Part shown: piece after piece, positions 1-59,248 of the stretch
Position numbering within the stretch: the stretch's first letter is position 1
Layout: the number at the start of each line of letters is the position of its first letter
Source of the DNA: an uncultured virus (IMG/VR IMGVR_UViG_3300029288_000091)
Lineage: Duplodnaviria > Heunggongvirae > Uroviricota > Caudoviricetes
Reading direction: 5' to 3' (one strand)
Virus record (IMG/VR): IMGVR_UViG_3300029288_000091
Length of the DNA: 59,248 nt
Program-made: the position numbers and the translations under genes
The notes under the pieces: generated by a model
The model's input: only the letters and a program-made list of their open reading frames with translations
What the model was told of the DNA's origin: nothing
Database searches by the model: none

Positions 1-1
1 C

Positions 2-628
2 AGTGGTTGAACCAATAGCTACGCTCCAATCTTCATCATCAGTGTCTAAAGATAAACAAATCTTATTATTTTTAAGAGCCATACCAACAACATCACCAGG
101 ACGAAAATCAAAATCCCTAACCCATCCAATTGGAATTTCTAATCTGCCATCCGATTTACAGTAACATTCAAGCTCATTTTTATCAAAGCCCATATCACTA
201 TTATCAGCAATTGTGTTTAACACATGCTGTGAATCATTAAAAGTAAATATTGGAGTTTGAATAGGAACTATAGGTGGTGGAGGAAGTATTGGGTGACAAG
301 TTGTTGGAGCCGGTACTCCATCAGATTTCTTAGGAGGAATGGCGATCTGTTTTCTATTAAAATAAGAATCTGGGCTAACAGAAACATGGTGATAAAGATT
401 TGTTTTTGTCTTAAGTTCACTTAAAAGTTCTACATCTATAAGTGTTCTCATATAACCAAAATCATCCAGTACGCTATCAGCAAACATTTGTCTAACAATT
501 GGCGCGATATCTCTATGTCTTGCATCAGAAAATCCCTCTTGCTTAACAGTATTGCTCACATCCAAACTAGTAAATGATACCAAGTCATTACAAAAAGTCT
601 TAACAATATTAAAAACTTTATTTTGCAT
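2..628 (-). CDS. hypothetical protein, runs off window start; possible AbrB/SpoVT-like segment
   Basis: Hand translation from ATG at 628: MQNKVFNIVKTFCND..., Pro-rich linker, then DGRLEIPIGWVRDFDFRPGDVV; not in the ORF track because no stop is reached. Confidence 0.6.
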   Translation of the reverse strand, partial: MQNKVFNIVKTFCNDLVSFTSLDVSNTVKQEGFSDARHRDIAPIVRQMFADSVLDDFGYMRTLIDVELLSELKTKTNLYHHVSVSPDSYFNRKQIAIPPKKSDGVPAPTTCHPILPPPPIVPIQTPIFTFNDSQHVLNTIADNSDMGFDKNELECYCKSDGRLEIPIGWVRDFDFRPGDVVGMALKNNKICLSLDTDDEDWSVAIGSTT

Positions 629-812
629 ATCTATTAACCTTTCTTTGTTTGACGGCTTTTTTATAGGCTTCGTTTAAAATGCCAATCTGAACTATATTTT
701 TAAAACGAATATCTCTCCAATCAAGTTCTTTATTTTTTTTCTGTTCCTCTTGCTTTTCTTTTTCTTTTTCTTTATCTTGTTTTTGTTCTTCTGTTTCCTT
801 TTCTTTGTCCAT
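618..812 (-). CDS. small charged hypothetical protein
   Basis: 64 aa ORF, AGGAG upstream overlapping the PARP stop, E/K-rich. Confidence 0.5.
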   Translation of the reverse strand: MDKEKETEEQKQDKEKEKEKQEEQKKNKELDWRDIRFKNIVQIGILNEAYKKAVKQRKVNRYAK

Positions 813-827
813 TTTATAAAAGATCTC

Positions 828-2294
828 CTACATATTAGTTTGAAACTCAACAATATATTTAAGTCTATGTTGTTGATTAGGTCCTGACGAATTATAAATC
901 ATATTTTCAGAATTATAAAGCCCGCCACCAGGAACAGCGTATACACTATGACAACCACTTGGAGGTTGTCTAAAAAATTGTGAATACGTAACAACATGCG
1001 GTTTACCAACGATTACATCTGCTAGGAACATAAAAACACTATCATTCCCAGAACTTCCCGACCAATAAGCACCTTTACTACCACAATAATTCATGCTTTT
1101 AGAACTTGATTCAGCAAAATAAAGAGCATCTCCAAACATTGAACCAGTATATACGGCTCCAGATGGTCTAATTGTCAATCCTCTTGTAATAATACCAACC
1201 ATATTTTGTGGTCTGGTGCCATGCCATAATGGCCAAACATTAGATTGTGTAAATAATTTCCTCTCGTCATTAGATAAATCTGGGCGCTGTAAAGTAGTAA
1301 ATCTAGGTTTCTCTAATTTTCCACTTATTTCTCTAGACACACGCTCTATATTACTACTAAAATAACCACTTTCTTGCTTTCTGGCAAGCCTATATATGTT
1401 GAAAATTTTAACTTTTCCCAAAAAAGAGTGGTTTGATGCCCTAGTTTCATTAACTAAATTAACTATCCAAGAGTTAACTGGATCCTTAGGATCGAGCCAT
1501 TCCAAATAAGCATTTAATTTTTTATATTGTTCATCTACAATGCTGTCGTTTCCCATAACATTTTCAACATTTTTGGCATCAAGAAATGTATCCAACATAT
1601 CATGCTTAGCCATAATTTTATCCAACGAATTAAGCCTTAATGAAAAAGGATCAATTTTGTGTGGTAATACGTGTGGAATTAAACTATAAAACTGAGATGT
1701 TAAGTTATCATAAACATCTTCATTGGTTTTAGTTTTTGAATTTATTCTACTTTTACAATCATCTAGAACTATTCTACCTTTATCAATCTGTTCTTTAGTT
1801 AATTGTCCCAATGGACACTTAAGAGTCATAGTAATATATTTACCAGTGACACCAAACCAATTTGAAACCAATCTTTGTACTTCTGGATGTAATAAACTTG
1901 CCACTACTGTTTTTTCAGTGGTTCCAGTAATACCAGTCATAGGCTTTTTAATTTGTTGAGCACCATCGGAGCCAACAGAAGTAATAGCTAAATCAACTTC
2001 ACGATAAGGATCTTTTTTTCTATCTCTTTTTTTACGAATAAGACCATCATAATCTGATAAACAAGCACTTTCTGAAGAATAATACCTATATTCTTTACTA
2101 CCAGAAGCACCAACACGACCATATACTGTATAAATTCTAGCTTTACCATCTGGAGCCACTTGAATTTCAGCATGATAAAATTTATTAGAATTTGTAATTA
2201 CGTTTGTTTGATTACCTTCCCATCTTTTAATAACTTTATAATTAGAATGGAAAACTGGCTGATTATCCTCATGCTCTTTCCAAGCCTTTGTCAT
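828..2294 (-). CDS. poly(ADP-ribose) polymerase-like protein (WGR, regulatory and catalytic domains)
   Basis: N-terminal NKFY...VYGRVG (WGR-like); LTSQFYSLIPH (PARP regulatory); LWHGT, GSMFGDALYFA, SSKSMNY and LYNSENMIY give an H-Y-E triad. Confidence 0.92.
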   Translation of the reverse strand: MTKAWKEHEDNQPVFHSNYKVIKRWEGNQTNVITNSNKFYHAEIQVAPDGKARIYTVYGRVGASGSKEYRYYSSESACLSDYDGLIRKKRDRKKDPYREVDLAITSVGSDGAQQIKKPMTGITGTTEKTVVASLLHPEVQRLVSNWFGVTGKYITMTLKCPLGQLTKEQIDKGRIVLDDCKSRINSKTKTNEDVYDNLTSQFYSLIPHVLPHKIDPFSLRLNSLDKIMAKHDMLDTFLDAKNVENVMGNDSIVDEQYKKLNAYLEWLDPKDPVNSWIVNLVNETRASNHSFLGKVKIFNIYRLARKQESGYFSSNIERVSREISGKLEKPRFTTLQRPDLSNDERKLFTQSNVWPLWHGTRPQNMVGIITRGLTIRPSGAVYTGSMFGDALYFAESSSKSMNYCGSKGAYWSGSSGNDSVFMFLADVIVGKPHVVTYSQFFRQPPSGCHSVYAVPGGGLYNSENMIYNSSGPNQQHRLKYIVEFQTNM

Positions 2295-2846
2295 ATTTAT
2301 ATATTATCCTTTCTATTAATATATATGTTGTGAGGAAAAAAATAATAAAATGGTGTTATAATTATCAAGAATGGGAAAATAGTCCGTTAGTTTAGACCTA
2401 GGTATTTTATTAAATGAATTTCTCCCCTAAAAGGTAGGAATTTAGACTTCCAAAGATATATAAATAACTTCTAATTCCCATTAATTTTTTTATAGTCCTA
2501 TAATTCCATTACTATGTCAAGCATGGCACGATTATACTCGCATTTATTATTGAGTAAATCTAGAATAGGGCTGCAACGGATATACTCTTATACCTGTTTA
2601 AAAAGTCACTACTTTTGTTACCCTTATTAATGTAACCGCCATATTAATTATTTCTATATTTGGACAATTTGTCTTTGTACTCAAGGAAAATGAAGTTATC
2701 ATCACTACCTTTATCGCATTCAATAACAGCTCTCTATACAGTTTCCACACCACAGAGTTCTTTGTCCTAAAACCCTATTTATGACTTCATTAGTCTCTAT
2801 AGGTTTATATATATAAACTTTATTAAAATAAAAAGAGATTTATTAT

Positions 2847-2885
2847 AACAAAAAGGCGTGTACTTATTGTAAACGCCTTTTTGTT
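2847..2885. terminator. intrinsic terminator-like hairpin downstream of hsp20
   Basis: Inverted repeat aacaaaaaggcgt / acgcctttttgtt with A/T tracts on both arms. Confidence 0.7.
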
Positions 2886-2907
2886 TATGACTCCTATTTT
2901 TATTTAT

Positions 2908-3315
2908 TTATTGTTCTTTTAAAAAGCTATTAATTTTAATCCCAATCTTTCTTTGAGTATTTTCAGATATTTTAGGAATATTAACTGTTAAAATACCCTT
3001 ATCAAGTGATGCATCAATTTTTTCTAGATCTATTAAAGCCGGTAATATAAAGGATCGAACAAATGATTTACTGCGAGTTTCTATTTCTTTCTTTCCTTCA
3101 ATAGTCATAATGTTTTTATCTACCGTTATTTTAATATCTTTATCATCCATACCAGGAATCTCAACATTAATAATAAATTGATTTTCCTTTTCTTTAACAT
3201 CTACAAAAGGTGCCCAAGTTTTTTTGAAATCTGAAAACAAATTTTCAAATGGGCTACAAAAACTCTTGTTGTTTAGAAATAGATTTTCAAATGGATCGGA
3301 CCAACGTACTAACAT
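2908..3315 (-). CDS. Hsp20/alpha-crystallin small heat shock protein
   Basis: WAPFVDVKE, VEIPGM, SFVRSFILP, IDASLDKGILTVNIPK; likely start MLVRWSDPF at 3315 behind GGAGGTGA. Confidence 0.93.
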   Translation of the reverse strand: MLVRWSDPFENLFLNNKSFCSPFENLFSDFKKTWAPFVDVKEKENQFIINVEIPGMDDKDIKITVDKNIMTIEGKKEIETRSKSFVRSFILPALIDLEKIDASLDKGILTVNIPKISENTQRKIGIKINSFLKEQ

Positions 3316-3360
3316 TTTTTTCACCTCCGTAAAATAAGAAATAATTCTAACCACAATTGT

Positions 3361-3388
3361 AAGATAAACATATCGGGAAAGATGTCAA
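3361..3388 (-). promoter_or_regulatory. putative sigma70-type promoter for hsp20
   Basis: TTGACA-16 nt-TATCTT on the minus strand about 45 nt before the start. Confidence 0.4.
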
Positions 3389-3587
3389 GACTTATTTCGA
3401 AAATATTTTATATATAGTTATTAGTCAAAGTCCATAAGTTTTTTGGCTGCTTCCTATATCTCTGATATAAAATTAAAACTTAAATTTTTTATACCTCATT
3501 ATACTATACAAAAATTCCATATTTAATTCAGCATGATTTTTTTTCATCGTATTCTATATATTATAATATATATCTATAAACTACACA

Positions 3588-4034
3588 TTATTTTCTGCGT
3601 TTTTTTGAACGAAAAGTTATAATTGGATTTTTTACCCAAACAGGCTTATGACTCATCCTATTTAAATAATGCTCAAGAGCAAGCTTTAAAAGCTCAGTTG
3701 GATGTAAATCTTTGATTTTATTATCGAGAATCATTACTCCGCGTTTTTGAGAATTCTCCGTAAGAACCAGATTATCTTCAGCGTTTGCTCTACCAAAAGC
3801 CTTAGAGAAATTGTCAGTTGGTGAACATAAAGAAACACCAAAGTAAAGCCTGTCACTAATCCTAAAACCAGCCACAGTCGCTATACCTTCATTGATACCA
3901 TAGTGGCCGTATGTAAAATTTTTATCTTCGGTCATTACATCTCTATGAATCTGATTTCTGAAATTAAACTCAGAGGTTGGATTAATATCGTTATTAAACA
4001 CCTCACATGTTTGCTTAAAATTAGCTTCTTTCAT
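3588..4034 (-). CDS. hypothetical protein
   Basis: 148 aa ORF with ATGA overlap to upstream gene; GVSLCSPTDNFSKAFGR motif. Confidence 0.7.
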   Translation of the reverse strand: MKEANFKQTCEVFNNDINPTSEFNFRNQIHRDVMTEDKNFTYGHYGINEGIATVAGFRISDRLYFGVSLCSPTDNFSKAFGRANAEDNLVLTENSQKRGVMILDNKIKDLHPTELLKLALEHYLNRMSHKPVWVKNPIITFRSKKRRK

Positions 4035-4585
4035 TTTTTATTCTCCTTTAATGATTTTAGAAACCTTGCCAATTCGTTAATATGTAATGGTTTCATATCC
4101 CACACATCAACACCAACATTTACGTTCTTATTATTTACTTTCCATGCTTCGTGTACGTGACCACAAATAATATAACAATACTTATTCAAAAGTGAAAAGT
4201 CGGGCATCATTCCTTTCTTATATTGTCTTCCAATTTCAATTGGTATGTGGGTTAATAAACAATTAAATTCACCAATTTTCAATTCAAGAGAATCAACTAC
4301 TTCATCAAATAGATAATCGTATTTTCTTTTATCATGATTACCACGCACGAGGCAAAATTTTCTCCCGTTTAAATATTTTTTATATTTATCAGATTGGAAA
4401 GAAAAATCACCCAAATAATAAATAATATCATCTGGTTTTACGATTATATTCCAATTTTCTATAAGAATATTATTCATCTCCCAAACAGAATCAAAGGGCC
4501 TATTACAATAACCGCGAATATTATCATGTCCAAAATGATGATCAGAAGTTAAAAAGATGTTGTATCCATCGCCCTCCTTGTTCAT
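4031..4585 (-). CDS. calcineurin-like metallophosphoesterase
   Basis: SDHHFGH, YLGDFS, RGNHD, LTHIP, CGHVH, NVGVD motifs. Confidence 0.92.
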   Translation of the reverse strand: MNKEGDGYNIFLTSDHHFGHDNIRGYCNRPFDSVWEMNNILIENWNIIVKPDDIIYYLGDFSFQSDKYKKYLNGRKFCLVRGNHDKRKYDYLFDEVVDSLELKIGEFNCLLTHIPIEIGRQYKKGMMPDFSLLNKYCYIICGHVHEAWKVNNKNVNVGVDVWDMKPLHINELARFLKSLKENKK

Positions 4586-5682
4586 TTTTTCCTCCTATGA
4601 GTTTTATAATCAATACCCATTTCTATAAAAACATTTCTTATACCGCCAAAATGTCGCCGCGCCGCATCATATAATCCTTTATTAATTTCTTTAATTTGTT
4701 CAAAAGATATTTTAGGATTTTCTAAAACAATTTTTCTCATCTCTTCTATAATTTTTTGTTTGTTCCACCCCTGTAATAATTTTATCTCTGAATAGTTAAA
4801 CCCAGCCAATTCAACGGCTTTATTCCAACTTCCAAATACCTGTTTTGCCTCTTTATATAAAAATCCATCATAAGTGCTTACTACATTGATAGTTAAAACT
4901 ATTCCAAGATTATTATATCTTTTAATTTTATTTATAATGCGTTCTTTATTTTCTTTTGTTCTAATTTTTGGTCTCTCTTTCCCTTTAAGTTTACTACCAA
5001 AACTAGTTTCTGCTTGTGAATGACAATTTGGACATAAAAATCTTAAATTAGAAATACTATTATCACTATGAATTCCATTAATATGATCTATTTGTAAAGT
5101 TAAATTTTTATTATTCCACATATCGCAGAGCCCACATTCAGAGCAAATATATGATAATAATTTATGTTTTAACAAATAATGTCTAACTACACTATTCTCT
5201 CGTTTACTATCTACACAAAATACTTCTTCTAATTTAAATTCTCTATTTATACAAGGGTTAAAATGAGATATATCTATACTATTTTCTATTATAAAACTTT
5301 TAAATAAAGTTCGAGAAATACCAAAAAACTTAACTACTTCTGATATATTTTTACTATTTTTAATCTTCTCTTTAAATTCTTCTAATTTTTCTGTAATCTC
5401 AATTTTAGCACACTTTGTACATTTTTTTGACTTATGATCTTTTCGTTTTCCACATTCACATTTGCTCGCTCCACAAAATTCTCCACTTCTATAATTAGGA
5501 TTTCCTTCTCCCTTTCGAGATATTTTTTGTTGTTCTGATGAACATTTTTTCGAACAACAGGCCGTTTCAGAGTCCCTTACCATATAAGAATATCTTTTAA
5601 ATTTTATACCACAAATACAACAAACATATTCTTTCATCTTATTCATAAAAACACCTCCATAATTTTTTATTAATAATATCAA
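4582..5682 (-). CDS. HNH homing endonuclease with Zn-binding and helical repeat domains
   Basis: CSECG...LQIDHINGIHSDNSISNLRFLCPNCHSQ; FGSWNKAVELAG repeat; real start probably MNKMKE at about 5646. Confidence 0.88.
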   Translation of the reverse strand: MILLIKNYGGVFMNKMKEYVCCICGIKFKRYSYMVRDSETACCSKKCSSEQQKISRKGEGNPNYRSGEFCGASKCECGKRKDHKSKKCTKCAKIEITEKLEEFKEKIKNSKNISEVVKFFGISRTLFKSFIIENSIDISHFNPCINREFKLEEVFCVDSKRENSVVRHYLLKHKLLSYICSECGLCDMWNNKNLTLQIDHINGIHSDNSISNLRFLCPNCHSQAETSFGSKLKGKERPKIRTKENKERIINKIKRYNNLGIVLTINVVSTYDGFLYKEAKQVFGSWNKAVELAGFNYSEIKLLQGWNKQKIIEEMRKIVLENPKISFEQIKEINKGLYDAARRHFGGIRNVFIEMGIDYKTHRRKK

Positions 5683-5765
5683 ATTATTAGTAGATTTTAA
5701 TGGAGATCTTTAAATAAATATAAATGGAAATCACTACAAGAAGTTATTAGTTTTAGCAGAGCATT

Positions 5766-6083
5766 TTATTTTACCTTTTCACAATATTCTACTATACAAT
5801 TTGTCTCGCAATGATCCTCGCATTTTTTAACTGTAGCTTCAAGGGCAACTTTCTTTTGTGTGTGCCAGCCAAATGTTCCACAAGTAGAATTTTTAACACT
5901 ATTTACCCAGCAAAGCCATTCCCCTTTTCGAGGCTGCTGAGTGTCAGCATTGGCTCGCGATGGATTACATGTAGCAAAATATACAAAAATTAAGAATGCA
6001 ATAAACACAAAAAACTGTAGAACTTCTATTATAACTTTACGAGTTTCTGGATTCATTCTCTTTATTACCTTTCCAACTTTCAC
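5766..6083 (-). CDS. membrane-anchored Cys-rich hypothetical protein
   Basis: Hydrophobic segment followed by a six-Cys domain. Confidence 0.55.
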   Translation of the reverse strand: MKVGKVIKRMNPETRKVIIEVLQFFVFIAFLIFVYFATCNPSRANADTQQPRKGEWLCWVNSVKNSTCGTFGWHTQKKVALEATVKKCEDHCETNCIVEYCEKVK

Positions 6084-6838
6084 AGTTTACTATTTTTTTA
6101 ATTGTTGCGCGCGAAACACTATATTCTACGGCTAATTCTGCTTGAGAACAATTATCAGTCAAATATTTATTTCTAATTTCATTTACTTTTTCCCAAGTTA
6201 ATTTCGAATAAGAACACTCTTCTCCAGATCGGTGAAAAAGTTCACTTAATTTTTTCTTTGTATCTATAGAATGTTGTTTACCCAAATTTATTTCTCGAAG
6301 TTTTTCTTTTGTTTCATTACTATGATGTTTTCCAAACATAGGTCCAATTTTACCACTATTAGCCTTGCTTATTTTTTCTTTTGCCTCATCACTATGGTGT
6401 TTTCCTAACATAGGACTTAGTTGATTAGCTCGCGCTTTTTTAATCTTTTCTTTTGTTTCATCTGTATGTTTTTTTACCAAAAAAAGGATTACTTTCTCCA
6501 GAATTATCAGGTGGCTTCCAAATTTCTCTGTTTTTATTTAATAATAAAGGATCTTTATTCCCAATAGGCCAATATTTATATATATAAAATTGTTCCCAAA
6601 ATAATATTTCATTTTATATTTTCTATATTTATAAGTATAAAAAATATTATTTGAGAGTTATCCCATCCACCAAACAATTGTGCTATTTTTGATAAATACT
6701 TTGGACTTGAATAATGTCCTTTTTTATGTTCTTCCCATCTATTTTTAATACCATTTATACCCCAAGCACTTCCAATATAGAATCTGCCATCAGGAAAAAC
6801 AATTTTATAAACACCTTTTTTTATTTATGTCAAACACT
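6037..6838 (-). pseudogene. GIY-YIG/NUMOD3 homing endonuclease, frameshifted
   Basis: KGVYKIVFPDGRFYIGSA read at about 6770-6817 after AGGAGG; GKHHSxExKxK NUMOD3 repeats in 6037-6480. Confidence 0.8.
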
Positions 6839-6892
6839 CTATCATCCTCCTATTTTAGAAATACAAAAAGATTGATAGATTTCAAGAAGTAA

Positions 6893-7936
6893 TCAAAAGC
6901 TTGGGCCAATTCCTAATCCAAGTATTAATCCACCAGCCGTATCTATTGCTATTTGTGGAGTAAGATATAAGTTTGTAAGAAGTGGAAGAGGCTTTCCTAT
7001 ATTGAACGCAAAGGGAGCAAAAGAGAAATGACCCACGCGCCTTTCGGCATCGTATCCTACACCAAGTCTAAATAATCTAAACCAACTATCCGCTTTGGTT
7101 TCTCCATACGAAGAAAAACTTAGGCCAATATCAGCTCCAAATGAAAATATACTATCTGGTCTACCACTCCAATTTCCAAATGGATGTATATTCCCACCTA
7201 CAAAGACATTAACATCTAAAATAGGATTGAACCAAAACATTTGATTCTTAAGTGGAACTTGTAGATATTTCGATGATAAAAGCTCAACGTTATAAATCTT
7301 ATCTTTATTTTTGTCAGGAACATAATATTGTAACTGTTGGTGAAATGTGAGTTGCCCATCATCCTTTTTACCAACTACTGTTACAATCTTATAATCACGA
7401 CGATATGCCTCATAACTCCACGGCTTATCTTTTGATGCATCAAATTGTACATTTGCCAATGGAGCTTTATTAGAATCCTCAAGCTCTTTTATCTGTGGCT
7501 TTTTAGTATAACCATGTATATCAATAATTTTACCATCACTACTAGTAGCTACTGGGTTTTCTGGTCCTTCACTATCGCTAGCTTCCAACTTAGCTATGCG
7601 AGCTTTAATAGAGCCGACTGTTTGTCCAACAGCCGAAAGACGAGAGCCAAGACTATTAAGGTCGTTTTGAATTGTCTTAAGGTCTTCCTTGGTTACTAAG
7701 CCGCCAAGAGCTAAGACAACATCTTCTTTGGTTGCCCATTTTGTGCTACCACGAATTAGAGTTTTAGTGAGTTTCTTGGATTCTACAATTTCATTTCTTA
7801 GTAGTTGATTCTCATCTCTCAAAGATTTCCAAGTAAAATATGCTACAATAATTAGCCCAACAGCCAGCACGGCAACGAAAGCAGTTAATATTGAATTTAA
7901 TCTACTACCAACAATAACAGTGCTCTCACCCGACAT
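6893..7936 (-). CDS. hypothetical membrane-anchored protein with coiled coil and beta-rich C-terminus
   Basis: 347 aa ORF, N-terminal TM helix, AGGAG RBS. Confidence 0.7.
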   Translation of the reverse strand: MSGESTVIVGSRLNSILTAFVAVLAVGLIIVAYFTWKSLRDENQLLRNEIVESKKLTKTLIRGSTKWATKEDVVLALGGLVTKEDLKTIQNDLNSLGSRLSAVGQTVGSIKARIAKLEASDSEGPENPVATSSDGKIIDIHGYTKKPQIKELEDSNKAPLANVQFDASKDKPWSYEAYRRDYKIVTVVGKKDDGQLTFHQQLQYYVPDKNKDKIYNVELLSSKYLQVPLKNQMFWFNPILDVNVFVGGNIHPFGNWSGRPDSIFSFGADIGLSFSSYGETKADSWFRLFRLGVGYDAERRVGHFSFAPFAFNIGKPLPLLTNLYLTPQIAIDTAGGLILGLGIGPSF

Positions 7937-7939
7937 ATC

Positions 7940-8534
7940 TATTCTCCTTTTAATTCAGCAATTTCAAAAACAATAAATGGACAGCCCTGTCCATAGCCAC
8001 AATCGTATCCAGATTCTGTATCTATTATATATGTAAAATTCACATTCTTTATAAAAATATTAATAAGTTCTTTGCCACCATTTATACTTCTTTTTTCAAC
8101 TTTAAATATCTCTAATTGTTTTTCTTGGTCAGTTCTTATGCTTTAAATTTCTGAACTATTATAACTATATCTATTAAGCAACACGTCTTCAACATATTTT
8201 TTATTAAACCTAAGTTTATCGCCAACCTCTAAGTCTGTCCAATATATTAACATTATTCACTTCCTAATTCCACAACTTCAATAAGTTGTCCATCAAATTC
8301 CCAACTTATTCCGCGACCAGAAATTATATAGATATCCAGATAACTATTTCTATAATTGTCTAGATATATTTTAAGACCCTCATTTTTATATATATGAATA
8401 ATATTATTTATTCTAAATACTTTATTTTTAACAATACAATCCCAATTACTTACATAAATTTCATACTAGTCAATACATTCTTTCGTAAATTTAATTCTGT
8501 ATCCAATTATTAAATCTGTCCATAACATTAACAT
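7940..8534 (-). pseudogene. two tandem, disrupted paralogous small ORFs
   Basis: Starts MLMLWTDLIIGYRIKF (8534) and MLIYWTDLEVGDKLRF (8253); both interrupted by stops or frameshifts. Confidence 0.55.
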
Positions 8535-8823
8535 ATTAGTTTTTCCTTACAAAAATAGTCATACTATTTTGTACATAGTCAAAAACTATTTTACCAATAT
8601 CACAACCAGAATTGTCTAATAATTTTTGAAAATCATCAGAAGTAAAATAATGTATATGATCCGGATTTGTATCAGGTTTTGACGGCTGCTTTTTTATCAA
8701 CCTTTTTGGTGGTCTTTTTAATTGCCTTTGTTTTTGAGTTGATCTTCATTTTATACTTTAACTTAACCATTATATTCTCCTTTGTAGATATAAGTTCTTC
8801 ATAGAAACTTATATCCATCTTTA

Positions 8824-10215
8824 CTATTCGTCAGCTACTACATCTAAATACTGAGCAATACACTCTTCTGGAGTTTTATCAGCAAAACCTTTAAACTCAG
8901 GAAACCTTAAAGCATAAACTCCATCTCTTGGCGGTTGGCGAGAATCAAACTCAATTTTAATTGTTTTACCTATTAGTTCTTCATCCGTAAATTCTCTACG
9001 CTGATCGTCTGTAAATCCGCCACCACACTTTCCACAATCGATCCACTCACCAGTATCGGGATGAATTTGTTTCAAAGTAAATCCACCAAGAACATCGCGA
9101 TTACGACCAGTACCACCATATATACTAGTAATTACAAATTCATCTTCATATTTTGGCTTTCGTTTCCATATACCATCTGGACGCTGAGCCTTACCATCAA
9201 AGCTATATGATTTGTCGCCATAGCAAGCATCAGAGTCAAGTAATACAAACCCCTCAGCTTTTAATTTTTTGGTAAGTTCTAGATCACTAACAGAGTCTGT
9301 TTTATAAATTTTAATTGGGCCAATATTATATTTTCTAATTAAGCCCTCTCTTAATTTATTTTCTTGTAATAAATCTTCTAAACTAGCATTTCTTCCAGTA
9401 CTAATTTTAAGTCTATTATCAAGCTGCCTAAAAATTTGTCTAATAATACCCAAACGCTCTTTAACGGGCATAGATGAAATTAAATCATTACCGTCCAAAA
9501 AAGCAATATCAAAAACATAATAGCTTATTTTCCCAATTACCGATTCATCTTTTCTTCTCTTAGGAAAATCTTTAAAACCCTGATAAGCAAGTGATAGATC
9601 TGGATCTGATCTACATATTTTACTAACACCCTTGAAATCATCTGAGCCGTTCGGCTTTAATAAACACATCTCTCCAAGTATAATAGTATTATTTGGGATA
9701 TTTAATTTATTAAATATTTCAACTATATGTGGAAATTTTTCGGTAACTAGGTCCATTCTTCTAGAATAAATTTCCCAATTATTAAGTCTCTTTACTAAGA
9801 GATGCATCATTCCATCTCTTTTAAGAGTCCAAATAGCTCTATTATCTTTTTCAAGTTGTCTAATTGCTTTATCAGAGATTTCTTTTTTTGGTTTATATAG
9901 ACATAGATTCTTAGGTAGAGGTTTACTAAAATCTATTTCAGAGGATACTTCTGATGTTGGATTTCCATCAATATATTCAACATATCCAGAATCAATTTTA
10001 TTCTTTATCTCTCTTTCTAAACAAAGTATAGCCTGTTGCTCTGCTGTTCGAAAATTAGCATGTCCAAAAACCCCACAACTCTCTATTATATCTTGCGTCT
10101 TTTGTAATATTCCATATAATAAACCCCATTTCGAAATAACGACATTTTTTTCAACACCTATAAACCAAACTTGCGGCCTAACATTTCTTCCGGTATACTT
10201 TCTAAACTCTCTCAT
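8824..10215 (-). CDS. ATP-dependent DNA ligase with WGR-like N-terminal domain
   Basis: Motif I LKRDG, ILGEM, YYVFDI, EGFVL, WKRKP, OB-fold CGGGFTD and LRFPEF; likely start MREFRKY at 10215. Confidence 0.9.
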   Translation of the reverse strand: MREFRKYTGRNVRPQVWFIGVEKNVVISKWGLLYGILQKTQDIIESCGVFGHANFRTAEQQAILCLEREIKNKIDSGYVEYIDGNPTSEVSSEIDFSKPLPKNLCLYKPKKEISDKAIRQLEKDNRAIWTLKRDGMMHLLVKRLNNWEIYSRRMDLVTEKFPHIVEIFNKLNIPNNTIILGEMCLLKPNGSDDFKGVSKICRSDPDLSLAYQGFKDFPKRRKDESVIGKISYYVFDIAFLDGNDLISSMPVKERLGIIRQIFRQLDNRLKISTGRNASLEDLLQENKLREGLIRKYNIGPIKIYKTDSVSDLELTKKLKAEGFVLLDSDACYGDKSYSFDGKAQRPDGIWKRKPKYEDEFVITSIYGGTGRNRDVLGGFTLKQIHPDTGEWIDCGKCGGGFTDDQRREFTDEELIGKTIKIEFDSRQPPRDGVYALRFPEFKGFADKTPEECIAQYLDVVADE

Positions 10216-10982
10216 TTTTTTAATAAACCTCGAAACATATTCTTTAAAGACATTTAAATCACAGATGGCTTTTTTCATATTGTCATTCTTTAAAAAAGCT
10301 ATCTGTGATTTTCTGGCGCAAAATCCGCTTGGACTTCAATTAAATTATCAAAATTGAATGAGGCTATGGAAAAATATGGTCTATATGATAATCTTTCCTA
10401 TTACCTGGACAAGGACCCAAATATTTTATAATAGCCTCAAAATCAATATTATAATATATCTAGCACTGTTAATTTTACCACTTTCAGAATACAGCTTAAG
10501 CCCATACACATCTCTTTTTAAATCTTCTTTGAGTTTAAAAATTAATGTCCTCTTTTCTTCTTTATTTTACACGAATATTATGTTTATTTTTTATTATCTT
10601 TTATTTTTTTATAATACTCTGTACTATATTCTTTGGCGATCTTGTTTTTTCTAAATATTATTTTTATCTTTTGCGTATTTTTTTCTTTATTGTTTTTTAT
10701 AATATTTCTTTACCTAGTGCTTATCCTCTCTTTATTATTTTTATAGTACTCTCTGTTTTTTTAGAAATAATTTCTTTATTTTCTTCTCTTTTTTTTTCTT
10801 TAAAACTTCTCCGTTATTTTCTCTATATTTTTTAATTTTATTAACGTTATTATTATAATATTATTTTTTTGAGACAAAATTTCATCTTGCTTATTGTTGT
10901 ATATTTTTTTGTCATAGCATTTTTTACATAAATTTTTTACTAATTTCTCTTGTATGCCACAGGATTTACAATAAATTTCCAT
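10216..10982 (-). pseudogene. HNH-like homing endonuclease, heavily frameshifted
   Basis: CKSC...LCKKCY start, K/E/Y-rich repeats, YLGPCPGNRKDYHIDHIFP and FAPENH fragments. Confidence 0.7.
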
Positions 10983-11243
10983 AGCTATTACCTCTTCATA
11001 TCTTTATGAAAGTAATTAATAGTTTCTGGAATTTCTCACTTTTTCATTTATACTTTTGATAACATGTAGATTCTAATTAAACTCCGATAATATGTAGACC
11101 AATTAATTTAAAAATCCCAAACATAACAAGGATTATAAAGGATGTTAAAACTACACCAACTACCATCCAAAAAATAAACTTCTTCTTAGTTTTTGTTTTC
11201 TGTTCTTCTAAAAATAATTCCAAGTATGTTTTGTTTTCAACCA

Positions 11244-11540
11244 TTACTTCTCTCTTTTTGTTTGAGCTTTTGTTCTTGCTTTCTTTCCTCGAGACCTACG
11301 CATCTTTTTAAGAGCTTCTATATGTTCTCGTCGCTTCTTATCTGATGGCTTCTCGGCATATTTGCGATTTTTTAGTTCTGTTAAAATTCCATCCTTCGAT
11401 ATTTTATGTCTTAGGATTTTAATAGCCTCTTCCAAATCTCCATTCCTAACATCAACTTCAAGTGGCCTCAAGTGAGAATTAGGTACATTATTATTTTCTG
11501 TTTTCTTCCAAGCTGGTTTTCTTTGTTCCATATCAATCAC
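11244..11540 (-). CDS. rpsU: ribosomal protein bS21 homolog
   Basis: EVDVRNGDLEEAIKILRHKISKDGILTELKNRKYAEKPSDKKRRE matches the bS21 pattern. Confidence 0.85.
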   Translation of the reverse strand: MIDMEQRKPAWKKTENNNVPNSHLRPLEVDVRNGDLEEAIKILRHKISKDGILTELKNRKYAEKPSDKKRREHIEALKKMRRSRGKKARTKAQTKREK

Positions 11541-11595
11541 CCTTTAATCTTTTTAACATACAAAATATAATATTCTTTTTATTTCTGAAAATTTA

Positions 11596-12141
11596 TTAAA
11601 TTTCCCAGTCAATAATGTTTCTACCATGTTTACTATTATTACAAAAATTACAAGAAGGCAATAAATTATCTATTATATGAGGCCCGTCACGACAGAGTGG
11701 TATTAAGTGATCAACAGTTCTATTATCTTTTGTAATTTCTATTCTACAATAAAAGCATTTCCAATTATTCGAAAACATAATAAATAACCAATCATATTTA
11801 TTAATTTTCTGTTTTCAAATAGCCTCGTCGTTTTACATGAGTATTTATTTTACTGGCTTGTCCTTATGGCGTATTGTAATAATCTTTTTCGCTCTTTTAT
11901 TTTCCTCACGATATTTTTACATCTTGCTTTTGTTTTCTCTTTATTATCCTCGTAACAAATTCTATCCTTTTCATTTATTTTTTTCTTTATTTTCTTTATA
12001 GTATTCTTTTATTTTTACTTATTTTTTTCATAATACAACTTACATTTTTCTACAAGTATTTAGCTCCTTACCTTTTTTATTTATAAAATTTTCTATCACT
12101 AAATTTTGGCCGCATACTTTACATTTCTTTGTTCTATCATA
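11596..12141 (-). pseudogene. HNH endonuclease, frameshifted
   Basis: CFYC...TVDHLIPLCRDGPHIIDNLLPSCNFCNNSK; upstream MIEQRNV/CKVCG and basic fragments out of frame. Confidence 0.75.
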
Positions 12142-12207
12142 TTCCTATTAATTAAATATATAATAATTATCAGCAATATGATTATAAAAGAAATTTATAT
12201 CCTGTAT

Positions 12208-12564
12208 TTAAGTTTTTCCCATCTTCCTTATTTTCTTAATTAAGAAAATTGCAATTAAAAATCCTACAAAATTACTTATAGGATCACCAATACATTTATT
12301 AATTAATCCTTCAGTTCCTACATATGGAAACCAAGAAATATGAGCTACAATCCAATATTCACATACTTCCCATATAAAAGCAAGTGCTAAAACTGTAGCC
12401 CAAACATGTTTTTCAAAAACTGTATAAAAGATTAAAGTTAGAGCTATAAAAAATATTAAATGATATAAAGAGTATGGATCAAAAAGTGATCCACCACCCC
12501 CTCTACTCCACAACCAAGCTAAGTCCATTGACAGCCTCCTCATACAAATTTTTGAGACTGTCAT
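12208..12564 (-). CDS. hypothetical membrane protein
   Basis: Several TM segments, DPYSLYH, WEVCE, GD motifs. Confidence 0.65.
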   Translation of the reverse strand: MTVSKICMRRLSMDLAWLWSRGGGGSLFDPYSLYHLIFFIALTLIFYTVFEKHVWATVLALAFIWEVCEYWIVAHISWFPYVGTEGLINKCIGDPISNFVGFLIAIFLIKKIRKMGKT

Positions 12565-13846
12565 CTGGATATACTGGAGAATCTATAGTTTCTAATTTCA
12601 AGGAAGCCAACTGTGGATGTAAATTAACCATAGCGGCATTACAATATTTTCTAGAAATTTCTAAATTCACAACACAATTCTCAACTTTTTTACCATTCGA
12701 TATATGACAGTCAAGCAATGGTGATAGATATTCTGATTGTTGTATAGCATTTTCAAGAGATATTAAGTGAGACCAACCTCCATTTCTTTGATCTAAAAAA
12801 ATTTGCTTTTTCCCTGGAAACGTTGTTTTTCCTGGAGATAATTTAATTAATGGTCTATTTTCTGTGTGATCATATACAACTTTAAAAACTATTCCAAGAG
12901 AAGGTACATCAGTTGATAATACTAATTCTGTACCTACAGCAAATGTATCTATTGGTGCTCCTGAACATATTAGATCGTCAATACTATATTCGTTGAGATC
13001 TCCTGAAACAATTATTTTTGCTTTTTTAGCACCAGCCTTATCTAAAATATCTCTAACCGAACTAGATAATGTTTTAAAGTCTCCAGAATCTAATCTAACA
13101 CCATTAAGAGATGACACCTTAGCTGCATTTATAGCTCCAATAATAGTATCATATGTATCAATAAGTAAAGTTGGCGTTTTGAAAATATCTTGAAAATTTT
13201 GAAAAGCTTGTAATTCGTTTTTATGTGTCATTATCCACATGTGCGACATAGTTCCGGCAATTGGTATCTTGTATTTAATTGCCGCTTCTACATTAGAAGT
13301 TGCAGCAAATCCAGCAAGATAAGCTGAACGAGCTGCATTGATAGCGGCCTCATGATGTGTTCGTCTTGTCCCCAATTCAAGTACTGGCCTTCCTCTAGCA
13401 GCTAGAACAATCCTAGCTGCTTTAGAAGCGATTTTTACATCATGATTTAATATCGACAGAACAAATGTTTCTGCCATGTGTACATCTACCAATGTCCCAG
13501 TTATTTGTACTAAAGGCTCACCAGCAAAAGCGATCTCCCCTTCAGCAAGTGCCCACATACTACCAGAGAAGCGAAAATCTTCTAAAAATTTATCAAAGTT
13601 AGATGTTATAAAAATATTTTTAAGTGGTTGCAACTCCTTAAGCTGTTTTATATCTTCACGAGAAAATCTAAGATCAAGTAAAAAATTTCTTATTTCTTCG
13701 GTACCAGCCATAATTAAAAATTTTCTTTCTGGCGGTAATTTTCTTACAAATGCTTCACAGGTTACTATTTTCTTATATAAATTTTTGCGATATAAAGCCG
13801 CCAACATAGTAAGTTGATACAAATCTGTTTTTAAAGCAGTGCTCAT
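12503..13846 (-). CDS. pncB: nicotinate phosphoribosyltransferase
   Basis: TDLYQLTM, ELGTRR, GTMSH, LLIDTYD, GVRLDSGD, IIVSGDLNE, IKLSPGKTTFPGKKQ. Confidence 0.93.
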   Translation of the reverse strand: MSTALKTDLYQLTMLAALYRKNLYKKIVTCEAFVRKLPPERKFLIMAGTEEIRNFLLDLRFSREDIKQLKELQPLKNIFITSNFDKFLEDFRFSGSMWALAEGEIAFAGEPLVQITGTLVDVHMAETFVLSILNHDVKIASKAARIVLAARGRPVLELGTRRTHHEAAINAARSAYLAGFAATSNVEAAIKYKIPIAGTMSHMWIMTHKNELQAFQNFQDIFKTPTLLIDTYDTIIGAINAAKVSSLNGVRLDSGDFKTLSSSVRDILDKAGAKKAKIIVSGDLNEYSIDDLICSGAPIDTFAVGTELVLSTDVPSLGIVFKVVYDHTENRPLIKLSPGKTTFPGKKQIFLDQRNGGWSHLISLENAIQQSEYLSPLLDCHISNGKKVENCVVNLEISRKYCNAAMVNLHPQLASLKLETIDSPVYPDDSLKNLYEEAVNGLSLVVE

Positions 13847-13856
13847 TTATCACCTA

Positions 13857-14315
13857 TTAAAAATACCAGCTTGGATTATTGTTTTCTTTTTTACCAAAAA
13901 TTATATTTAAATCTCTTCTTGAAAATAAAATTTCCTGTATCATTCTAAAATATGCATGTTTACGACGTAAATATTCTTCTTCTGTTTTTATTGGATGACA
14001 TTTATATTCTCCTTCTTCTTGTGTACAAAGAGGCCGATTCTTTTCTGGAAGAAGCTTATACAATTCAATATTTATTATTCCACAATCAATAAGATTCTTA
14101 CGCTCATTTTTTGAATTTTCTTTAGTAGGCATTACGACATTGCCATCTCTACGAATAATAAATTCCGAGTTATCTGCTGGTGTAATTATACCAAATTCTA
14201 TAAGTTGTTTCCTTCTATCAATACATTCTTGATCTGATGCAAACAAAATTTCTTCATTTGTGTTTACTATTTTTGCCATTTTATTATTTCTCCCAATATC
14301 TTTTTCTTTGTTCAT
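13857..14315 (-). CDS. hypothetical protein
   Basis: ORF with internal repeat RKxLIxxGII; likely start at 14279. Confidence 0.6.
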   Translation of the reverse strand: MNKEKDIGRNNKMAKIVNTNEEILFASDQECIDRRKQLIEFGIITPADNSEFIIRRDGNVVMPTKENSKNERKNLIDCGIINIELYKLLPEKNRPLCTQEEGEYKCHPIKTEEEYLRRKHAYFRMIQEILFSRRDLNIIFGKKENNNPSWYF

Positions 14316-15183
14316 TTATCACGGCAAGATTATCGGACGTATTTAGTTTAGTTGTAAAAGAATTATCAATACTAAATTCTACGCCGTGAGATTTAAGACC
14401 CTCTCCAATTAATAACTTTTGTATATAATTTAGAGCAATTGTTGCAGCAGTTACATTTGTTTGTATATTTTGAGGTGCTGAAATAGCGCGCTCTGCACAG
14501 CTTAGAGAAGAATTAAATTTGCTTTCGCCAGATATAATTTCTGGATAACACTCAGCAACACATGGCAAACTAAATTCTCCAGCCACACCAGTTTTTGGGT
14601 TTGCTTGAATGGCACAATCTAGAATCCTAGAAGGAGCATAACCACAAATAACCTGTCCCGCCCTCTCCTCATTTCCACAATCTATCCAGAATCTTGAACG
14701 ATAAGAGTAATGGTCATTCGTACTACTAAACCAGTCATAGATAAGCTTCCTGGTTGCATTATTATCTACGCAACCAACAATAAGATCCGAAGCTTTATTT
14801 CTCTTTCTATTTTCTCCCATAAATGCCAAGTCTTCTAAATTCTCAATATCTTTTGGAATTACACATATCTCTATACCGAAAGCATTAGAATATCTCTCAG
14901 CTAGAACTGTAGCTTTATTCTTTGATATATCAGAATTTACGAAGTGCTGACGAGCTAAGTTTTTAATTTCAACAATATCTCCATCAGCAAGGAATAAAGA
15001 AATTTGCTCTTCTTTTCTTGTCTTTTGATTAAGCACACTTATGAATCTCGATAGGTGTGCGGCCACATATGCCCCTGTTCCACCACAACCCATAATCAAA
15101 ACATTTTCAACTTTTGGATATTCAGCAAATTCTGTGAATAATGGAAGCTTTGTTTTAGTCATTAGAACCTCGTTTTTCTCCAA
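14284..15183 (-). CDS. ThiF/E1-like ubiquitin-activating enzyme (PRTRC ThiF-like)
   Basis: IMGCGGTG, DGDIVEIKNLARQ, NKA, IVGCVDNNATR, WIDCGNE, LSCAE candidate catalytic Cys. Confidence 0.92.
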   Translation of the reverse strand: MEKNEVLMTKTKLPLFTEFAEYPKVENVLIMGCGGTGAYVAAHLSRFISVLNQKTRKEEQISLFLADGDIVEIKNLARQHFVNSDISKNKATVLAERYSNAFGIEICVIPKDIENLEDLAFMGENRKRNKASDLIVGCVDNNATRKLIYDWFSSTNDHYSYRSRFWIDCGNEERAGQVICGYAPSRILDCAIQANPKTGVAGEFSLPCVAECYPEIISGESKFNSSLSCAERAISAPQNIQTNVTAATIALNYIQKLLIGEGLKSHGVEFSIDNSFTTKLNTSDNLAVINEQRKRYWEK

Positions 15184-16286
15184 TCATATGGGTCGAAATT
15201 CTCTCCACAAAACTTTTCAGTTTGTTTGTGCTCGGGTTTTTCTTCCTCAATTTCATCTTCTACAAGGTATCGTTTTCCATCTACAATATACCAAAGGTCG
15301 TCTCCCTCTTGTACATAATATCCATTAGAAAGATCACTACCTGAAGATTCTTCGGTCTCTTTAAAACATTCATATTGAGAATACAGATGGTCTTGATTTT
15401 CAAACTGAGATACTAAGTCCATCATTTTTGGATCCTCATTTCCCCATAATTCAATTTGCCTATCTCTCCTAAAATGTTGTCCACTAGTTCTTACTATCTG
15501 GACCTTCGCCTTCTTAATTCTCTCAGCCCAATCTTTTGGATATGTTTCCGCATGATACATTTCTTCATCTAGATCAAAAAGGTCTTCTACGCTTACATCT
15601 ACTTTATTTCCACCAATAGAAACCCTAATTTTAAGATCTGGAAAATAATTGCTAATATTACCAACTACACCAAAGAATCGATCAGCCTTCTCGTCACCAT
15701 CATCTGTACTAGAAAAGAAGGCCCCCATATTGCCGTGGCTATGTATCTCAAATACAAGTATTTTATTTTGATCTGAAAACATTTCATCATTGTCATACTT
15801 AACAGATGCACCACCTACGGTCTGTTTCGGACAATGAATAATATATTCATTATTTTCAGTATTCCAATAAAATTGTAAAAACACTTCGCTAGAGTGTTCT
15901 GCATAAATTCTACGGAAAAACGACACAGTAGTTCCTAAAAGCGATGCAGGAATTTTTGGAACATTAAGTTGCCAACCTTCATTTAAATTTTGTTCAAGCC
16001 CAGGAATATTTACCTTTGCAATTCTAGTTGTAAATGTTCCAAGTTTATTAATTCTCTGCTCATACAGACCATCTCCCTGCATAATATAAATAACTTTCTT
16101 AGAACAACTTTCAGGGACTTTTTCAATAAAGTGACCAACCATAAGTTTTTGTAGAGCGATTTTTTGCTTTGGATCCATAGGTGGCTCTGCTGGTTTACTA
16201 CGTGGCGAACCCATGAAATACTGGTGGCTATCGAAATTACCTTTCATTTGCGGTCTCTGAACGTAAAAGCTTTTTCTTTTGCCCAT
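15162..16286 (-). CDS. JAB/MPN metallopeptidase (PRTRC protein A-like)
   Basis: Upstream Glu in SSEVFLQFYW; EIHSHGNMGAFFSSTDDGDE = HxH-x7-S-x2-D; acidic C-terminal tail. Confidence 0.92.
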   Translation of the reverse strand: MGKRKSFYVQRPQMKGNFDSHQYFMGSPRSKPAEPPMDPKQKIALQKLMVGHFIEKVPESCSKKVIYIMQGDGLYEQRINKLGTFTTRIAKVNIPGLEQNLNEGWQLNVPKIPASLLGTTVSFFRRIYAEHSSEVFLQFYWNTENNEYIIHCPKQTVGGASVKYDNDEMFSDQNKILVFEIHSHGNMGAFFSSTDDGDEKADRFFGVVGNISNYFPDLKIRVSIGGNKVDVSVEDLFDLDEEMYHAETYPKDWAERIKKAKVQIVRTSGQHFRRDRQIELWGNEDPKMMDLVSQFENQDHLYSQYECFKETEESSGSDLSNGYYVQEGDDLWYIVDGKRYLVEDEIEEEKPEHKQTEKFCGENFDPYDWRKTRF

Positions 16287-16290
16287 TTGT

Positions 16291-16974
16291 TTACTCTTTT
16301 TCCTTTACAATTTGTTTAAAAGTTAATCCGTTGGAGCGCAGCATTTCTATTGGAAATTCCTGCAAAGTTTTAACATGACTAATTAAAGTCCAAAAATCAA
16401 AGATATCTACGCCTTTAGGCGCAACAAAATTAGAACCAGCTAAGTCTCCATTAAATTGTGAACCAAGGAATAAATTAATAACACTAACTAAATCCATTGG
16501 TTTTGAAATTTTTGGTAGGGAAACACCACCCCAGCATACACGGCCATCATTATAAACATTGCTAAATGGGAAACAAAACAAGCCATCGTTTTCAGATTGT
16601 AATGGATATTTCAAAGCATTAATTCTAAGATCATATATCTTGCCATCTTTAATACTAAAATAAAATAAACAAGTGGGATAAGGAACTTGTATAACTTCAT
16701 TTATTCTTTTAGTACCAGCAGAATTATATTTAGATAGAGTAAGATCTCTTATCTTAGCTGGTACTTCTACAGCCATACTAAAATTTACATTTGATCCTTT
16801 ATAAAATCTAGTACCCAGTGGCATTAAGCCTGTTGCCAATTTGTAATCAGAAACAAGAGTTGCAACCAAATCTTCTATGTCAACACTTTTCTTTCTAATA
16901 AGACCATTTGGATCCACAATAGTCAAGTTTGCATTTGGACTATCTTCTGGAATTTTAATTATCAACTCACACAT
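16291..16974 (-). CDS. prokaryotic E2-like conjugating enzyme (PRTRC protein B-like)
   Basis: GLMP, VPYPTCLFY, FPFSNVYNDGRVCWG with conserved Cys, FLGSQFNGDL. Confidence 0.87.
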   Translation of the reverse strand: MCELIIKIPEDSPNANLTIVDPNGLIRKKSVDIEDLVATLVSDYKLATGLMPLGTRFYKGSNVNFSMAVEVPAKIRDLTLSKYNSAGTKRINEVIQVPYPTCLFYFSIKDGKIYDLRINALKYPLQSENDGLFCFPFSNVYNDGRVCWGGVSLPKISKPMDLVSVINLFLGSQFNGDLAGSNFVAPKGVDIFDFWTLISHVKTLQEFPIEMLRSNGLTFKQIVKEKE

Positions 16975-17750
16975 TTGTTGTCCTTATAAATCTCCAAAGC
17001 CGAGTTAAATAGGCCCTGTGCGCCTTGTAACTTGGACTGTTTCTCTTTTTCAATTTGCCCTTCGAGTCTCTTTAGTTCCTCGTTTTTTTTATTATAAACA
17101 ATATCCTGATTAGTTTTTTCTTGTTCGAGCCGCAATCTTTCTGCACATTTTCTTTCTTGTTTTAGTCGTAAAGCCTCTACTTCTCGTTCTTTCTGTCTGC
17201 CCTCTTCGACGTTAAAAAATTCAGATAAGTATTGAATATTTTCATCCCATATGCGCTTATATTCTACACAAGACTTTGCACAATTATAAAATGTTTCTCT
17301 CGGCCTACGCGTCATTATTCCATATTCTCTTAGAACATTATACCTACTATTATTATCACTACTTATAACAGAAACTTTTATTTCATATGGTAAATTCGGA
17401 TAAACAAAGCCGTTTAAATTTTGTCGTATAATGTCAAATCTTCTCATAGCTTCCTTACCTTCTTTACCTGCATTATCGAAGTAGCTTCTTGGACGAGATC
17501 TAAGAACTAATAATAATTTGCTGATATCTTTTGGAATAGTTATATAGTAACAAATACTGTTGCTTTCAATATCATAATTTGGAAATAATTCTTTAATAAG
17601 TTTTCTAATTAATCTCTTACCAGCACTTATCTGATAACTGCTTTCATATTCATTGGGCATCTTGCACTTTCGTTTTACAATACCCATGTTTTTACAAAGT
17701 CGGAATAATCTCAAAAAATCTATTTGTCTATACTGTAAAGTTTTATCCAT
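16962..17750 (-). CDS. hypothetical protein with C-terminal coiled coil
   Basis: 262 aa ORF overlapping the E2 start. Confidence 0.7.
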   Translation of the reverse strand: MDKTLQYRQIDFLRLFRLCKNMGIVKRKCKMPNEYESSYQISAGKRLIRKLIKELFPNYDIESNSICYYITIPKDISKLLLVLRSRPRSYFDNAGKEGKEAMRRFDIIRQNLNGFVYPNLPYEIKVSVISSDNNSRYNVLREYGIMTRRPRETFYNCAKSCVEYKRIWDENIQYLSEFFNVEEGRQKEREVEALRLKQERKCAERLRLEQEKTNQDIVYNKKNEELKRLEGQIEKEKQSKLQGAQGLFNSALEIYKDNKCVS

Positions 17751-17760
17751 TTTAGTTTTC

Positions 17761-18015
17761 TCAAATAAATGTGGGTTTGTTTGATTCAGAAGCTTTTATT
17801 TTTTTCAATGTATCTATAAATTTCAATAGCTTTGACATCCGTGATTCAAGACGATCCATTTCATCCTCTAAAGCTTCGAGTTGTATATCTGTTGCGAAAT
17901 CATCATCAAAGTCCATAGGGTTTTTGATCGCCATAATTTTATTTAGTAATTCTTGTGCTTCTATATTAAAGTCGGTGCTCTCTGGAACATTCTCAAATAT
18001 TTGATCTATTTTCAT
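17761..18015 (-). CDS. small acidic coiled-coil hypothetical protein
   Basis: 84 aa ORF with GAGG RBS. Confidence 0.65.
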   Translation of the reverse strand: MKIDQIFENVPESTDFNIEAQELLNKIMAIKNPMDFDDDFATDIQLEALEDEMDRLESRMSKLLKFIDTLKKIKASESNKPTFI

Positions 18016-18026
18016 TTTTTATCCTC

Positions 18027-18063
18027 AAAAAAATGGGGAGCCACCCAAAATGGGTGGCTCCCC
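18027..18063 (-). terminator. intrinsic terminator after the Ubl genes
   Basis: 13 bp stem ggggagccaccca / tgggtggctcccc followed by a T tract on the minus strand. Confidence 0.88.
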
Positions 18064-18083
18064 TAAAGATTATTTAATTTTAA

Positions 18084-18263
18084 TTAATCCTCAATTGAGG
18101 ATTGTACTATAAACTCAACCGTACCGTCCTTGCGCTCAACTGCTTTGGCATTAACTAAAGATGGATATATTTCCATCCAAATTTTGCGAACATCTTCGTT
18201 AGACATGTTCATAGGAGCTGTTATAGTTGCACCAGCATAACGATACGTTTTAGTTTTAGCCAT
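18084..18263 (-). CDS. ubiquitin-like protein paralog lacking C-terminal Gly (59 aa, not in ORF track)
   Basis: MAKTKTYRYAGATITAPMNMSNEDVRKIWMEIYPSLVNAKAVERKDGTVEFIVQSSIED aligns without gaps to the di-Ubl unit. Confidence 0.85.
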   Translation of the reverse strand: MAKTKTYRYAGATITAPMNMSNEDVRKIWMEIYPSLVNAKAVERKDGTVEFIVQSSIED

Positions 18264-18265
18264 GA

Positions 18266-18616
18266 TTAGACGCCCTTAGTCCCAGCCCTTACTTGGAAAT
18301 TAACACTGCCATCCTCAAGCTGAACAGCCTCGGCATTGGCAAGAGATGGGTGAACAGCCTCCCAGACTTGGCGAACTTGATCGATACTGAGATCCTCTGG
18401 CGCAGTAATAACTTCCTCACCAAAACGATAAGTACGTTCGGCGCCCTTGGTACCAGCCCTTACTTGGAAGTTCACACTTCCATCCTCAAGTTGAATAGCT
18501 TCAGCATTGGCAAGCGATGGATGGACAGCTTCCCAAACCTGACGAACCTGATCAATACTAAGATCCTCGGGAGCAGTAATAACTTCCTCACCAAAACGAT
18601 AAGTTCTCTCTGACAT
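18266..18616 (-). CDS. tandem di-ubiquitin-like precursor (PRTRC protein C-like), 2 x 57 aa plus Val
   Basis: Two near-identical units each ending RAGTKG; HPSLANA resembles the YPEL.NA motif and GTKG terminus of PRTRC protein C. Confidence 0.88.
   Translation of the reverse strand: MSERTYRFGEEVITAPEDLSIDQVRQVWEAVHPSLANAEAIQLEDGSVNFQVRAGTKGAERTYRFGEEVITAPEDLSIDQVRQVWEAVHPSLANAEAVQLEDGSVNFQVRAGTKGV
18272..18613 (-). repeat. 171 bp tandem direct repeat, two copies
   Basis: 18443-18613 and 18272-18442; about 20 synonymous versus 2 amino-acid differences. Confidence 0.95.
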
Positions 18617-18639
18617 GGTATTTTCTCCTTTTCCGTTAA

Positions 18640-19149
18640 TTACTTTCTATTAAGTTTCTCTAGAATTTCAACTGCGCGATCAAAACCAACCTCATCAACG
18701 GTAGCCTTAAGAGCAGCAATATGACGAGTACTTACAGCCTGTGGCTCCTGACGAGGCAACCTCTTAAGAACCTCTTCTACCGCCTTGTTTACAGCGTCTT
18801 GAATAGTTTTCTTAATATCTACTCCACCACAACACCCATCATCATCATAATCTTGGTCCTGGTCATAATCATAGTCTTCGCTATAATCCTCTTCCTCAAG
18901 CTTTTCTAAATCCTCCATAGCTTGTGCTACAGCAGTTCCGAGAGCATCTTCCATGCTCTCATGACTAATAACACCACGGACTTGGCCATCATCCATTTCT
19001 ACTCTAGCGGCATAAACTTCGGGATCATCACAGCATTCACCACAACCGCAACAACCACCTTCCAACGGTACTATAGCTGTAGTTACAACCAACTTCTCGC
19101 GGGTTGTTCCATTGAGGTCAGACATCAATACATTAAAATCACGTCGCAT
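18640..19149 (-). CDS. acidic Cys-cluster hypothetical protein
   Basis: GCCGCGECCD and GCCGG, D/E/Y-rich tract, strong AAGGAG RBS. Confidence 0.8.
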   Translation of the reverse strand: MRRDFNVLMSDLNGTTREKLVVTTAIVPLEGGCCGCGECCDDPEVYAARVEMDDGQVRGVISHESMEDALGTAVAQAMEDLEKLEEEDYSEDYDYDQDQDYDDDGCCGGVDIKKTIQDAVNKAVEEVLKRLPRQEPQAVSTRHIAALKATVDEVGFDRAVEILEKLNRK

Positions 19150-19171
19150 TTTCTTTCTCCTTCTTTGTTAG

Positions 19172-19510
19172 TTATTTACCACCACGATTTCTACCAGGAG
19201 ACTTCGATGTCCCCTCACGTCTACATACTGTTTCCCAATCTAACCACTGACTAGTAGTCTCATCAATAATTAATTTGGCCTGGTCTTTATTTATTCTTCT
19301 TACAGGAATTCCTATATATTTGCCAGTCTGGGCAATATTTGCCCCGGTATACTTTTTATTATATCTTTTAAGACTCTCTACTAAAAAATAAGTCTTATGA
19401 GCTTCTAGAATCTTACATCTCATGATCTGTTTTGTTTGGTTAAATTGAGAAGTTTTGCGGGTTACATAAATTGTATAAATATGTCTTCTAGTCTCAATCT
19501 TTTTTTCCAT
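19172..19510 (-). CDS. hypothetical basic protein
   Basis: 112 aa ORF with RBS. Confidence 0.6.
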   Translation of the reverse strand: MEKKIETRRHIYTIYVTRKTSQFNQTKQIMRCKILEAHKTYFLVESLKRYNKKYTGANIAQTGKYIGIPVRRINKDQAKLIIDETTSQWLDWETVCRREGTSKSPGRNRGGK

Positions 19511-19811
19511 CTCTTTCCTCCTCTTTTGGTTGGTTTTTAATCTGTTCTAATAGCTTATATAGTTCTGATTCACATTCTAATTTAATATTTTCTTCAACAG
19601 ATTTATTAAGTATTTCACCTATTTGTATTAATTTTTCTGGGGTTATTACATTTATTAATTCTATGGATTTTAAAACTTTTCTGTATGAATACATAAAACC
19701 TAAAAGAATCTCTAAAAATGTTACTTTTTCAAGTTTTTCATTAAAATTTAAATCGACAAAGAAACTGATAAATATTTCTGCCAATTTTTCTACATTTATA
19801 TGATTAATCAT
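19494..19811 (-). CDS. hypothetical protein
   Basis: 105 aa ORF with GGAGG RBS. Confidence 0.55.
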   Translation of the reverse strand: MINHINVEKLAEIFISFFVDLNFNEKLEKVTFLEILLGFMYSYRKVLKSIELINVITPEKLIQIGEILNKSVEENIKLECESELYKLLEQIKNQPKEEERDGKKD

Positions 19812-20501
19812 TTTCCTCCACTATTTTTGAAACTTTCCCAGATGCAAATCCATGAGCCGGGAAACCAATAATATAATTCCTATCTGCTCTATAACAAAGT
19901 GCCCCTTTTAGTCCCCCACAAGTCTTACATGTTGTATTACTATTTATTGCTGGACAAATCATTACCTTGCGTCCAGCTGGAGTTACTACTCTTTTGCCAC
20001 AATCTTTTGGTAACGTCACAACGACAGGGCCTATTTTTAAATTATATAGTTTATCTGCGTGTGTTAAATTATTTGCACTCAGATTTATTGTAAGCCCGTT
20101 TTTGTTACAATACTTAATTATTTTTTTATTATTTCCTATATGTGGCGGCTTATGAGTATAACCCCAAGCCATGAGACCTTCGCACGCCTTGATTAATCTT
20201 CTTACTTTTTTAATATTAATTCTCTCGTTGTATCCAGGCAAATCGCCAGCTTGGAATAATCTTACTCTGGTTTTCATCTCGGCAGTTTCCTTAATGCTGA
20301 TATTAATTCCGAAAAATCAATGCCGTGTTTACCCGAATCAACTTTCATCCAATGTATTCTTAAAGGACCACCCTTAGCATAACACCCATTGTTTTTAAAC
20401 GGACAAGAATTAGGACAAGTGGAAGAAGAAGAGGTAACTACTGGAATCTCTCCTGTCTTTTTATTTTTGGATTTCAAAGTTATATGGTAATATTCACCCA
20501 T
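19804..20501 (-). pseudogene. Cys-rich radical-SAM-like phage protein split into two ORFs
   Basis: SKNKKTG...TCPNSCP...GCYA in 20274-20501 continues as RLFQAGD, WGYTH, INLS, CPA, TCKTC, IIGFPAHG in 19804-20277. Confidence 0.6.
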
Positions 20502-20519
20502 TTTCCCTCTATGTTATTG

Positions 20520-20705
20520 TTAGTGGACGCTATTTATAAAAGCTCCAAACACCGTCCAGAATAATGCTAGACCACAAATCTGTGCGATTTCTATAGGTCC
20601 CATTATCCAAAAATAAACAATACCGACTATAAAAATAATAGAAAAAATACAATACATTTTGAAAAGATTTTTACTCCAAAGCCTTGGCCACTCAACCATT
20701 TTCAA
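20520..20705 (-). CDS. small membrane protein
   Basis: Two hydrophobic segments. Confidence 0.45.
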   Translation of the reverse strand: MKMVEWPRLWSKNLFKMYCIFSIIFIVGIVYFWIMGPIEIAQICGLALFWTVFGAFINSVH

Positions 20706-20993
20706 ACATCTCTTACCGGCAACTCTAAATCGTCATCTAATTGTATTTCTTGACGGTTGTTATACTACCTTTTAATTCATCTACTTTTTCAAGAACCTTT
20801 TGTATTTCATCAAATAGGTCGATCACTATTGATAATTTATCAGCCCAATTATTATAAATGGAACTATTTTTTAAGTTTCTTAATCCTACGATTAATATAT
20901 TTTTCAATATATTTTAAATTAATGTGTAATTTCTGAAACATTTATTTCTATCAATTTAAGTTGCCAGCCAATTTTTCTGAAATACAATTAATA

Positions 20994-21257
20994 TCAACCA
21001 TTGAAACTTCTAATTTTATTGATATATACCAACGGAATAACTTCTTTTGGTGGATCCTTTTTTAAATTAACAGTTCTTCCACATTTTTTATTTCTACATT
21101 TCCAATAAACTGTTCCTGCTCCATCTTTAGGCCCGCGATGTCGCAAAATACCACCACAATATGGACATTTCTTTTCTTGTATTTTGATATCACCTTCTTT
21201 CTTTTCTTTTCTTGTTTCTTGTTCTCTCCTACTAAATCTATTATATTTTTTATCCAT
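20994..21257 (-). CDS. zinc-ribbon protein
   Basis: CPYCGG...YWKCRNKKCG. Confidence 0.65.
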   Translation of the reverse strand: MDKKYNRFSRREQETRKEKKEGDIKIQEKKCPYCGGILRHRGPKDGAGTVYWKCRNKKCGRTVNLKKDPPKEVIPLVYINKIRSFNG

Positions 21258-21388
21258 TCAATACTCCATATTAAAATTTTTGAGTTTATACCAACCTGGG
21301 GATTATCCCAGGTGGCAAAAAAACGAACACTAAAATATCCAAACAAATTTTTTACAAATCATAAGCGATTCGAAGGTACTTGTTTTTA

Positions 21389-24300
21389 TTATGTTGCCAT
21401 ATTAATTAATGTATCTCTATTCTTCTTAACACTTATATCATTACTATCTTCTTCAACAACTATATTTAGAAGTAATTTATCAATAGCTTCAATTAAATTA
21501 GATACTGGTGTTAATTTAATTTCATTTCTTACATCTTGTGGAATTTCATCAATATTATGTTGATTTTGCGTAGGATATAAAACCTCTTTGATTCCACCCC
21601 TATGAGCTGCCAAAACCTTTTCTACAAGTCCACCTATCGGAAGAACTCTTCCACGTAGAGTAATTTCACCTGTCATAGCTACATCATTTCTTACAGGCTT
21701 ATTAGTAAATAAAGAAAGCATGGCTGCCGATATAGCTATACCAGCACTTGGGCCATCCTTTGGTGTTGCACCAGCAGGGAAGTGGATATGTACATCCTTT
21801 TGAGAAAAAAGATTTTGATCAATTCCAAACTTGTCGACGTTTGACTTAATCCAAGTAAGCGCTGTAGAAGCAGATTCTTGTAATACTTTCCCTAAATTAC
21901 CAGTAAGTTTTATATCACCCTTACCAGAACACAGTGAGGCTTCTACAAATAGAAGTGAGCCACCATGTTGACTCCATGCAAGACCTGTACTTAATCCAAC
22001 TTCAGGCTTTTCTCCAGCTTTTTCTATAAAAACTTTTGGTGGACCAAGAAATTTTGATATAGAGTCAGCTCTTACAATTGATGGCGCTTCTTTTCCCGCA
22101 GCTACAGTAACTGCAATTTTTCTTAAAATAGCTCCACATTCTCTTTCAAGATTACGTACACCAGCTTCTCCAGTATACTCCTCAATAACTTTTGTAATAG
22201 CTTGCGGTGAAATAGAAATATCATACTCCTTAAGTCCATTAGCTTCTTTTTGTTTAGGTATCAAATAATTTTGTACAATTTTAAGTTTATCATGAGGAGA
22301 ATAGCCCGGTATTTCAATTATTTCCATTCTATCCTGTAATGCTGGTGGAATCGGACCAATATCGTTTGCTGTTGTAATAAAAAATACATTCGATAAATCA
22401 AACGGTACATTTAAATAATTATCAACAAATGCACAGTTTTGTTCTGGATCAAGAACTTCAAGTAATGCTGATCCAGGATCGCCGCGAAAATCTTTACTTA
22501 GTTTGTCAATTTCATCTAACATATATAGCGGATTATTTACTCCTGTTTTTTTAAGATATTGAATAATTTTTCCAGTCATTGCTCCAATATATGTTTTTCT
22601 ATGTCCTCTAATCTCAGCCTCATCATGGACACCACCAAGAGACAATCTGATAAACTCGCGGCCCATTGCTTTAGCTATGCTTTTACCAAGAGATGTATTA
22701 TGAGTAACAATGAAATCATCAGTAATGTATAGATGATCAGGATGATCGATTAATATACACTTAGCTTCTTTCTTGCCAACATATTCGATTTTTTTAATAT
22801 ATCTTGGTAAAAATCTAGCTTTATTTTTTGTTGTGTTGTAAAGATTTATTTTACTTTCCATTTTAAATGGAATAATACCATTTGGTAAAGTAATATTTAA
22901 CCTATGTCTGTCCTTTTCTTGTAGTTTTTCACCCTTATAAGTATAAAATGATTTTCCAGATGAATAATAAGCTTGTCCACCAAGAGATTCAACCAAAAAT
23001 TTTACATCTTTACACAATTGAATAGACGCAGAACTATATTCTATTGAATGCTTTTCATCATTAACGGAGCCATTTGTGTCTAATATTCCCCGCAATAATT
23101 CCAATCTGTTTTTGGAGGAAGTTAATTTATATTGAATTGGAACGAATTTCTTATCAGCTAAACAACCCCTTAGCTCAACCTCATCAATAAAGTTTGCGAC
23201 TGAAGATTTATTATTTTGTTTGTTAATATTGTTTACACATCTATGATTTATTTTAGAGATACCATAATCGATTTCCTTATCGCCCCGAAGAGATAGTTTA
23301 CACCTAACCAAATTTAACTTTTCTTCAATGATATTAATTAGGCCAGCATCACTATTAGTAAAAGATGTTTTATTTTCGCCCAAAGTTTTATCACCCAATA
23401 AAGCTCCAACTAAATAAGGATCTAGTCCTAATACTTCTGGCTCAATAAAATTTATATTTGGCCCAACCATTGGTATACTATAATTTTTTCTTAGACCCCT
23501 TTCGACATACAAGTTTTTATTAATTTGTTCCAATGACTTAACACAACCATCTTTATCTTCTTTTCTATCATCTCTGTTTTTAACTTTCCATAAGTGTTCT
23601 TTGCAACACTCAGTTTTACTTCCATCACTAAAGACAACTGAATATATTTCTTTTTCTCCTTGCGGATATATACAAATTACATTAGCATTTTTGCCATCTG
23701 GTGTAGAAACTATATCTCCAACATTAATGTCACCCATAGTTTTCCAACCACCAGGTGTTAATACCTTTGCATCAAGAGGTTGAGCTTTGCCCACTCCAGG
23801 AGGACCAACAAAACATAAAATAGCTCCCTTACGATTTGGTACCAATTTGCGTACAGCAAGATATTCCAAAATTCTTTCTTTTGGCTTTTCTAATCCATAA
23901 TGGTCATTATCAAGAGATTTTCTAGCTTTATCAATATCCAGTTTGTCTTCTGACTTTTTGTCCCATGGTAGAATGGAAAGCGCTTCAATATAATTTGTGG
24001 TTATCGCATATTCAGACATTGCGGAATTCATATTTTTAAGCCTACGAAGCTCTTGATTAGCGATTTTTAATACATCTTCTGGCATCTTAGAATTATTAAC
24101 CAATTTTCGTAGACGAGAAAATTCGCCTTCTTCGTTTTCTATATTTGATATAATTGGAGGACTTTCTTTAGTGCGTTTTACTAACATACCCAAAACAAAT
24201 ATTAGAATTTCTAAACGCTTTTTAACATCTGGCTCGCCAAGAAAATTTAGTTTAGTTTTACCATCCAATTCTATTTGTCCTATAATATTATCAATTAAAA

Positions 24301-24799
24301 TAGAAAGATCTTTGGAAGTTTTTGGCAACGATTTGTTTTTAACAGTAATATATGGAAAATTTATTTCTATAGTTCTAAAAATTTTCGCAATATTTTCATC
24401 AACAATTTCATTAATTTCTACTGGTATTTCTTTATATGGTAAAATTTCTCCATTAAGATATGACAAATTTCCCTTTGAGACTTTACCAACGGTTTTAAGG
24501 CGCGCTCTATTAACACCAATAACAATAATACGCTTCTTGATCCCTTCGTCATCAAGGGGAATTATACTTTTTATTTCTGCTTCCGTACATATACCATAAA
24601 AATCTGCTGCTGATGGCTCATCTACTCTTTCATCTTTTTGTATAGCAACAACAATGGTAGAGTTAGAAGCTTTGGCCGCACTAATAGCATCGATAGAAAT
24701 GGGTCGTCCAACATCAATAATACAAGGAAAACCTGGAAATGCGACTAATCGTTGATCTTTAAGTGGAAGTATTGGAAGTTTGCGACCTTTTTCTGCCAT
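21389..24799 (-). CDS. lon: ATP-dependent Lon protease containing an intein
   Basis: LON N domain, DHYGLEKPKERILEYLAV, Walker A GPPGVGK|T, MLDEIDK, PKDGPSAG (Ser) and IGGLVEK (Lys) dyad. Confidence 0.97.
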   Translation of the reverse strand: MAEKGRKLPILPLKDQRLVAFPGFPCIIDVGRPISIDAISAAKASNSTIVVAIQKDERVDEPSAADFYGICTEAEIKSIIPLDDEGIKKRIIVIGVNRARLKTVGKVSKGNLSYLNGEILPYKEIPVEINEIVDENIAKIFRTIEINFPYITVKNKSLPKTSKDLSILIDNIIGQIELDGKTKLNFLGEPDVKKRLEILIFVLGMLVKRTKESPPIISNIENEEGEFSRLRKLVNNSKMPEDVLKIANQELRRLKNMNSAMSEYAITTNYIEALSILPWDKKSEDKLDIDKARKSLDNDHYGLEKPKERILEYLAVRKLVPNRKGAILCFVGPPGVGKAQPLDAKVLTPGGWKTMGDINVGDIVSTPDGKNANVICIYPQGEKEIYSVVFSDGSKTECCKEHLWKVKNRDDRKEDKDGCVKSLEQINKNLYVERGLRKNYSIPMVGPNINFIEPEVLGLDPYLVGALLGDKTLGENKTSFTNSDAGLINIIEEKLNLVRCKLSLRGDKEIDYGISKINHRCVNNINKQNNKSSVANFIDEVELRGCLADKKFVPIQYKLTSSKNRLELLRGILDTNGSVNDEKHSIEYSSASIQLCKDVKFLVESLGGQAYYSSGKSFYTYKGEKLQEKDRHRLNITLPNGIIPFKMESKINLYNTTKNKARFLPRYIKKIEYVGKKEAKCILIDHPDHLYITDDFIVTHNTSLGKSIAKAMGREFIRLSLGGVHDEAEIRGHRKTYIGAMTGKIIQYLKKTGVNNPLYMLDEIDKLSKDFRGDPGSALLEVLDPEQNCAFVDNYLNVPFDLSNVFFITTANDIGPIPPALQDRMEIIEIPGYSPHDKLKIVQNYLIPKQKEANGLKEYDISISPQAITKVIEEYTGEAGVRNLERECGAILRKIAVTVAAGKEAPSIVRADSISKFLGPPKVFIEKAGEKPEVGLSTGLAWSQHGGSLLFVEASLCSGKGDIKLTGNLGKVLQESASTALTWIKSNVDKFGIDQNLFSQKDVHIHFPAGATPKDGPSAGIAISAAMLSLFTNKPVRNDVAMTGEITLRGRVLPIGGLVEKVLAAHRGGIKEVLYPTQNQHNIDEIPQDVRNEIKLTPVSNLIEAIDKLLLNIVVEEDSNDISVKKNRDTLINMAT
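22697..23785 (-). mobile_element. 363 aa intein with LAGLIDADG domain in Lon Walker A
   Basis: Begins AQPLDAKVLTP, ends FIVTHN followed by Thr; removal restores GPPGVGKTS. Confidence 0.95.
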
Positions 24800-24839
24800 G
24801 ACTGAACTCCTTTCTATTGGATATTGTCATCAATATAAT

Positions 24840-26039
24840 TTATTTCTTACCTTCAGTTAAAATTATTTTTCTACAAAAGTTATGTATTTGTTCTTGTCTA
24901 TCATCATACAAAGCAAAAGCTATAGTACGAACAAAAAAAACTGGCAATTCATCAAAGTCTGTTTTATTAAGTAGCAATGCAAACTCTTTCTTTCTAACTC
25001 GCTGAGTATCCATTTCCCACTGCCAATTTCTTTTCTTTGGTTCTACTGTTTCTACATTCCATTTTTCCTCAAATACTACAAAGAAGTTTTTAGCAGCTGT
25101 CAAAATAGCTTCTTTTAATTGATATGCTTTAGTATATCTACTATAAAATTCTTTTGCTGACTCAATTATTTCCCAGTCAAAATCACAAGATCGCAAGTTA
25201 TCTATTAACTGAGATTCAGACTGTATTTCACCTCCCTCGATAAATTCAACCATAGTTAAATAGTTCATAGAAAATTTCATACGATGACTTGCCAGATAAT
25301 ATGCGCTCTTTACCTTCACAAAAACTTGATCGTCATCACAACGCGCAACTATACCCTCGTCTTTCCAAATTTTTATTTCCTCTAGCAACTTGTGTGGGTC
25401 TCTTGGTAGATCATGTAGCTCAACCAAATTAAACTTAAAATCTTTAGCTATTTTTTCTACTTCATGCCATTGCCCAACCCGAAGATCGTCGTGTTTAATA
25501 TAACCAAGAAAAATTAAATCTTCTTCTTTATATCGTATAACGACCAAGTTTGATGGAGCGACATATTCAAATAGCAAAGATCTGTCAGTCATAAACTTTG
25601 GATCCAATAATATTGGATATTTTATCTGTGCTACTTTCCTAAATCTTTCTCCATAAGTAATTTGTTCATCATTATCTTCGCCACCAAATAGGGTGCCCCT
25701 AGTTCTCATTATAACATTTTTATTGTATACGGAACGAATACACAAACTTCCATCATGTTTGTGGCTAAAATGAACTGTTCCACCATTTCTCAGTGCCTGT
25801 ACTAATGCAGTAGTTTCATCTCTAAATTCGCCATAATTGCCAAACTTTTTCCAGGAACAAGAAACTACAAATCCGTCATCATCTACTACAACAGAACGCA
25901 AATACTTTTCATCACCCTCCCATTCCCAGAGATTTTTTCTTGGATGTACAAGGTGTAATCCATTTGCGCTTACTATTTTAAAATCGGATCTTACTTTGGA
26001 TATATCCAACTTCATCTTTCCGTTTTCTATTGACCACAT
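24840..26039 (-). CDS. T4 Rnl1-like RNA ligase
   Basis: WKKFGN, HKHDGSL, LFEYVAP, DEGIVA, VKVKSAYY. Confidence 0.85.
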   Translation of the reverse strand: MWSIENGKMKLDISKVRSDFKIVSANGLHLVHPRKNLWEWEGDEKYLRSVVVDDDGFVVSCSWKKFGNYGEFRDETTALVQALRNGGTVHFSHKHDGSLCIRSVYNKNVIMRTRGTLFGGEDNDEQITYGERFRKVAQIKYPILLDPKFMTDRSLLFEYVAPSNLVVIRYKEEDLIFLGYIKHDDLRVGQWHEVEKIAKDFKFNLVELHDLPRDPHKLLEEIKIWKDEGIVARCDDDQVFVKVKSAYYLASHRMKFSMNYLTMVEFIEGGEIQSESQLIDNLRSCDFDWEIIESAKEFYSRYTKAYQLKEAILTAAKNFFVVFEEKWNVETVEPKKRNWQWEMDTQRVRKKEFALLLNKTDFDELPVFFVRTIAFALYDDRQEQIHNFCRKIILTEGKK

Positions 26040-26250
26040 TTGTTTTCCCTTTATATTTACAGTTGTTTTCCCAAGTCAGTAATTTGTTATTTTTAATAAC
26101 ACAATCTAAAACTTTAACATCTCTTTTAGATATTTTGGAAGTCGGTCTAATATATCCATACATAATATCGTTTCTGTTGTATGAGTGTGGTAATCCTAAT
26201 AGATGACCAATTTCATGTATTAATAATTGTAATAAGTTTTGTTTTGTTTA
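25978..26250 (-). pseudogene. matrixin-type zinc metalloprotease remnant
   Basis: IHEIGHLLGLPHSYNRNDIMY read in frame just upstream of the 25978-26163 ORF; 5' part disrupted. Confidence 0.7.
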
Positions 26251-26602
26251 AATACAACAAAAATATCTGGTGACTTTACATTAGTTTGCCTTTAGTAGTT
26301 ATAGTAATACACGACAAAATACAACTATATTTTCTTATATATATTAAGCTGTCAAACATTATTATAAATTGTAGAAAAACATATATTAACATTTTTTCTT
26401 GATGAATCTTAAAAATATCGAAACAAATTTTTTCGTTAGGAATCTTTGCGCAAAGATTCTATTACTGATTTTATTGTATTAATTTCATTTTCAGAATATA
26501 AACCATCTACTCTTATTTGTATTGTTTTCATACATTCTGCTTATGATATTCTATAAAAATTCATAATAAAAATCATTATGATAAATGGCGCATATAAATC
26601 TC

Positions 26603-27295
26603 CTAGCTTTTACTAGTAGCTTTCATTGTTTTAAGCTTTTTAGCTGTTATATTTTTGAATACTTTTGCAATATCTTGTGTAAATTCTGAAGACGGAGTGA
26701 ATCCTTTTGCGCCGTAGCGCGCTATTCTTTTAATACATGTCGGAAGATTTTCTGTATATATAAAATTGAACTCTTTTTTTTCAAAATCATCTATGGCAGT
26801 TTTTGTATAGTAAATATCTTTTCCTTGTATAGCAAAACAACATATGGTGAAATCAAATTTGCCAAATATTTCTTCTATTTTGTTATAGAAATGTCTAGTT
26901 ACTAACTGAACAATTACTCCGGATTTTTCTAAACTTATACTCCAATCACTAGTTGTAGTTTCAACAAATCCTTGGTTTTCAAATTCGGCTTTAGCATAAT
27001 AAAGAAAATCCCATGATTTAAAAAATAAATCCCAATCTTTAATTTTTTCAACGTCGCCGGTATATAAAGCAAGCGCCGCGCCACCAGCAATCCAACAGTC
27101 AAGTTTTTGAACTGTCATAAGAACTTGGCGACTAATTGCTGGAAGAATATAAAGTGTAGATCTACGATTACGATAAAGATCGTCAAGATTTTCTTTAATT
27201 AATGTACCTATCTTATCTCCAAATTTTGCTTCGTCATCGTCAAATTTAAATGCTTGTCCAATAGGTAGTAAATTAAAATTTATTATGGGAGGCAT
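26603..27295 (-). CDS. pol-beta superfamily nucleotidyltransferase-like protein
   Basis: WIAGGA...KDWDLFF, VQLV, FDFTIC, KRIARYGAKGF. Confidence 0.8.
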   Translation of the reverse strand: MPPIINFNLLPIGQAFKFDDDEAKFGDKIGTLIKENLDDLYRNRRSTLYILPAISRQVLMTVQKLDCWIAGGAALALYTGDVEKIKDWDLFFKSWDFLYYAKAEFENQGFVETTTSDWSISLEKSGVIVQLVTRHFYNKIEEIFGKFDFTICCFAIQGKDIYYTKTAIDDFEKKEFNFIYTENLPTCIKRIARYGAKGFTPSSEFTQDIAKVFKNITAKKLKTMKATSKS

Positions 27296-27308
27296 TTGAT
27301 AAGTCCTT

Positions 27309-27629
27309 TCAACAATATAACAAGTTTACCGTATGATAGATAGTTAATACTCCGTATATAAAGAGTACAAAATATCCGCCGACTCGAGCCAATTTAAATT
27401 TGGTCCAATACTTTGCAAACATATATGTTATGGCTAGACCTAGCATAATTTTGATTATCAACAGTGATAAGAATCCACCAGTAGCAATTATATAAGAAAC
27501 AATAGGAGAACATTCTTCACCACCACAATTTTTAATTAATGTGTATGTAGAAATAACATCATAAATATTAAGAGCAAAGGTTATTAAGCCAACTATTATT
27601 CCTCTAATTGAATACTTTTCCATCTTCAT
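27309..27629 (-). CDS. hypothetical membrane protein
   Basis: Three TM segments, DVIST and EECSP motifs. Confidence 0.6.
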   Translation of the reverse strand: MKMEKYSIRGIIVGLITFALNIYDVISTYTLIKNCGGEECSPIVSYIIATGGFLSLLIIKIMLGLAITYMFAKYWTKFKLARVGGYFVLFIYGVLTIYHTVNLLYC

Positions 27630-27834
27630 CTAGCTCCTCTAAAGTATTTAATTCTTTACAAGCATCTTGATAGCCCATATTATATACTTCTTTAACAAGA
27701 TGTGCTACCGCCATTTGGAACTTTTCACAGTTAGGAGCACCAAGAGAATCATGAACAAAATCAGACCATGATTCAATTAAATCTTGATATCTCCAATATG
27801 TTTCATCTTCAAGAATTGGGTTATATTTACTCAT
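27604..27834 (-). CDS. hypothetical protein
   Basis: 76 aa ORF with GAGGAG RBS. Confidence 0.6.
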   Translation of the reverse strand: MSKYNPILEDETYWRYQDLIESWSDFVHDSLGAPNCEKFQMAVAHLVKEVYNMGYQDACKELNTLEELDEDGKVFN

Positions 27835-28120
27835 AATTAAGCTCCTCTAGCATTGCGGCATATTCTAACATAGCTAAACCTTGCTTCTCTGTAAAACCGG
27901 ATTCTATAGCAATTTGTTTATATCTTTCTCTTAATATTTCTATTACCGCATCTTCCATAACCCAACCATCTTCAACATAGGTGTTAAGTTCTTGAATCGT
28001 TGGAGGCTTAACTTTAGAAGTAGCAGATAAAAGCTCGCTATACCTTTTAGGCCCCATAAAGAAAAGGGCTCTTCCAATTTCAAATGCTTTTTTGATTGCT
28101 GATTTTGTTTCTTCGTACAT
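27827..28120 (-). CDS. hypothetical protein
   Basis: 97 aa ORF with GGAGGT RBS. Confidence 0.6.
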   Translation of the reverse strand: MYEETKSAIKKAFEIGRALFFMGPKRYSELLSATSKVKPPTIQELNTYVEDGWVMEDAVIEILRERYKQIAIESGFTEKQGLAMLEYAAMLEELNYE

Positions 28121-28121
28121 C

Positions 28122-29390
28122 TTACCTCCAATGTTTATCTTTGGCTGTTACTCCGTTAGATATAATACTAATTGGAACGCCGAATACCTCTTCGAAATAT
28201 TCTGGAAAGTTTTCTTTTTCGATTTCTTTATATTTCTTAATTGGTGATACAATCTTAAGTCTATCGTGAATATCATTACTAGAAACAAAACAAGTAAGAT
28301 CTTTTAGTTGGTTACCACCAACATAATAGTTTTCACAAACTTTAAATCTGCTATCCATCCTATCAAAATTTGTTAAGGCCACAGACTGAACAGCTGATTT
28401 TTCAACAGCATATTTTGTAAGTTGACAATCAAACCAACCATATCTAAACTCTTTTTGCCATTGATTATCAATATTGTGTTCATCTTTTGTCCAAGGAACG
28501 TCTTTAATTTCTGTTAGTAATGGCCCATATCCATGTCTATGAGAATATGGCCGCAATATACCAACAACCGCTTTCTCTTCAACATATTGTGAAGTAATAT
28601 TGCACAACATAGAAAGCGCATATTGTGTATTTACTTTACAATTAGTGATATATGGTCTAAAACCTATATCTTTATCTAGCAATATTCCCTAAGACCCCTC
28701 AAAGATTAAATTATTATTTTTAACATCTTTGCTTATAAAATCTATTGTATCTACAACATTATATCTATTATAAAACGATTTATATATAGACATAACTTTT
28801 TCAATATTAAGATTAAGCATTTCTTGAAATAGCTTAGCAAGTATGGCATCATTACCGATAAGATTTGCTACCTTATCTAATTTGCTAAACCTAATGCTTT
28901 TAAGTTTCTGTTCTAAAAGTTTTGTGTTTGGAATGTCTTTAACTTGGACCGATGTTCCATAATCCCTACTAATTGCCGCAGCGCCAACACCCATTCCACA
29001 AGTACTTTTGCCAAATACTAGCGAGGTTATTCTTCCCATTCCTTTATCATATGGACTAATTATATGACAGTTCTCATCGATATAAATCATATCGTTTATT
29101 TCTCTATTAACTTTGGAACGAAAAATATCTTCTTCATACATTAAGGCTGATGGCTCTATTAACATATGTTCGCCAAGTACGGTTTTTGTACCATTTACAA
29201 ACATACCTGAGCCAAGTTGTGCAAAAGTATGATGAAGACCTTCATTAGTAATAACATTATGAGCTGCTTGTGGCCCACCACTATATCTTACTATAGTGGC
29301 AGGTGCTAATTCTCTTGTTAAAAAATCTACTATTGTTCCCTTACCCTCATCACCAAAATGCAAACCAACTGTTACATAGATTTTGCCCAT
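28122..29390 (-). pseudogene. adenylosuccinate synthetase-like gene with one in-frame TAG
   Basis: GLHFGDEGKG, RYSGGPQAAHNV, TCGMGVG, FEGS*GILLD (TAG 28689-28691), RHGYGP, FRYGWFD. Confidence 0.88.
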
Positions 29391-30232
29391 TTAAAATAGC
29401 TCCTAGATAGTATATTACAAGCTCGATCAAATGACTTACTTAAACATAGACCATCGCCAAACATGAATGTTTTATAACCCATCATTACCATTAAACCTAT
29501 GTCTGTTAAATCTGATAAAGATGGGTGTTCATTATCGATTAAAGATTCTAGAATTCTAGATGCCAATATTGCATCTCTGTCTTTATCTATAATGGTTTTT
29601 AGATGATCAAAAATAGTCAGCTTTGATTCTGTGTTAATATACAAATCATCTCTGGCAGCCATCAATGTAACAGCTGCATTATTAAAACTATCAATCCAAG
29701 CCACTCCTTTTGGAGATTCTATCTTATCAATGATATCGTTAACAGGGTAATTATCTGACACCAATTTGATATCATCCCAGCATTCAACAAACGATAACAT
29801 AAAATTTTTAATACCAATTTTTGCTGCCGCATCCAAATACCTCTTATCTTCGTCTGTTAAATAACCAATAATTTTCAAATTGGAGCCGTGAATATTAATG
29901 GCTTGCCCCGCTCCAACTGCACGCGGCGGCTGAGGCTCAACATATATTTTATTTTCACTTATAGCAATTATGGTAGATTTCTCATTGCCACGAAACCAAA
30001 CAGTAGCAGGAAGATCAACTTCAACTTTATGATTTAGAACTATATCTCCATATGTTGGTACAGACCATTGTTCAATACGAAGTTGTCTTCCCTTTATGTC
30101 AAGCCAAAACTTCTTATCTTTTGTTACGTCAAGTATTCTTTTAAGGGTTTCTTCCTCGCCATATGGAGTTCTCATTCCAACATTAAATCTAACTTCGTTA
30201 ATTAATGGATGAGTTGCAACCGTCCTAATCAA
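29372..30232 (-). CDS. pyruvate kinase-like barrel protein
   Basis: Upstream in-frame LIATLPP, VRFN, LDIKGRQLR, LSFVE, KIESPKG, AARDDL. Confidence 0.78.
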   Translation of the reverse strand: MIRTVATHPLINEVRFNVGMRTPYGEEETLKRILDVTKDKKFWLDIKGRQLRIEQWSVPTYGDIVLNHKVEVDLPATVWFRGNEKSTIIAISENKIYVEPQPPRAVGAGQAINIHGSNLKIIGYLTDEDKRYLDAAAKIGIKNFMLSFVECWDDIKLVSDNYPVNDIIDKIESPKGVAWIDSFNNAAVTLMAARDDLYINTESKLTIFDHLKTIIDKDRDAILASRILESLIDNEHPSLSDLTDIGLMVMMGYKTFMFGDGLCLSKSFDRACNILSRSYFKWAKSM

Positions 30233-30282
30233 TGGGTTTTGTGGCGGTGGTAACGTAGCAATGAGCTTTATAATTTTCTCCG

Positions 30283-31200
30283 TTAAACTTTATGTTTTTT
30301 TGGACCAGATGTCTTCCTCTTTGGCGCTGTAGCCAGACTCTTAGTATAAACATTAGCCTTTACCATAGCCGTGGTTGAGACATGAGTGTTTAACTTCTCA
30401 AGGCTCTTTGCTACGTCCTTAAGTCTTTTATCTGACTGAGTTCTATTAGGATCTGCACCAAGACCTTTAAGATCAGCAAGGTAAGAATCCAAGTCTCTCG
30501 ACTCAGCAACCAATGCTATAGCTCCAAGCATAACATCTACTACCGCCTTTGGATCCTCAAGAACTAATACGTGTTCTTGTCCAAGAGCGTCGGTCCACTG
30601 TTTTAGAATTGTTTTATCTTCGCTAGTATAATTATATATCTTATGAATAAGGAATACATTATACTTATCCTTCAATCTCTTGAAAACATCAACACTATCT
30701 TGGCACTTTCTTTTAGACCAAATCTTTCTTTAATATTGGCAGCACTAATTTTTGTATAGAACCCCTCATCACCAATAAAAAACAAATATGGATTTTTCTT
30801 TTTATGAGTAAGTTCAACCATTTTATCATAAAAATAGGCAACCATTTCATACGATTCTCGGGCGCCACCACCACCACCCTCTAGATAAATCTTACCAAGC
30901 CACTCATCGAGGGCATCGCCTTCGGCGAAGTCACAAATTTAGATAGGTTCTCTATCACATGTGATATCACCAACAACAGCAAAACTAATAGATGGGTCTG
31001 GTAAATAGTTCTACAATTTAATCTGTCCAAAAAACATGGGCATCTTATCATAAATTACTTTGGCAGCAATACCCATTGAACCGGTGACATCCAGGGCCAC
31101 CATGATTGGATTTTCTTTATCACAAGTTAGTTTTCTTTTTGTATCTAGAACTGCTTCATCAGCTCCATACGATTTACTAAAACCCTTATCTGCCGGTGCA
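30283..31200 (-). pseudogene. vWA-domain protein with in-frame TAG, frameshift and missing start
   Basis: VALDVTGSMG (MIDAS), SFAVVGD, EGGGGARESYE, PYLFFIGDE; TAG at 31011-31013; frameshift near 30715. Confidence 0.8.
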
Positions 31201-31513
31201 TCGCGGTATGTGTATCCATAGTAGGAGCAATGTTAGTAATTACTCGCATATTCTTATAAATAAATTCACAAAGACGCACATTGTCTTTGTCAGCACCTGC
31301 AACACTCAACTCACCAGTAGGCAAACAGAATGTATTCTGACAATCAATAGCCATCAAACAGATACGAAACTTATCCATAGCAGCTGGCTGGATGCTATGT
31401 CTTTTTGCCCACTCGCTAGCAGTCAATGCGAGCTGCTGATATGGAACCTGCCAAATTTCAGTAACCTTTTTTGGATCAAAATGTACTGGTACTGGAAGAT
31501 CATATTTACTCAT
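31201..31513 (-). pseudogene. nicotinamidase/isochorismatase family, N-terminal part only
   Basis: AIDCQNTFCLPTGELSVAGA...TMDTH, then similarity stops abruptly. Confidence 0.8.
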
Positions 31514-31733
31514 TTTCTTTCTCCTTCATCCTTTTTATTTCTGCAGCCGCCTCAAGAACTATTCGCTGTTCTAAATTGACTACAAAGATTTCACCAAAAG
31601 CAAAAACTCCCGCTGTAAGCCACCCGAAAGCACCAAATAGAGAGCTTAGATTTTCCATAAATCCCATGACTACAAGACACGTACAACAAACAACAAATAC
31701 ACCTAGAAGAACTCTTCTAATACTCAATGGCAT
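31506..31733 (-). CDS. small membrane protein
   Basis: Two TM segments, AGGAG RBS. Confidence 0.6.
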   Translation of the reverse strand: MPLSIRRVLLGVFVVCCTCLVVMGFMENLSSLFGAFGWLTAGVFAFGEIFVVNLEQRIVLEAAAEIKRMKEKENE

Positions 31734-31916
31734 TTTTATTTCTCCTATTCTTTAACATCTCTACCCATTACACTAATGCCCATACATTCTACTTCAAGTT
31801 CGCCGCTCTTAATTTTTTCTACTATTTATTGTGCCCTACTTTCAGTAGTATATATATCATACACTTCAAAATTTCCACTATAATCCAAAGTCATTATTAA
31901 ATACACTCCTCATGTC

Positions 31917-33095
31917 TCACCGTATTTGTAGAATCTTAATCGTTTTTCTATCTACTACATATATTCCATTTTTATCTGGATATATATGGCAACCAGAATC
32001 AACAAAAGGTTCTGTATCTGGAAACTCTTTCGTTATTATAATACTTCCACCTACTGGTTCTACTTTAACAATACCATCATCGGTAGCACATAATAAAAAG
32101 TTACCAGCAGCACACTTTTCTCTTATAGAGCCTAACCACGAATTGTCACCATCTTTTGACTCAGCGTATTCTTTTATTGAACCATCAGATTTAATTATTA
32201 GACATCGATTTATTGTTTGCCCTTTCTCTCGAGTTGTTGTCAAAAACCAAACCCAATTACCCGCAAAATAGCAAGTTGCATCAATAAGCTGCCCAGGAAT
32301 TAACGGTAAGCTTATGCTATCATTAATCCCACCACTATGGACATCAAATACAAAACCGGTATGAAGATTTCCGGCACGATAGAAACCAAATCCAAATTGA
32401 GTTCCAACCCAAAACAAAGTTTGATCTTTAAGCACAGAACCAATAAATTTCTGTCCAAGCAAATCACTCTTTACTAATTGTCCATCATATAGCCAATACT
32501 TATTATGTTCGTTAGTATCAAACAGTGGCAATGAACCAAAACAATCTACTACTGTTTTCTCTGGTTTTCTACCAGGAACAAGGGTAATGAATTGGCCACT
32601 ATCACCAATCAAAGTCTCTTTACCTCTTATCCTAAATCTCATAGTCGGCTTGATATCTCCACATATTATAGACATATCGCCTTCTCTTTTAAACTCACCA
32701 TTTTCATAATACAAATATTTCAAACCGTCGTCAAAAGTAGCGGCTGTTAAAATAATTCCTGAAGTCTGAAATATATGTATACAAGTTACATTTCCACGGA
32801 CAGTTTCTTTTATTAAAGATGGAACAAAAGTAGAGCAGTTTGGACACACATTTTTAGCGTGCATCGTACCACAATTTGTACAATCGGTCCAACGCAAATT
32901 ATCCAATAGTGTGTTTGGAAATTCTCCACGTTTGTCTTCAACAAATAGTTGATGAAAATAATGCAATAAATCGTCGGACAAAATGTTATAGTGAGTTGCT
33001 GGTTTGGGATACTTAACTTCTGGATCAAAGACAGTGATACGTTTTAATGGCCTGATTGCATGATTTATTCTTTTTGCTGGATCGGGTTGCCTTTT
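31917..33095 (-). pseudogene. C-terminal part of a kinase-like protein of vWA/nicotinamidase clusters
   Basis: PDPAKRINHAIRPLKRITVFDPEVKYPKPA...RGEFP, CTNCG..H..CPNC Zn ribbon, beta-rich tail; no start or N-terminal catalytic region. Confidence 0.55.
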
Positions 33096-33266
33096 TCATC
33101 TCTCTTTGGATTCTTTTTCATCTTCCACCCATTCGATATTAATTTGCTATTAAAAGGGCTGGCGCCCCCAATAGAGCCGAGGAAAGACCAAATACAGTAT
33201 CTTCTACCAAAATTATTTGCGATGCCTCTAAGAGGCGTATTCGCGGTTTAACAAGCTATTCTGTTT

Positions 33267-34019
33267 TTATGGTTCTTGGGGTTTCCATTCGCCAACCTTG
33301 CCGTGATAGCTTTTCAGCGCTGGAACCTGTACAAGTTCCATTTCCGGGTACCTTAACGCAGTAAGTTTATTTCCAAATACACAACCAGTATCAATACCAG
33401 CTGTTTTATTTTCAAGTCTGGCTTCTAATCTTGGTTCGTGGCCATAAACTATAAGTGGAGAATTTGAATCACAAATCCTTTTATTAACCCATTCAATTCT
33501 ATTTGGAATTCCAAGATCCTTGTCCATGCCAGCACTTGGACCAAATAAACAAGTATCACGGCAGCGTTTTGAAAAGCCACTCTCTTTTAATAAATGATCC
33601 TTAAAACAAGCATGAACTACCACTAACTTTTCGTCATCTAGCTTTAGAAATAGAGGGAGAGAAGAAAAGAAATCAACAACTTCCTCTTTAGTTATCGTTG
33701 TAGAATTCTCAATTTCCCTTGCTGTGCCATCATCACCATGTGTAAGCATGACTGGATTTCCTTTTGACCAACGCGCAATTTTTGAGTCATGATTACCTAA
33801 AACAGACATAGCGTATCTTTTATTAATCATATCGCGTACTAAGAAAATTACAGCAAGTGAATTTGGACCTCTGCTGACTAAATCTCCAACAAAAACTGCT
33901 ATCCTTCCTGTCGGCGGCTCAAAAGATAAGCCGTCACGTAAATATCCCAGTTCTTCAAATAGTTGACATAACTCCGTATAACAGCCGTGGCAATCACTAA
34001 TGATGTCCCATCCAAGCAA
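33267..34019 (-). CDS. Pnkp/PrpE-type metallophosphatase
   Basis: DCHGC, FVGDLVSRGPNS, LGNHD, VVVHA, VYGH, IDTGCVFGNKLTALRYPE. Confidence 0.9.
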   Translation of the reverse strand: MLGWDIISDCHGCYTELCQLFEELGYLRDGLSFEPPTGRIAVFVGDLVSRGPNSLAVIFLVRDMINKRYAMSVLGNHDSKIARWSKGNPVMLTHGDDGTAREIENSTTITKEEVVDFFSSLPLFLKLDDEKLVVVHACFKDHLLKESGFSKRCRDTCLFGPSAGMDKDLGIPNRIEWVNKRICDSNSPLIVYGHEPRLEARLENKTAGIDTGCVFGNKLTALRYPEMELVQVPALKSYHGKVGEWKPQEP

Positions 34020-34071
34020 TTTTATTATCCTTTTTATTAATAATTTTTATATATAAATAAGGAGTTCAAGA

Positions 34072-34997
34072 ATGAAAATAACAGATCTAGAATTACAGAA
34101 ACTTTGTAATAGATACAATGAGGGAGCAACCTATACGGTACTCAAAAATGAATTTAATCTAGATATGGCAACTATTAAATCTTATCTACAAAAATCTAAT
34201 ATAAATTTCCGCTCCCGTTCGATTTGTAGTCGTCAATATAAATTAAGAGAAGATTTTTTTGATGAAATTAACATACAAGAAAAAGCATACATGCTTGGTT
34301 TTCTATATGCTGATGGAAATAATGATACAAAAGGAAATCGTATAAGGATTAATTTAAGCAATAAAGATAAATATATTCTTGAGAAATTTGTGGAATTAAT
34401 ATATTAGAATCTCGCCCGCTTCGTCAAATCCCAGAACACATCGATTCAAAAGGGAGAATTAGACGCGAATTATGGGAGCTTACAATAACTAATAAACATA
34501 TGAGCAATGTTCTAGATAATTTTGGAATGGTCGCAAAGAAATCTCTAATATTAAAATTTCCAAGAAATTTAGCAAAAGAGATGTTGCCACATTTTATTCG
34601 TGGATACAATGATGGAGATGGTTGTATAGAAATTAGAGAAAAGAACCAAAGTCGCGTAGAAATACTAGGAACAAATGATTTCTGTAATTATATAAAATTT
34701 TATATAATGGAGAATTTCCATATTAAATCCTATATTAGAAAATATAAAAAAATATTTAAATTAAGTATCAATGGATCTTATACTATTAAATTTTTAGATT
34801 GGATATACAATAATTCAAATATCCACCTCGTGCGCAAATATAATAAATATGTAGAAGCAAAATCATTAAAACAGTGGCGGTACAAAAAAAGTTTAATAAA
34901 AAAATGTTCTATATGTGGAGACAAGCACTATGCTAAAGGACTATGTCACTACCATTATTACCGTAATAAAAGATTAAATATTAAATTCCCCATATAA
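34072..34997 (+). pseudogene. double-motif LAGLIDADG homing endonuclease, frameshifted near 34405
   Basis: KAYMLGFLYADG and HFIRGYNDGDG; C-terminal CSICG...GLCHYHY. Confidence 0.88.
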
Positions 34998-35315
34998 CTT
35001 CTACACATTCTGGACATCTACAGCACTTGGAAATCTTTTCCCCGGTGCGCCACACTTTTTACAAGTGTCGCATTCACTACTTAAATTTAATTTTACTTTT
35101 TTAATAACTCTAATCTCGTGTATATCCGGTCTTAAACCAAATACTCTACCTGCCGAGTAATCAAACACATAAACCCAAATCCTAGGGTCGTTTAAACAGT
35201 CTGGATATTTATCACAAGCCTCATCTGGCGAAAAAACTAAACCTTTACCACCATGATAAAACGACACTTCGTCGCTCTCATCGCATTCGAAATCACCTAT
35301 TTTGTAATGATACAT
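34981..35315 (-). CDS. hypothetical protein with C-terminal zinc ribbon (frameshift near end)
   Basis: CKKCGAPG then, in a shifted frame, EKISKCCRCPECVEVIWGI. Confidence 0.55.
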
Positions 35316-35696
35316 TTAAATTCCCCATATTATTTCACCACAATTGGGACATTTACAACACATACGAATTTGCTCACCAAGCGTTCCACATTTTTTACAT
35401 ACATCGACAGTGTTAATTTGGTTGCTATTTTCATCTACTAATTCTAATACTTGTATAGATTTAAGTTTATCAAAAGCGCCGTAAGCTGTACCATCCCAAT
35501 TGAGCCACAACACAAGTATTGTTTCTTTGAACCACGCAACTACGTGTTCCATATGTGGTAAAGTAGGTCTCATATCTTGTATAGTTAATATTTCTCCACT
35601 ATGAACATGAAATGGACTAGGCTTTTCACAATAATAATTTACTTCTCTAAGCCATTTTTCACTAATCCTAACTCTGTCTCCAATTTTTGGGACCAT
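35316..35696 (-). CDS. hypothetical protein with C-terminal zinc ribbon
   Basis: KIGDRVRI start; CKKCGTLGEQIRMCCKCPNCGEIIWGI. Confidence 0.65.
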   Translation of the reverse strand: MVPKIGDRVRISEKWLREVNYYCEKPSPFHVHSGEILTIQDMRPTLPHMEHVVAWFKETILVLWLNWDGTAYGAFDKLKSIQVLELVDENSNQINTVDVCKKCGTLGEQIRMCCKCPNCGEIIWGI

Positions 35697-35705
35697 TATA
35701 AAAAC

Positions 35706-36158
35706 TCATTTCATACAGCTTGGATTAGTACAAATATCATAAGAAGTTGTAAAGGCCCCAGGCACATGTTTGGTTGGTGCTCCGCACCAATAACATGTAG
35801 TTCTGCCATCATTATTCTTTGGTTCTGAACCGGCAGCCGCAACTGGAGGCGCAGACTTATTCTGTGGTTCATCATCAAAATCAAACATTGCTGGAGTTAC
35901 TTTAGTAACCCAAGATTTAAAAACATCAATACCATTAACCTGGCCAGTTTGATTTACGGTAATATGATGTATATAACTTCCATCTGTAAAATAAACTTCA
36001 TATTCCGCATAATTAGTAGATGTAAGTTTCTTTAAATCAAGCTTCATAATATTTAATTTAACACCTTTAAGGTGTGCTAAATTTGGAAAGTTTCTTATAT
36101 AGTTATCTGTAAGTTCTACATCAAGACCTTGTTTTGGAAGCATCTTACTCCTCCTCAA
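35706..36158 (-). CDS. hypothetical protein with C-terminal zinc ribbon
   Basis: CYWCGAPT...YDICTNPSC; GGAGGAG RBS before MLPKQ. Confidence 0.65.
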   Translation of the reverse strand: MRRSKMLPKQGLDVELTDNYIRNFPNLAHLKGVKLNIMKLDLKKLTSTNYAEYEVYFTDGSYIHHITVNQTGQVNGIDVFKSWVTKVTPAMFDFDDEPQNKSAPPVAAAGSEPKNNDGRTTCYWCGAPTKHVPGAFTTSYDICTNPSCMK

Positions 36159-36159
36159 A

Positions 36160-37210
<1,051 letters not shown>

Positions 37211-37215
37211 ATCCT

Positions 37216-38580
37216 TTATATGTAAACATCTTCTTTTAAATCTTCTAGGTATTGATCTACTATTTCTTCAGAAGTCATGTTTGGTGTTATATTTCCATTT
37301 AATAACCATCTATCAAACATTTGTTTAATCTTACCAACTTCCGGGCCAGCACTCAAACCAAGTTTTTCCATAATAACAGTTCCGATACCACTAGGAAGCT
37401 TTGGTCTAAGATCTTCTTCTTTAATTTCTGTAAGAGCTTGTCTCAATAAAGTTACATGAGCATTCTGTCTCTCTAATACCTCAGGCCGTTTAGAAGAACA
37501 ATCTGCTTCAAAGAGAGAAACCAAGTCCATGATATTACAGCCCCAAATTTCACACTCTCTAATTACTCTCCTCAATGCGCTTATACTTACTGGAGGAGTG
37601 TTTCTCCGCGTAACTGTATCACCAACGCGCTGATGTAAAGCAACCAAACCTTTAATAGATCTCCTCTGATCGTTGCTCATCTTAAATCTGCGAGCAATTC
37701 CTTCTACCATTTCTGCCCCAAGAATCTCGTGCTGAAAGAAATGAACTTCGTTATCCTTTTCAAATCGAGTTTGTGGCTTGGCCAAATCGTGCAACAACGC
37801 AGCCCAACGAACATCAACAGCCTTTGATGATTTTTCTACAACTGTAAGAGTATGTAACCAAACATTTTTGCTGATGAGTAAAGATCCTCTAATTTCCATA
37901 GACAAAGCAATCATCTCTGGAATCATGTAATATAATAACCTAGAGTGTCTCAAATATTCAATAGCTAAACTAACGTTTGCGCCAACTAAGAGTTTATTCA
38001 TCTCTTCTAACCAGCGCTCTCTGCTTATGTTCAAAATATTTTGGGCATAATTCTTTATAGCTTTCAAAGTTTTTTCTTCTATTGAAAAACCCAATTGAGA
38101 AATAAATCTAATAGCTCTAAGCATCCTAAGCGGATCTTCAGCAAATCGTTCATAAGGATTACCAGTAGCTTTGATTAATTTATTCTCAATATCCTTCTTG
38201 CCACCAAAAGGATCAATTAAAGTCCCATCGTTATCTTGGGCAATAGAATTAATTGTGAAGTCTCTTCTACTTAAATCTTTATTTATATCTGTAGAAAACG
38301 CTACATCTGGATGACGGCCCGCTGTTAAATCTCTGCGGTGAGTAGTAATTTCTATTTGTTTATCTCCAATAAATGTAGCAATAGTTCCAAACTTTTCACC
38401 GATAGGATAGTGTTTAAATCCGCCAGAAGTAAGAAGCTCTTGTGTCTTTTCTGGAAGAGCATCAGTAGTAAAGTCGTAATCTTTAGGTGGAAGCTGTAGT
38501 AAAATATTCCTAACGCTTCCTCCAACATGATAAAGCCTAAAACCATTTTGTTGGAATATTTCAAATAGCTTTGTAAACAT
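37216..38580 (-). CDS. cca: CCA-adding tRNA nucleotidyltransferase with HD domain
   Basis: VGGSVRN, KDYDFTT, DLSRRDFTINS, EDPLRMLRAIRF, SRER, ALLHDLAKP. Confidence 0.9.
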   Translation of the reverse strand: MFTKLFEIFQQNGFRLYHVGGSVRNILLQLPPKDYDFTTDALPEKTQELLTSGGFKHYPIGEKFGTIATFIGDKQIEITTHRRDLTAGRHPDVAFSTDINKDLSRRDFTINSIAQDNDGTLIDPFGGKKDIENKLIKATGNPYERFAEDPLRMLRAIRFISQLGFSIEEKTLKAIKNYAQNILNISRERWLEEMNKLLVGANVSLAIEYLRHSRLLYYMIPEMIALSMEIRGSLLISKNVWLHTLTVVEKSSKAVDVRWAALLHDLAKPQTRFEKDNEVHFFQHEILGAEMVEGIARRFKMSNDQRRSIKGLVALHQRVGDTVTRRNTPPVSISALRRVIRECEIWGCNIMDLVSLFEADCSSKRPEVLERQNAHVTLLRQALTEIKEEDLRPKLPSGIGTVIMEKLGLSAGPEVGKIKQMFDRWLLNGNITPNMTSEEIVDQYLEDLKEDVYI

Positions 38581-38869
38581 TCTATCTCCTATTTCTGTAC
38601 GTAAATTTCAGGTGAAATTTTCTCACATCCTAAATAGTCAGGACCGTATACAGACCTTATAGTTTTATTTTTTCAAAATATTTAAGATCTTTATTAACTA
38701 ATTTCTCCACAAAAAGTTTCTTCAGTCTTGCGTTTTGTTAAGATTATAGATTTGTAAATAGGACGCCATTATAAATTAGATCAACATCCCAAGGTTACCG
38801 GCAGTGCAATCAGTAAGCTTAACCATACCATTATTAAGCTCCAGTCCACAAAATTAAAAAAAGTTATGG

Positions 38870-39190
38870 TATCAAAAAAACGAGATAAATTATAAGTATC
38901 AAAAAGAAAAAAATAACAAATTTCGTAGAGAAAATTTACCAACAATGTGTCACTATATACAGATTGAGAGACGATTTAAAAATACTTTTATAAGATTTTC
39001 CAAAAATGGAAAAATAAAAATATGTAAGAGAAAATATGGAATTGATTATGAGGATATTTCAATTATATTGATCCATATCCTATGACAAGAAACGAGTGGA
39101 ATATAGATCATATAATTCCATTATCATTTTTTTACTTTGACGATTCAGAATAAGTCAAACAAACCTTTGTCCAGAGAATCATAAATAATA
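38870..39190 (+). pseudogene. HNH-like endonuclease remnant
   Basis: KYGIDYE, RNEWNIDHIIPLSFF, PENH fragments; same family as 10216-10982. Confidence 0.6.
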
Positions 39191-39231
39191 TCTCAAAATA
39201 GACAATATTTTAAAAGAAGATCACATAATAG

Positions 39232-39265
39232 AATATTGGCCCGCCATTTCGGGCGGGCCAATATT
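39232..39265. terminator. strong hairpin immediately after small basic ORF
   Basis: aatattggcccgcc / ggcgggccaatatt, 14 bp stem. Confidence 0.75.
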
Positions 39266-39268
39266 ATT

Positions 39269-39415
39269 CTATTGACGAGATTGACGCTTACGTGTCCTCC
39301 AAGCTTTCTTTGCTGCTTCACTACGTTTCCTAGCCTGTTCGCGCCTAGTTTCCCAAGCACGAATAGCTGCTTCATGACGAACATCAGACTTATTTATCTT
39401 ATGATTAGAACCCAT
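39269..39415 (-). CDS. 48 aa basic peptide with duplicated RxEAAxxAWxTR motif (not in ORF track)
   Basis: MGSNHKINKSDVRHEAAIRAWETRREQARKRSEAAKKAWRTRKRQSRQ; AGGAGG RBS; hairpin after stop. Confidence 0.8.
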   Translation of the reverse strand: MGSNHKINKSDVRHEAAIRAWETRREQARKRSEAAKKAWRTRKRQSRQ

Positions 39416-39461
39416 TTATTCCTCCTATAAAACAGTTAATATATTTGTTGTTTGGCTAATA

Positions 39462-39680
39462 TTAGTTAATACCATAATTATTTAATAACTCAATTAACTC
39501 CCTGTGTTTTACATCTCCTTTCTTACTATTAGAATAATATTTTGCTCCTATTATTAAACCAATAATAAGTAACAAAACTAAGAAAAGTCTGCCCCATATG
39601 GATTGATCCCTATCAATACAATATGGACATCTACTAGCCATTAAAGGAATTTTTCTAAAACAGCTTATACAGTATTTCAT
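39462..39680 (-). CDS. zinc-ribbon membrane protein
   Basis: CISC...RCPYC followed by TM helix. Confidence 0.6.
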   Translation of the reverse strand: MKYCISCFRKIPLMASRCPYCIDRDQSIWGRLFLVLLLIIGLIIGAKYYSNSKKGDVKHRELIELLNNYGIN

Positions 39681-39844
39681 TAATTAAACCCATATTTATA
39701 GACCAATTCTCTTTCTCTTTTTCTTCGTATTTTAATTTTTCTTGGCCTTCTTTCATGTGACCTTCAGCACGCTACATTCAACCGATAGATCATCTAAAGT
39801 ATCCGCACATAAATCCTTTATTTTCCTTATTACTTCATCTTTCA

Positions 39845-40135
39845 TTATTTTGTTTCCATCTCCTCATAAGGATCAATTACAGCAACAACACTATCGAGTG
39901 GAATGACCACTACATTTTGAGGAAGTTCAAAACCAATTGGAACACCATCTTTGCGAACAAAGAGAATTTCATCATCTACTTCAACAATTGATTTACATTC
40001 CTCGCTTGGCTCTGCCATTACTTTGCCTCTAGCAAATTCTGAATCTTCTAATACATGAATTTTACCACCACTCTTTGGCGGAACAACTTCAGAAGCTACA
40101 ATAAGAAACCTACCAACACTATGATAAAACTTCAT
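39845..40135 (-). CDS. GroES-like co-chaperonin
   Basis: GRFLIV...KSGGKIHV...RGKVMA...VEVDDEILF...DSVVAVI pattern, 96 aa. Confidence 0.65.
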   Translation of the reverse strand: MKFYHSVGRFLIVASEVVPPKSGGKIHVLEDSEFARGKVMAEPSEECKSIVEVDDEILFVRKDGVPIGFELPQNVVVIPLDSVVAVIDPYEEMETK

Positions 40136-40144
40136 TCTCTCCTC

Positions 40145-40462
40145 CTAATTTTCCAAATCGACATTTAAAAAACAGAGAGCATTCGCAATTATAGATATCA
40201 TGTTTGTATTGATATCATTTAATCGCATAACACACAATAGACTTTTATTACCAAAGACTTTATGTATATTATATATCTGCGATATAATACTTTGCTCTTT
40301 GAAGACAAAGAATGGACGCAATTCTACATCGTCTAGAACAATACACATATATTTTGCATCCGACTTAATACCATGTTGTATCCAATTCTCAATATCACTC
40401 TCTGTTGGGTTTGGTATCTTTCTCATGTTCATTTTCTTTGTCCTCTGAACTAACAACCTCAT
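40145..40462 (-). CDS. hypothetical protein
   Basis: About 100 aa ORF in operon context. Confidence 0.5.
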   Translation of the reverse strand: MRLLVQRTKKMNMRKIPNPTESDIENWIQHGIKSDAKYMCIVLDDVELRPFFVFKEQSIISQIYNIHKVFGNKSLLCVMRLNDINTNMISIIANALCFLNVDLEN

Positions 40463-40679
40463 CTTCTAATTCTTCATCCAAGAGACTTTCTCCAGGTCCA
40501 CCATCCATCCAAAAAGGTATATTATCTTCGGCTTCATCTATATAGTCTTGAGTAGACATTTTATGTTGCCGCCGCTCTCTTTTATCACAATGAATCCCAG
40601 CTTTGCCGTGAGGTTGTTGTGTATCTCTACTAGCCTTCTTCAGAGCTTTTATTCTGTCGTACTTCCTTGTCTTTGCCAT
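40395..40679 (-). CDS. hypothetical protein, basic N-terminus and acidic C-terminus
   Basis: 94 aa ORF overlapping the Thg1 end. Confidence 0.55.
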   Translation of the reverse strand: MAKTRKYDRIKALKKASRDTQQPHGKAGIHCDKRERRQHKMSTQDYIDEAEDNIPFWMDGGPGESLLDEELEDEVVSSEDKENEHEKDTKPNRE

Positions 40680-41454
40680 CTTGTTCTCTCTCAGGATTTA
40701 AAACCTGCTGTAACCATTCTCTTCCGGCATCACTTTGAAAAATTGGGGCAGCCTCATATACCCAGCGTTTCCTTATAACAGGACCGTGTTCGGTTTCTAC
40801 CTCAATCTCTTTGCGAAATGTAACAATGCCATTTTTAAATTCTTCTTTATACGTTGACCAATTAATTCCAGTCTCTTGAAAAAGTATCTCTTGTCGCTCT
40901 TTGGAATTCAATTTATGTAATGCTTTTCTTGCTGTACCACGACCAATCTTTTTACCAATCTCATAATAGGCAGCACTACTAATTGAATTTTTTACACAGT
41001 CTTGCTGTCGCCAAATAAGATTATTTACAACTTCAGTCATATTTGGCATGGCACCAATTCTACAATCAAAGTAAGCTACAGGTGGTTTCTCCATAGTATC
41101 TAGCATACTTCTCATAAAAGATGCTGTAGCCATACTTGCAAGAATACTGTTCATCTTTAGGATGCGATTATCAAACCATGGAGTAGTCTCTTCCGATTGG
41201 TCGGTTCTTATAACAAGTGTAATTTCATCAGACTGGGTATATCCAATCATACAACCCTGAATATTACTAGCAATAGTAGCTACTGTTTCTGACATCCAGG
41301 TTGAAAACTTTTGGTCAAAAGGCTTATCAAGCTTTAGATTTTTAGTGAAGTTATGAAATCCTTTTCCATCTAGGCGAGCTATAATTGGGGCTCGTGGAAG
41401 AAGTTTATAATTGTAAACCTCTTCATAAGATTTCATACGAGTTGATAGGTTCAC
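40630..41454 (-). CDS. tRNA(His) guanylyltransferase Thg1-like protein
   Basis: RMKSYE, IARLDGKGFH, KPFD, GYTQSDEI, FDCR, WRQQDC, GINW. Confidence 0.93.
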   Translation of the reverse strand: MNLSTRMKSYEEVYNYKLLPRAPIIARLDGKGFHNFTKNLKLDKPFDQKFSTWMSETVATIASNIQGCMIGYTQSDEITLVIRTDQSEETTPWFDNRILKMNSILASMATASFMRSMLDTMEKPPVAYFDCRIGAMPNMTEVVNNLIWRQQDCVKNSISSAAYYEIGKKIGRGTARKALHKLNSKERQEILFQETGINWSTYKEEFKNGIVTFRKEIEVETEHGPVIRKRWVYEAAPIFQSDAGREWLQQVLNPEREQDGKDKEVRQNKSSEEG

Positions 41455-42246
41455 TTATTTTTTCCTTTCATTTGGATTAGTATGACTCCCCCAATTTTGA
41501 TGTACAGATCTATGATGTTCTCTACAAAGAGTAATGCCATTTTTAAATTCTGGATCTAACAACTCACTTTGCGTAATTAACCAATTATATTTTTCTTGCT
41601 CATCTATAAAAGACTTATCTTTACATAAGTCTTTTATTATTATAACAACTGGTTTAATATGATGAGCATCAATTTTATTTTTAGATCCACATACTCTACA
41701 TTTCCACTCATCTCTTACAAATACATTATAATACCATTTACAAATTTTATTAAGAAAATACTTGACTCTTCTTGTAAGAGATGCTTTGCCGCCCTTCCAA
41801 GCAGTTGCGTCATGGCCAACTTTACCAATACGAGATTTAGACATCTTGGCGCGAGTTTCAATAGAATGTTTTTTACCAAACATCCCATTTTGAGAGCCAC
41901 TCATATCAATATTTTTTCTTGCCTCTTTATATTTCTCGCTACATTTTATTGCTTCTGAGTGCTCTTTTCTTTTATTTTCTGTCCAAAACTCCTTACAGCA
42001 CTGAGGTTTTTTACCTGCTATTTTTTTAGATATATCCGAAAGTTTTTTCTTGTGCTCGTCCGTCAATTGCCTTTTAGGCAGAATATTTATTTTACATTTA
42101 AGACACAAATGCCTGCCATTTTTTCTTAAATTTACTTGAGCAGCAGCATATAGTATTTTAAATTCTTTGTTACAATTATCACACTTCACTAGAACTTTTT
42201 CTTTATTTCTATAAAAAAGTTCTTCTTGTCCGCTTAAATATGTCAT
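41455..42246 (-). CDS. HNH homing endonuclease with NUMOD3-like repeat
   Basis: MFGKKHSIETRAKMS, WKGG, VFVRDEWKCRVCG, DAHHIKP, NGITLCREHH. Confidence 0.88.
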   Translation of the reverse strand: MTYLSGQEELFYRNKEKVLVKCDNCNKEFKILYAAAQVNLRKNGRHLCLKCKINILPKRQLTDEHKKKLSDISKKIAGKKPQCCKEFWTENKRKEHSEAIKCSEKYKEARKNIDMSGSQNGMFGKKHSIETRAKMSKSRIGKVGHDATAWKGGKASLTRRVKYFLNKICKWYYNVFVRDEWKCRVCGSKNKIDAHHIKPVVIIIKDLCKDKSFIDEQEKYNWLITQSELLDPEFKNGITLCREHHRSVHQNWGSHTNPNERKK

Positions 42247-42291
42247 TACTGATCTCCTCCATTTGCCTAATGTAAGGAGATTAATAGATTT

Positions 42292-42330
42292 TTAAGACTT
42301 CATTCTTTCGCCGAGAGAACATCGCTCCAT
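42292..42330 (-). pseudogene. orphaned original 5' end of the Thg1-like gene
   Basis: GAGGAG RBS then MERCSLGERMKS*, matching the LxxRMKSY N-terminus of Thg1-like proteins. Confidence 0.75.
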
Positions 42331-42332
42331 AT

Positions 42333-42686
42333 TTACTCCTCTGTTTCAGACTTCTTTTTGTAAAGATTACCCACTGTTTCTTTTACCTTTTCTATTATTC
42401 CAGAAGCCTTAACCTTAGCAGCCCACTCTGTTGCTCGACTCTGAGACCAAGTGTATATGTCCTCGTAGTCGGAATCATTACCATTACCAGTCATTGTGCC
42501 ATAACGTTTAAGATTTTCTGCAAGTAAGAACATACTATATACAATTTCTTTTGGAGATAGACCTAGAGACATCCCAGTCTGAACCACAATCTGCATAATT
42601 TCTCCAGCAAAACTAGTTATAATTTCTTCTTCAAATGGGATTTCCTTAACCTCTTGTGTAAGATCTTCGAATATAATTTTACTCAT
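42333..42686 (-). CDS. hypothetical protein
   Basis: 117 aa ORF. Confidence 0.65.
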   Translation of the reverse strand: MSKIIFEDLTQEVKEIPFEEEIITSFAGEIMQIVVQTGMSLGLSPKEIVYSMFLLAENLKRYGTMTGNGNDSDYEDIYTWSQSRATEWAAKVKASGIIEKVKETVGNLYKKKSETEE

Positions 42687-43550
42687 TATTTTCTCTGTTG
42701 TATTTTTTCAATTGTTTTATTTTTAAATAAATTTCTTAGATGTTTTCACATCTTTTCTATATACTCGTCATCTTATTTTTCATACAAAGAGTTTTCAAAG
42801 AATAGCATCTCTTTATAATACATATATATATCGTATTAGTTACAACTTCTTGAGTAATGTTTACTATTTTATTATACAGTTTTAATATAGCGCTTTTGTT
42901 GAGTTTAATATTGGGATATATTTTAACGTTTTTTTGTTACCCATTTTCGTTAATTACAGCATATATCATATCAGTTATAATCTCACAAATCCTAATCTCG
43001 GTAATATCATGATCAAGTTGATATTCTAAGATTCATATTATCTTTAAAAACCAAATTGTATCTACTTTATTTAAATGGTGTGTATATGAATGGATACTAT
43101 ATTATTGTTTGTGATGTATAATTTCAGTACTTCGTAAATTATAACTTATTCCTTCGAGTGAAGAAATTAAACGGTTTATTTATTCATTGTTTTCGAAGTC
43201 TAATGAGTTTCTTTCTAACACCATTATATTTTGTTCTGTGTTTATAATCAAAATTTCCATTTAACATTTTATTGATTATTGATTGGCACAGACCATTTTT
43301 TTATCTATATTTACTTGAATTTTTGTCTTTTAAAAACCTTTCTTAGTATTTCAAGCTGTTTGTTTATAAGCTTCGTATTCTAAATAGATGTTGAGATCTA
43401 TTCAACGATTTCTTGGCAAATTTAAACATCTCTATTGGAAATCTTCTTTGGTGTGTTTAGACCAATAATTTAAGCATAGTGTGTTCACCACGATTAAGTA
43501 CATTAAAACTTAGATCAATGGGAAGAAAAAGTTGTTTTTAAAAAGTACTA

Positions 43551-44435
43551 TTAATAATTAACAATAAATTCAGTTCCTTCATCTTTTATATCCGGTGTTT
43601 GTCTTTCAATTACCAAAACTACAAATCGCATAGGCATTTTTAGATCTTTATATCTACCACAAAATGGAGCTGAATTAATTACTTTCCAAACACCAGATAA
43701 TTCTAACTCTTGTACAAACTTGGAAGGTATAAGCTGTTCGTATTCTTTTTTTGTTATATGCCTTCCACCAACAGAAACTAAAACAATAGCAGCACGGTCT
43801 AACGCCGTTCGTTTGATCATCTTAGCAATATATTCAATTCTGGGAGCAGACAAGGATTCCATTAAATCTAAATCAAATACGTTGAAACGATTCTTGGTAG
43901 TTTTAAGATAATCAAAAATATCAATTTGCTCAACTCTTACATTTGACTTCTTAACAATAAACCTATTAAGATCTCTCATATAAAAAGCCATATTTTGTTC
44001 GCGCTCACATGCAACCACAGAATTGTAATTCTGTGCCACATGTACTAATTGATTAGCTGGAAGACCCACATAATTCGTATCAACATTATATAGAAACTCA
44101 TGTATATATACTTCAAATCTTGCATACATTGCATCCTTTTCATATCGCGATTGTGGATCTAAATCATCTCCAATAAATCCAGAAGAAGATATTGTTGATC
44201 TAGAACCATTTTTAATAGAAGCAAACATACTAATAAGTGTTCCAGGAGTACGACTTATGCCGTGATTTTTAAGTAACCATTTGGTTGCACGATTTGCCCA
44301 ATCTTTTCTCCCTTCGCGCTTAGCTTGAACATATTCATTATAGATGCTAAAATTAACTAATCTAAGATGAGAATTATAGCATGTAAAGTTATCAATTTTT
44401 GGAGTTAATTTTTCTTGGATAGTGGGCTCATCCAT
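43551..44435 (-). CDS. hypothetical protein, C-terminal half SAM-dependent methyltransferase-like
   Basis: VVACERE, IDIFDYL, FNVFDLDL resemble Rossmann MTase motifs; motif I is atypical. Confidence 0.5.
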   Translation of the reverse strand: MDEPTIQEKLTPKIDNFTCYNSHLRLVNFSIYNEYVQAKREGRKDWANRATKWLLKNHGISRTPGTLISMFASIKNGSRSTISSSGFIGDDLDPQSRYEKDAMYARFEVYIHEFLYNVDTNYVGLPANQLVHVAQNYNSVVACEREQNMAFYMRDLNRFIVKKSNVRVEQIDIFDYLKTTKNRFNVFDLDLMESLSAPRIEYIAKMIKRTALDRAAIVLVSVGGRHITKKEYEQLIPSKFVQELELSGVWKVINSAPFCGRYKDLKMPMRFVVLVIERQTPDIKDEGTEFIVNY

Positions 44436-44444
44436 TTTTATTCC

Positions 44445-44789
44445 TTATTCGTAAAGAACAAATACAGGATTTAGTAAAACTTTTATTACTGTACTCTTCT
44501 TTGTTTCAATGAATTCAATTTTTTTATAGATATGAAAACCTTTTGTATCTATCATTTGATGATGGCCACAAATCTCATAAGAGATATCTTTACTCGTACA
44601 AGGTACACATTTGTTATTATAACATCTATATCCAACAAAATTAATTGTGTCCATACGAGACACAGTTGTTAGAACAATAGGGCCTTTAATTCCATCTTTC
44701 CAAGCTTCATAACCAAAGTCTGGATGAAATATCACCAATTTATTATTCTTAAAAGCTTCTTCTAATTCTGTATAGGTTAGTGGATTCAT
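44445..44789 (-). CDS. hypothetical protein
   Basis: 114 aa ORF with AAGGA RBS. Confidence 0.55.
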   Translation of the reverse strand: MNPLTYTELEEAFKNNKLVIFHPDFGYEAWKDGIKGPIVLTTVSRMDTINFVGYRCYNNKCVPCTSKDISYEICGHHQMIDTKGFHIYKKIEFIETKKSTVIKVLLNPVFVLYE

Positions 44790-44903
44790 TTCTTAATCCT
44801 TTATAATACTATCTATTAAAATTGTTGTTCTATTGCTGGTCACCAAGAACATACAATAAATATCTATAATTAATAGATTTTATTAAATATTATATTTCAT
44901 ATT

Positions 44904-44975
44904 TTGTAAGATAGGAGTTGAACCTACAACGAATCCTATATAGGCTTGTATCTACCCAATTATATCCACTTACAG
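44904..44975 (-). ncRNA. tRNA-like element with defective anticodon arm
   Basis: TGTAAG/CTTACA acceptor-like stem, GTAGG-TTCAACT-CCTAT T arm, AATTGGGTA D-loop-like segment; only a 4 nt loop at the anticodon position. Confidence 0.5.
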
Positions 44976-45002
44976 TTATCATGACCATTAAGAATCGTAT
45001 TT

Positions 45003-45521
45003 TTAGAAATCATATTTCGTATTGTAACCAAGAAGCGTACTGGCTAGTTCGGCAGTCGCATCATCGGCAAGCTCCTCTGTAGGAATGATATGAACAGAAG
45101 TTGAAGCAATCTGGATCTGCGTCTGGTTTGATTCACAACGAAAAAGAAGGTTTGTCTTCATCTGTGATCTCTGGTCTTTGTTATACCTGCCTTGGCAATA
45201 GGCATTAAACAATGCTTCTTTTATCTCATCGCTGCTCTTAATCACATTCCAATTGGAAACGATAAAGGTCTCAATGCGCTGCTTTCGCGAAGCTTTCGAT
45301 TGTGTTGCTGGCGTTCTCATGTTATTTGCTACCTCAACTTTCAAAGTGTTAATGTCGGACAAATCCTTGTCCTTAATAAGATCCATTACTTTAGTCGCAG
45401 TTACTTTGATACCCTCAGTCTCAAGAAGGGTATGAATACATCTTGCTACTTTACGAACTTGTCGAACATCATTACTCATTGTTATCTTCCTTTCTTTTAT
45501 TAATAATATTTGACGGTACAT
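45003..45521 (-). CDS. hypothetical protein
   Basis: ORF, likely start MSNDV at 45479. Confidence 0.7.
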   Translation of the reverse strand: MYRQILLIKERKITMSNDVRQVRKVARCIHTLLETEGIKVTATKVMDLIKDKDLSDINTLKVEVANNMRTPATQSKASRKQRIETFIVSNWNVIKSSDEIKEALFNAYCQGRYNKDQRSQMKTNLLFRCESNQTQIQIASTSVHIIPTEELADDATAELASTLLGYNTKYDF

Positions 45522-45914
45522 CTAATTTTTTAATCAATTTAAAACAAACAGTCCACTCTGAAAAATCTTTATTTTTTTTCTACACTTATAAAACTTTTCG
45601 TAGTCTTTTCTTTTCTACATTTGACACATATTTTCATACATAATAAACCTCCATTAGTATTCCTTAATTTAAAATACTCTTTTGAAAATTTATATAATTC
45701 CAACTCTCGTCAATTATTTTAACTAAAGTATCCTTGCCCCAAGTGCTTTCCCAGACATACATAATAGATCTACTAGGGCGGTAGTTATTCAAACACCAAA
45801 CAAAGCATCATTGAAAATTTCTAAATGTTACTTCTTTATTTTTCTTATACATAAAATAAATTTTTTTATAAGCTCAATCGTTTTTATACCATTAATTTTA
45901 TCCATATATCACCG

Positions 45915-46229
45915 TTAATTAATTTTTAGATCTTCTATAGATAATTTATTAAATCTATATTTAGCATATGCTCCGTCTATTTGATTGTAATATTCTGGCG
46001 TTTCTTTAATCCATTTTACCCAAATAAATTCAAGAGAGTCAACTAGGCCAACCCTAGATATTAATTGTTTGTATAGTTCTGGAAATTCTTTTTCGCCATC
46101 AACACATATGGCAAGCATGCCTTTATTAACTCTATTACCTTTACTTGGCGGCAAAACAACTTTTACTACATCTCCAATGACAAAATTGTTATTACCAAAT
46201 AAAAATTTTACCAATATGTTTTTCAACAT
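45915..46229 (-). CDS. hypothetical protein
   Basis: 104 aa ORF with GAGGAGG RBS. Confidence 0.55.
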   Translation of the reverse strand: MLKNILVKFLFGNNNFVIGDVVKVVLPPSKGNRVNKGMLAICVDGEKEFPELYKQLISRVGLVDSLEFIWVKWIKETPEYYNQIDGAYAKYRFNKLSIEDLKIN

Positions 46230-46528
46230 TCCTCCTCAAAAATTTCTTTAAACTCGCTTGCTGTTAAATGGCACCAAGAAAATTCATTATCTTTTAGAAA
46301 TAACACGGCATATACATCAGACTTAGGTCTACATTGAAGTAATTCTCCTTCAATATAGCCAATAGCATATTGTCTAATTATATTTTGAAATAGTATTATG
46401 GTATAATATCTACAAGTAAAAAGATTAAATCTTCGCCAGCGATTCCACGAAAAGGCGGAAGATGTTAACTTTGGAATCATATTAAAGCCTTTTAATAATT
46501 TTTTATACTTCTCTTTTATCAATTCCAT
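46223..46528 (-). CDS. hypothetical protein
   Basis: 101 aa ORF. Confidence 0.5.
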   Translation of the reverse strand: MELIKEKYKKLLKGFNMIPKLTSSAFSWNRWRRFNLFTCRYYTIILFQNIIRQYAIGYIEGELLQCRPKSDVYAVLFLKDNEFSWCHLTASEFKEIFEEEC

Positions 46529-47342
46529 AAACTTATATAAGTAAATACAATTTAATTATTGCTTTATTTAAATTTTCTTTATAATATTTATACTTTAATA
46601 AAAAAGAAATTAAAAATCTTCGTGCTATATATTCTCTACCCAACTCTTTAAGCATCTTATAAGAAAGTATAGTTGCTAAAAAATCTAAACTCTTCTGTTT
46701 TTAGATCAGACGAAAGCTCTTTAAAAATCAGCACATACGAATACAAATTTATCATACATTATAGTATAGTCTAACCAACTCCAAGAATTTTTCTAAGCAT
46801 CACAATTTTCTAATATGTAGTATCATTTTTTTATTATCCTTTTCAACAAATAAACATTTAATACCTGTATTCATGACTCAATCTTTCTTATTTCTGGTAA
46901 TTCTAAATCGTTAACTACAACCTCGCATTCACATAAAAACCAGAAGTTGGTTCCGTCCAACTGGACCCAGGCAAGATGATCATTATCCAATTCTAATTAC
47001 TATCCCATATTTTGACTTAGAAAATGATTTAACTCTCATACCGACTACAAATTTATCTTCTTTTAGATCACGAATTCTCATTAAATGTTTATCTCCTATT
47101 TATGAATCTCCCAAGAAGAATCATCTGCCTAAAATTTACAACTAGTTTTCAATGATAATGGTATATTATCGTCGAAAATAACATTAGCCTTTGGTATATC
47201 GAAAATATACATTGAATAAATTTTTCCATATCTATCGCCATTTTAACTATTGTACCAATATTAAGTTCATCGGAAAGTAAAAATCTAAGCGATATAGAAC
47301 TTGGACGTATCATTTGTAATTCAATTCATTTTCGATAATATC

Positions 47343-47624
47343 TTAACCATCGCTTGATATAGTATTTTTCATATCAAAATTATATACATCAACGCGCTTA
47401 TACATTGATACACGAACATCATCTTCGTGATAAATAAAATACTTATGATGTTCAGTAAATATAAACCATAAATCTTGTGCTTTCATAGCAAAAGCATTAT
47501 CGTAAAATTGAAAAGAGCCCTCATGTACATGTACTAATTTAACTGAATAGTTAAATCTTTCATCGTCAGAAGATAAATCTGTATCAATATTATAGACAAT
47601 TTCATTGGCTTCTTTAGCTATCAT
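47343..47624 (-). CDS. hypothetical protein with degraded tandem paralog at about 47630-47885
   Basis: VHVHEGS...FTEHH versus VVHEEGT...YTEHH in the adjacent broken ORF. Confidence 0.6.
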   Translation of the reverse strand: MIAKEANEIVYNIDTDLSSDDERFNYSVKLVHVHEGSFQFYDNAFAMKAQDLWFIFTEHHKYFIYHEDDVRVSMYKRVDVYNFDMKNTISSDG

Positions 47625-47886
47625 TAGTCACATATCCTTTTATATCTATAAATAAAAACTTCATCATCTCCATAACACAATGATGCTCAGTATATACTAT
47701 ACATCAATCTTCAACTTATTAAACGTTTGTAGATTCAAAAAATAAGTTGGTTCCTTCTTCATGAACTACATGTACTACATAGCCATGTAGTGGCAACGAT
47801 ATTTACAATATCCTTCCTCATCTCTACCCAAATAATTTTAATCTGCATTCCTATTAGCAATCTCTAAAATCTCTTTATAATTCATA

Positions 47887-48321
47887 TTAAGACTCGTCTT
47901 CAACAATTCCTAAAACATTTATAGAATCATCTAACCACACAAATAAATCTTTATTTTCTCTGGAACACGGCCATATAGATTTATCAATTTCGCCATTTAC
48001 TTCCCATGACCAACCACTCTTATCTTTATTATAAAATACAGGCTTATTTGTTTTATTATCAACAGTTCCGCCATGATCTATTATTTCAATATTACTTGGC
48101 ACATCTAAACCAGCATCTATTGCATGTGAAACTGTACCATAATTTTGGTCTACATCCCAGTGTAATTCTGTAAATAAAAATCTAGAACCAAACTTTGTTC
48201 TAATACCAATAAATCCTTTATCTCCGTCCCATATCCCAAAAGATAAATTGCGACTATGTATCTTATATAATCTTCCTTTAATTAACTTATCAGTAGTTGG
48301 TAAATCTTTATTACGCTCCAC
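47887..48321 (-). CDS. hypothetical protein
   Basis: SRNLSFGIWDG, GFIGIRTKFGSRFLFTELHWD; AGGAG RBS. Confidence 0.7.
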   Translation of the reverse strand: MERNKDLPTTDKLIKGRLYKIHSRNLSFGIWDGDKGFIGIRTKFGSRFLFTELHWDVDQNYGTVSHAIDAGLDVPSNIEIIDHGGTVDNKTNKPVFYNKDKSGWSWEVNGEIDKSIWPCSRENKDLFVWLDDSINVLGIVEDES

Positions 48322-48330
48322 TTATTACTC

Positions 48331-48771
48331 CTAATATCCCATTTCAAATTCGTGTGTCATTTCGCGAGCAGATTGTCTAAGTCCACGTATATGCTCGAAG
48401 ATTTTATCTCCAAGTTCTTTTGTCATCTTATCATAATCTGGACAGGGCACAACTCTATCACCGCCACATTCATAACATTCTACATCATACATCCCAGAGA
48501 AATATCCTTCTCTTTCCTCATCATCCCATTCAGACCATTCGTCTTGAGTTATTCCATGTGAATCAATTGAAGGATTTACGTGGGTTCCTTTCCCATGGCA
48601 AGTTTCACAAACTTCAAACTTAAATGGAATTTCTACCTCTTCGTCAAAAAATCCTTCATCGTCCTCGTCACATAATTCAACAATAGCAATCATTCTTTTC
48701 TTATCTAAACTCTTATACCAATTCTCTTCATTGGCTACAACATCTCTGTGGTCCATTAAATTACCTTTCAC
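48331..48771 (-). CDS. acidic protein with DnaJ-like CxxCxGxG zinc motifs
   Basis: CETCHGKG and CYECGG. Confidence 0.7.
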   Translation of the reverse strand: MKGNLMDHRDVVANEENWYKSLDKKRMIAIVELCDEDDEGFFDEEVEIPFKFEVCETCHGKGTHVNPSIDSHGITQDEWSEWDDEEREGYFSGMYDVECYECGGDRVVPCPDYDKMTKELGDKIFEHIRGLRQSAREMTHEFEMGY

Positions 48772-49116
48772 TTTTAATAAATAGCAACCAATTCTTGAAC
48801 TTTGATTCTGTTGTCAGCTTTTACAGAAATATTTCTTTGCACTGAAAACGATATTATTTTAGATGCATCTTTATAAAGATCTCGCGTTACTTCCAGGTCA
48901 TGATTACTTATAAATACTATTGCACCTCTGGCACGAGCAGAAATGGCACAAGATCATCTATCGTAAAATTTTCTCCAGAATATTTTGTAAATCCGTTTTT
49001 ATTTATTCACACTGAAAACCCAAGCAGCTTGCTGCCGAGCAGTTCACATATTTTTTTAATATTTCTCCTTAGATAAAAGATCAAAAGCACCAGATTAACT
49101 GGGGATATAATTTCTA

Positions 49117-49320
49117 CTAACTTCCCTTCTGTGGGCTACCTAATCTCTTCTGTACATATTTCTCACCCTCATCTGCAACTTTTTCAACTACAGCTGCATG
49201 TTTCTCACCTTCTGAATCGCCAGCAGACTTTAAATATTCTTTAGTGATTTTTGCATGGTCCTTCGCCTTTTTAAACTCTTTGCCCGCTTCATCAGCATAT
49301 GTACGACTAATTTTACTCAT
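49117..49320 (-). CDS. small hypothetical protein
   Basis: MSKISRTY start behind AAGGAG. Confidence 0.6.
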   Translation of the reverse strand: MSKISRTYADEAGKEFKKAKDHAKITKEYLKSAGDSEGEKHAAVVEKVADEGEKYVQKRLGSPQKGS

Positions 49321-49844
49321 AATCTTCTCCTTGTCTAAATAAAAATTGAACCCAATTACTATAAAATTTTTCAGCACCAAAAAATGTTTTAAATAATTCT
49401 TTAGTAATTATATTTAAATCAATTCTATATTCAACAGAATACATATTCTTAATCTTTTTGATTAATACATCTTGTGATTTATCGATTCTAGTATAAGCAA
49501 TAATCATACAATTCTGATTACTCCTTTCTTTACCTAATAAATATAAATAATAAGTGAAGTTTTTAATTTTATGTTTTAATAGATAATTTATTATAAATTG
49601 GTATATCAACAAGTACAAATATCTGATTACTAATTATTTCAATATAAATATTCATTTTAATAAATATAAATAAGTATTATATTGTATCATAAATTAAATA
49701 TTAAATATAGTATTTATTATTTTTTTTAGAATAAGTTATTTTATTAATCATTTACTATAATACTAGTTTACAATTTTTACAATTAAGGCTCAATCATAAT
49801 TTCCAATAAATAAATTTAATTTTTATAACAACTTGTACCATCCA

Positions 49845-50849
49845 TCATTCTCTTCCAGACAAAAGATATAAATTGTTAATTACTTTGAAGCTTAAACGAC
49901 CACAAAGTGTTGAACTATATGTTGGAACAAGAGGACGAATAACTATACCTTCTCGTTGCTGATCTGTTCCTTCATATATTCCTTCAGCTCGTTTAATCCA
50001 GGTAGATAATGGACTAATTTCATTACCTACTATTATGGACTCGATTGGAACGGTACGAAGTTTATTCGCTTCACAAAAATCTAACATATCATTAAGACCA
50101 AAATATCTGCCCTTTTTAATATCAAAAATATCAAACACAAATAAATCAAGTTCAAGAAGTCTCAGTCTATTTTGCTGAATACCAGGACCAGCAATTTCGC
50201 CCTGAATAGCTACCATTTTATCTTTTAATACTTCTTGTAGATTATATTTTCTAGCCATCTTCCAATAGATATTTGTTTCATTATCTCTCTTTTTCCAATT
50301 ACGAGAACATGCACAGAACTCATTATCGTAACAGAATGTGCTAGAAGTTCCATCTACTTTAATACTAACATAGTACGAGCCAGCAGATCTAAGTTCGTCT
50401 AAAAGTCTAGGTTTGCTTTGTAAACGAATCTCATCGGTCTTTGGGATGAAACATGGGAACGCACCGGACGATTGCCCCATTTTAGCACCACCATTATGAA
50501 GCTGTGGTTCATATTTTTTGACATTGAGTTGTTCAGTTATTTCTGTATCAAAATCAAACTCTTCGGAGCCTGGTAAAACAGAACAAGGTAGAGCAAGCCC
50601 TTGAAAAATGTGACCAGCAAAACGAATGGTACACACCCTGAATTTTCTGCTACGCATAAATTCGCTCCAACCGGGGCCATCAGGAAGTACACAGTCGCAT
50701 TCGAAAAATATACACTTATCGCCCTCTTTAAACTCACCCTTTTTGACACATAGATTCCAACCAAGGACTGTTGCTTTTAAAATTCGGTCGCGGCCCTCAA
50801 TAGATTCAAGTTTATCTATTCTTTGTATTGATACAAGTTTTCTTAGCAT
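49845..50849 (-). CDS. Rnl2/DRB0094-family RNA ligase
   Basis: RKLVSIQRI, FIPKTDEIRLQ, IKVDGTS, CSRN, IQGEIAGPGIQ, REGIVIR, SFKVIN. Confidence 0.93.
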   Translation of the reverse strand: MLRKLVSIQRIDKLESIEGRDRILKATVLGWNLCVKKGEFKEGDKCIFFECDCVLPDGPGWSEFMRSRKFRVCTIRFAGHIFQGLALPCSVLPGSEEFDFDTEITEQLNVKKYEPQLHNGGAKMGQSSGAFPCFIPKTDEIRLQSKPRLLDELRSAGSYYVSIKVDGTSSTFCYDNEFCACSRNWKKRDNETNIYWKMARKYNLQEVLKDKMVAIQGEIAGPGIQQNRLRLLELDLFVFDIFDIKKGRYFGLNDMLDFCEANKLRTVPIESIIVGNEISPLSTWIKRAEGIYEGTDQQREGIVIRPLVPTYSSTLCGRLSFKVINNLYLLSGRE

Positions 50850-50922
50850 TTTATATTATACTCCGATATAATTTAGATACCTATTTCTAAAATCTTCATC
50901 ATCAAAATATATCAATACCAAA

Positions 50923-51612
50923 TTATAATTGATTAGTTTTAAACAATTCCTCAAACCGGCTTTCAAGAGGATTCACTTTCATAAAATCAGATATTACTTC
51001 GATTTTACAATTAGAACTCTCCAAGAACTTTACAAAATTAGCATCAAAATTTGGTGGAGTCCAACAACCAGAACGACAAATATGAATAAAATCAAAGTGG
51101 CTTCGTTTACCTTTTTCCAAATACATATCATTTAAGGTAGAAACTGTGTGTTCTTTATCAATGACAGATATTTGAGACTTTATTTCGCGTTTGATCAGAT
51201 TTTTAAGGATACTTAAATCCTGGCTTTCAAATTGAGAAAACCAGGTTATCTTCGCATCTTTATTCTGTTCTAACCAATTCGTTCCCCAACTACCACAATC
51301 AAGATATGAATTATAGTAGCAGTCGTGATGAGAATCAAACAAGATTAGTTTGTGGTTTGATTTAAGTAAATTATATAACGCAAGATGAGATTCAGATACT
51401 AATATCGTAATCTCATCTTTTGGAATTACAAACCACTTACTAAGCCATTTCCAAAAATTAGTATAGATATCTTCGATTTTAACTTTCGAATCTACCACTC
51501 TATAACGCCAGGCATTAATCAAATTATATTTGTTTTCTTCAATGTTATCCCAAAAAATTTTGGCCGATGGAGTAAAATAATCCCAATCAACTGACAATGC
51601 CATTTTTTTCAT
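50923..51612 (-). CDS. arginase/deacetylase-fold-like hypothetical protein
   Basis: LSVDWDYF, SESH, LFDSHHDC, ICRSGCWTP. Confidence 0.55.
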   Translation of the reverse strand: MKKMALSVDWDYFTPSAKIFWDNIEENKYNLINAWRYRVVDSKVKIEDIYTNFWKWLSKWFVIPKDEITILVSESHLALYNLLKSNHKLILFDSHHDCYYNSYLDCGSWGTNWLEQNKDAKITWFSQFESQDLSILKNLIKREIKSQISVIDKEHTVSTLNDMYLEKGKRSHFDFIHICRSGCWTPPNFDANFVKFLESSNCKIEVISDFMKVNPLESRFEELFKTNQL

Positions 51613-51675
51613 TTTAATTTTATCCTTATATAATTAAATTACAACTCTATGTTATAGTGAATGGAGGTTTTCAAA

Positions 51676-52449
51676 ATGTATGTTGCTAAAAATTAAAGAG
51701 TTATATTTATCTGAAAAAAGTATAAATAAGATGTTTAAAGAACTAAATAAATCTACAGGTACTATATACAATATAATAAAAATCTTGGAATAATTCGAAG
51801 TAAATTTGTTGCTTGTAGAAAATATAATATAAGAGAAAATTTCTTTTGATCAAATAGATACCGAAATAAAAGCCTATGTACTTGGATTTTTATTTGCCGA
51901 TGGAAACAATATGAGAAATAGTATAACTATAAAATTAAATATAAAAGATATCGAAATGTTAAACAAAATAATTAAAGCAATATATCAAAATGAAAAATCA
52001 TTAAGATATGCTACTGAACGCAATAATTTAATTGTGTTATTTTGGAAATAGATAATAAACATATGAGCGAAAAACTTAAAGAATTAATAATGATTATCAA
52101 TAAAACATTAAAATCGACGTTCCCGAGTTAGCAGCAACTTATTAAAACATTTTATAAGGGGATATTTCGATGGAGATGGTTGTTTTATCGAAATGAAAAT
52201 AATAATAAAAGTTCTACAATTTCCATTATAGTAACTATTATGTTTAATAAAGACTTAAAAATATACAATTATAAAAGAATTAAAAATAACATCTAATATA
52301 TATACAAAAAGTGTATAAAAATAATAATAAAATTACCACAGTATTTCAATTTGGTGGCAATAGGCAGGCCATTAAATTATTTACAAAGATTCTACGATAT
52401 ATTTCGAAAAGAAATATAATAAATATCTAGAATTTAAAATTTATATTAA
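51676..52449 (+). pseudogene. LAGLIDADG homing endonuclease, multiply disrupted
   Basis: KAYVLGFLFADG and HFIRGYFDGDG fragments; GGAGG RBS. Confidence 0.8.
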
Positions 52450-52464
52450 TAAAGAAAACAATAT

Positions 52465-53450
52465 TTAAACACTGTGAAATAGATTTTCAATAGTATGAGT
52501 TTCTGAAGATTTTTTATTAAATTCCTGACACACGTCCAAACACTGAGACTTACATATCGGATCTTTCCAAGGTTTATGCTTAGAAACCCAATTAGCTCTT
52601 TGCCATCTAATATCCTTATCAACTTTGCCAATTGGATTTCCACCTTCTCTAAGATAGATAATACAAGGAAAATGATATGAGTTGCCAGAAACAACCATGT
52701 CATCCAACATTAACCAACATCTATCATTATTACTATCAGGAATACCTCTAACGTATCTACCAACTTTTATATTGCTTATTCTGTATTTAAGTATTGGATA
52801 CTTATTAATTATTTCTTCGGGTAGTTCTCTAAGTCGCAACAACGCTTTGTTATACTGAGCAGAAGGAATAACTCTAATGTCAGACGCCTAATGAATCAGC
52901 AAATAAAACACTTTCTAAACACTCATGTATATTTGTTTCTGTAAAAACCATACCAACAGAGACGTAAGTCATTTCACTTAGTGCCTTGATATTTTCAACC
53001 ACCTTATCCCAGCATTTTGGTCCACCAGACATAACGTTTCCAACAGTAGCACAACAAGCATCCAACGAAATAGAAAAGTCATTAACTCCAGTCTGGATTA
53101 ATTTGCTATATGTTCTAAATGAATTGGAACCGTTAGTTGAAATTGCTATTCTCTCAACACCATTATCTTTACACATTTCAACTAATTCTAATAGTCCATA
53201 GTACATGGTGGGCTCACCACCAGAGAATCTCACATTTTTTAAATCATTATCAATCCATATTCTAAGTATATTCTTAGCAGAATCTATATCCATATCTCCT
53301 TGATATTTGTTCTTTAAATTTCTACAATATGGACAACGGAAATTGCATCTTGAAGTTAAAATAAGCTCACATCTTTCTAATGAAGACATGACACTAGAAT
53401 TTAGCCCTTTTGTCGCTTAATGTATAAAAACCTATTTCTTCGAGTTTCAT
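52465..53450 (-). pseudogene. radical SAM protein with two frameshifts
   Basis: MKLEEIGFYTLSD start, CNFRCPYC, FSGGEP, STNG, SISLD; continues DIRVIPSAQ...CWLMLDD...FPCIIYLRE. Confidence 0.85.
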
Positions 53451-53523
53451 TACTATACCTTTCTATTAATTAAAAATTATCTCGTAAAGATAGAACATCT
53501 TTTTTAACAATTGGATAAAATCA

Positions 53524-54318
53524 ATGAAAAAATATTTAATAGATGAAAACTTTTTTAATAATATAGATACCCAAGATAAGTCTTATTTTCTAGGAATTTT
53601 ATATGCCGACGGATGTCATAAAATCGAAAGAAACGAAATTGAATTACAACTTTCAGGACAAGATGTAGAATTATTAATAAAACTTAGAGATCTTATTTTT
53701 TATGAGCCAAAGCCATTTTATACTAAAAAATCAAAAACAATCAAAATATGCGGCATTGAAACTACTCGACAAGAATCAAACACTTTATCCATTTGTAATA
53801 AAAATATAAGTAAAAGTTTACTTACACATGGACTAATAAAAAATAAAAGCTCAACAATTGACTACCCAGATTTTATTTCTGATGAATTACAATCTCATTT
53901 TATTAGAGGATATTTTGACGGAGACGGTAGTGTATTTCTTACTAGGAAAAGACAAATATCTATAGCAATAATTGGTTCAGAGCTTTTTTGCTTAAAATTA
54001 CAAAGCATTTTAAAACAAAAAGAAATAAAATCTAGTATGTGCAAAGCTGGTAATTCTACAAAAGTAAAATCGCTAGAAATACATGGCAATAAATCTGGAA
54101 GAAAATTTTTATTATGGATATATTCAAATGCTAGTTTATACTTACAAAGGAAGTTTTTGAAGGTTGGTGAAATTTTAGATACAATACCAAAAGAGAAACC
54201 AACCAATTGCTCCATATGTAGTAATAAAAATTTTAGAGACAACTATTGTAAACAACATTATTATGAATTTATTGGAAGAGAATTACGACATAAAAGATAT
54301 ATTGAAAAAGAGAAATAA
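53524..54318 (+). CDS. double-motif LAGLIDADG homing endonuclease
   Basis: KSYFLGILYADG and HFIRGYFDGDG; C-terminal CSICS...YCKQHY. Confidence 0.9.
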   Translation: MKKYLIDENFFNNIDTQDKSYFLGILYADGCHKIERNEIELQLSGQDVELLIKLRDLIFYEPKPFYTKKSKTIKICGIETTRQESNTLSICNKNISKSLLTHGLIKNKSSTIDYPDFISDELQSHFIRGYFDGDGSVFLTRKRQISIAIIGSELFCLKLQSILKQKEIKSSMCKAGNSTKVKSLEIHGNKSGRKFLLWIYSNASLYLQRKFLKVGEILDTIPKEKPTNCSICSNKNFRDNYCKQHYYEFIGRELRHKRYIEKEK

Positions 54319-54319
54319 T

Positions 54320-55234
54320 TTACTTATCCTTTAAAAACATCTTGGCAAGTTCAACATGACAACTTACAATTATATTTTCTATTTTATCTTTAATGTCTTC
54401 TATATCAATCCACTTAGCTTCAACTATATCGTCATTTGGTCTAGGTGAGCCAAATATATATTTGGCAGAATATAAAATAGTTTTAATTTTATCTATTTCA
54501 TCTTTATACCGCCAATCATTTATAACAGTACTGCCAATATATTTGATATCATTTATTTCAATCCCAAGCTCTTCATGTATTTCTCTTTTTGCATCCATCT
54601 CATATGATTGAGATTTTGGATCTGCAAAGCCGCCAACAAACCTAAACTTGGTTTCATTTTCTTTACGACATAGTAATAACTTTGTACTATTTTTATTATA
54701 TATGGCTACATCAACAGTTGGATAACAAGTTGGAAATTGATTATTAACTGCCCAAATAACACCACGTCTAAAATTAGTATCATTAACTACCTTTAATATA
54801 AGTTCTTTATTAATATAAGATTCAGATATAAAAGTAGACGGTACTAATTCCTGTTTTTGGAATCTACCAATATAATTAGTAAGAAAAGAATCTTTTTCAC
54901 CATATAGAAGCACTGATTGATTTGGTCCAAGTAGGTCTAGAATTTTTTCATCAACATTCTTAGACCATATACTATCATCACCAACATCCTTTATATAAGA
55001 TATAATGAGGTTTGGAAATAAAGCATGAATCATCAATCTGCGAGTTTCAAAATCGAGAGGATTACTTTTGGTGGTAGGTACTGGTGTAATACCTTTAACT
55101 CCTAATAACATAATTACTTTTATATGTCTTTTTACAACAGTACTTATTAAATCAATATGCGCCTCATGTAATTGATCTATTTGGAATCTACCTATAATTA
55201 CTCCAACATCTACACTACTAGTCTTTATTTCCAT
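54320..55234 (-). CDS. bifunctional NMN adenylyltransferase / Nudix hydrolase (NadM-Nudix)
   Basis: IIGRFQ...LHEAH, SNPLDFETR, PTVDVA, GGF...AKREIHEELG Nudix box, PNDDI. Confidence 0.88.
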   Translation of the reverse strand: MEIKTSSVDVGVIIGRFQIDQLHEAHIDLISTVVKRHIKVIMLLGVKGITPVPTTKSNPLDFETRRLMIHALFPNLIISYIKDVGDDSIWSKNVDEKILDLLGPNQSVLLYGEKDSFLTNYIGRFQKQELVPSTFISESYINKELILKVVNDTNFRRGVIWAVNNQFPTCYPTVDVAIYNKNSTKLLLCRKENETKFRFVGGFADPKSQSYEMDAKREIHEELGIEINDIKYIGSTVINDWRYKDEIDKIKTILYSAKYIFGSPRPNDDIVEAKWIDIEDIKDKIENIIVSCHVELAKMFLKDK

Positions 55235-55898
55235 TAATCAACCTTTGCTTTACTATTGGTTTAAACATCCAATGTTCGTCTGGATCCTTTGGATGGTCTT
55301 TGCGAACCCATTTAGCAGTCGAGATATAAAAATCTATGATGTCTCTAGAAACTCTTACAACCACACCTTCTCTTTTATCTTCACCATATTCAGACTGTTG
55401 TGTTGCTAACTCAACAGTTAATTTCTCTAGCTCTTCTTCACTGTTTACCACGCCTTGAAATAACAACTTTACAACAACCAAACCAAGATTTTTAGAATAC
55501 TCGTTCAATAAATCCCAAGAGTAGAAAACATTCTCATTATCATCTCGCACCCCAAATACAAGAAAATAATCAGGAAGACGAGAATACTCAATAGAATGGA
55601 CACAAAAAACCCACTCACCAAAAATAGAAATGCCAGCGTCGATGTTGCTACGAAGTTCAGCGTGCTTAGCCTTAGCCGCATCAAAAGATTTGTGTGTGGC
55701 TTTTGTTGCATGTGTTCTTGCATATACTTCTTCCTGTGTAAAACACAAATTCGAACCGTCGACTTTTTCGCTCACGACTATCTCTTTACCGAGTAGGTGT
55801 TCCACATTGTTCAATCGCCTATCGTCTTTAGTTCCGCCGGGCGACCACGGAAAATGTGGAATTCGCGGGAACTTTTTTGAATTCATTATTTTTTCCAT
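55218..55898 (-). CDS. minimal RNA ligase family protein
   Basis: KFPRIPHFPWSPG, EKVDGSN, FGEW, FLVF, REGVVVR, AKWVR. Confidence 0.88.
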   Translation of the reverse strand: MEKIMNSKKFPRIPHFPWSPGGTKDDRRLNNVEHLLGKEIVVSEKVDGSNLCFTQEEVYARTHATKATHKSFDAAKAKHAELRSNIDAGISIFGEWVFCVHSIEYSRLPDYFLVFGVRDDNENVFYSWDLLNEYSKNLGLVVVKLLFQGVVNSEEELEKLTVELATQQSEYGEDKREGVVVRVSRDIIDFYISTAKWVRKDHPKDPDEHWMFKPIVKQRLINGNKD

Positions 55899-55910
55899 TA
55901 TAGAGGTTTT

Positions 55911-56648
55911 ATGTTTAAAGATATATTAACAAAAGAATTGTTAGATGATGTTTATACTATGCAAAAAAAGTCAATAGCGGCAATCGCTAGAGATTTTGGA
56001 ACGACTACCACTACTGTATGGAGATATATTAAATTTTATAAAATACCATTGAATGATAATCCTTTTAAACCCAAAGATATTACCGGAAATAAATTTGGGC
56101 AATTGGTTGCCATCAAGGCTGCGCCGAAAGATAAACACAATAAAAGTCGTTGGTTATGTAAATGTGATTGTGGAAAAACCATTATTGTAAATTATTCATC
56201 TTTAGTAAAAAATCTTACAAAATCATGTGGATGTAATAAACTTGAAAAGGGTAGGGCGAAAGGATATAAAGATATATCATTTTCTTGGTGGCGTAGAACG
56301 ATCAAAAGTGCGATTACGCGCGGAATTAATTTTGATTTAACTATGGAAGATGTTTGGCACAAATATGAAGAACAAGGTGGAAAATGTATAATGACTAATC
56401 TAGCTGTAACGTTTAGTCCAAACTATAACAAAATAAAATTACAAACGGCCTCTCTAGATAGAATTGACAGCAATTTAGGGTATATTAAAGGAAATATACA
56501 AATAGTTCACAAAGTTATAAATCATATGAAAGGATTTTTAACAAGTGAAGAATTTATTGGTTTCTGTAATTTGGTTGCAAAAACCCATGAAATTAGTAAT
56601 GAAAATATTTTAAACAAAATTACTTCGCGGCAGATCCTAAAAAAGTAG
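55911..56648 (+). CDS. HNH-like homing endonuclease with HTH and CKCDCG domain
   Basis: GNKFGQL...WLCKCDCG...TKSCGC, QGGKCIMT, ASLDRIDSNLGYIKGNIQIVHKVINHMK. Confidence 0.85.
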   Translation: MFKDILTKELLDDVYTMQKKSIAAIARDFGTTTTTVWRYIKFYKIPLNDNPFKPKDITGNKFGQLVAIKAAPKDKHNKSRWLCKCDCGKTIIVNYSSLVKNLTKSCGCNKLEKGRAKGYKDISFSWWRRTIKSAITRGINFDLTMEDVWHKYEEQGGKCIMTNLAVTFSPNYNKIKLQTASLDRIDSNLGYIKGNIQIVHKVINHMKGFLTSEEFIGFCNLVAKTHEISNENILNKITSRQILKK

Positions 56649-56700
56649 TGCCACCGGGAGACCAAGGAAGATGCGGAATCCTTGGAAATTTTTTAGACAT
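56620..56700 (-). pseudogene. orphaned original 5' end of the RNA ligase gene
   Basis: AAGGAG RBS then MSKKFPRIPHLPWSPGGT, duplicating the N-terminus of 55218-55898. Confidence 0.9.
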
Positions 56701-57088
56701 AATCTACTCCTTAAATTTCATATCATCGAGCCACTTCTTAATTATTCTTATTACTTGCTTTTTAGTCTTTGCTGCGCCATACTTTCTATTTTCGCTCTTT
56801 GGATCTGGATGAAGTTCTCTCAAGATAAAACCTCCGTCGGCTAAATCAATTCTAAAACTCTTCATTGGTAGTTTCCTTATTTACCAAATCTTACCACAAT
56901 CGTCATAATATGTAGATGACCCTCTGGGATCATTATCACAATGCGTATTCTTATGTGGACAATCAAGGTATAAATGCTACAAATCGATTTTTATATGATC
57001 AATTTGTCTAGTAAGTTCTTTAATCTTATAGGTTATTTCTTTACAAAAACTTGTCCGTCATTGTTAGCATATCTACCATTTTATTTTT

Positions 57089-57562
57089 CTATATTGTAAT
57101 CTTCTTATCCACTTTTGGTGTTAGTAGAGGCTTTATAAACTTCCAAGTACCACTAATATCATCTATTATGATTTCTGATTGTTTACTATCACAATCTATA
57201 AAATTTATAATGCGAGCTTTTGTTTCAAATCTTAAAGGGCTACTTTTAAATAGTCCTACTGCGATTAATACAAAATCAACTTTACAAGTATCACTTACTT
57301 TATAACTCTTAGATTTAAGCACGATAGAGATTGTCTTATTAGACCTTGTAATATCTCCAACAAATGGAATATAAGCAGCTTTACCAGCAACAGGAACAAT
57401 CACAACAGCTCTCAAAGCATTGCTATTAGACTCTTGAAATACAACACCTATCCAATTATTATTATTGGTAGTATAAATGTTCCAAAATCCATCAATTTTA
57501 TTTGGCGATACTAATAATACAAAAGTTAGAAAAAATAATTTAACCATATTACTTCCTTTCAA
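57089..57562 (-). CDS. putative secreted hypothetical protein
   Basis: Signal-peptide-like N-terminus, IDGFW and ISGTW motifs. Confidence 0.55.
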   Translation of the reverse strand: MKGSNMVKLFFLTFVLLVSPNKIDGFWNIYTTNNNNWIGVVFQESNSNALRAVVIVPVAGKAAYIPFVGDITRSNKTISIVLKSKSYKVSDTCKVDFVLIAVGLFKSSPLRFETKARIINFIDCDSKQSEIIIDDISGTWKFIKPLLTPKVDKKITI

Positions 57563-58018
57563 AAATCTAATTTATTAATTGTTTTTTAATTCCTATAATT
57601 TTGATTTCATTGATACATCTATTTGCTATGTTGTTAAAGAACCCTCATATATCTCATTAACTTTATAAATCATATCTACAGATGGCCAATATTTTCCACC
57701 TGACTTTTCTTTGCCATAATCCATATAAATTGGTTTTCCATTTATCGTTCTGCTACCCGTTTCGAATTTCTACACAAAATACAAACCTAAACTTTTATTT
57801 TCCCATAGCAAATAGAATAAATTAATTTGCTTTTTATTTGAATAGTAACTTACTTTTATTTTATACACATAGAATAAATTTCGGTGTGTATTTTTGAACA
57901 ACAATTTGTACACATAAAACCCTCTTCTGTTCTTCTAGCAATTATTTTAAATTTACCATACAAAAACAATTTTTTTGTTGATTTTCTTCCCATTTACAAT
58001 TTTAAAACCTCCATCATT

Positions 58019-58249
58019 TTAATGTGCTAGTCTTTCAATATCCTCTTCTGTATAATCCTCTAATCTAACATACATATATTTATAAGTAGAAGTTGTTAGA
58101 GAGAATTTAGAATTAAGGCGTCCACATTTAATCCATGAAGCTAAATCCAAGATGCTAGGATGTAGAATATCAACATCAGTAACCGTTACTTCACGGTGTC
58201 CTTCGACCTTGTCTGTACGAACATTCTTCCTGATCTCTAGAATTTTCAT
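58019..58249 (-). CDS. hypothetical protein
   Basis: 76 aa ORF with GGAG RBS. Confidence 0.55.
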   Translation of the reverse strand: MKILEIRKNVRTDKVEGHREVTVTDVDILHPSILDLASWIKCGRLNSKFSLTTSTYKYMYVRLEDYTEEDIERLAH

Positions 58250-58481
58250 TAATTAACTCCAGGTTGTGAATTGGTAACCAACTACCTCTTGACGCTCCAA
58301 AGAAAACTGCTTATGAACTTTCTTTCTACCTTCAAAATTTCCTCTCAGCATTTGGTCCTCCTAACTTGTTAAGGATTATTCATTGGACATTTACATGTTA
58401 TTAACTACTCAAGAAACACTAATCGTTATTGTATATATTTAGGTAATAAAAAGATTCGCGCCATTGAGGTGAGAGACTTGA

Positions 58482-58694
58482 TTACTTCTTCTTAAGTTGT
58501 TTAAAAATTACATTAATTTCTTTTCTCATAGAAGCAATTTCATTTGCGTGCTTAGAGGCGGCCTTAAAAAACGAAATTCGTTCATTACCAGAAGATCTCA
58601 TACCTTCTTTATAAAGACTATCTTTTGTAAAACTTTGTTCAACTATACTTTTCTGTAAAAACTGTAATCTACTTCTAAGATTTTCTTTTTCCAT
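58482..58694 (-). CDS. hypothetical protein
   Basis: 70 aa ORF with AAGGAG RBS. Confidence 0.55.
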   Translation of the reverse strand: MEKENLRSRLQFLQKSIVEQSFTKDSLYKEGMRSSGNERISFFKAASKHANEIASMRKEINVIFKQLKKK

Positions 58695-59248
58695 TCTCTT
58701 TCTCCTTTGATAAAACTCAGTCTATTTTATCAAGTTTAGAAAAGATACATAGAATTATAACAAAAAAAATTATACTAAATATTCCAAAACAAACTTCCGG
58801 CTATCTTCCAAATATTATGTTTATTATAAAGAATATTAAAAATAGTATTAAGATTAGTATTGCCATTAAAAATACCAACTTTGAATTGTTAGTTAGCCCA
58901 TTTTCTAATCAAATTTTTTTATGAATCTGAGAGTCTATTACATTTGCCATGTACTTGAACAATTATTATCTATATGGCATCGTCCTCCTTAAGACTCCAT
59001 ATAGATACTGGCCATTTGTACATAGCTATATACATAATGTCTCAAAAATCTTCCCTCTTCGGCCAAATTCTTAAAATCTAATATCTCTGTAATAGGCCAA
59101 TGACATTCAACCTTTTTTGTCAAATATTACTTCATTACTATATCTATTTCTAATTTCAGCCATTTTGATTATATCCTTTTAGATTTTAAACTTTACTCTA
59201 AATTATCAATTATTTCAAGCTCTTTACATCTCCATTTATCTTCAGCTC

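What the first reader, a model, noticed from the sequence alone, without database searches (positions are those of the whole stretch)
18084..18263. Hidden third Ubl: Lys-bearing paralog with no C-terminal glycine
Seen: a 59 aa ORF missed by the 60 aa cutoff, starting 2 nt after the di-Ubl stop. It keeps TYR, ITAP, VR..W, PSL.NA and DG.V.F but ends QSSIED instead of RAGTKG. It has five Lys, while each di-Ubl unit has only the Lys in TKG. Inference: non-conjugatable, so possibly an acceptor, chain cap, E1/JAB inhibitor or decoy.
Basis: partly seen in the sequence, partly recalled or inferred. Interest (0 to 1): 0.75.

Follow-up and report, generated by a model that had tools for sequence, protein, structure and literature searches.

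The report
Tail-less ubiquitin-like gene in jumbo phage
A giant phage that carries its own ubiquitin-like tagging kit also has a small extra copy of the tag that has lost the end needed for attachment, so it probably acts by binding rather than by being attached, but it occurs in this one phage lineage only and its role is untested.

Summary
Window 18084-18263 (minus strand) is an intact 59-aa ORF that starts 2 nt after the di-Ubl stop. It lies in a jumbo-phage PRTRC-like cassette: di-Ubl, E2, JAB, E1.

It is a true member of the PRTRC_C/Prok_Ub family (HMMER E 2.7e-17 to a di-Ubl; predicted beta-grasp, pLDDT 83). It keeps 7 of 7 conserved body positions. The family tail AGTKG is replaced by SSIED. 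95 of 99 family units examined end in KG, so canonical E1 charging and JAB processing are unlikely. That step is inferred.

It is not a simple third repeat:
- It is 39-40% identical to the neighbouring units and 47% to a foreign mono-Ubl.
- Trees pair it with another tail-less Ubl (a Ubl-zinc-ribbon protein), outside the di-Ubl clade. AU tests are borderline.
- None of 7 related loci with DNA has such a gene, including a syntenic one.
- Ten contigs carry 97%-identical di-Ubls, yet no Ubl3 relative is on record.

It is therefore a lineage-specific accessory, probably acquired. The best guess (0.4) is a non-covalent modulator or competitor. A functionless captured fragment (0.3) remains open. 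No expression or binding data exist.

The parts
18084..18263 (-). Ubl3: 59-aa tail-less ubiquitin-like (beta-grasp) protein; tail SSIED in place of AGTKG
   Evidence: ORF. Family matches. AF2 model with pLDDT 83.2, order strand-strand-helix-helix-strand-strand, residues 56-59 below pLDDT 50. Fold matches to ubiquitin-like and MoaD chains, Z 4.2-6.2.
18264..18280 (-). Junction: last di-Ubl codons (T-K-G-V, stop TAA) plus a 2-nt spacer. The K-G codons give an AAGGG Shine-Dalgarno-like word 9 nt before the Ubl3 ATG.
   Evidence: Sequence read. Position 18264 is G>A in two other samples and changes no codon.
18266..18616 (-). di-Ubl precursor: two 57-58 aa units, each ending RAGTKG, plus one trailing Val
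   Evidence: Prok_Ub 30.7 bits, above the cut-off of 25, with 2 stretches. The units differ at 26 of 171 nt, 23 of them at third codon positions; dN 0.023, dS 1.13.
18025..18063 (-). Intrinsic terminator closing the di-Ubl/Ubl3 unit: 13-bp stem with 10 G-C pairs, then ATTTTTTTGA
   Evidence: The syntenic locus L011 has its own GC-rich hairpin directly after its di-Ubl.
16291..16974 (-). E2-like protein (Prok-E2_D / PRTRC_B-like)
   Evidence: PF14460 8.5e-11. TIGR03737 3e-10, below its cut-off.
15162..16286 (-). JAB/JAMM peptidase (PRTRC_A-like)
   Evidence: PF14464 1.8e-5. TIGR03735 2.9e-15, below its cut-off. An HSHGNMGAFFSSTDD motif is read.
14284..15183 (-). E1-like adenylating enzyme (ThiF family, PRTRC_ThiF-like)
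   Evidence: PF00899 4.1e-16. TIGR03736 4.2e-35, 121.2 bits against a cut-off of 144.75. Glycine-rich loop and C229 are invariant in alignment A4.
16962..18015 (-). Two conserved cassette genes of unknown function (84 aa at 17761-18015; 262 aa at 16962-17750) between the Ubl genes and E2
   Evidence: Homologues at the same place in L011: 95 aa at 35% identity and 230 aa at 31%. Same position in the Bacillus phages.
18640..19149 (-). 169-aa acidic, Cys-rich protein just upstream of the di-Ubl, in the slot that PRTRC protein E holds in phage Dina
   Evidence: Gene order in Dina is E-C-F-B-A-ThiF. No family match was found.

Best explanation
What it is (confidence about 0.9). Ubl3 is an intact, separately initiated gene for a 59-aa beta-grasp protein of the PRTRC_C/Prok_Ub ubiquitin-like family. 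It lies 2 nt behind the phage's di-Ubl precursor gene and in front of the same strong terminator. The setting is a jumbo-phage cassette that also encodes an E2-like protein, a JAB peptidase and an E1-like enzyme.

What changed. Ubl3 keeps every family-wide signature of the globular body. The xGxKG tail, which E1 must adenylate and behind which JAB must cut, is replaced by SSIED. I therefore infer that it cannot enter the cascade as a modifier.

Where it came from. It is an accessory gene of this phage lineage alone. It more likely came in from another Ubl lineage than arose by copying the neighbouring units.

How it most likely works (confidence about 0.4). It is made together with the Ubl. 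Through its preserved body it binds non-covalently to a partner that recognises the Ubl body: the E2, the JAB, or a reader or target. It thereby competes with or tunes conjugation. This would make it a viral counterpart of eukaryotic non-conjugatable Ubl domains.

Shown: the gene, the fold prediction, family membership by sequence, the tail loss, the operon position, and the restriction to this lineage.

Inferred: no E1 charging, binding to a partner, and any effect on the cascade.
For: Family and fold.
- HMMER hits to mono-, di- and poly-Ubls, from E 2.7e-17.
- PRTRC_C 2.9e-5 and Prok_Ub 1.5e-3.
- AF2 model with pLDDT 83.2 and beta-grasp topology. The best VIA matches are nearly all ubiquitin-like chains.

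Body kept, tail lost.
- In A2, Ubl3 keeps Y7, V25, R26, P34, N38, A39 and F51 (7 of 7). It has none of G56, K58 and G59.
- Against a neighbouring unit the body is identical at 23 of 51 residues and the tail at 0 of 6. Twelve of the 18 tail nucleotides differ.
- The tail is family-defining. 95 of 99 units end in KG (L011 and P0033 are the same protein and are counted twice). 22 of 24 near-length family proteins carry the KG motif at or within 2 residues of the C-terminus (with for rows fetched separately). Phage Dina's PRTRC protein C also has GRKG, at the end of its Ubl domain.

Expression set-up.
- ATG start and an AAGGG word 9 nt upstream.
- No terminator lies between the di-Ubl and Ubl3. 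A strong terminator follows 20 nt after the Ubl3 stop.

A second tail-less relative.
- P0029 is a Ubl body plus an acidic linker and a CxxC...CxxC ribbon. It pairs with Ubl3 in both trees, with support 88/75 and 89/88.
- BLASTP aligns the two proteins to the last residue, FIVQSSIED against FVISLTADD.

Stability. The Ubl3 coding sequence is identical in contigs from three samples of three studies, while flanking sites vary.
Against: - No counterpart was found in any of the 7 related loci whose DNA I could read: L011, L001, L002, L013, L005, L007, L014. The cascade clearly works without it.
- Ten contigs carry di-Ubls 97% identical to this one. Yet no Ubl3-like protein other than this exact sequence is on record. 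The gene is therefore probably young here. A preserved body may then reflect too little time to decay rather than selection.
- Too few variants exist for a selection test: 0 changes in 180 nt against 5 in the flanking 732 nt.
- The conserved tail Lys is replaced by Glu and the end is acidic. By analogy with ubiquitin Arg72 (recalled, not tested here) this would weaken E1 docking. That counts against the E1-decoy form of the idea.
- There is no RNA, protein or binding evidence.
- P0029 sits on a long branch (1.65-1.83), so its pairing with Ubl3 could be an artefact.
Confidence: 0.4

Rival explanations
1. Functionless passenger. Ubl3 is a recently captured or 3'-truncated Ubl copy. Its last five codons were replaced at the recombination junction, and a stop followed quickly in AT-rich DNA. 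It is carried along and perhaps expressed, but does nothing useful.
For: - It is a singleton: only this exact protein is on record, on 3 contigs.
- It is absent from the syntenic locus L011, where the terminator follows the di-Ubl directly. It is also absent from 6 further related loci.
- Close di-Ubl relatives end at TKG-stop, while this one has an extra Val at the junction. That fits an insertion scar.
- The tail shows no trace of AGTKG in any frame (my reading).
Against: - The ORF is intact in a 32% GC genome where stop codons are frequent. My rough estimate for 59 stop-free codons by chance is about 1%.
- It has a proper ATG and a Shine-Dalgarno-like word.
- All 7 conserved body positions are kept.
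- P0029 has a similar acidic tail, which suggests that tail-less forms are a maintained type.
Confidence: 0.3
2. Acceptor or primer. Ubl3 is a dedicated lysine-bearing substrate onto which the E2 loads Ubl. It would seed or cap chains that the nearly Lys-free Ubl units cannot build themselves.
For: Ubl3 has five Lys against one per di-Ubl unit. Net charge is 0 against -5 over the 57-aa slices. It is co-transcribed with the Ubl.
Against: The lysine contrast is local. Conjugatable relatives have 2-6 Lys per unit: P0012 has 5 and the KLEB27-3 unit has 6. Phages with the same cascade lack any such acceptor. Nothing points to which Lys would be used.
Confidence: 0.1
3. Still a modifier. Ubl3 is activated through its unusual C-terminus, or after trimming, by this E1 or by another ligase.
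For: Terminal Gly is not absolute in the family. All five units of P0011 end in AQNKS.
Against: Ubl3 lacks the whole motif, including the conserved Lys, and ends in Glu-Asp. No internal xGxKG exists to trim back to. The HMM scan found no other Ubl-like ORF in the window, and the Pfam scans listed no other ThiF-type or ligase-like candidate near the cassette (the latter at E<=1e-5).
Confidence: 0.03
4. Frameshift fusion. A -1 ribosomal frameshift at the di-Ubl end joins Ubl3 to the di-Ubl as a third unit.
For: The Ubl3 frame is open for 4 codons upstream of its ATG. It lies at -1 relative to the di-Ubl frame.
Against: There is no slippery heptamer at the junction (my reading). Ubl3 has its own ATG and a Shine-Dalgarno-like word. 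A fused product would still lack a terminal tail.
Confidence: 0.02

Closest known systems
PRTRC system protein C (TIGR03738) / Prok_Ub (PF14454): the small Ubl of operon type 6d of Iyer, Burroughs and Aravind 2006 (PMC1779556, section 14 read). Example: Ralstonia phage Dina gp06.
   Same: Sequence family. Predicted beta-grasp fold. Neighbourhood with E2_D/PRTRC_B, JAB/PRTRC_A and ThiF-type E1, in the same gene order as in Dina.
   Different: The family is described as having a highly conserved C-terminal Gly (PMC1779556). Dina's protein has GRKG. Ubl3 has SSIED instead. Ubl3 also scores below both curated cut-offs.
Poly-Ubl precursors of Bacillus jumbo phages vB_BceM_WH1 (gp211, annotated 'virion structural protein'), Edson and vB_BauM_KLEB27-3, and of uncultured phage contigs (L007, P0003, P0014 and others)
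   Same: Same Ubl subfamily and the same cassette. The body motifs are shared.
   Different: Those are 2-7 head-to-tail units, each ending in xGxKG, with a short blocking extension. None has a separate tail-less copy.
P0029: a 97-aa metagenomic protein with a Ubl body, an acidic linker and a CxxC...CxxC ribbon
   Same: It is tail-less. It is 38% identical to Ubl3, aligned to the last residue, and is its sister in both trees.
   Different: It carries an extra zinc-ribbon-like domain. It has lost N38 and G47, which Ubl3 keeps. Its genomic context could not be fetched.
Eukaryotic non-conjugatable ubiquitin-fold proteins: Hub1/UBL5, the SUMO-like domains of Esc2/Rad60/NIP45, and MUBs (recalled from the literature, from no call)
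   Same: The working analogy is a ubiquitin fold without the Gly-Gly end that acts by non-covalent binding, in several cases to the E2.
   Different: There is no detectable sequence relationship. Binding by Ubl3 is not shown.
Multi-beta-grasp Ubls of bacterial Bil and Bub operons (Gong et al. 2024, PMC11601603; abstract and section 5 read)
   Same: Beta-grasp domains that are not themselves conjugated sit next to one that is, in E1-E2-JAB operons.
   Different: There the extra domains are fused in one chain and belong to other Ubl families. Here the tail-less domain is a separate gene in a phage PRTRC-like cassette.

Membership tests
PRTRC_C / Prok_Ub (PF14454) ubiquitin-like family | Match to the family profile at the curated threshold | tested here: not met
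   TIGR03738 scored 24.1 bits against a cut-off of 45.95. PF14454 scored 18.8 against 25. Homology is nevertheless clear from phmmer (E 2.7e-17 to P0002). The neighbouring di-Ubl passes Pfam at 30.7 bits.
PRTRC_C / Prok_Ub (PF14454) ubiquitin-like family | Beta-grasp (ubiquitin-like) fold | tested here: met
   AF2 pLDDT 83.2, strands 4-9, 12-17, 39-43, 49-53 and helices 22-29, 34-38. VIA Z 4.2-6.2 to Raf RBD, Fubi, ubiquitin variants, SUMO, ISG15, MoaD and a bacterial Ubl (8tyz_B). Z values are modest for a 59-aa model, and Foldseek found nothing at E<=1e-3.
PRTRC_C / Prok_Ub (PF14454) ubiquitin-like family | Conserved C-terminal Gly (xGxKG) at the end of the Ubl domain | tested here: not met
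   SSIED stands in place of AGTKG. 95 of 99 units end in KG.
PRTRC_C / Prok_Ub (PF14454) ubiquitin-like family | Gene neighbourhood with ThiF-type E1, Prok-E2_D and JAB | tested here: met
   The order matches phage Dina's PRTRC genes.
Conjugatable Ubl modifiers (functional class) | Free or exposable C-terminal Gly that E1 can adenylate | tested here: not met
   There is no Gly in the last 12 residues; the last Gly is G47.
Conjugatable Ubl modifiers (functional class) | E1-dependent charging | not testable with these tools
   This needs biochemistry.
Third repeat of the neighbouring poly-Ubl (recent tandem duplicate) | Closest relatives are the adjacent units | tested here: inconclusive
   Identity is 39-40% to its own units and 47% to P0012. 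Both trees place it outside the di-Ubl clade. AU tests give p 0.0475, 0.071 and 0.0625.
Non-conjugatable Ubl-domain proteins acting by non-covalent binding (functional analogy) | Binds E2, a DUB or a reader through the Ubl body | not testable with these tools
   No binding result could be obtained here. Pull-down or ITC is needed.

The most novel reading that the evidence does not exclude
Ubl3 and the Ubl-zinc-ribbon protein P0029 define an unrecognised class of tail-less viral Ubls. They would be prokaryotic-virus counterparts of SUMO-like domains or MUBs. They dock non-covalently on the E2 or the JAB of PRTRC-like cascades. This phage would have acquired Ubl3 horizontally from a different Ubl lineage and placed it in the high-expression Ubl operon. 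There it would serve as a brake or cap on its own conjugation, or as a decoy against the Ubl cascade of a competing co-infecting phage.
Probability: 0.15. Interest if true: 0.75.

Novelty: new variant of a known kind. Interest (0 to 1): 0.45.

Why it matters
What PRTRC-type Ubl-E2-JAB-E1 cassettes do is not stated in any paper I read or in the annotations I saw.

Those found here in jumbo phages make polyubiquitin-like precursors of 2-7 units. I found no description of that in my literature searches. The 2021 jumbo-phage survey PMC7824862 has no occurrence of Ubl, JAB, E1-like or ThiF.

A natural tail-less paralogue sits in the same operon. If it binds one enzyme of the cascade, it would be a ready-made probe for which surface of the Ubl that enzyme reads. 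It would also be the first regulator of such a system. If it does nothing, it shows how these cassettes pick up and lose Ubl copies.

Tried and rejected
Complex prediction. E1 (alignment A4) with Ubl3 (alignment A2) gave no verdict, score 0.00. This is not evidence either way.

Expression. No RNA holder was listed among the public runs. Only DNA contigs could be laid.

Own genome and earlier findings. Neither was available.

Searches for closer relatives or their context.
- blastn of the cassette against phages: no match.
- tblastn of Ubl3 against phages: one weak hit, to WH1.
- IMG/VR scans with the E1, the E1 alignment, P0012, P0029, P0004, the di-Ubl alignment and P0027 returned only this phage's own contig or distant loci.
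- An IMG/VR scan with alignment A2 could not be run, because the alignment has no conserved stretch long enough.
- The metagenome scan gave one locus, L011.
- Two genome-contig scans gave nothing.
- As a result, the contigs carrying P0035 and P0050-53, P0029, P0012 and P0045 could not be read as DNA.
- A last pattern scan of IMG/VR for tandem GTKG motifs was not run. That leaves untested whether other 57-aa-period poly-Ubl loci in IMG/VR carry a tail-less copy.

Family and structure libraries.
- PHROGs: no family for Ubl3.
- PDB by sequence profile: no hit.
- Foldseek: no hit at E<=1e-3.
- ESM Atlas: only Prok_Ub-type clusters, nothing new.

Selection. dN/dS of Ubl3 against the units is uninformative because dS is saturated.

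Composition. I considered the GC island at 18150-19350 as a sign of recent transfer of the di-Ubl. I rejected it because the excess is mostly at first codon positions, that is amino-acid composition (GC1 0.68, GC3 0.36).

Literature. Searches for the Bacillus phage names found no paper. The basis of WH1 gp211's label 'virion structural protein' is therefore unknown.

Full report
THE OBSERVATION

Window 18084-18263 (minus strand) is an ATG-initiated ORF of 59 codons. The preceding ORF, 18266-18616, encodes 116 aa. These form two ubiquitin-like (Ubl) units of 57-58 aa, each ending RAGTKG, followed by one extra Val. Two nucleotides separate its TAA from the Ubl3 ATG.

Ubl3 shares TYR, ITAP, VR..W, PSL.NA and DG.V.F with the units. 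It ends QSSIED where they have RAGTKG. It has five Lys; each unit has one.

The likeness is far beyond chance:
- phmmer against 1.84 billion representatives gave 29 proteins at E<=1e-3 and 8 at E<=1e-10. The best non-self hit was 2.7e-17.
- Ubl3 also hits PRTRC_C (2.9e-5) and Prok_Ub (1.5e-3), though below both curated cut-offs.

THE SETTING

The window is part of a jumbo phage.
- The exact Ubl3 protein lies on 3 contigs, the longest 243,788 bp.
- An IMG/VR contig of that length is 99.7% identical to the window over 16.5 kb.
- The rest of the window encodes a PARP-like protein, Hsp20, ribosomal protein S21, ligases, NAPRTase, Lon, Thg1, a CCA-adding enzyme and more.

On the minus strand the gene order is:
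1. a 169-aa acidic protein;
2. the di-Ubl;
3. Ubl3;
4. a terminator with a 13-bp stem, 10 G-C pairs and a T-run;
5. an 84-aa protein;
6. a 262-aa protein;
7. an E2-like protein (Prok-E2_D / PRTRC_B-like);
8. a JAB peptidase (PRTRC_A-like);
9. an E1 (ThiF / PRTRC_ThiF-like).

This is the order of the annotated PRTRC genes E-C-F-B-A-ThiF of Ralstonia phage Dina. It also corresponds to operon type 6d of Iyer, Burroughs and Aravind 2006. [quoted passage not shown] All matches to the NCBIfam PRTRC models are below their cut-offs, so the cassette is a diverged relative.

THE FAMILY AND ITS TAIL

Relatives are mono-, di-, tri-, penta- and hepta-Ubls.
- Three Bacillus jumbo phages have the same cassette, with 4 or 5 units ending KAGVKG or QAGTKG plus a short blocking extension.
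- A 172-kb viral contig (L007) has 5 units ending NRTGTKG.

Cutting all hits into units with a local HMM gave 99 units, of which 95 end in KG. L011 and P0033 are the same protein and are counted twice in that total. The four exceptions are Ubl3, P0029 and two units of P0004.

P0011 was not cut by the HMM. Its five units end in AQNKS, so a terminal Gly is not absolute.

In the profile search, 22 of 24 near-length proteins carry KG at or within 2 residues of the end. The exceptions are Ubl3 and P0029 (sequences).

In alignment A2 the invariant or nearly invariant positions are Y7, V25, R26, P34, N38, A39, F51, G56, K58 and G59. Ubl3 keeps the first seven and none of the last three.

Against a neighbouring unit, the body is identical at 23 of 51 residues and the tail at 0 of 6. 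Twelve of the 18 tail nucleotides differ. No frame of the 3' end retains a trace of AGTKG (my reading).

The loss is therefore confined to the part that E1 must adenylate and behind which JAB must cut. 'Non-conjugatable' is a sound inference, not a measurement.

FOLD

AlphaFold2 on a 16-row alignment gave pLDDT 83.2. The order of elements is strand, strand, helix, short helix, strand, strand. Residues 56-59 are below pLDDT 50.

Foldseek found nothing at E<=1e-3. The Foldseek-independent aligner listed almost only ubiquitin-fold chains at Z 4.2-6.2: Raf RBD, Fubi, ubiquitin variants, SUMO, ISG15, MoaD and a bacterial Ubl in an E1-E2-Ubl complex. These Z values are modest, as expected for 59 residues. 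Taken with the sequence family, they support a beta-grasp fold.

IS IT A THIRD REPEAT?

Probably not in the simple sense.
- Ubl3 is 39-40% identical to its neighbours and 47% to the mono-Ubl P0012. Several mono-Ubls with normal tails score 44-47%.
- Two maximum-likelihood trees (57 columns, so weakly resolved) pair it with P0029, with support 88/75 and 89/88. Both put it outside the clade that holds the window's own units and their relatives (96/88).
- Holding Ubl3 together with its own units costs 11.3-11.7 log-likelihood units. The AU p values are only 0.0475 and 0.0625, so an in-situ duplication is disfavoured but not excluded.

IS IT CONSERVED ELSEWHERE?

No.
- The closest locus whose DNA I could read is L011. 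Its di-Ubl is 68% identical, its flanking genes are 64%, 35% and 31% identical, and its GC is 51%. The gene order is the same, but the di-Ubl ends TKG-stop and is followed at once by its own hairpin. There is no Ubl3.
- The HMM found no tail-less Ubl ORF in the three Bacillus phage loci, L005, L007 or phage Dina. That makes 0 of 7 related loci.
- Ten further contigs (up to 91,754 bp) carry di-Ubls 97% identical to this one, all ending exactly at TKG. The word-based search, the exhaustive HMMER search and the profile search found no Ubl3-like protein other than this exact sequence.

I could not read those ten contigs as DNA, so absence of Ubl3 there is inferred from gene calls. If it holds, Ubl3 entered this lineage recently. 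The extra Val and the TAA-TC-ATG junction would then be the scar of that insertion.

In contigs from two other studies (groundwater 2022, landfill 2018) the Ubl3 and di-Ubl coding sequences are unchanged. Five flanking sites differ. That is too few for a selection test.

HOW IT MOST LIKELY WORKS

Shown:
- an intact gene with its own start;
- a Shine-Dalgarno-like AAGGG word, formed by the Lys-Gly codons of the di-Ubl tail, 9 nt upstream;
- no terminator before it and a strong one after it.

It should therefore be transcribed with the Ubl precursor.

Inferred:
- It folds like a Ubl.
- It cannot be charged.
- It keeps the polar conserved surface residues (R26, N38, D46-G47). It could then still be recognised by whatever reads the Ubl body.

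My best guess (0.4) is a non-covalent competitor or modulator of the cascade. The partner is more likely the E2, the JAB or a reader than the E1. The reason is that the conserved tail Lys has become Glu and the end is acidic. By analogy with ubiquitin Arg72 (recalled, not tested here) this should weaken E1 docking.

P0029 supports the idea that tail-less forms are a maintained type. It has a similar acidic tail followed by a zinc-ribbon-like CxxC...CxxC module.

The main rival (0.3) is a functionless, recently captured or 3'-truncated copy. The gene's youth would by itself explain why the body looks untouched.

The acceptor idea (0.1) loses its main argument. Lys-rich bodies are common among conjugatable relatives, at 2-6 Lys per unit.

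Non-canonical conjugation (0.03) and a frameshift fusion (0.02) are unlikely.

COMPARISON WITH WHAT IS KNOWN, AND NOVELTY

By sequence, fold and neighbourhood Ubl3 belongs with PRTRC_C/Prok_Ub. It fails the family's defining C-terminal Gly and both curated thresholds. I therefore file it as a tail-less variant, not a regular member.

Functionally the nearest analogies are eukaryotic non-conjugatable ubiquitin-fold proteins (Hub1, SUMO-like domains, MUBs; recalled, from no call). Another is the extra beta-grasp domains of Bil and Bub Ubls (PMC11601603; abstract and section 5 read). Those are fused in one chain and belong to other families.

I found no paper describing poly-Ubl precursors or tail-less Ubls in phage PRTRC-like cassettes. 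The 2021 jumbo-phage survey PMC7824862 was searched for ubiquitin, Ubl, E1-like, JAB and ThiF and has only two unrelated mentions of ubiquitin. Subscription journals are not covered. Papers on the three Bacillus phages were not found.

VERDICT

The gene is real and correctly described, and the inference that it cannot be conjugated is reasonable. It is a single-lineage accessory gene with no expression, binding or conservation evidence. It is of moderate interest and is best pursued by reading the relatives' DNA and by a simple reconstitution.

Noticed in passing
window 18272-18613 (minus): The two di-Ubl units differ at only 2 of 57 residues but at 26 of 171 nucleotides, 23 of them at third codon positions (dN 0.023, dS 1.13). 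Protein identity is kept under strong purifying selection while the DNA copies have drifted apart. There is no sign of recent gene conversion.
   Followed up: partly
window 18266-18271 (minus): This di-Ubl ends TKG-Val-stop. The 97%-identical relatives (P0035, P0050-53) and L011 end TKG-stop. Other poly-Ubls carry blocking extensions of 1-15 residues, as eukaryotic polyubiquitin precursors do.
   Followed up: partly
window 18048-18050: The terminator loop reads AAA in the window and TTT in contigs from two other studies. The stem is unchanged, so this looks like an inversion of the hairpin loop.
   Followed up: no
window 19804-20501 (minus): DUF7227 is split over two overlapping ORFs. The 75-aa ORF matches profile positions 3-73 and the 157-aa ORF matches 78-221 of 223. 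This is a frameshifted or naturally split gene.
   Followed up: no
window 28122-29390 (minus): Adenylosuccinate synthetase is split into two adjacent ORFs, matching profile positions 1-216 and 221-412 of 416.
   Followed up: no
window 21389-24799 (minus): The Lon protease is 1136 aa, with an insertion of about 350 aa inside the Walker A region (GPPGVGK ... THN-TSLGKS). It looks like an intein that begins with Ala. This was read from the sequence only; no intein family was listed at E<=1e-5.
   Followed up: no
window 828-2294 and 11244-11540 (minus): The phage encodes a PARP-like protein (WGR, PARP regulatory and catalytic domains) and a ribosomal protein S21. It also encodes NAPRTase, a NUDIX protein, Thg1 and a CCA-adding enzyme.
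   Followed up: no
protein P0004 (393 aa, metagenomic): A long N-terminal region is followed by three Ubl units. The first two have no cleavable xGxKG between them and the last ends YTNKGKS. This may be an anchored, non-released tri-Ubl. Its context could not be fetched.
   Followed up: partly
protein P0011 (289 aa, metagenomic): This is a penta-Ubl whose five units all end in AQNKS rather than xGxKG. Terminal Gly is therefore not universal in this family.
   Followed up: no
window 17761-18015; L011 1466-1753; L001 1770-2153; L002 1580-2023: The small protein that follows the Ubl gene in each cassette ends in a shared C-terminal -FI (TFI, VFI, DFI, DFI). This may be a conserved docking or recognition end.
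   Followed up: no
L005 6642-7103: In a 190-kb viral contig, an 88-aa ORF ending KFG sits directly before a 65-aa Ubl ending KRGELG, upstream of E2, JAB and E1. The 88-aa ORF is a weak HMM hit (E 0.029) around an LYPSL motif. This may be another two-Ubl arrangement.
   Followed up: no
L001 793-1692 (Bacillus phage vB_BceM_WH1 gp211): The penta-Ubl precursor is annotated 'virion structural protein'. If that rests on proteomics, the Ubl or its conjugates are in the virion. I could not find the paper.
   Followed up: partly

What the first reader, a model, noticed from the sequence alone, without database searches (positions are those of the whole stretch)
55218..56700. Antisense endonuclease inserted in an RNA ligase gene carries a recoded duplicate of the gene's 5' end
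Seen: SKKFPRIPH(L/F)PWSPGGT is encoded twice, at 56647-56697 behind the good RBS (then truncated) and at 55830-55880 fused to the rest of the ligase, flanking a plus-strand endonuclease. Of 17 aligned codons, 10 differ synonymously and 1 non-synonymously, so this is not a fresh target-site duplication. Inference: an intron-free, intein-free way to invade conserved coding sequence, in which the cassette repairs the gene it breaks and is immune to its own nuclease. Recurs at Thg1 and probably at the phosphoesterase.
Basis: partly seen in the sequence, partly recalled or inferred. Interest (0 to 1): 0.82.

Follow-up and report, generated by a model that had tools for sequence, protein, structure and literature searches.

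The report
Homing-endonuclease scar at RNA ligase start
A selfish nuclease gene has landed a few codons inside a huge phage's RNA ligase gene, leaving the gene's old start as a stub and bringing a diverged new start, a pattern already known from fungal mitochondria but not found described for phages.

Summary
On the minus strand, a 26-codon stub (56620-56700) sits behind the native RBS. Next comes an antisense HNH homing endonuclease gene (HEG, 55911-56648), then a complete RNA ligase (55218-55898). Seventeen codons occur twice: 6 identical, 10 synonymous, 1 non-synonymous.

It is not an assembly artefact. An independent run has zero-mismatch contigs across both junctions.

The stub matches the family-typical N-terminus. 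The functional copy is atypical in residue, start offset and codon use.

The pattern recurs at Thg1 in this window, with a 12-codon stub (42292-42330). No stub was found at either phosphoesterase.

It also recurs elsewhere. An unrelated phage (L045-L048) has the same layout at its ligase with a different nuclease family. Two further HEG loci show it at other genes (L166, 5' end; L232, 3' end).

Best reading: a free-standing HEG cut the conserved 5' motif. Repair copied in the HEG together with the donor's cleavage-resistant gene end. The resident start was stranded.

This is the phage, 5'-end counterpart of fungal mitochondrial mobile endonuclease ORF gene hybrids, combined with T4-type intronless homing. 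The "recoding" is most simply natural allelic divergence, not design.

New variant of a known kind; moderate interest.

The parts
56704..56865 (-). Native upstream 53-aa ORF. Its last codons carry the RBS AAGGAG (56707-56712) that serves the stub.
   Evidence: no Pfam or PHROG family
56620..56700 (-). Stub of the resident ligase gene: ATG plus 17 native codons (56647-56697), then 8 out-of-frame codons antisense to the HEG's 3' end, then a stop.
   Evidence: The stub carries the family-majority residue L (105 of 117 homologues) and the commonest start offset (81 of 117).
55911..56648 (+). Free-standing HNH homing endonuclease gene (245 aa; N-terminal HTH), antisense to the phage genes. Its stop codon TAG (56646-56648) overlaps the last 2 nt of the duplicated segment.
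   Evidence: phrog_374 8.2e-26; HTH PF13542 3.8e-5, below the curated cut-off. The C-terminus is complete to within 1-2 residues of homologues P0122 and P0123.
55899..55910 (.). 12-nt spacer between the divergent start codons. It holds AGAGG (55902-55906, plus strand), the likely RBS of the HEG.
   Evidence: read
55218..55898 (-). Complete RNA ligase ORF (226 aa from ATG 55898; 222 aa from ATG 55886). The duplicated codons are 55830-55880. It keeps all 41 family-invariant residues. The first 50 codons have GC3 0.48.
   Evidence: PF09414 2.2e-27; alignment A1; GC3 gradient
42292..42330 (-). Second case: stub of the resident Thg1 gene (MERCSLGERMKS, then stop) behind RBS GAGGAG.
   Evidence: It shares 9 of 12 residues with the N-terminus of P0243. 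The motif L[GSA].RMK occurs only here and at the Thg1 start; 0.09 hits expected per shuffled window.
41455..42246 (-). Second case: same-strand HNH homing endonuclease gene (263 aa; NUMOD3 plus HNH_2). Its stop abuts the Thg1 start codon.
   Evidence: PF07460 8.2e-7, PF13391 1.3e-5
40630..41454 (-). Second case: complete Thg1-like gene with a GTG start and a shortened, atypical N-terminus (NLSTRMKSYEE).
   Evidence: PF04446 8.9e-34; N-termini of homologues

Best explanation
[quoted passage not shown] The HNH endonuclease recognises the most conserved nucleotide stretch of the ligase gene, the N-terminal KFPRIPHLPWSPGGT-DD motif, and cuts HEG-free alleles there. The break was repaired from a donor genome in which the HEG sits just upstream of its own, cleavage-resistant ligase allele. 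Homology was used only on the ligase side. The other side was joined illegitimately at or near the break, at the 3' end of the HEG. The result is: resident start (RBS, ATG and 17 codons) stranded as a stub; then the HEG; then the donor's 5' end fused to the rest of the ligase. The two copies differ mostly at synonymous sites because they are two old natural alleles of a strongly constrained peptide. Those differences plausibly also protect the new allele from the nuclease and from repeat-mediated deletion. Shown: the anatomy, recurrence, selection pattern, stub typicality and atypical codon use. Inferred: the cut site, immunity, the donor and the repair route.
For: Anatomy and counts.

Not a chimera: runs X1 and X2 hold 100% of 238 sampled words, though both are flagged as possible sources. 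In X3, from another study, zero-mismatch contigs cover 55647-56191 and 56166-57319 and so span both junctions.

The motif begins at residue 2-5 and is the most conserved block of the family.

The stub is the native copy. It sits directly behind the upstream gene's stop with a strong RBS. It has L, like 105 of 117 homologues, where the functional copy has F, like 12 of 117. It has the commonest start offset, shared by 81 of 117. The nearest relatives P0002 and P0003 start MSKKFPRIPHL.

Divergence predates the junction: pS 0.87, pN 0.026; P(at most 1 non-synonymous change among 12) = 2e-6.

The incoming end is compositionally foreign. GC3 is 0.48 in ligase codons 1-50, in the top 0.6% of 335 fifty-codon blocks from 33 genes (mean 0.22). 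It falls to 0.24-0.30 towards the 3' end.

The ligase stop overlaps the start of the next gene. This fits a native 3' end and a crossover inside the gene.

Recurrence: a Thg1 stub in this window. L045-L048 show stub, antisense phrog_3339 nuclease and full ligase. Orthologous HEG-plus-ligase pairs in L030, L042 and L044 have wholly unrelated flanks and no stub. Of 78 distinct nearest-upstream ORFs next to ligase genes, 11 are HEG-like, from several nuclease families. L166 shows a 5'-end duplication and L232 a 3'-end duplication around HEGs of the window's family.

Precedent for the repair route: one-sided homing with illegitimate, microhomology junctions in T4 (PMC2988022, section 5 passage). 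SegB-driven duplication with a junction at the 3' end of segB (PMC13096335, passages).
Against: No HEG-free allele of this phage was recovered at nucleotide level. Runs X3-X6 showed none. The closest ligase loci reachable were at most 54% identical. So the donor, the recipient and the conversion tract are inferred.

At protein level the ligase is uniformly about 75% identical to P0002 along its length, with no clear mosaic breakpoint.

The HEG itself has ordinary GC3 (0.23). It therefore does not share the GC-rich signature of the ligase 5' end it supposedly arrived with.

In both ligase cases the junction lies within 0-3 codons of the HEG's natural stop. That is tighter than random illegitimate joining predicts.

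The nearest HEG relative (L162, 57% identical) is not next to a ligase.

No cleavage data exist.
Confidence: 0.7

Rival explanations
1. One reading: a discrete, selected mobile cassette made of the HEG plus a short, deliberately recoded copy of the target's 5' end. It inserts exactly at its own cleavage site. Recoding has been selected for self-immunity and to prevent repeat-mediated loss.
For: The junction is flush with the HEG's 3' end in two independent ligase cases. The functional copy uses G/C-ending codons unusual for this genome. It departs from family-typical residues around the junction: KDDRR against the consensus SDDKR, and F for L. The functional Thg1 start likewise departs from the consensus SLGDRMK. 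L166 shows a tidy 79-nt copy of upstream sequence, RBS and 16 codons placed after the HEG.
Against: In the L046 lineage the whole ligase gene travels with the HEG. Three loci carry the pair with no stub. Synonymous divergence is at saturation but not beyond it: 5 of 15 comparable codons are identical. My own rough hand estimate of the number expected, from assumed AT-rich codon frequencies and from no call, is about 6. Elevated GC3 extends over 50-75 codons, much longer than a recognition site.
Confidence: 0.18
2. In-situ origin: the HEG's own break triggered a local duplication within one genome, as in SegB-driven segmental amplification. The copies then diverged in place.
For: [quoted passage not shown] The repeats in L166 are 95% identical, which fits a recent local duplication.
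Against: A non-functional stub would accumulate non-synonymous and synonymous changes alike. Here 11 of 12 changes are synonymous (P = 2e-6). Synonymous sites are saturated, yet the stub keeps its ATG, its frame and all 7 invariant residues.
Confidence: 0.07
3. Artefact or RNA-level repair: the duplication is an assembly chimera of two strains, or the insert is removed as an intron so that stub and body are joined.
For: The samples are metagenomes with several related phages, and depth in X3 is low at about 5-7x. Joining the stub to codon K20 of the body would give a perfect ligase behind the good RBS (reading).
Against: Independently built contigs of a different study span both junctions with no mismatch. 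Two further runs hold every sampled word. No Rfam family, including group I and II introns, reached threshold in 54800-57200; the only match at E up to 1 was E 0.12 to an unrelated viral element. The downstream ORF is complete on its own.
Confidence: 0.03

Closest known systems
Mobile endonuclease ORFs (mORFs) that create gene hybrids in fungal mitochondria: Allomyces macrogynus atp6; Glomus sp. atp6, atp9, cox2, nad3 (PMC3630166, passages read). C-terminal partial duplications of cob and atp6 flanked by HEGs in Endoconidiophora (PMC6279837, passages read).
   Same: An endonuclease ORF sits inside a conserved protein gene without intron or intein. It brings a diverged, foreign copy of the displaced gene end, which stays in frame with the gene. 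The native end remains beside it as a duplicated remnant, and that native end is the one resembling close relatives.
   Different: There the 3' end is replaced, and the endonuclease ORF is on the same strand and often in phase with the gene. Here the 5' end, with start codon and RBS, is replaced. One HEG is antisense. The hosts are huge phages and the targets are tRNA-repair genes.
Intronless homing by free-standing HEGs of T-even phages, such as SegF, SegB, SegG and MobE (PMC2988022, passages read; PMC2790892 and PMC2330249, search listing and abstracts only).
   Same: A free-standing HEG lies next to the gene it targets in HEG-less genomes. Flanking sequence is co-converted. The HEG's own genome is protected by sequence differences at the target.
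   Different: In the classical cases the HEG is intergenic and both flanks recombine homologously, so no duplicated gene end is left.
[quoted passage not shown] Known to me only through the review PMC2988022, section 5; the paper itself could not be read.
   Same: Homology on one side of the break only; the other junction forms at microhomology. This is the repair route proposed here.
   Different: It is a laboratory construct with an intron. Whether it leaves duplicated exon ends like these I could not check.
HEG-split genes (Aeh1 nrdA/mobE, T4 gene 60/mobA, phage 25 gene 43; PMC2988022 passages) and 'fractured genes' with split inteins (PMC2677866, passages read).
   Same: A free-standing HEG lies inside a coding region without an intron.
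   Different: There the gene is cut into two polypeptides that reassemble or trans-splice, and nothing is duplicated. Here one complete ORF is restored and the other piece is a dead stub.
SegB-driven segmental amplification in phage T6 (PMC13096335, abstract and passages read).
   Same: A HEG break generates duplication. The junction lies between the target's 5' end and the 3' end of the HEG, trimming the HEG's C-terminus, as in L046.
   Different: Those are tandem identical repeats selected for gene dosage, not a diverged replacement end.

Membership tests
Free-standing HNH homing endonuclease | HNH-type nuclease domain | tested here: met
   phrog_374 'HNH endonuclease' 8.2e-26 and other endonuclease PHROGs. 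The conserved C-x-C-D-C block and the SLDRIDS...GN.Q.VH..IN..K block are invariant or nearly so in 10 homologues. No Pfam HNH model hit. No solved relative by sequence.
Free-standing HNH homing endonuclease | Not embedded in an intron or intein | tested here: met
   No Rfam family reached threshold in 54800-57200. No intein or Hint domain in the flanking ORFs.
Free-standing HNH homing endonuclease | Presence/absence polymorphism at the same site among related genomes | tested here: inconclusive
   No HEG-free allele was seen in runs X3-X6. No close relative exists in the viral or metagenome collections. Relatives P0002 and P0003 have stub-like N-termini, but their DNA context could not be fetched.
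Free-standing HNH homing endonuclease | Site-specific cleavage of the HEG-less allele and resistance of its own allele | not testable with these tools
   Needs protein expression and a cleavage assay.
mORF-type gene-end replacement (gene hybrid) | Duplicated gene end on both sides of an endonuclease ORF, with one copy in frame with the gene | tested here: met
   ligase; Thg1
mORF-type gene-end replacement (gene hybrid) | The stranded copy is the native one, closer to relatives than the in-frame copy | tested here: inconclusive
   At peptide level the stub is closer to 105 of 117 homologues, by a single residue each, and has the typical start offset. The Thg1 stub matches P0243 at 9 of 12 residues. 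The nucleotide-level test was not possible.
mORF-type gene-end replacement (gene hybrid) | The replaced end is the 3' (C-terminal) end, with the ORF co-oriented | tested here: not met
   Here the 5' end is replaced, and the ligase HEG is antisense. So it works like these elements but is a variant, not the described form. L232 does show the 3' form.
RNA ligase, PF09414 family | Nucleotidyltransferase domain with the KxDG lysine motif | tested here: met
   PF09414 2.2e-27 over profile positions 1-171. EKVDGSN is present, with all 41 invariant columns of a 20-sequence alignment. No NCBIfam or PDB sequence match.
Transposon target-site duplication | Short identical direct repeats made on insertion; a transposase | tested here: not met
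   The copies are 51 nt long and differ at 12 of 51 nt. No transposase or terminal inverted repeats were found.

The most novel reading that the evidence does not exclude
Gene-end replacement is a regular, selected way for free-standing homing endonucleases to spread in phages. The HEG plus a resistant copy of its target's end, or of the whole target gene, forms a self-sufficient module. That module can invade a conserved coding sequence in genomes that share no flanking homology. The stubs it leaves would mark HEG cleavage sites in silico across metagenomes. tRNA-repair genes of huge phages (RNA ligase, Thg1) are preferred landing sites.
Probability: 0.35. Interest if true: 0.65.

Novelty: new variant of a known kind. 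Interest (0 to 1): 0.5.

Why it matters
It shows that phage homing endonucleases can enter the most conserved part of a protein gene without an intron or intein and still leave a working gene. They do so by bringing a replacement gene end. This mechanism is documented for the 3' ends of fungal mitochondrial genes. I did not find it described for phages or for 5' ends in six full-text searches.

Practical consequences:
- The stubs give a sequence-only way to locate HEG insertion sites, and probably cut sites.
- They explain small 'orphan' ORFs behind strong ribosome-binding sites.
- They flag xenologous replacement of gene ends, which can mislead phylogenies and pangenome gene calls.
- They identify the ligase N-terminal motif as a target shared by several unrelated nuclease families.

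Tried and rejected
- No DNA match to 50,697 phage records. Protein-level relatives there are at most 43% identical and come from huge uncultured phages.
- No whole genome is held for the window. The contig record is not searchable by handle. So the rest of the 243.8-kb contig was not scanned.
- No RNA holder was listed for the stretch, so expression could not be examined.
- Runs X4-X6 hold only short identical fragments or unrelated look-alikes, and no contig skips the HEG. One X5 joint (54406 to 57579) has only 21 nt on its shorter side, below the tool's own reliability limit.
- The promoter and terminator scan was no better than shuffles.
- Protein-level mosaic test of the ligase against P0002-P0004: no breakpoint.
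- The duplication 34984-35058 versus 35316-35378, first taken for a second HEG-linked case, is a pair of tandem zinc-ribbon paralogues, one with a 1-nt frameshift.
- The 19-nt exact repeat at Thg1 (40825/41533) is not a gene-end duplication.
- Motif and Smith-Waterman scans found no 5' stub for the metallophosphoesterases 33267-34019 and 4031-4585.
- Of 80 distant Thg1 loci from viral contigs, none had a stub. L273 has two full tandem paralogues.
- The Thg1-side HEG has no close relative in viral contigs.
- The nearest relative of the ligase-side HEG (L162) is not beside a ligase and shows no flank duplication.
- The earlier-findings tool was not open.
- Parker et al. 1999 could not be read.
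- No structure or complex prediction was run; none would bear on the question.
Full report
**1. What is in the sequence**

Genes in this window run almost entirely on the minus strand. Reading that strand:
- A 53-aa ORF (56865-56704) ends with AAGGAG-TAG.
- Six bases later an ATG (56700-56698) opens a 26-codon ORF, MSKKFPRIPHLPWSPGGT-TFLGSAAK-stop, ending at 56620.
- On the opposite strand lies a 245-aa ORF (55911-56648). Its stop codon overlaps the last two bases of the codon for T18 of the short ORF.
- Twelve bases beyond that ORF's ATG, a 226-aa minus-strand ORF begins (55898-55218): MEKIMNSKKFPRIPHFPWSPGGTKDDRRL...

There are 6 identical codons, 10 synonymous and 1 non-synonymous (L/F), with 12 of 51 bases different. 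Among all six-frame fragments of the window this pair scores E 5.9e-14. A DNA repeat finder does not see it.

**2. What the genes are**

- The long minus-strand ORF is an RNA ligase of family PF09414 (2.2e-27, whole profile). It has the EKVDGSN lysine motif and all 41 invariant columns of a 20-sequence alignment.
- The plus-strand ORF matches HNH endonuclease PHROGs (phrog_374, 8.2e-26) and has an N-terminal helix-turn-helix. Its C-terminus is complete to within one or two residues of its closest homologues.
- The window belongs to a 243.8-kb viral contig with 32% G+C. The nearest named relatives of the ligase are uncultured phages of 0.5-0.7 Mb, at 43% identity or less.
- The window is rich in tRNA and RNA repair genes: a second ligase of DRB0094 type, a Thg1-like enzyme, a CCA-adding enzyme, and phosphoesterases. 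It also holds many homing endonuclease genes.

**3. Not an artefact**

- Two runs hold all 238 sampled 31-mers of 54900-57100, but both may be the source sample.
- A third run from another study has separately assembled contigs with no mismatch at 55647-56191 and 56166-57319. Each spans one junction.
- In 54800-57200 no RNA family reached threshold, including group I and II introns. The only match up to E 1 was E 0.12 to an unrelated viral element.

**4. Which copy is native**

The duplicated peptide is the most conserved block of the whole ligase family and starts at residue 2-5.

Evidence that the stub is the resident copy:
- It sits where a resident gene start should be, right behind the upstream gene's stop and a strong RBS.
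- At the single differing residue it has L, like 105 of 117 homologues. The functional copy has F, like 12 of 117.
- 81 of 117 homologues start M+motif as the stub does.
- The two nearest relatives (75% and 73% identical) begin MSKKFPRIPHL.

The functional copy has an added residue or residues (MNS / MEKIMNS) and no good RBS. It also departs from the family consensus just after the junction: KDDRR for SDDKR.

**5. What the divergence says**

By Nei-Gojobori counting, pS is 0.87 and pN is 0.026. If changes fell at random, one or fewer non-synonymous among 12 would have P = 2e-6.

A dead stub cannot have been held by selection. So nearly all the divergence arose while both copies were working gene starts, that is, in two different genomes before they were joined.

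The number of identical codons among those free to vary is 5 of 15. My rough hand estimate of the number expected for two saturated alleles in an AT-rich genome is about 6. That estimate is mine and comes from no call. On it, there is no excess that would demand deliberate recoding.

The functional copy is compositionally odd for this phage. GC3 is 0.48 over ligase codons 1-50, the top 0.6% of 335 fifty-codon blocks from 33 genes (mean 0.22, sd 0.07). It falls to 0.24-0.30 at the 3' end. That fits a conversion tract entering from the 5' side.

Two points count against a simple story. The HEG itself has ordinary GC3 of 0.23. Protein identity to relatives shows no breakpoint.

**6. Recurrence in the window**

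My BLAST-type scans found no other HEG-flanking peptide duplication. They were too blunt for very short stubs.

Reading the Thg1 region directly shows this order on the minus strand:
- the upstream gene's stop;
- GAGGAG;
- ATG at 42330 and the 12 codons MERCSLGERMKS, then a stop at 42292;
- a same-strand HNH endonuclease gene (42246-41455; NUMOD3 plus HNH_2);
- immediately after its stop, the GTG start of a complete Thg1 (41454-40630) beginning NLSTRMKSYEE.

The Thg1 family consensus start is M-x-K-x-SLGDRMK-x-YE. Relative P0243 (80% identical) starts MNKCSLGDRMKS, matching the stub at 9 of 12 residues. The motif L[GSA].RMK occurs exactly twice in the six-frame translation of the window, at these two places, against 0.09 expected from 200 shuffles.

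For the two metallophosphoesterases (33267-34019, with an antisense decayed LAGLIDADG gene upstream; 4031-4585, with a same-strand HNH gene upstream) no stub was found by alignment or motif search.

**7. Recurrence elsewhere**

Ligase loci. Of 160 ligase loci fetched (80 viral, 80 metagenomic, the window's own contig included), 5 loci in 2 lineages had the N-terminal motif twice, 129 had it once and 26 had none.

The second lineage is L045-L048, one phage seen in four samples. It shows:
- MEQTKYNRTYHLPWSPGSTNDD and then junk;
- an antisense 317-aa nuclease of a different family (phrog_3339 'homing endonuclease' 4.8e-13; DUF7487; faint Vsr/DUF559-like C-terminus);
- then the full ligase, MSKYPRTYHLPFSPGTTNDDRIS....

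The copies differ at 15 of 57 bases. The break falls three codons further downstream in the motif than in the window. This HEG has lost about its last three codons and its stop, and it reads ten codons into the stub.

Orthologues of this HEG (66-69% identical) paired with orthologous ligases (64-70%) occur in L030/L056, L042 and L044. They have no stub. No other flanking gene is shared at BLASTP 1e-5. So HEG and ligase move together as a two-gene unit between unrelated genomic contexts.

More broadly, I took 78 distinct nearest-upstream ORFs. These were at least 120 aa, ended within 350 nt of the motif, and came from 117 loci with enough upstream sequence; identical proteins were collapsed and the window's own locus was left out. 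Eleven hit HEG-type PHROGs at E 1e-5 or better:
- antisense small HNH in 4;
- same-strand HNH in 2;
- phrog_3339 in 4;
- LAGLIDADG in 1.

The 5' end of this ligase gene is therefore a landing site for several unrelated nuclease families.

HEG loci. I scanned 80 viral loci holding relatives of the window's HEG for same-strand peptide matches between the two flanks. The scan covered loci longer than 3 kb, assumed the HEG started at 2501, and used E 1e-4 or better. Besides the window it gave two gene-end duplications.
- L166: a 79-nt, 95% direct repeat (2209-2287 and 3011-3089). It comprises 30 nt of upstream sequence, the RBS and the first 16 codons of a 541-aa gene, and it brackets a same-strand HEG.
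- L232: the last 21 residues of a 235-aa gene (VFNAMVDLYFLRHPRIAKQAG) recur in diverged form (IFNKMVALYFATHPKIAKAAG) in a 33-aa ORF just after the HEG. This is a 3'-end version.
- The other hits were tandem HEG paralogues or weak.

**8. How it most likely works**

Inferred steps:
- The nuclease cuts the conserved 5' motif of HEG-less alleles.
- The break is repaired from a co-infecting genome that carries the HEG immediately upstream of a diverged, uncut allele.
- The ligase-side end finds homology and copies leftward through the donor's 5' end and the HEG.
- The other end has no homology beyond the HEG, so it is joined illegitimately.
- The resident start up to about the break is left as a stub.

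This explains four observations: the native stub; the foreign in-frame end; the loci with HEG and gene but no stub (ordinary two-sided homing, or later loss of the stub); and the 3' mirror image in L232.

One-sided homing with microhomology junctions is described for T4 (PMC2988022, section 5 passage; the original paper was not readable). A HEG-triggered duplication whose junction lies between the target's 5' end and the HEG's 3' end, truncating the HEG, was shown for SegB in T6 (PMC13096335, passages).

The sequence differences of the incoming end would, as in T-even intronless homing, protect it from the nuclease. They would also reduce deletion between the repeats. This is plausible and untested.

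The tight fit of both ligase junctions to the HEG's stop codon is not predicted by random joining.

**9. What is known**

The same logic is in print for fungal mitochondria: an endonuclease ORF, a foreign replacement gene end, and the native end left as a duplicate. Mobile endonuclease ORFs carry a foreign atp6 C-terminus in Allomyces macrogynus, and foreign atp6, atp9, cox2 and nad3 C-termini in Glomus. There the native ends match close relatives and the inserted ends do not (PMC3630166, passages). Partial C-terminal duplications of cob and atp6 are flanked by HEGs in Endoconidiophora (PMC6279837, passages).

For phages, the literature I could search describes intergenic HEGs with co-conversion, HEG-split genes and split-intein 'fractured genes'. 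None of six full-text searches turned up a duplicated gene end around a phage HEG. Subscription journals are mostly outside that library, so absence from print is not proven.

**10. Verdict**

- It overreaches on 'recoded'.
- It is not new in kind.
- The new elements are the 5'-end form, an antisense HEG, and the phage tRNA-repair setting.
- Cleavage specificity, immunity, donor identity and expression remain untested.

Noticed in passing
window 18266-18616 (-): A 171-nt tandem duplication lies inside a 116-aa ORF with a weak prokaryotic-ubiquitin (Prok_Ub) match. It sits next to ThiF-, E2- and JAB-like genes (14284-16974), which together suggest a phage ubiquitin-like conjugation set.
   Followed up: no
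window 28122-29390 (-) and 19804-20501 (-): Two genes are in two pieces with no HEG between the pieces. Adenylosuccinate synthetase is split into profile positions 1-216 and 221-412. DUF7227 is split into profile positions 3-73 and 78-221, with the ORFs overlapping by 4 nt.
   Followed up: no
window 34984-35696 (-): Tandem paralogues with a C-terminal zinc ribbon (CKKCG...CCKCPNCGEIIWGI). The second copy (35001-35315) has a 1-nt frameshift, so its ribbon (34984-35058) lies in another frame.
   Followed up: partly
window 34072-34997 (+), 51833-52465 (+), 53524-54318 (+): Three antisense LAGLIDADG homing endonuclease genes of one family, each just upstream of a minus-strand gene. One is intact, one is split in two ORFs and one is decayed into fragments.
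   Followed up: partly
window 40825-40843 and 41533-41551: A 19-nt exact direct repeat lies between the HNH motif region of the Thg1-side HEG and the C-terminal domain of Thg1. Both copies encode EFKNGI. It is unexplained.
   Followed up: partly
window 828-2294, 11244-11540, 21389-24799, 37216-38580, 49845-50849 (all -): Unusual cargo for a phage: a PARP-like protein with WGR and regulatory domains, ribosomal protein S21, a 1136-aa Lon protease, a CCA-adding/poly(A) polymerase-type enzyme, and a second RNA ligase of DRB0094 type.
   Followed up: no
L166 2209-3089: The stub ORF (MKILPNRRYHKTPRPLRSILLTA) ends overlapping the HEG's ATG, and a TAGGAG lies just before it. The HEG therefore appears to be translated by coupling to the captured start of its target gene. 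The left repeat also carries a near-copy of the HEG's last 10 codons, which the one-sided homing model does not readily explain.
   Followed up: partly
loci L085, L087, L092, L094, L096, L112: In metagenomic (probably bacterial) loci the ligase's upstream neighbour is a divergently oriented protein of about 375 aa with a polynucleotide-kinase-like domain, pointing to an RNA-repair pair.
   Followed up: no
window 54406 / 57579 in run X5: One contig joins these two places, skipping 3172 nt that include the NMNAT/Nudix gene, the ligase, the HEG and the stub. Only 21 nt lie on its shorter side, so it is not reliable.
   Followed up: no
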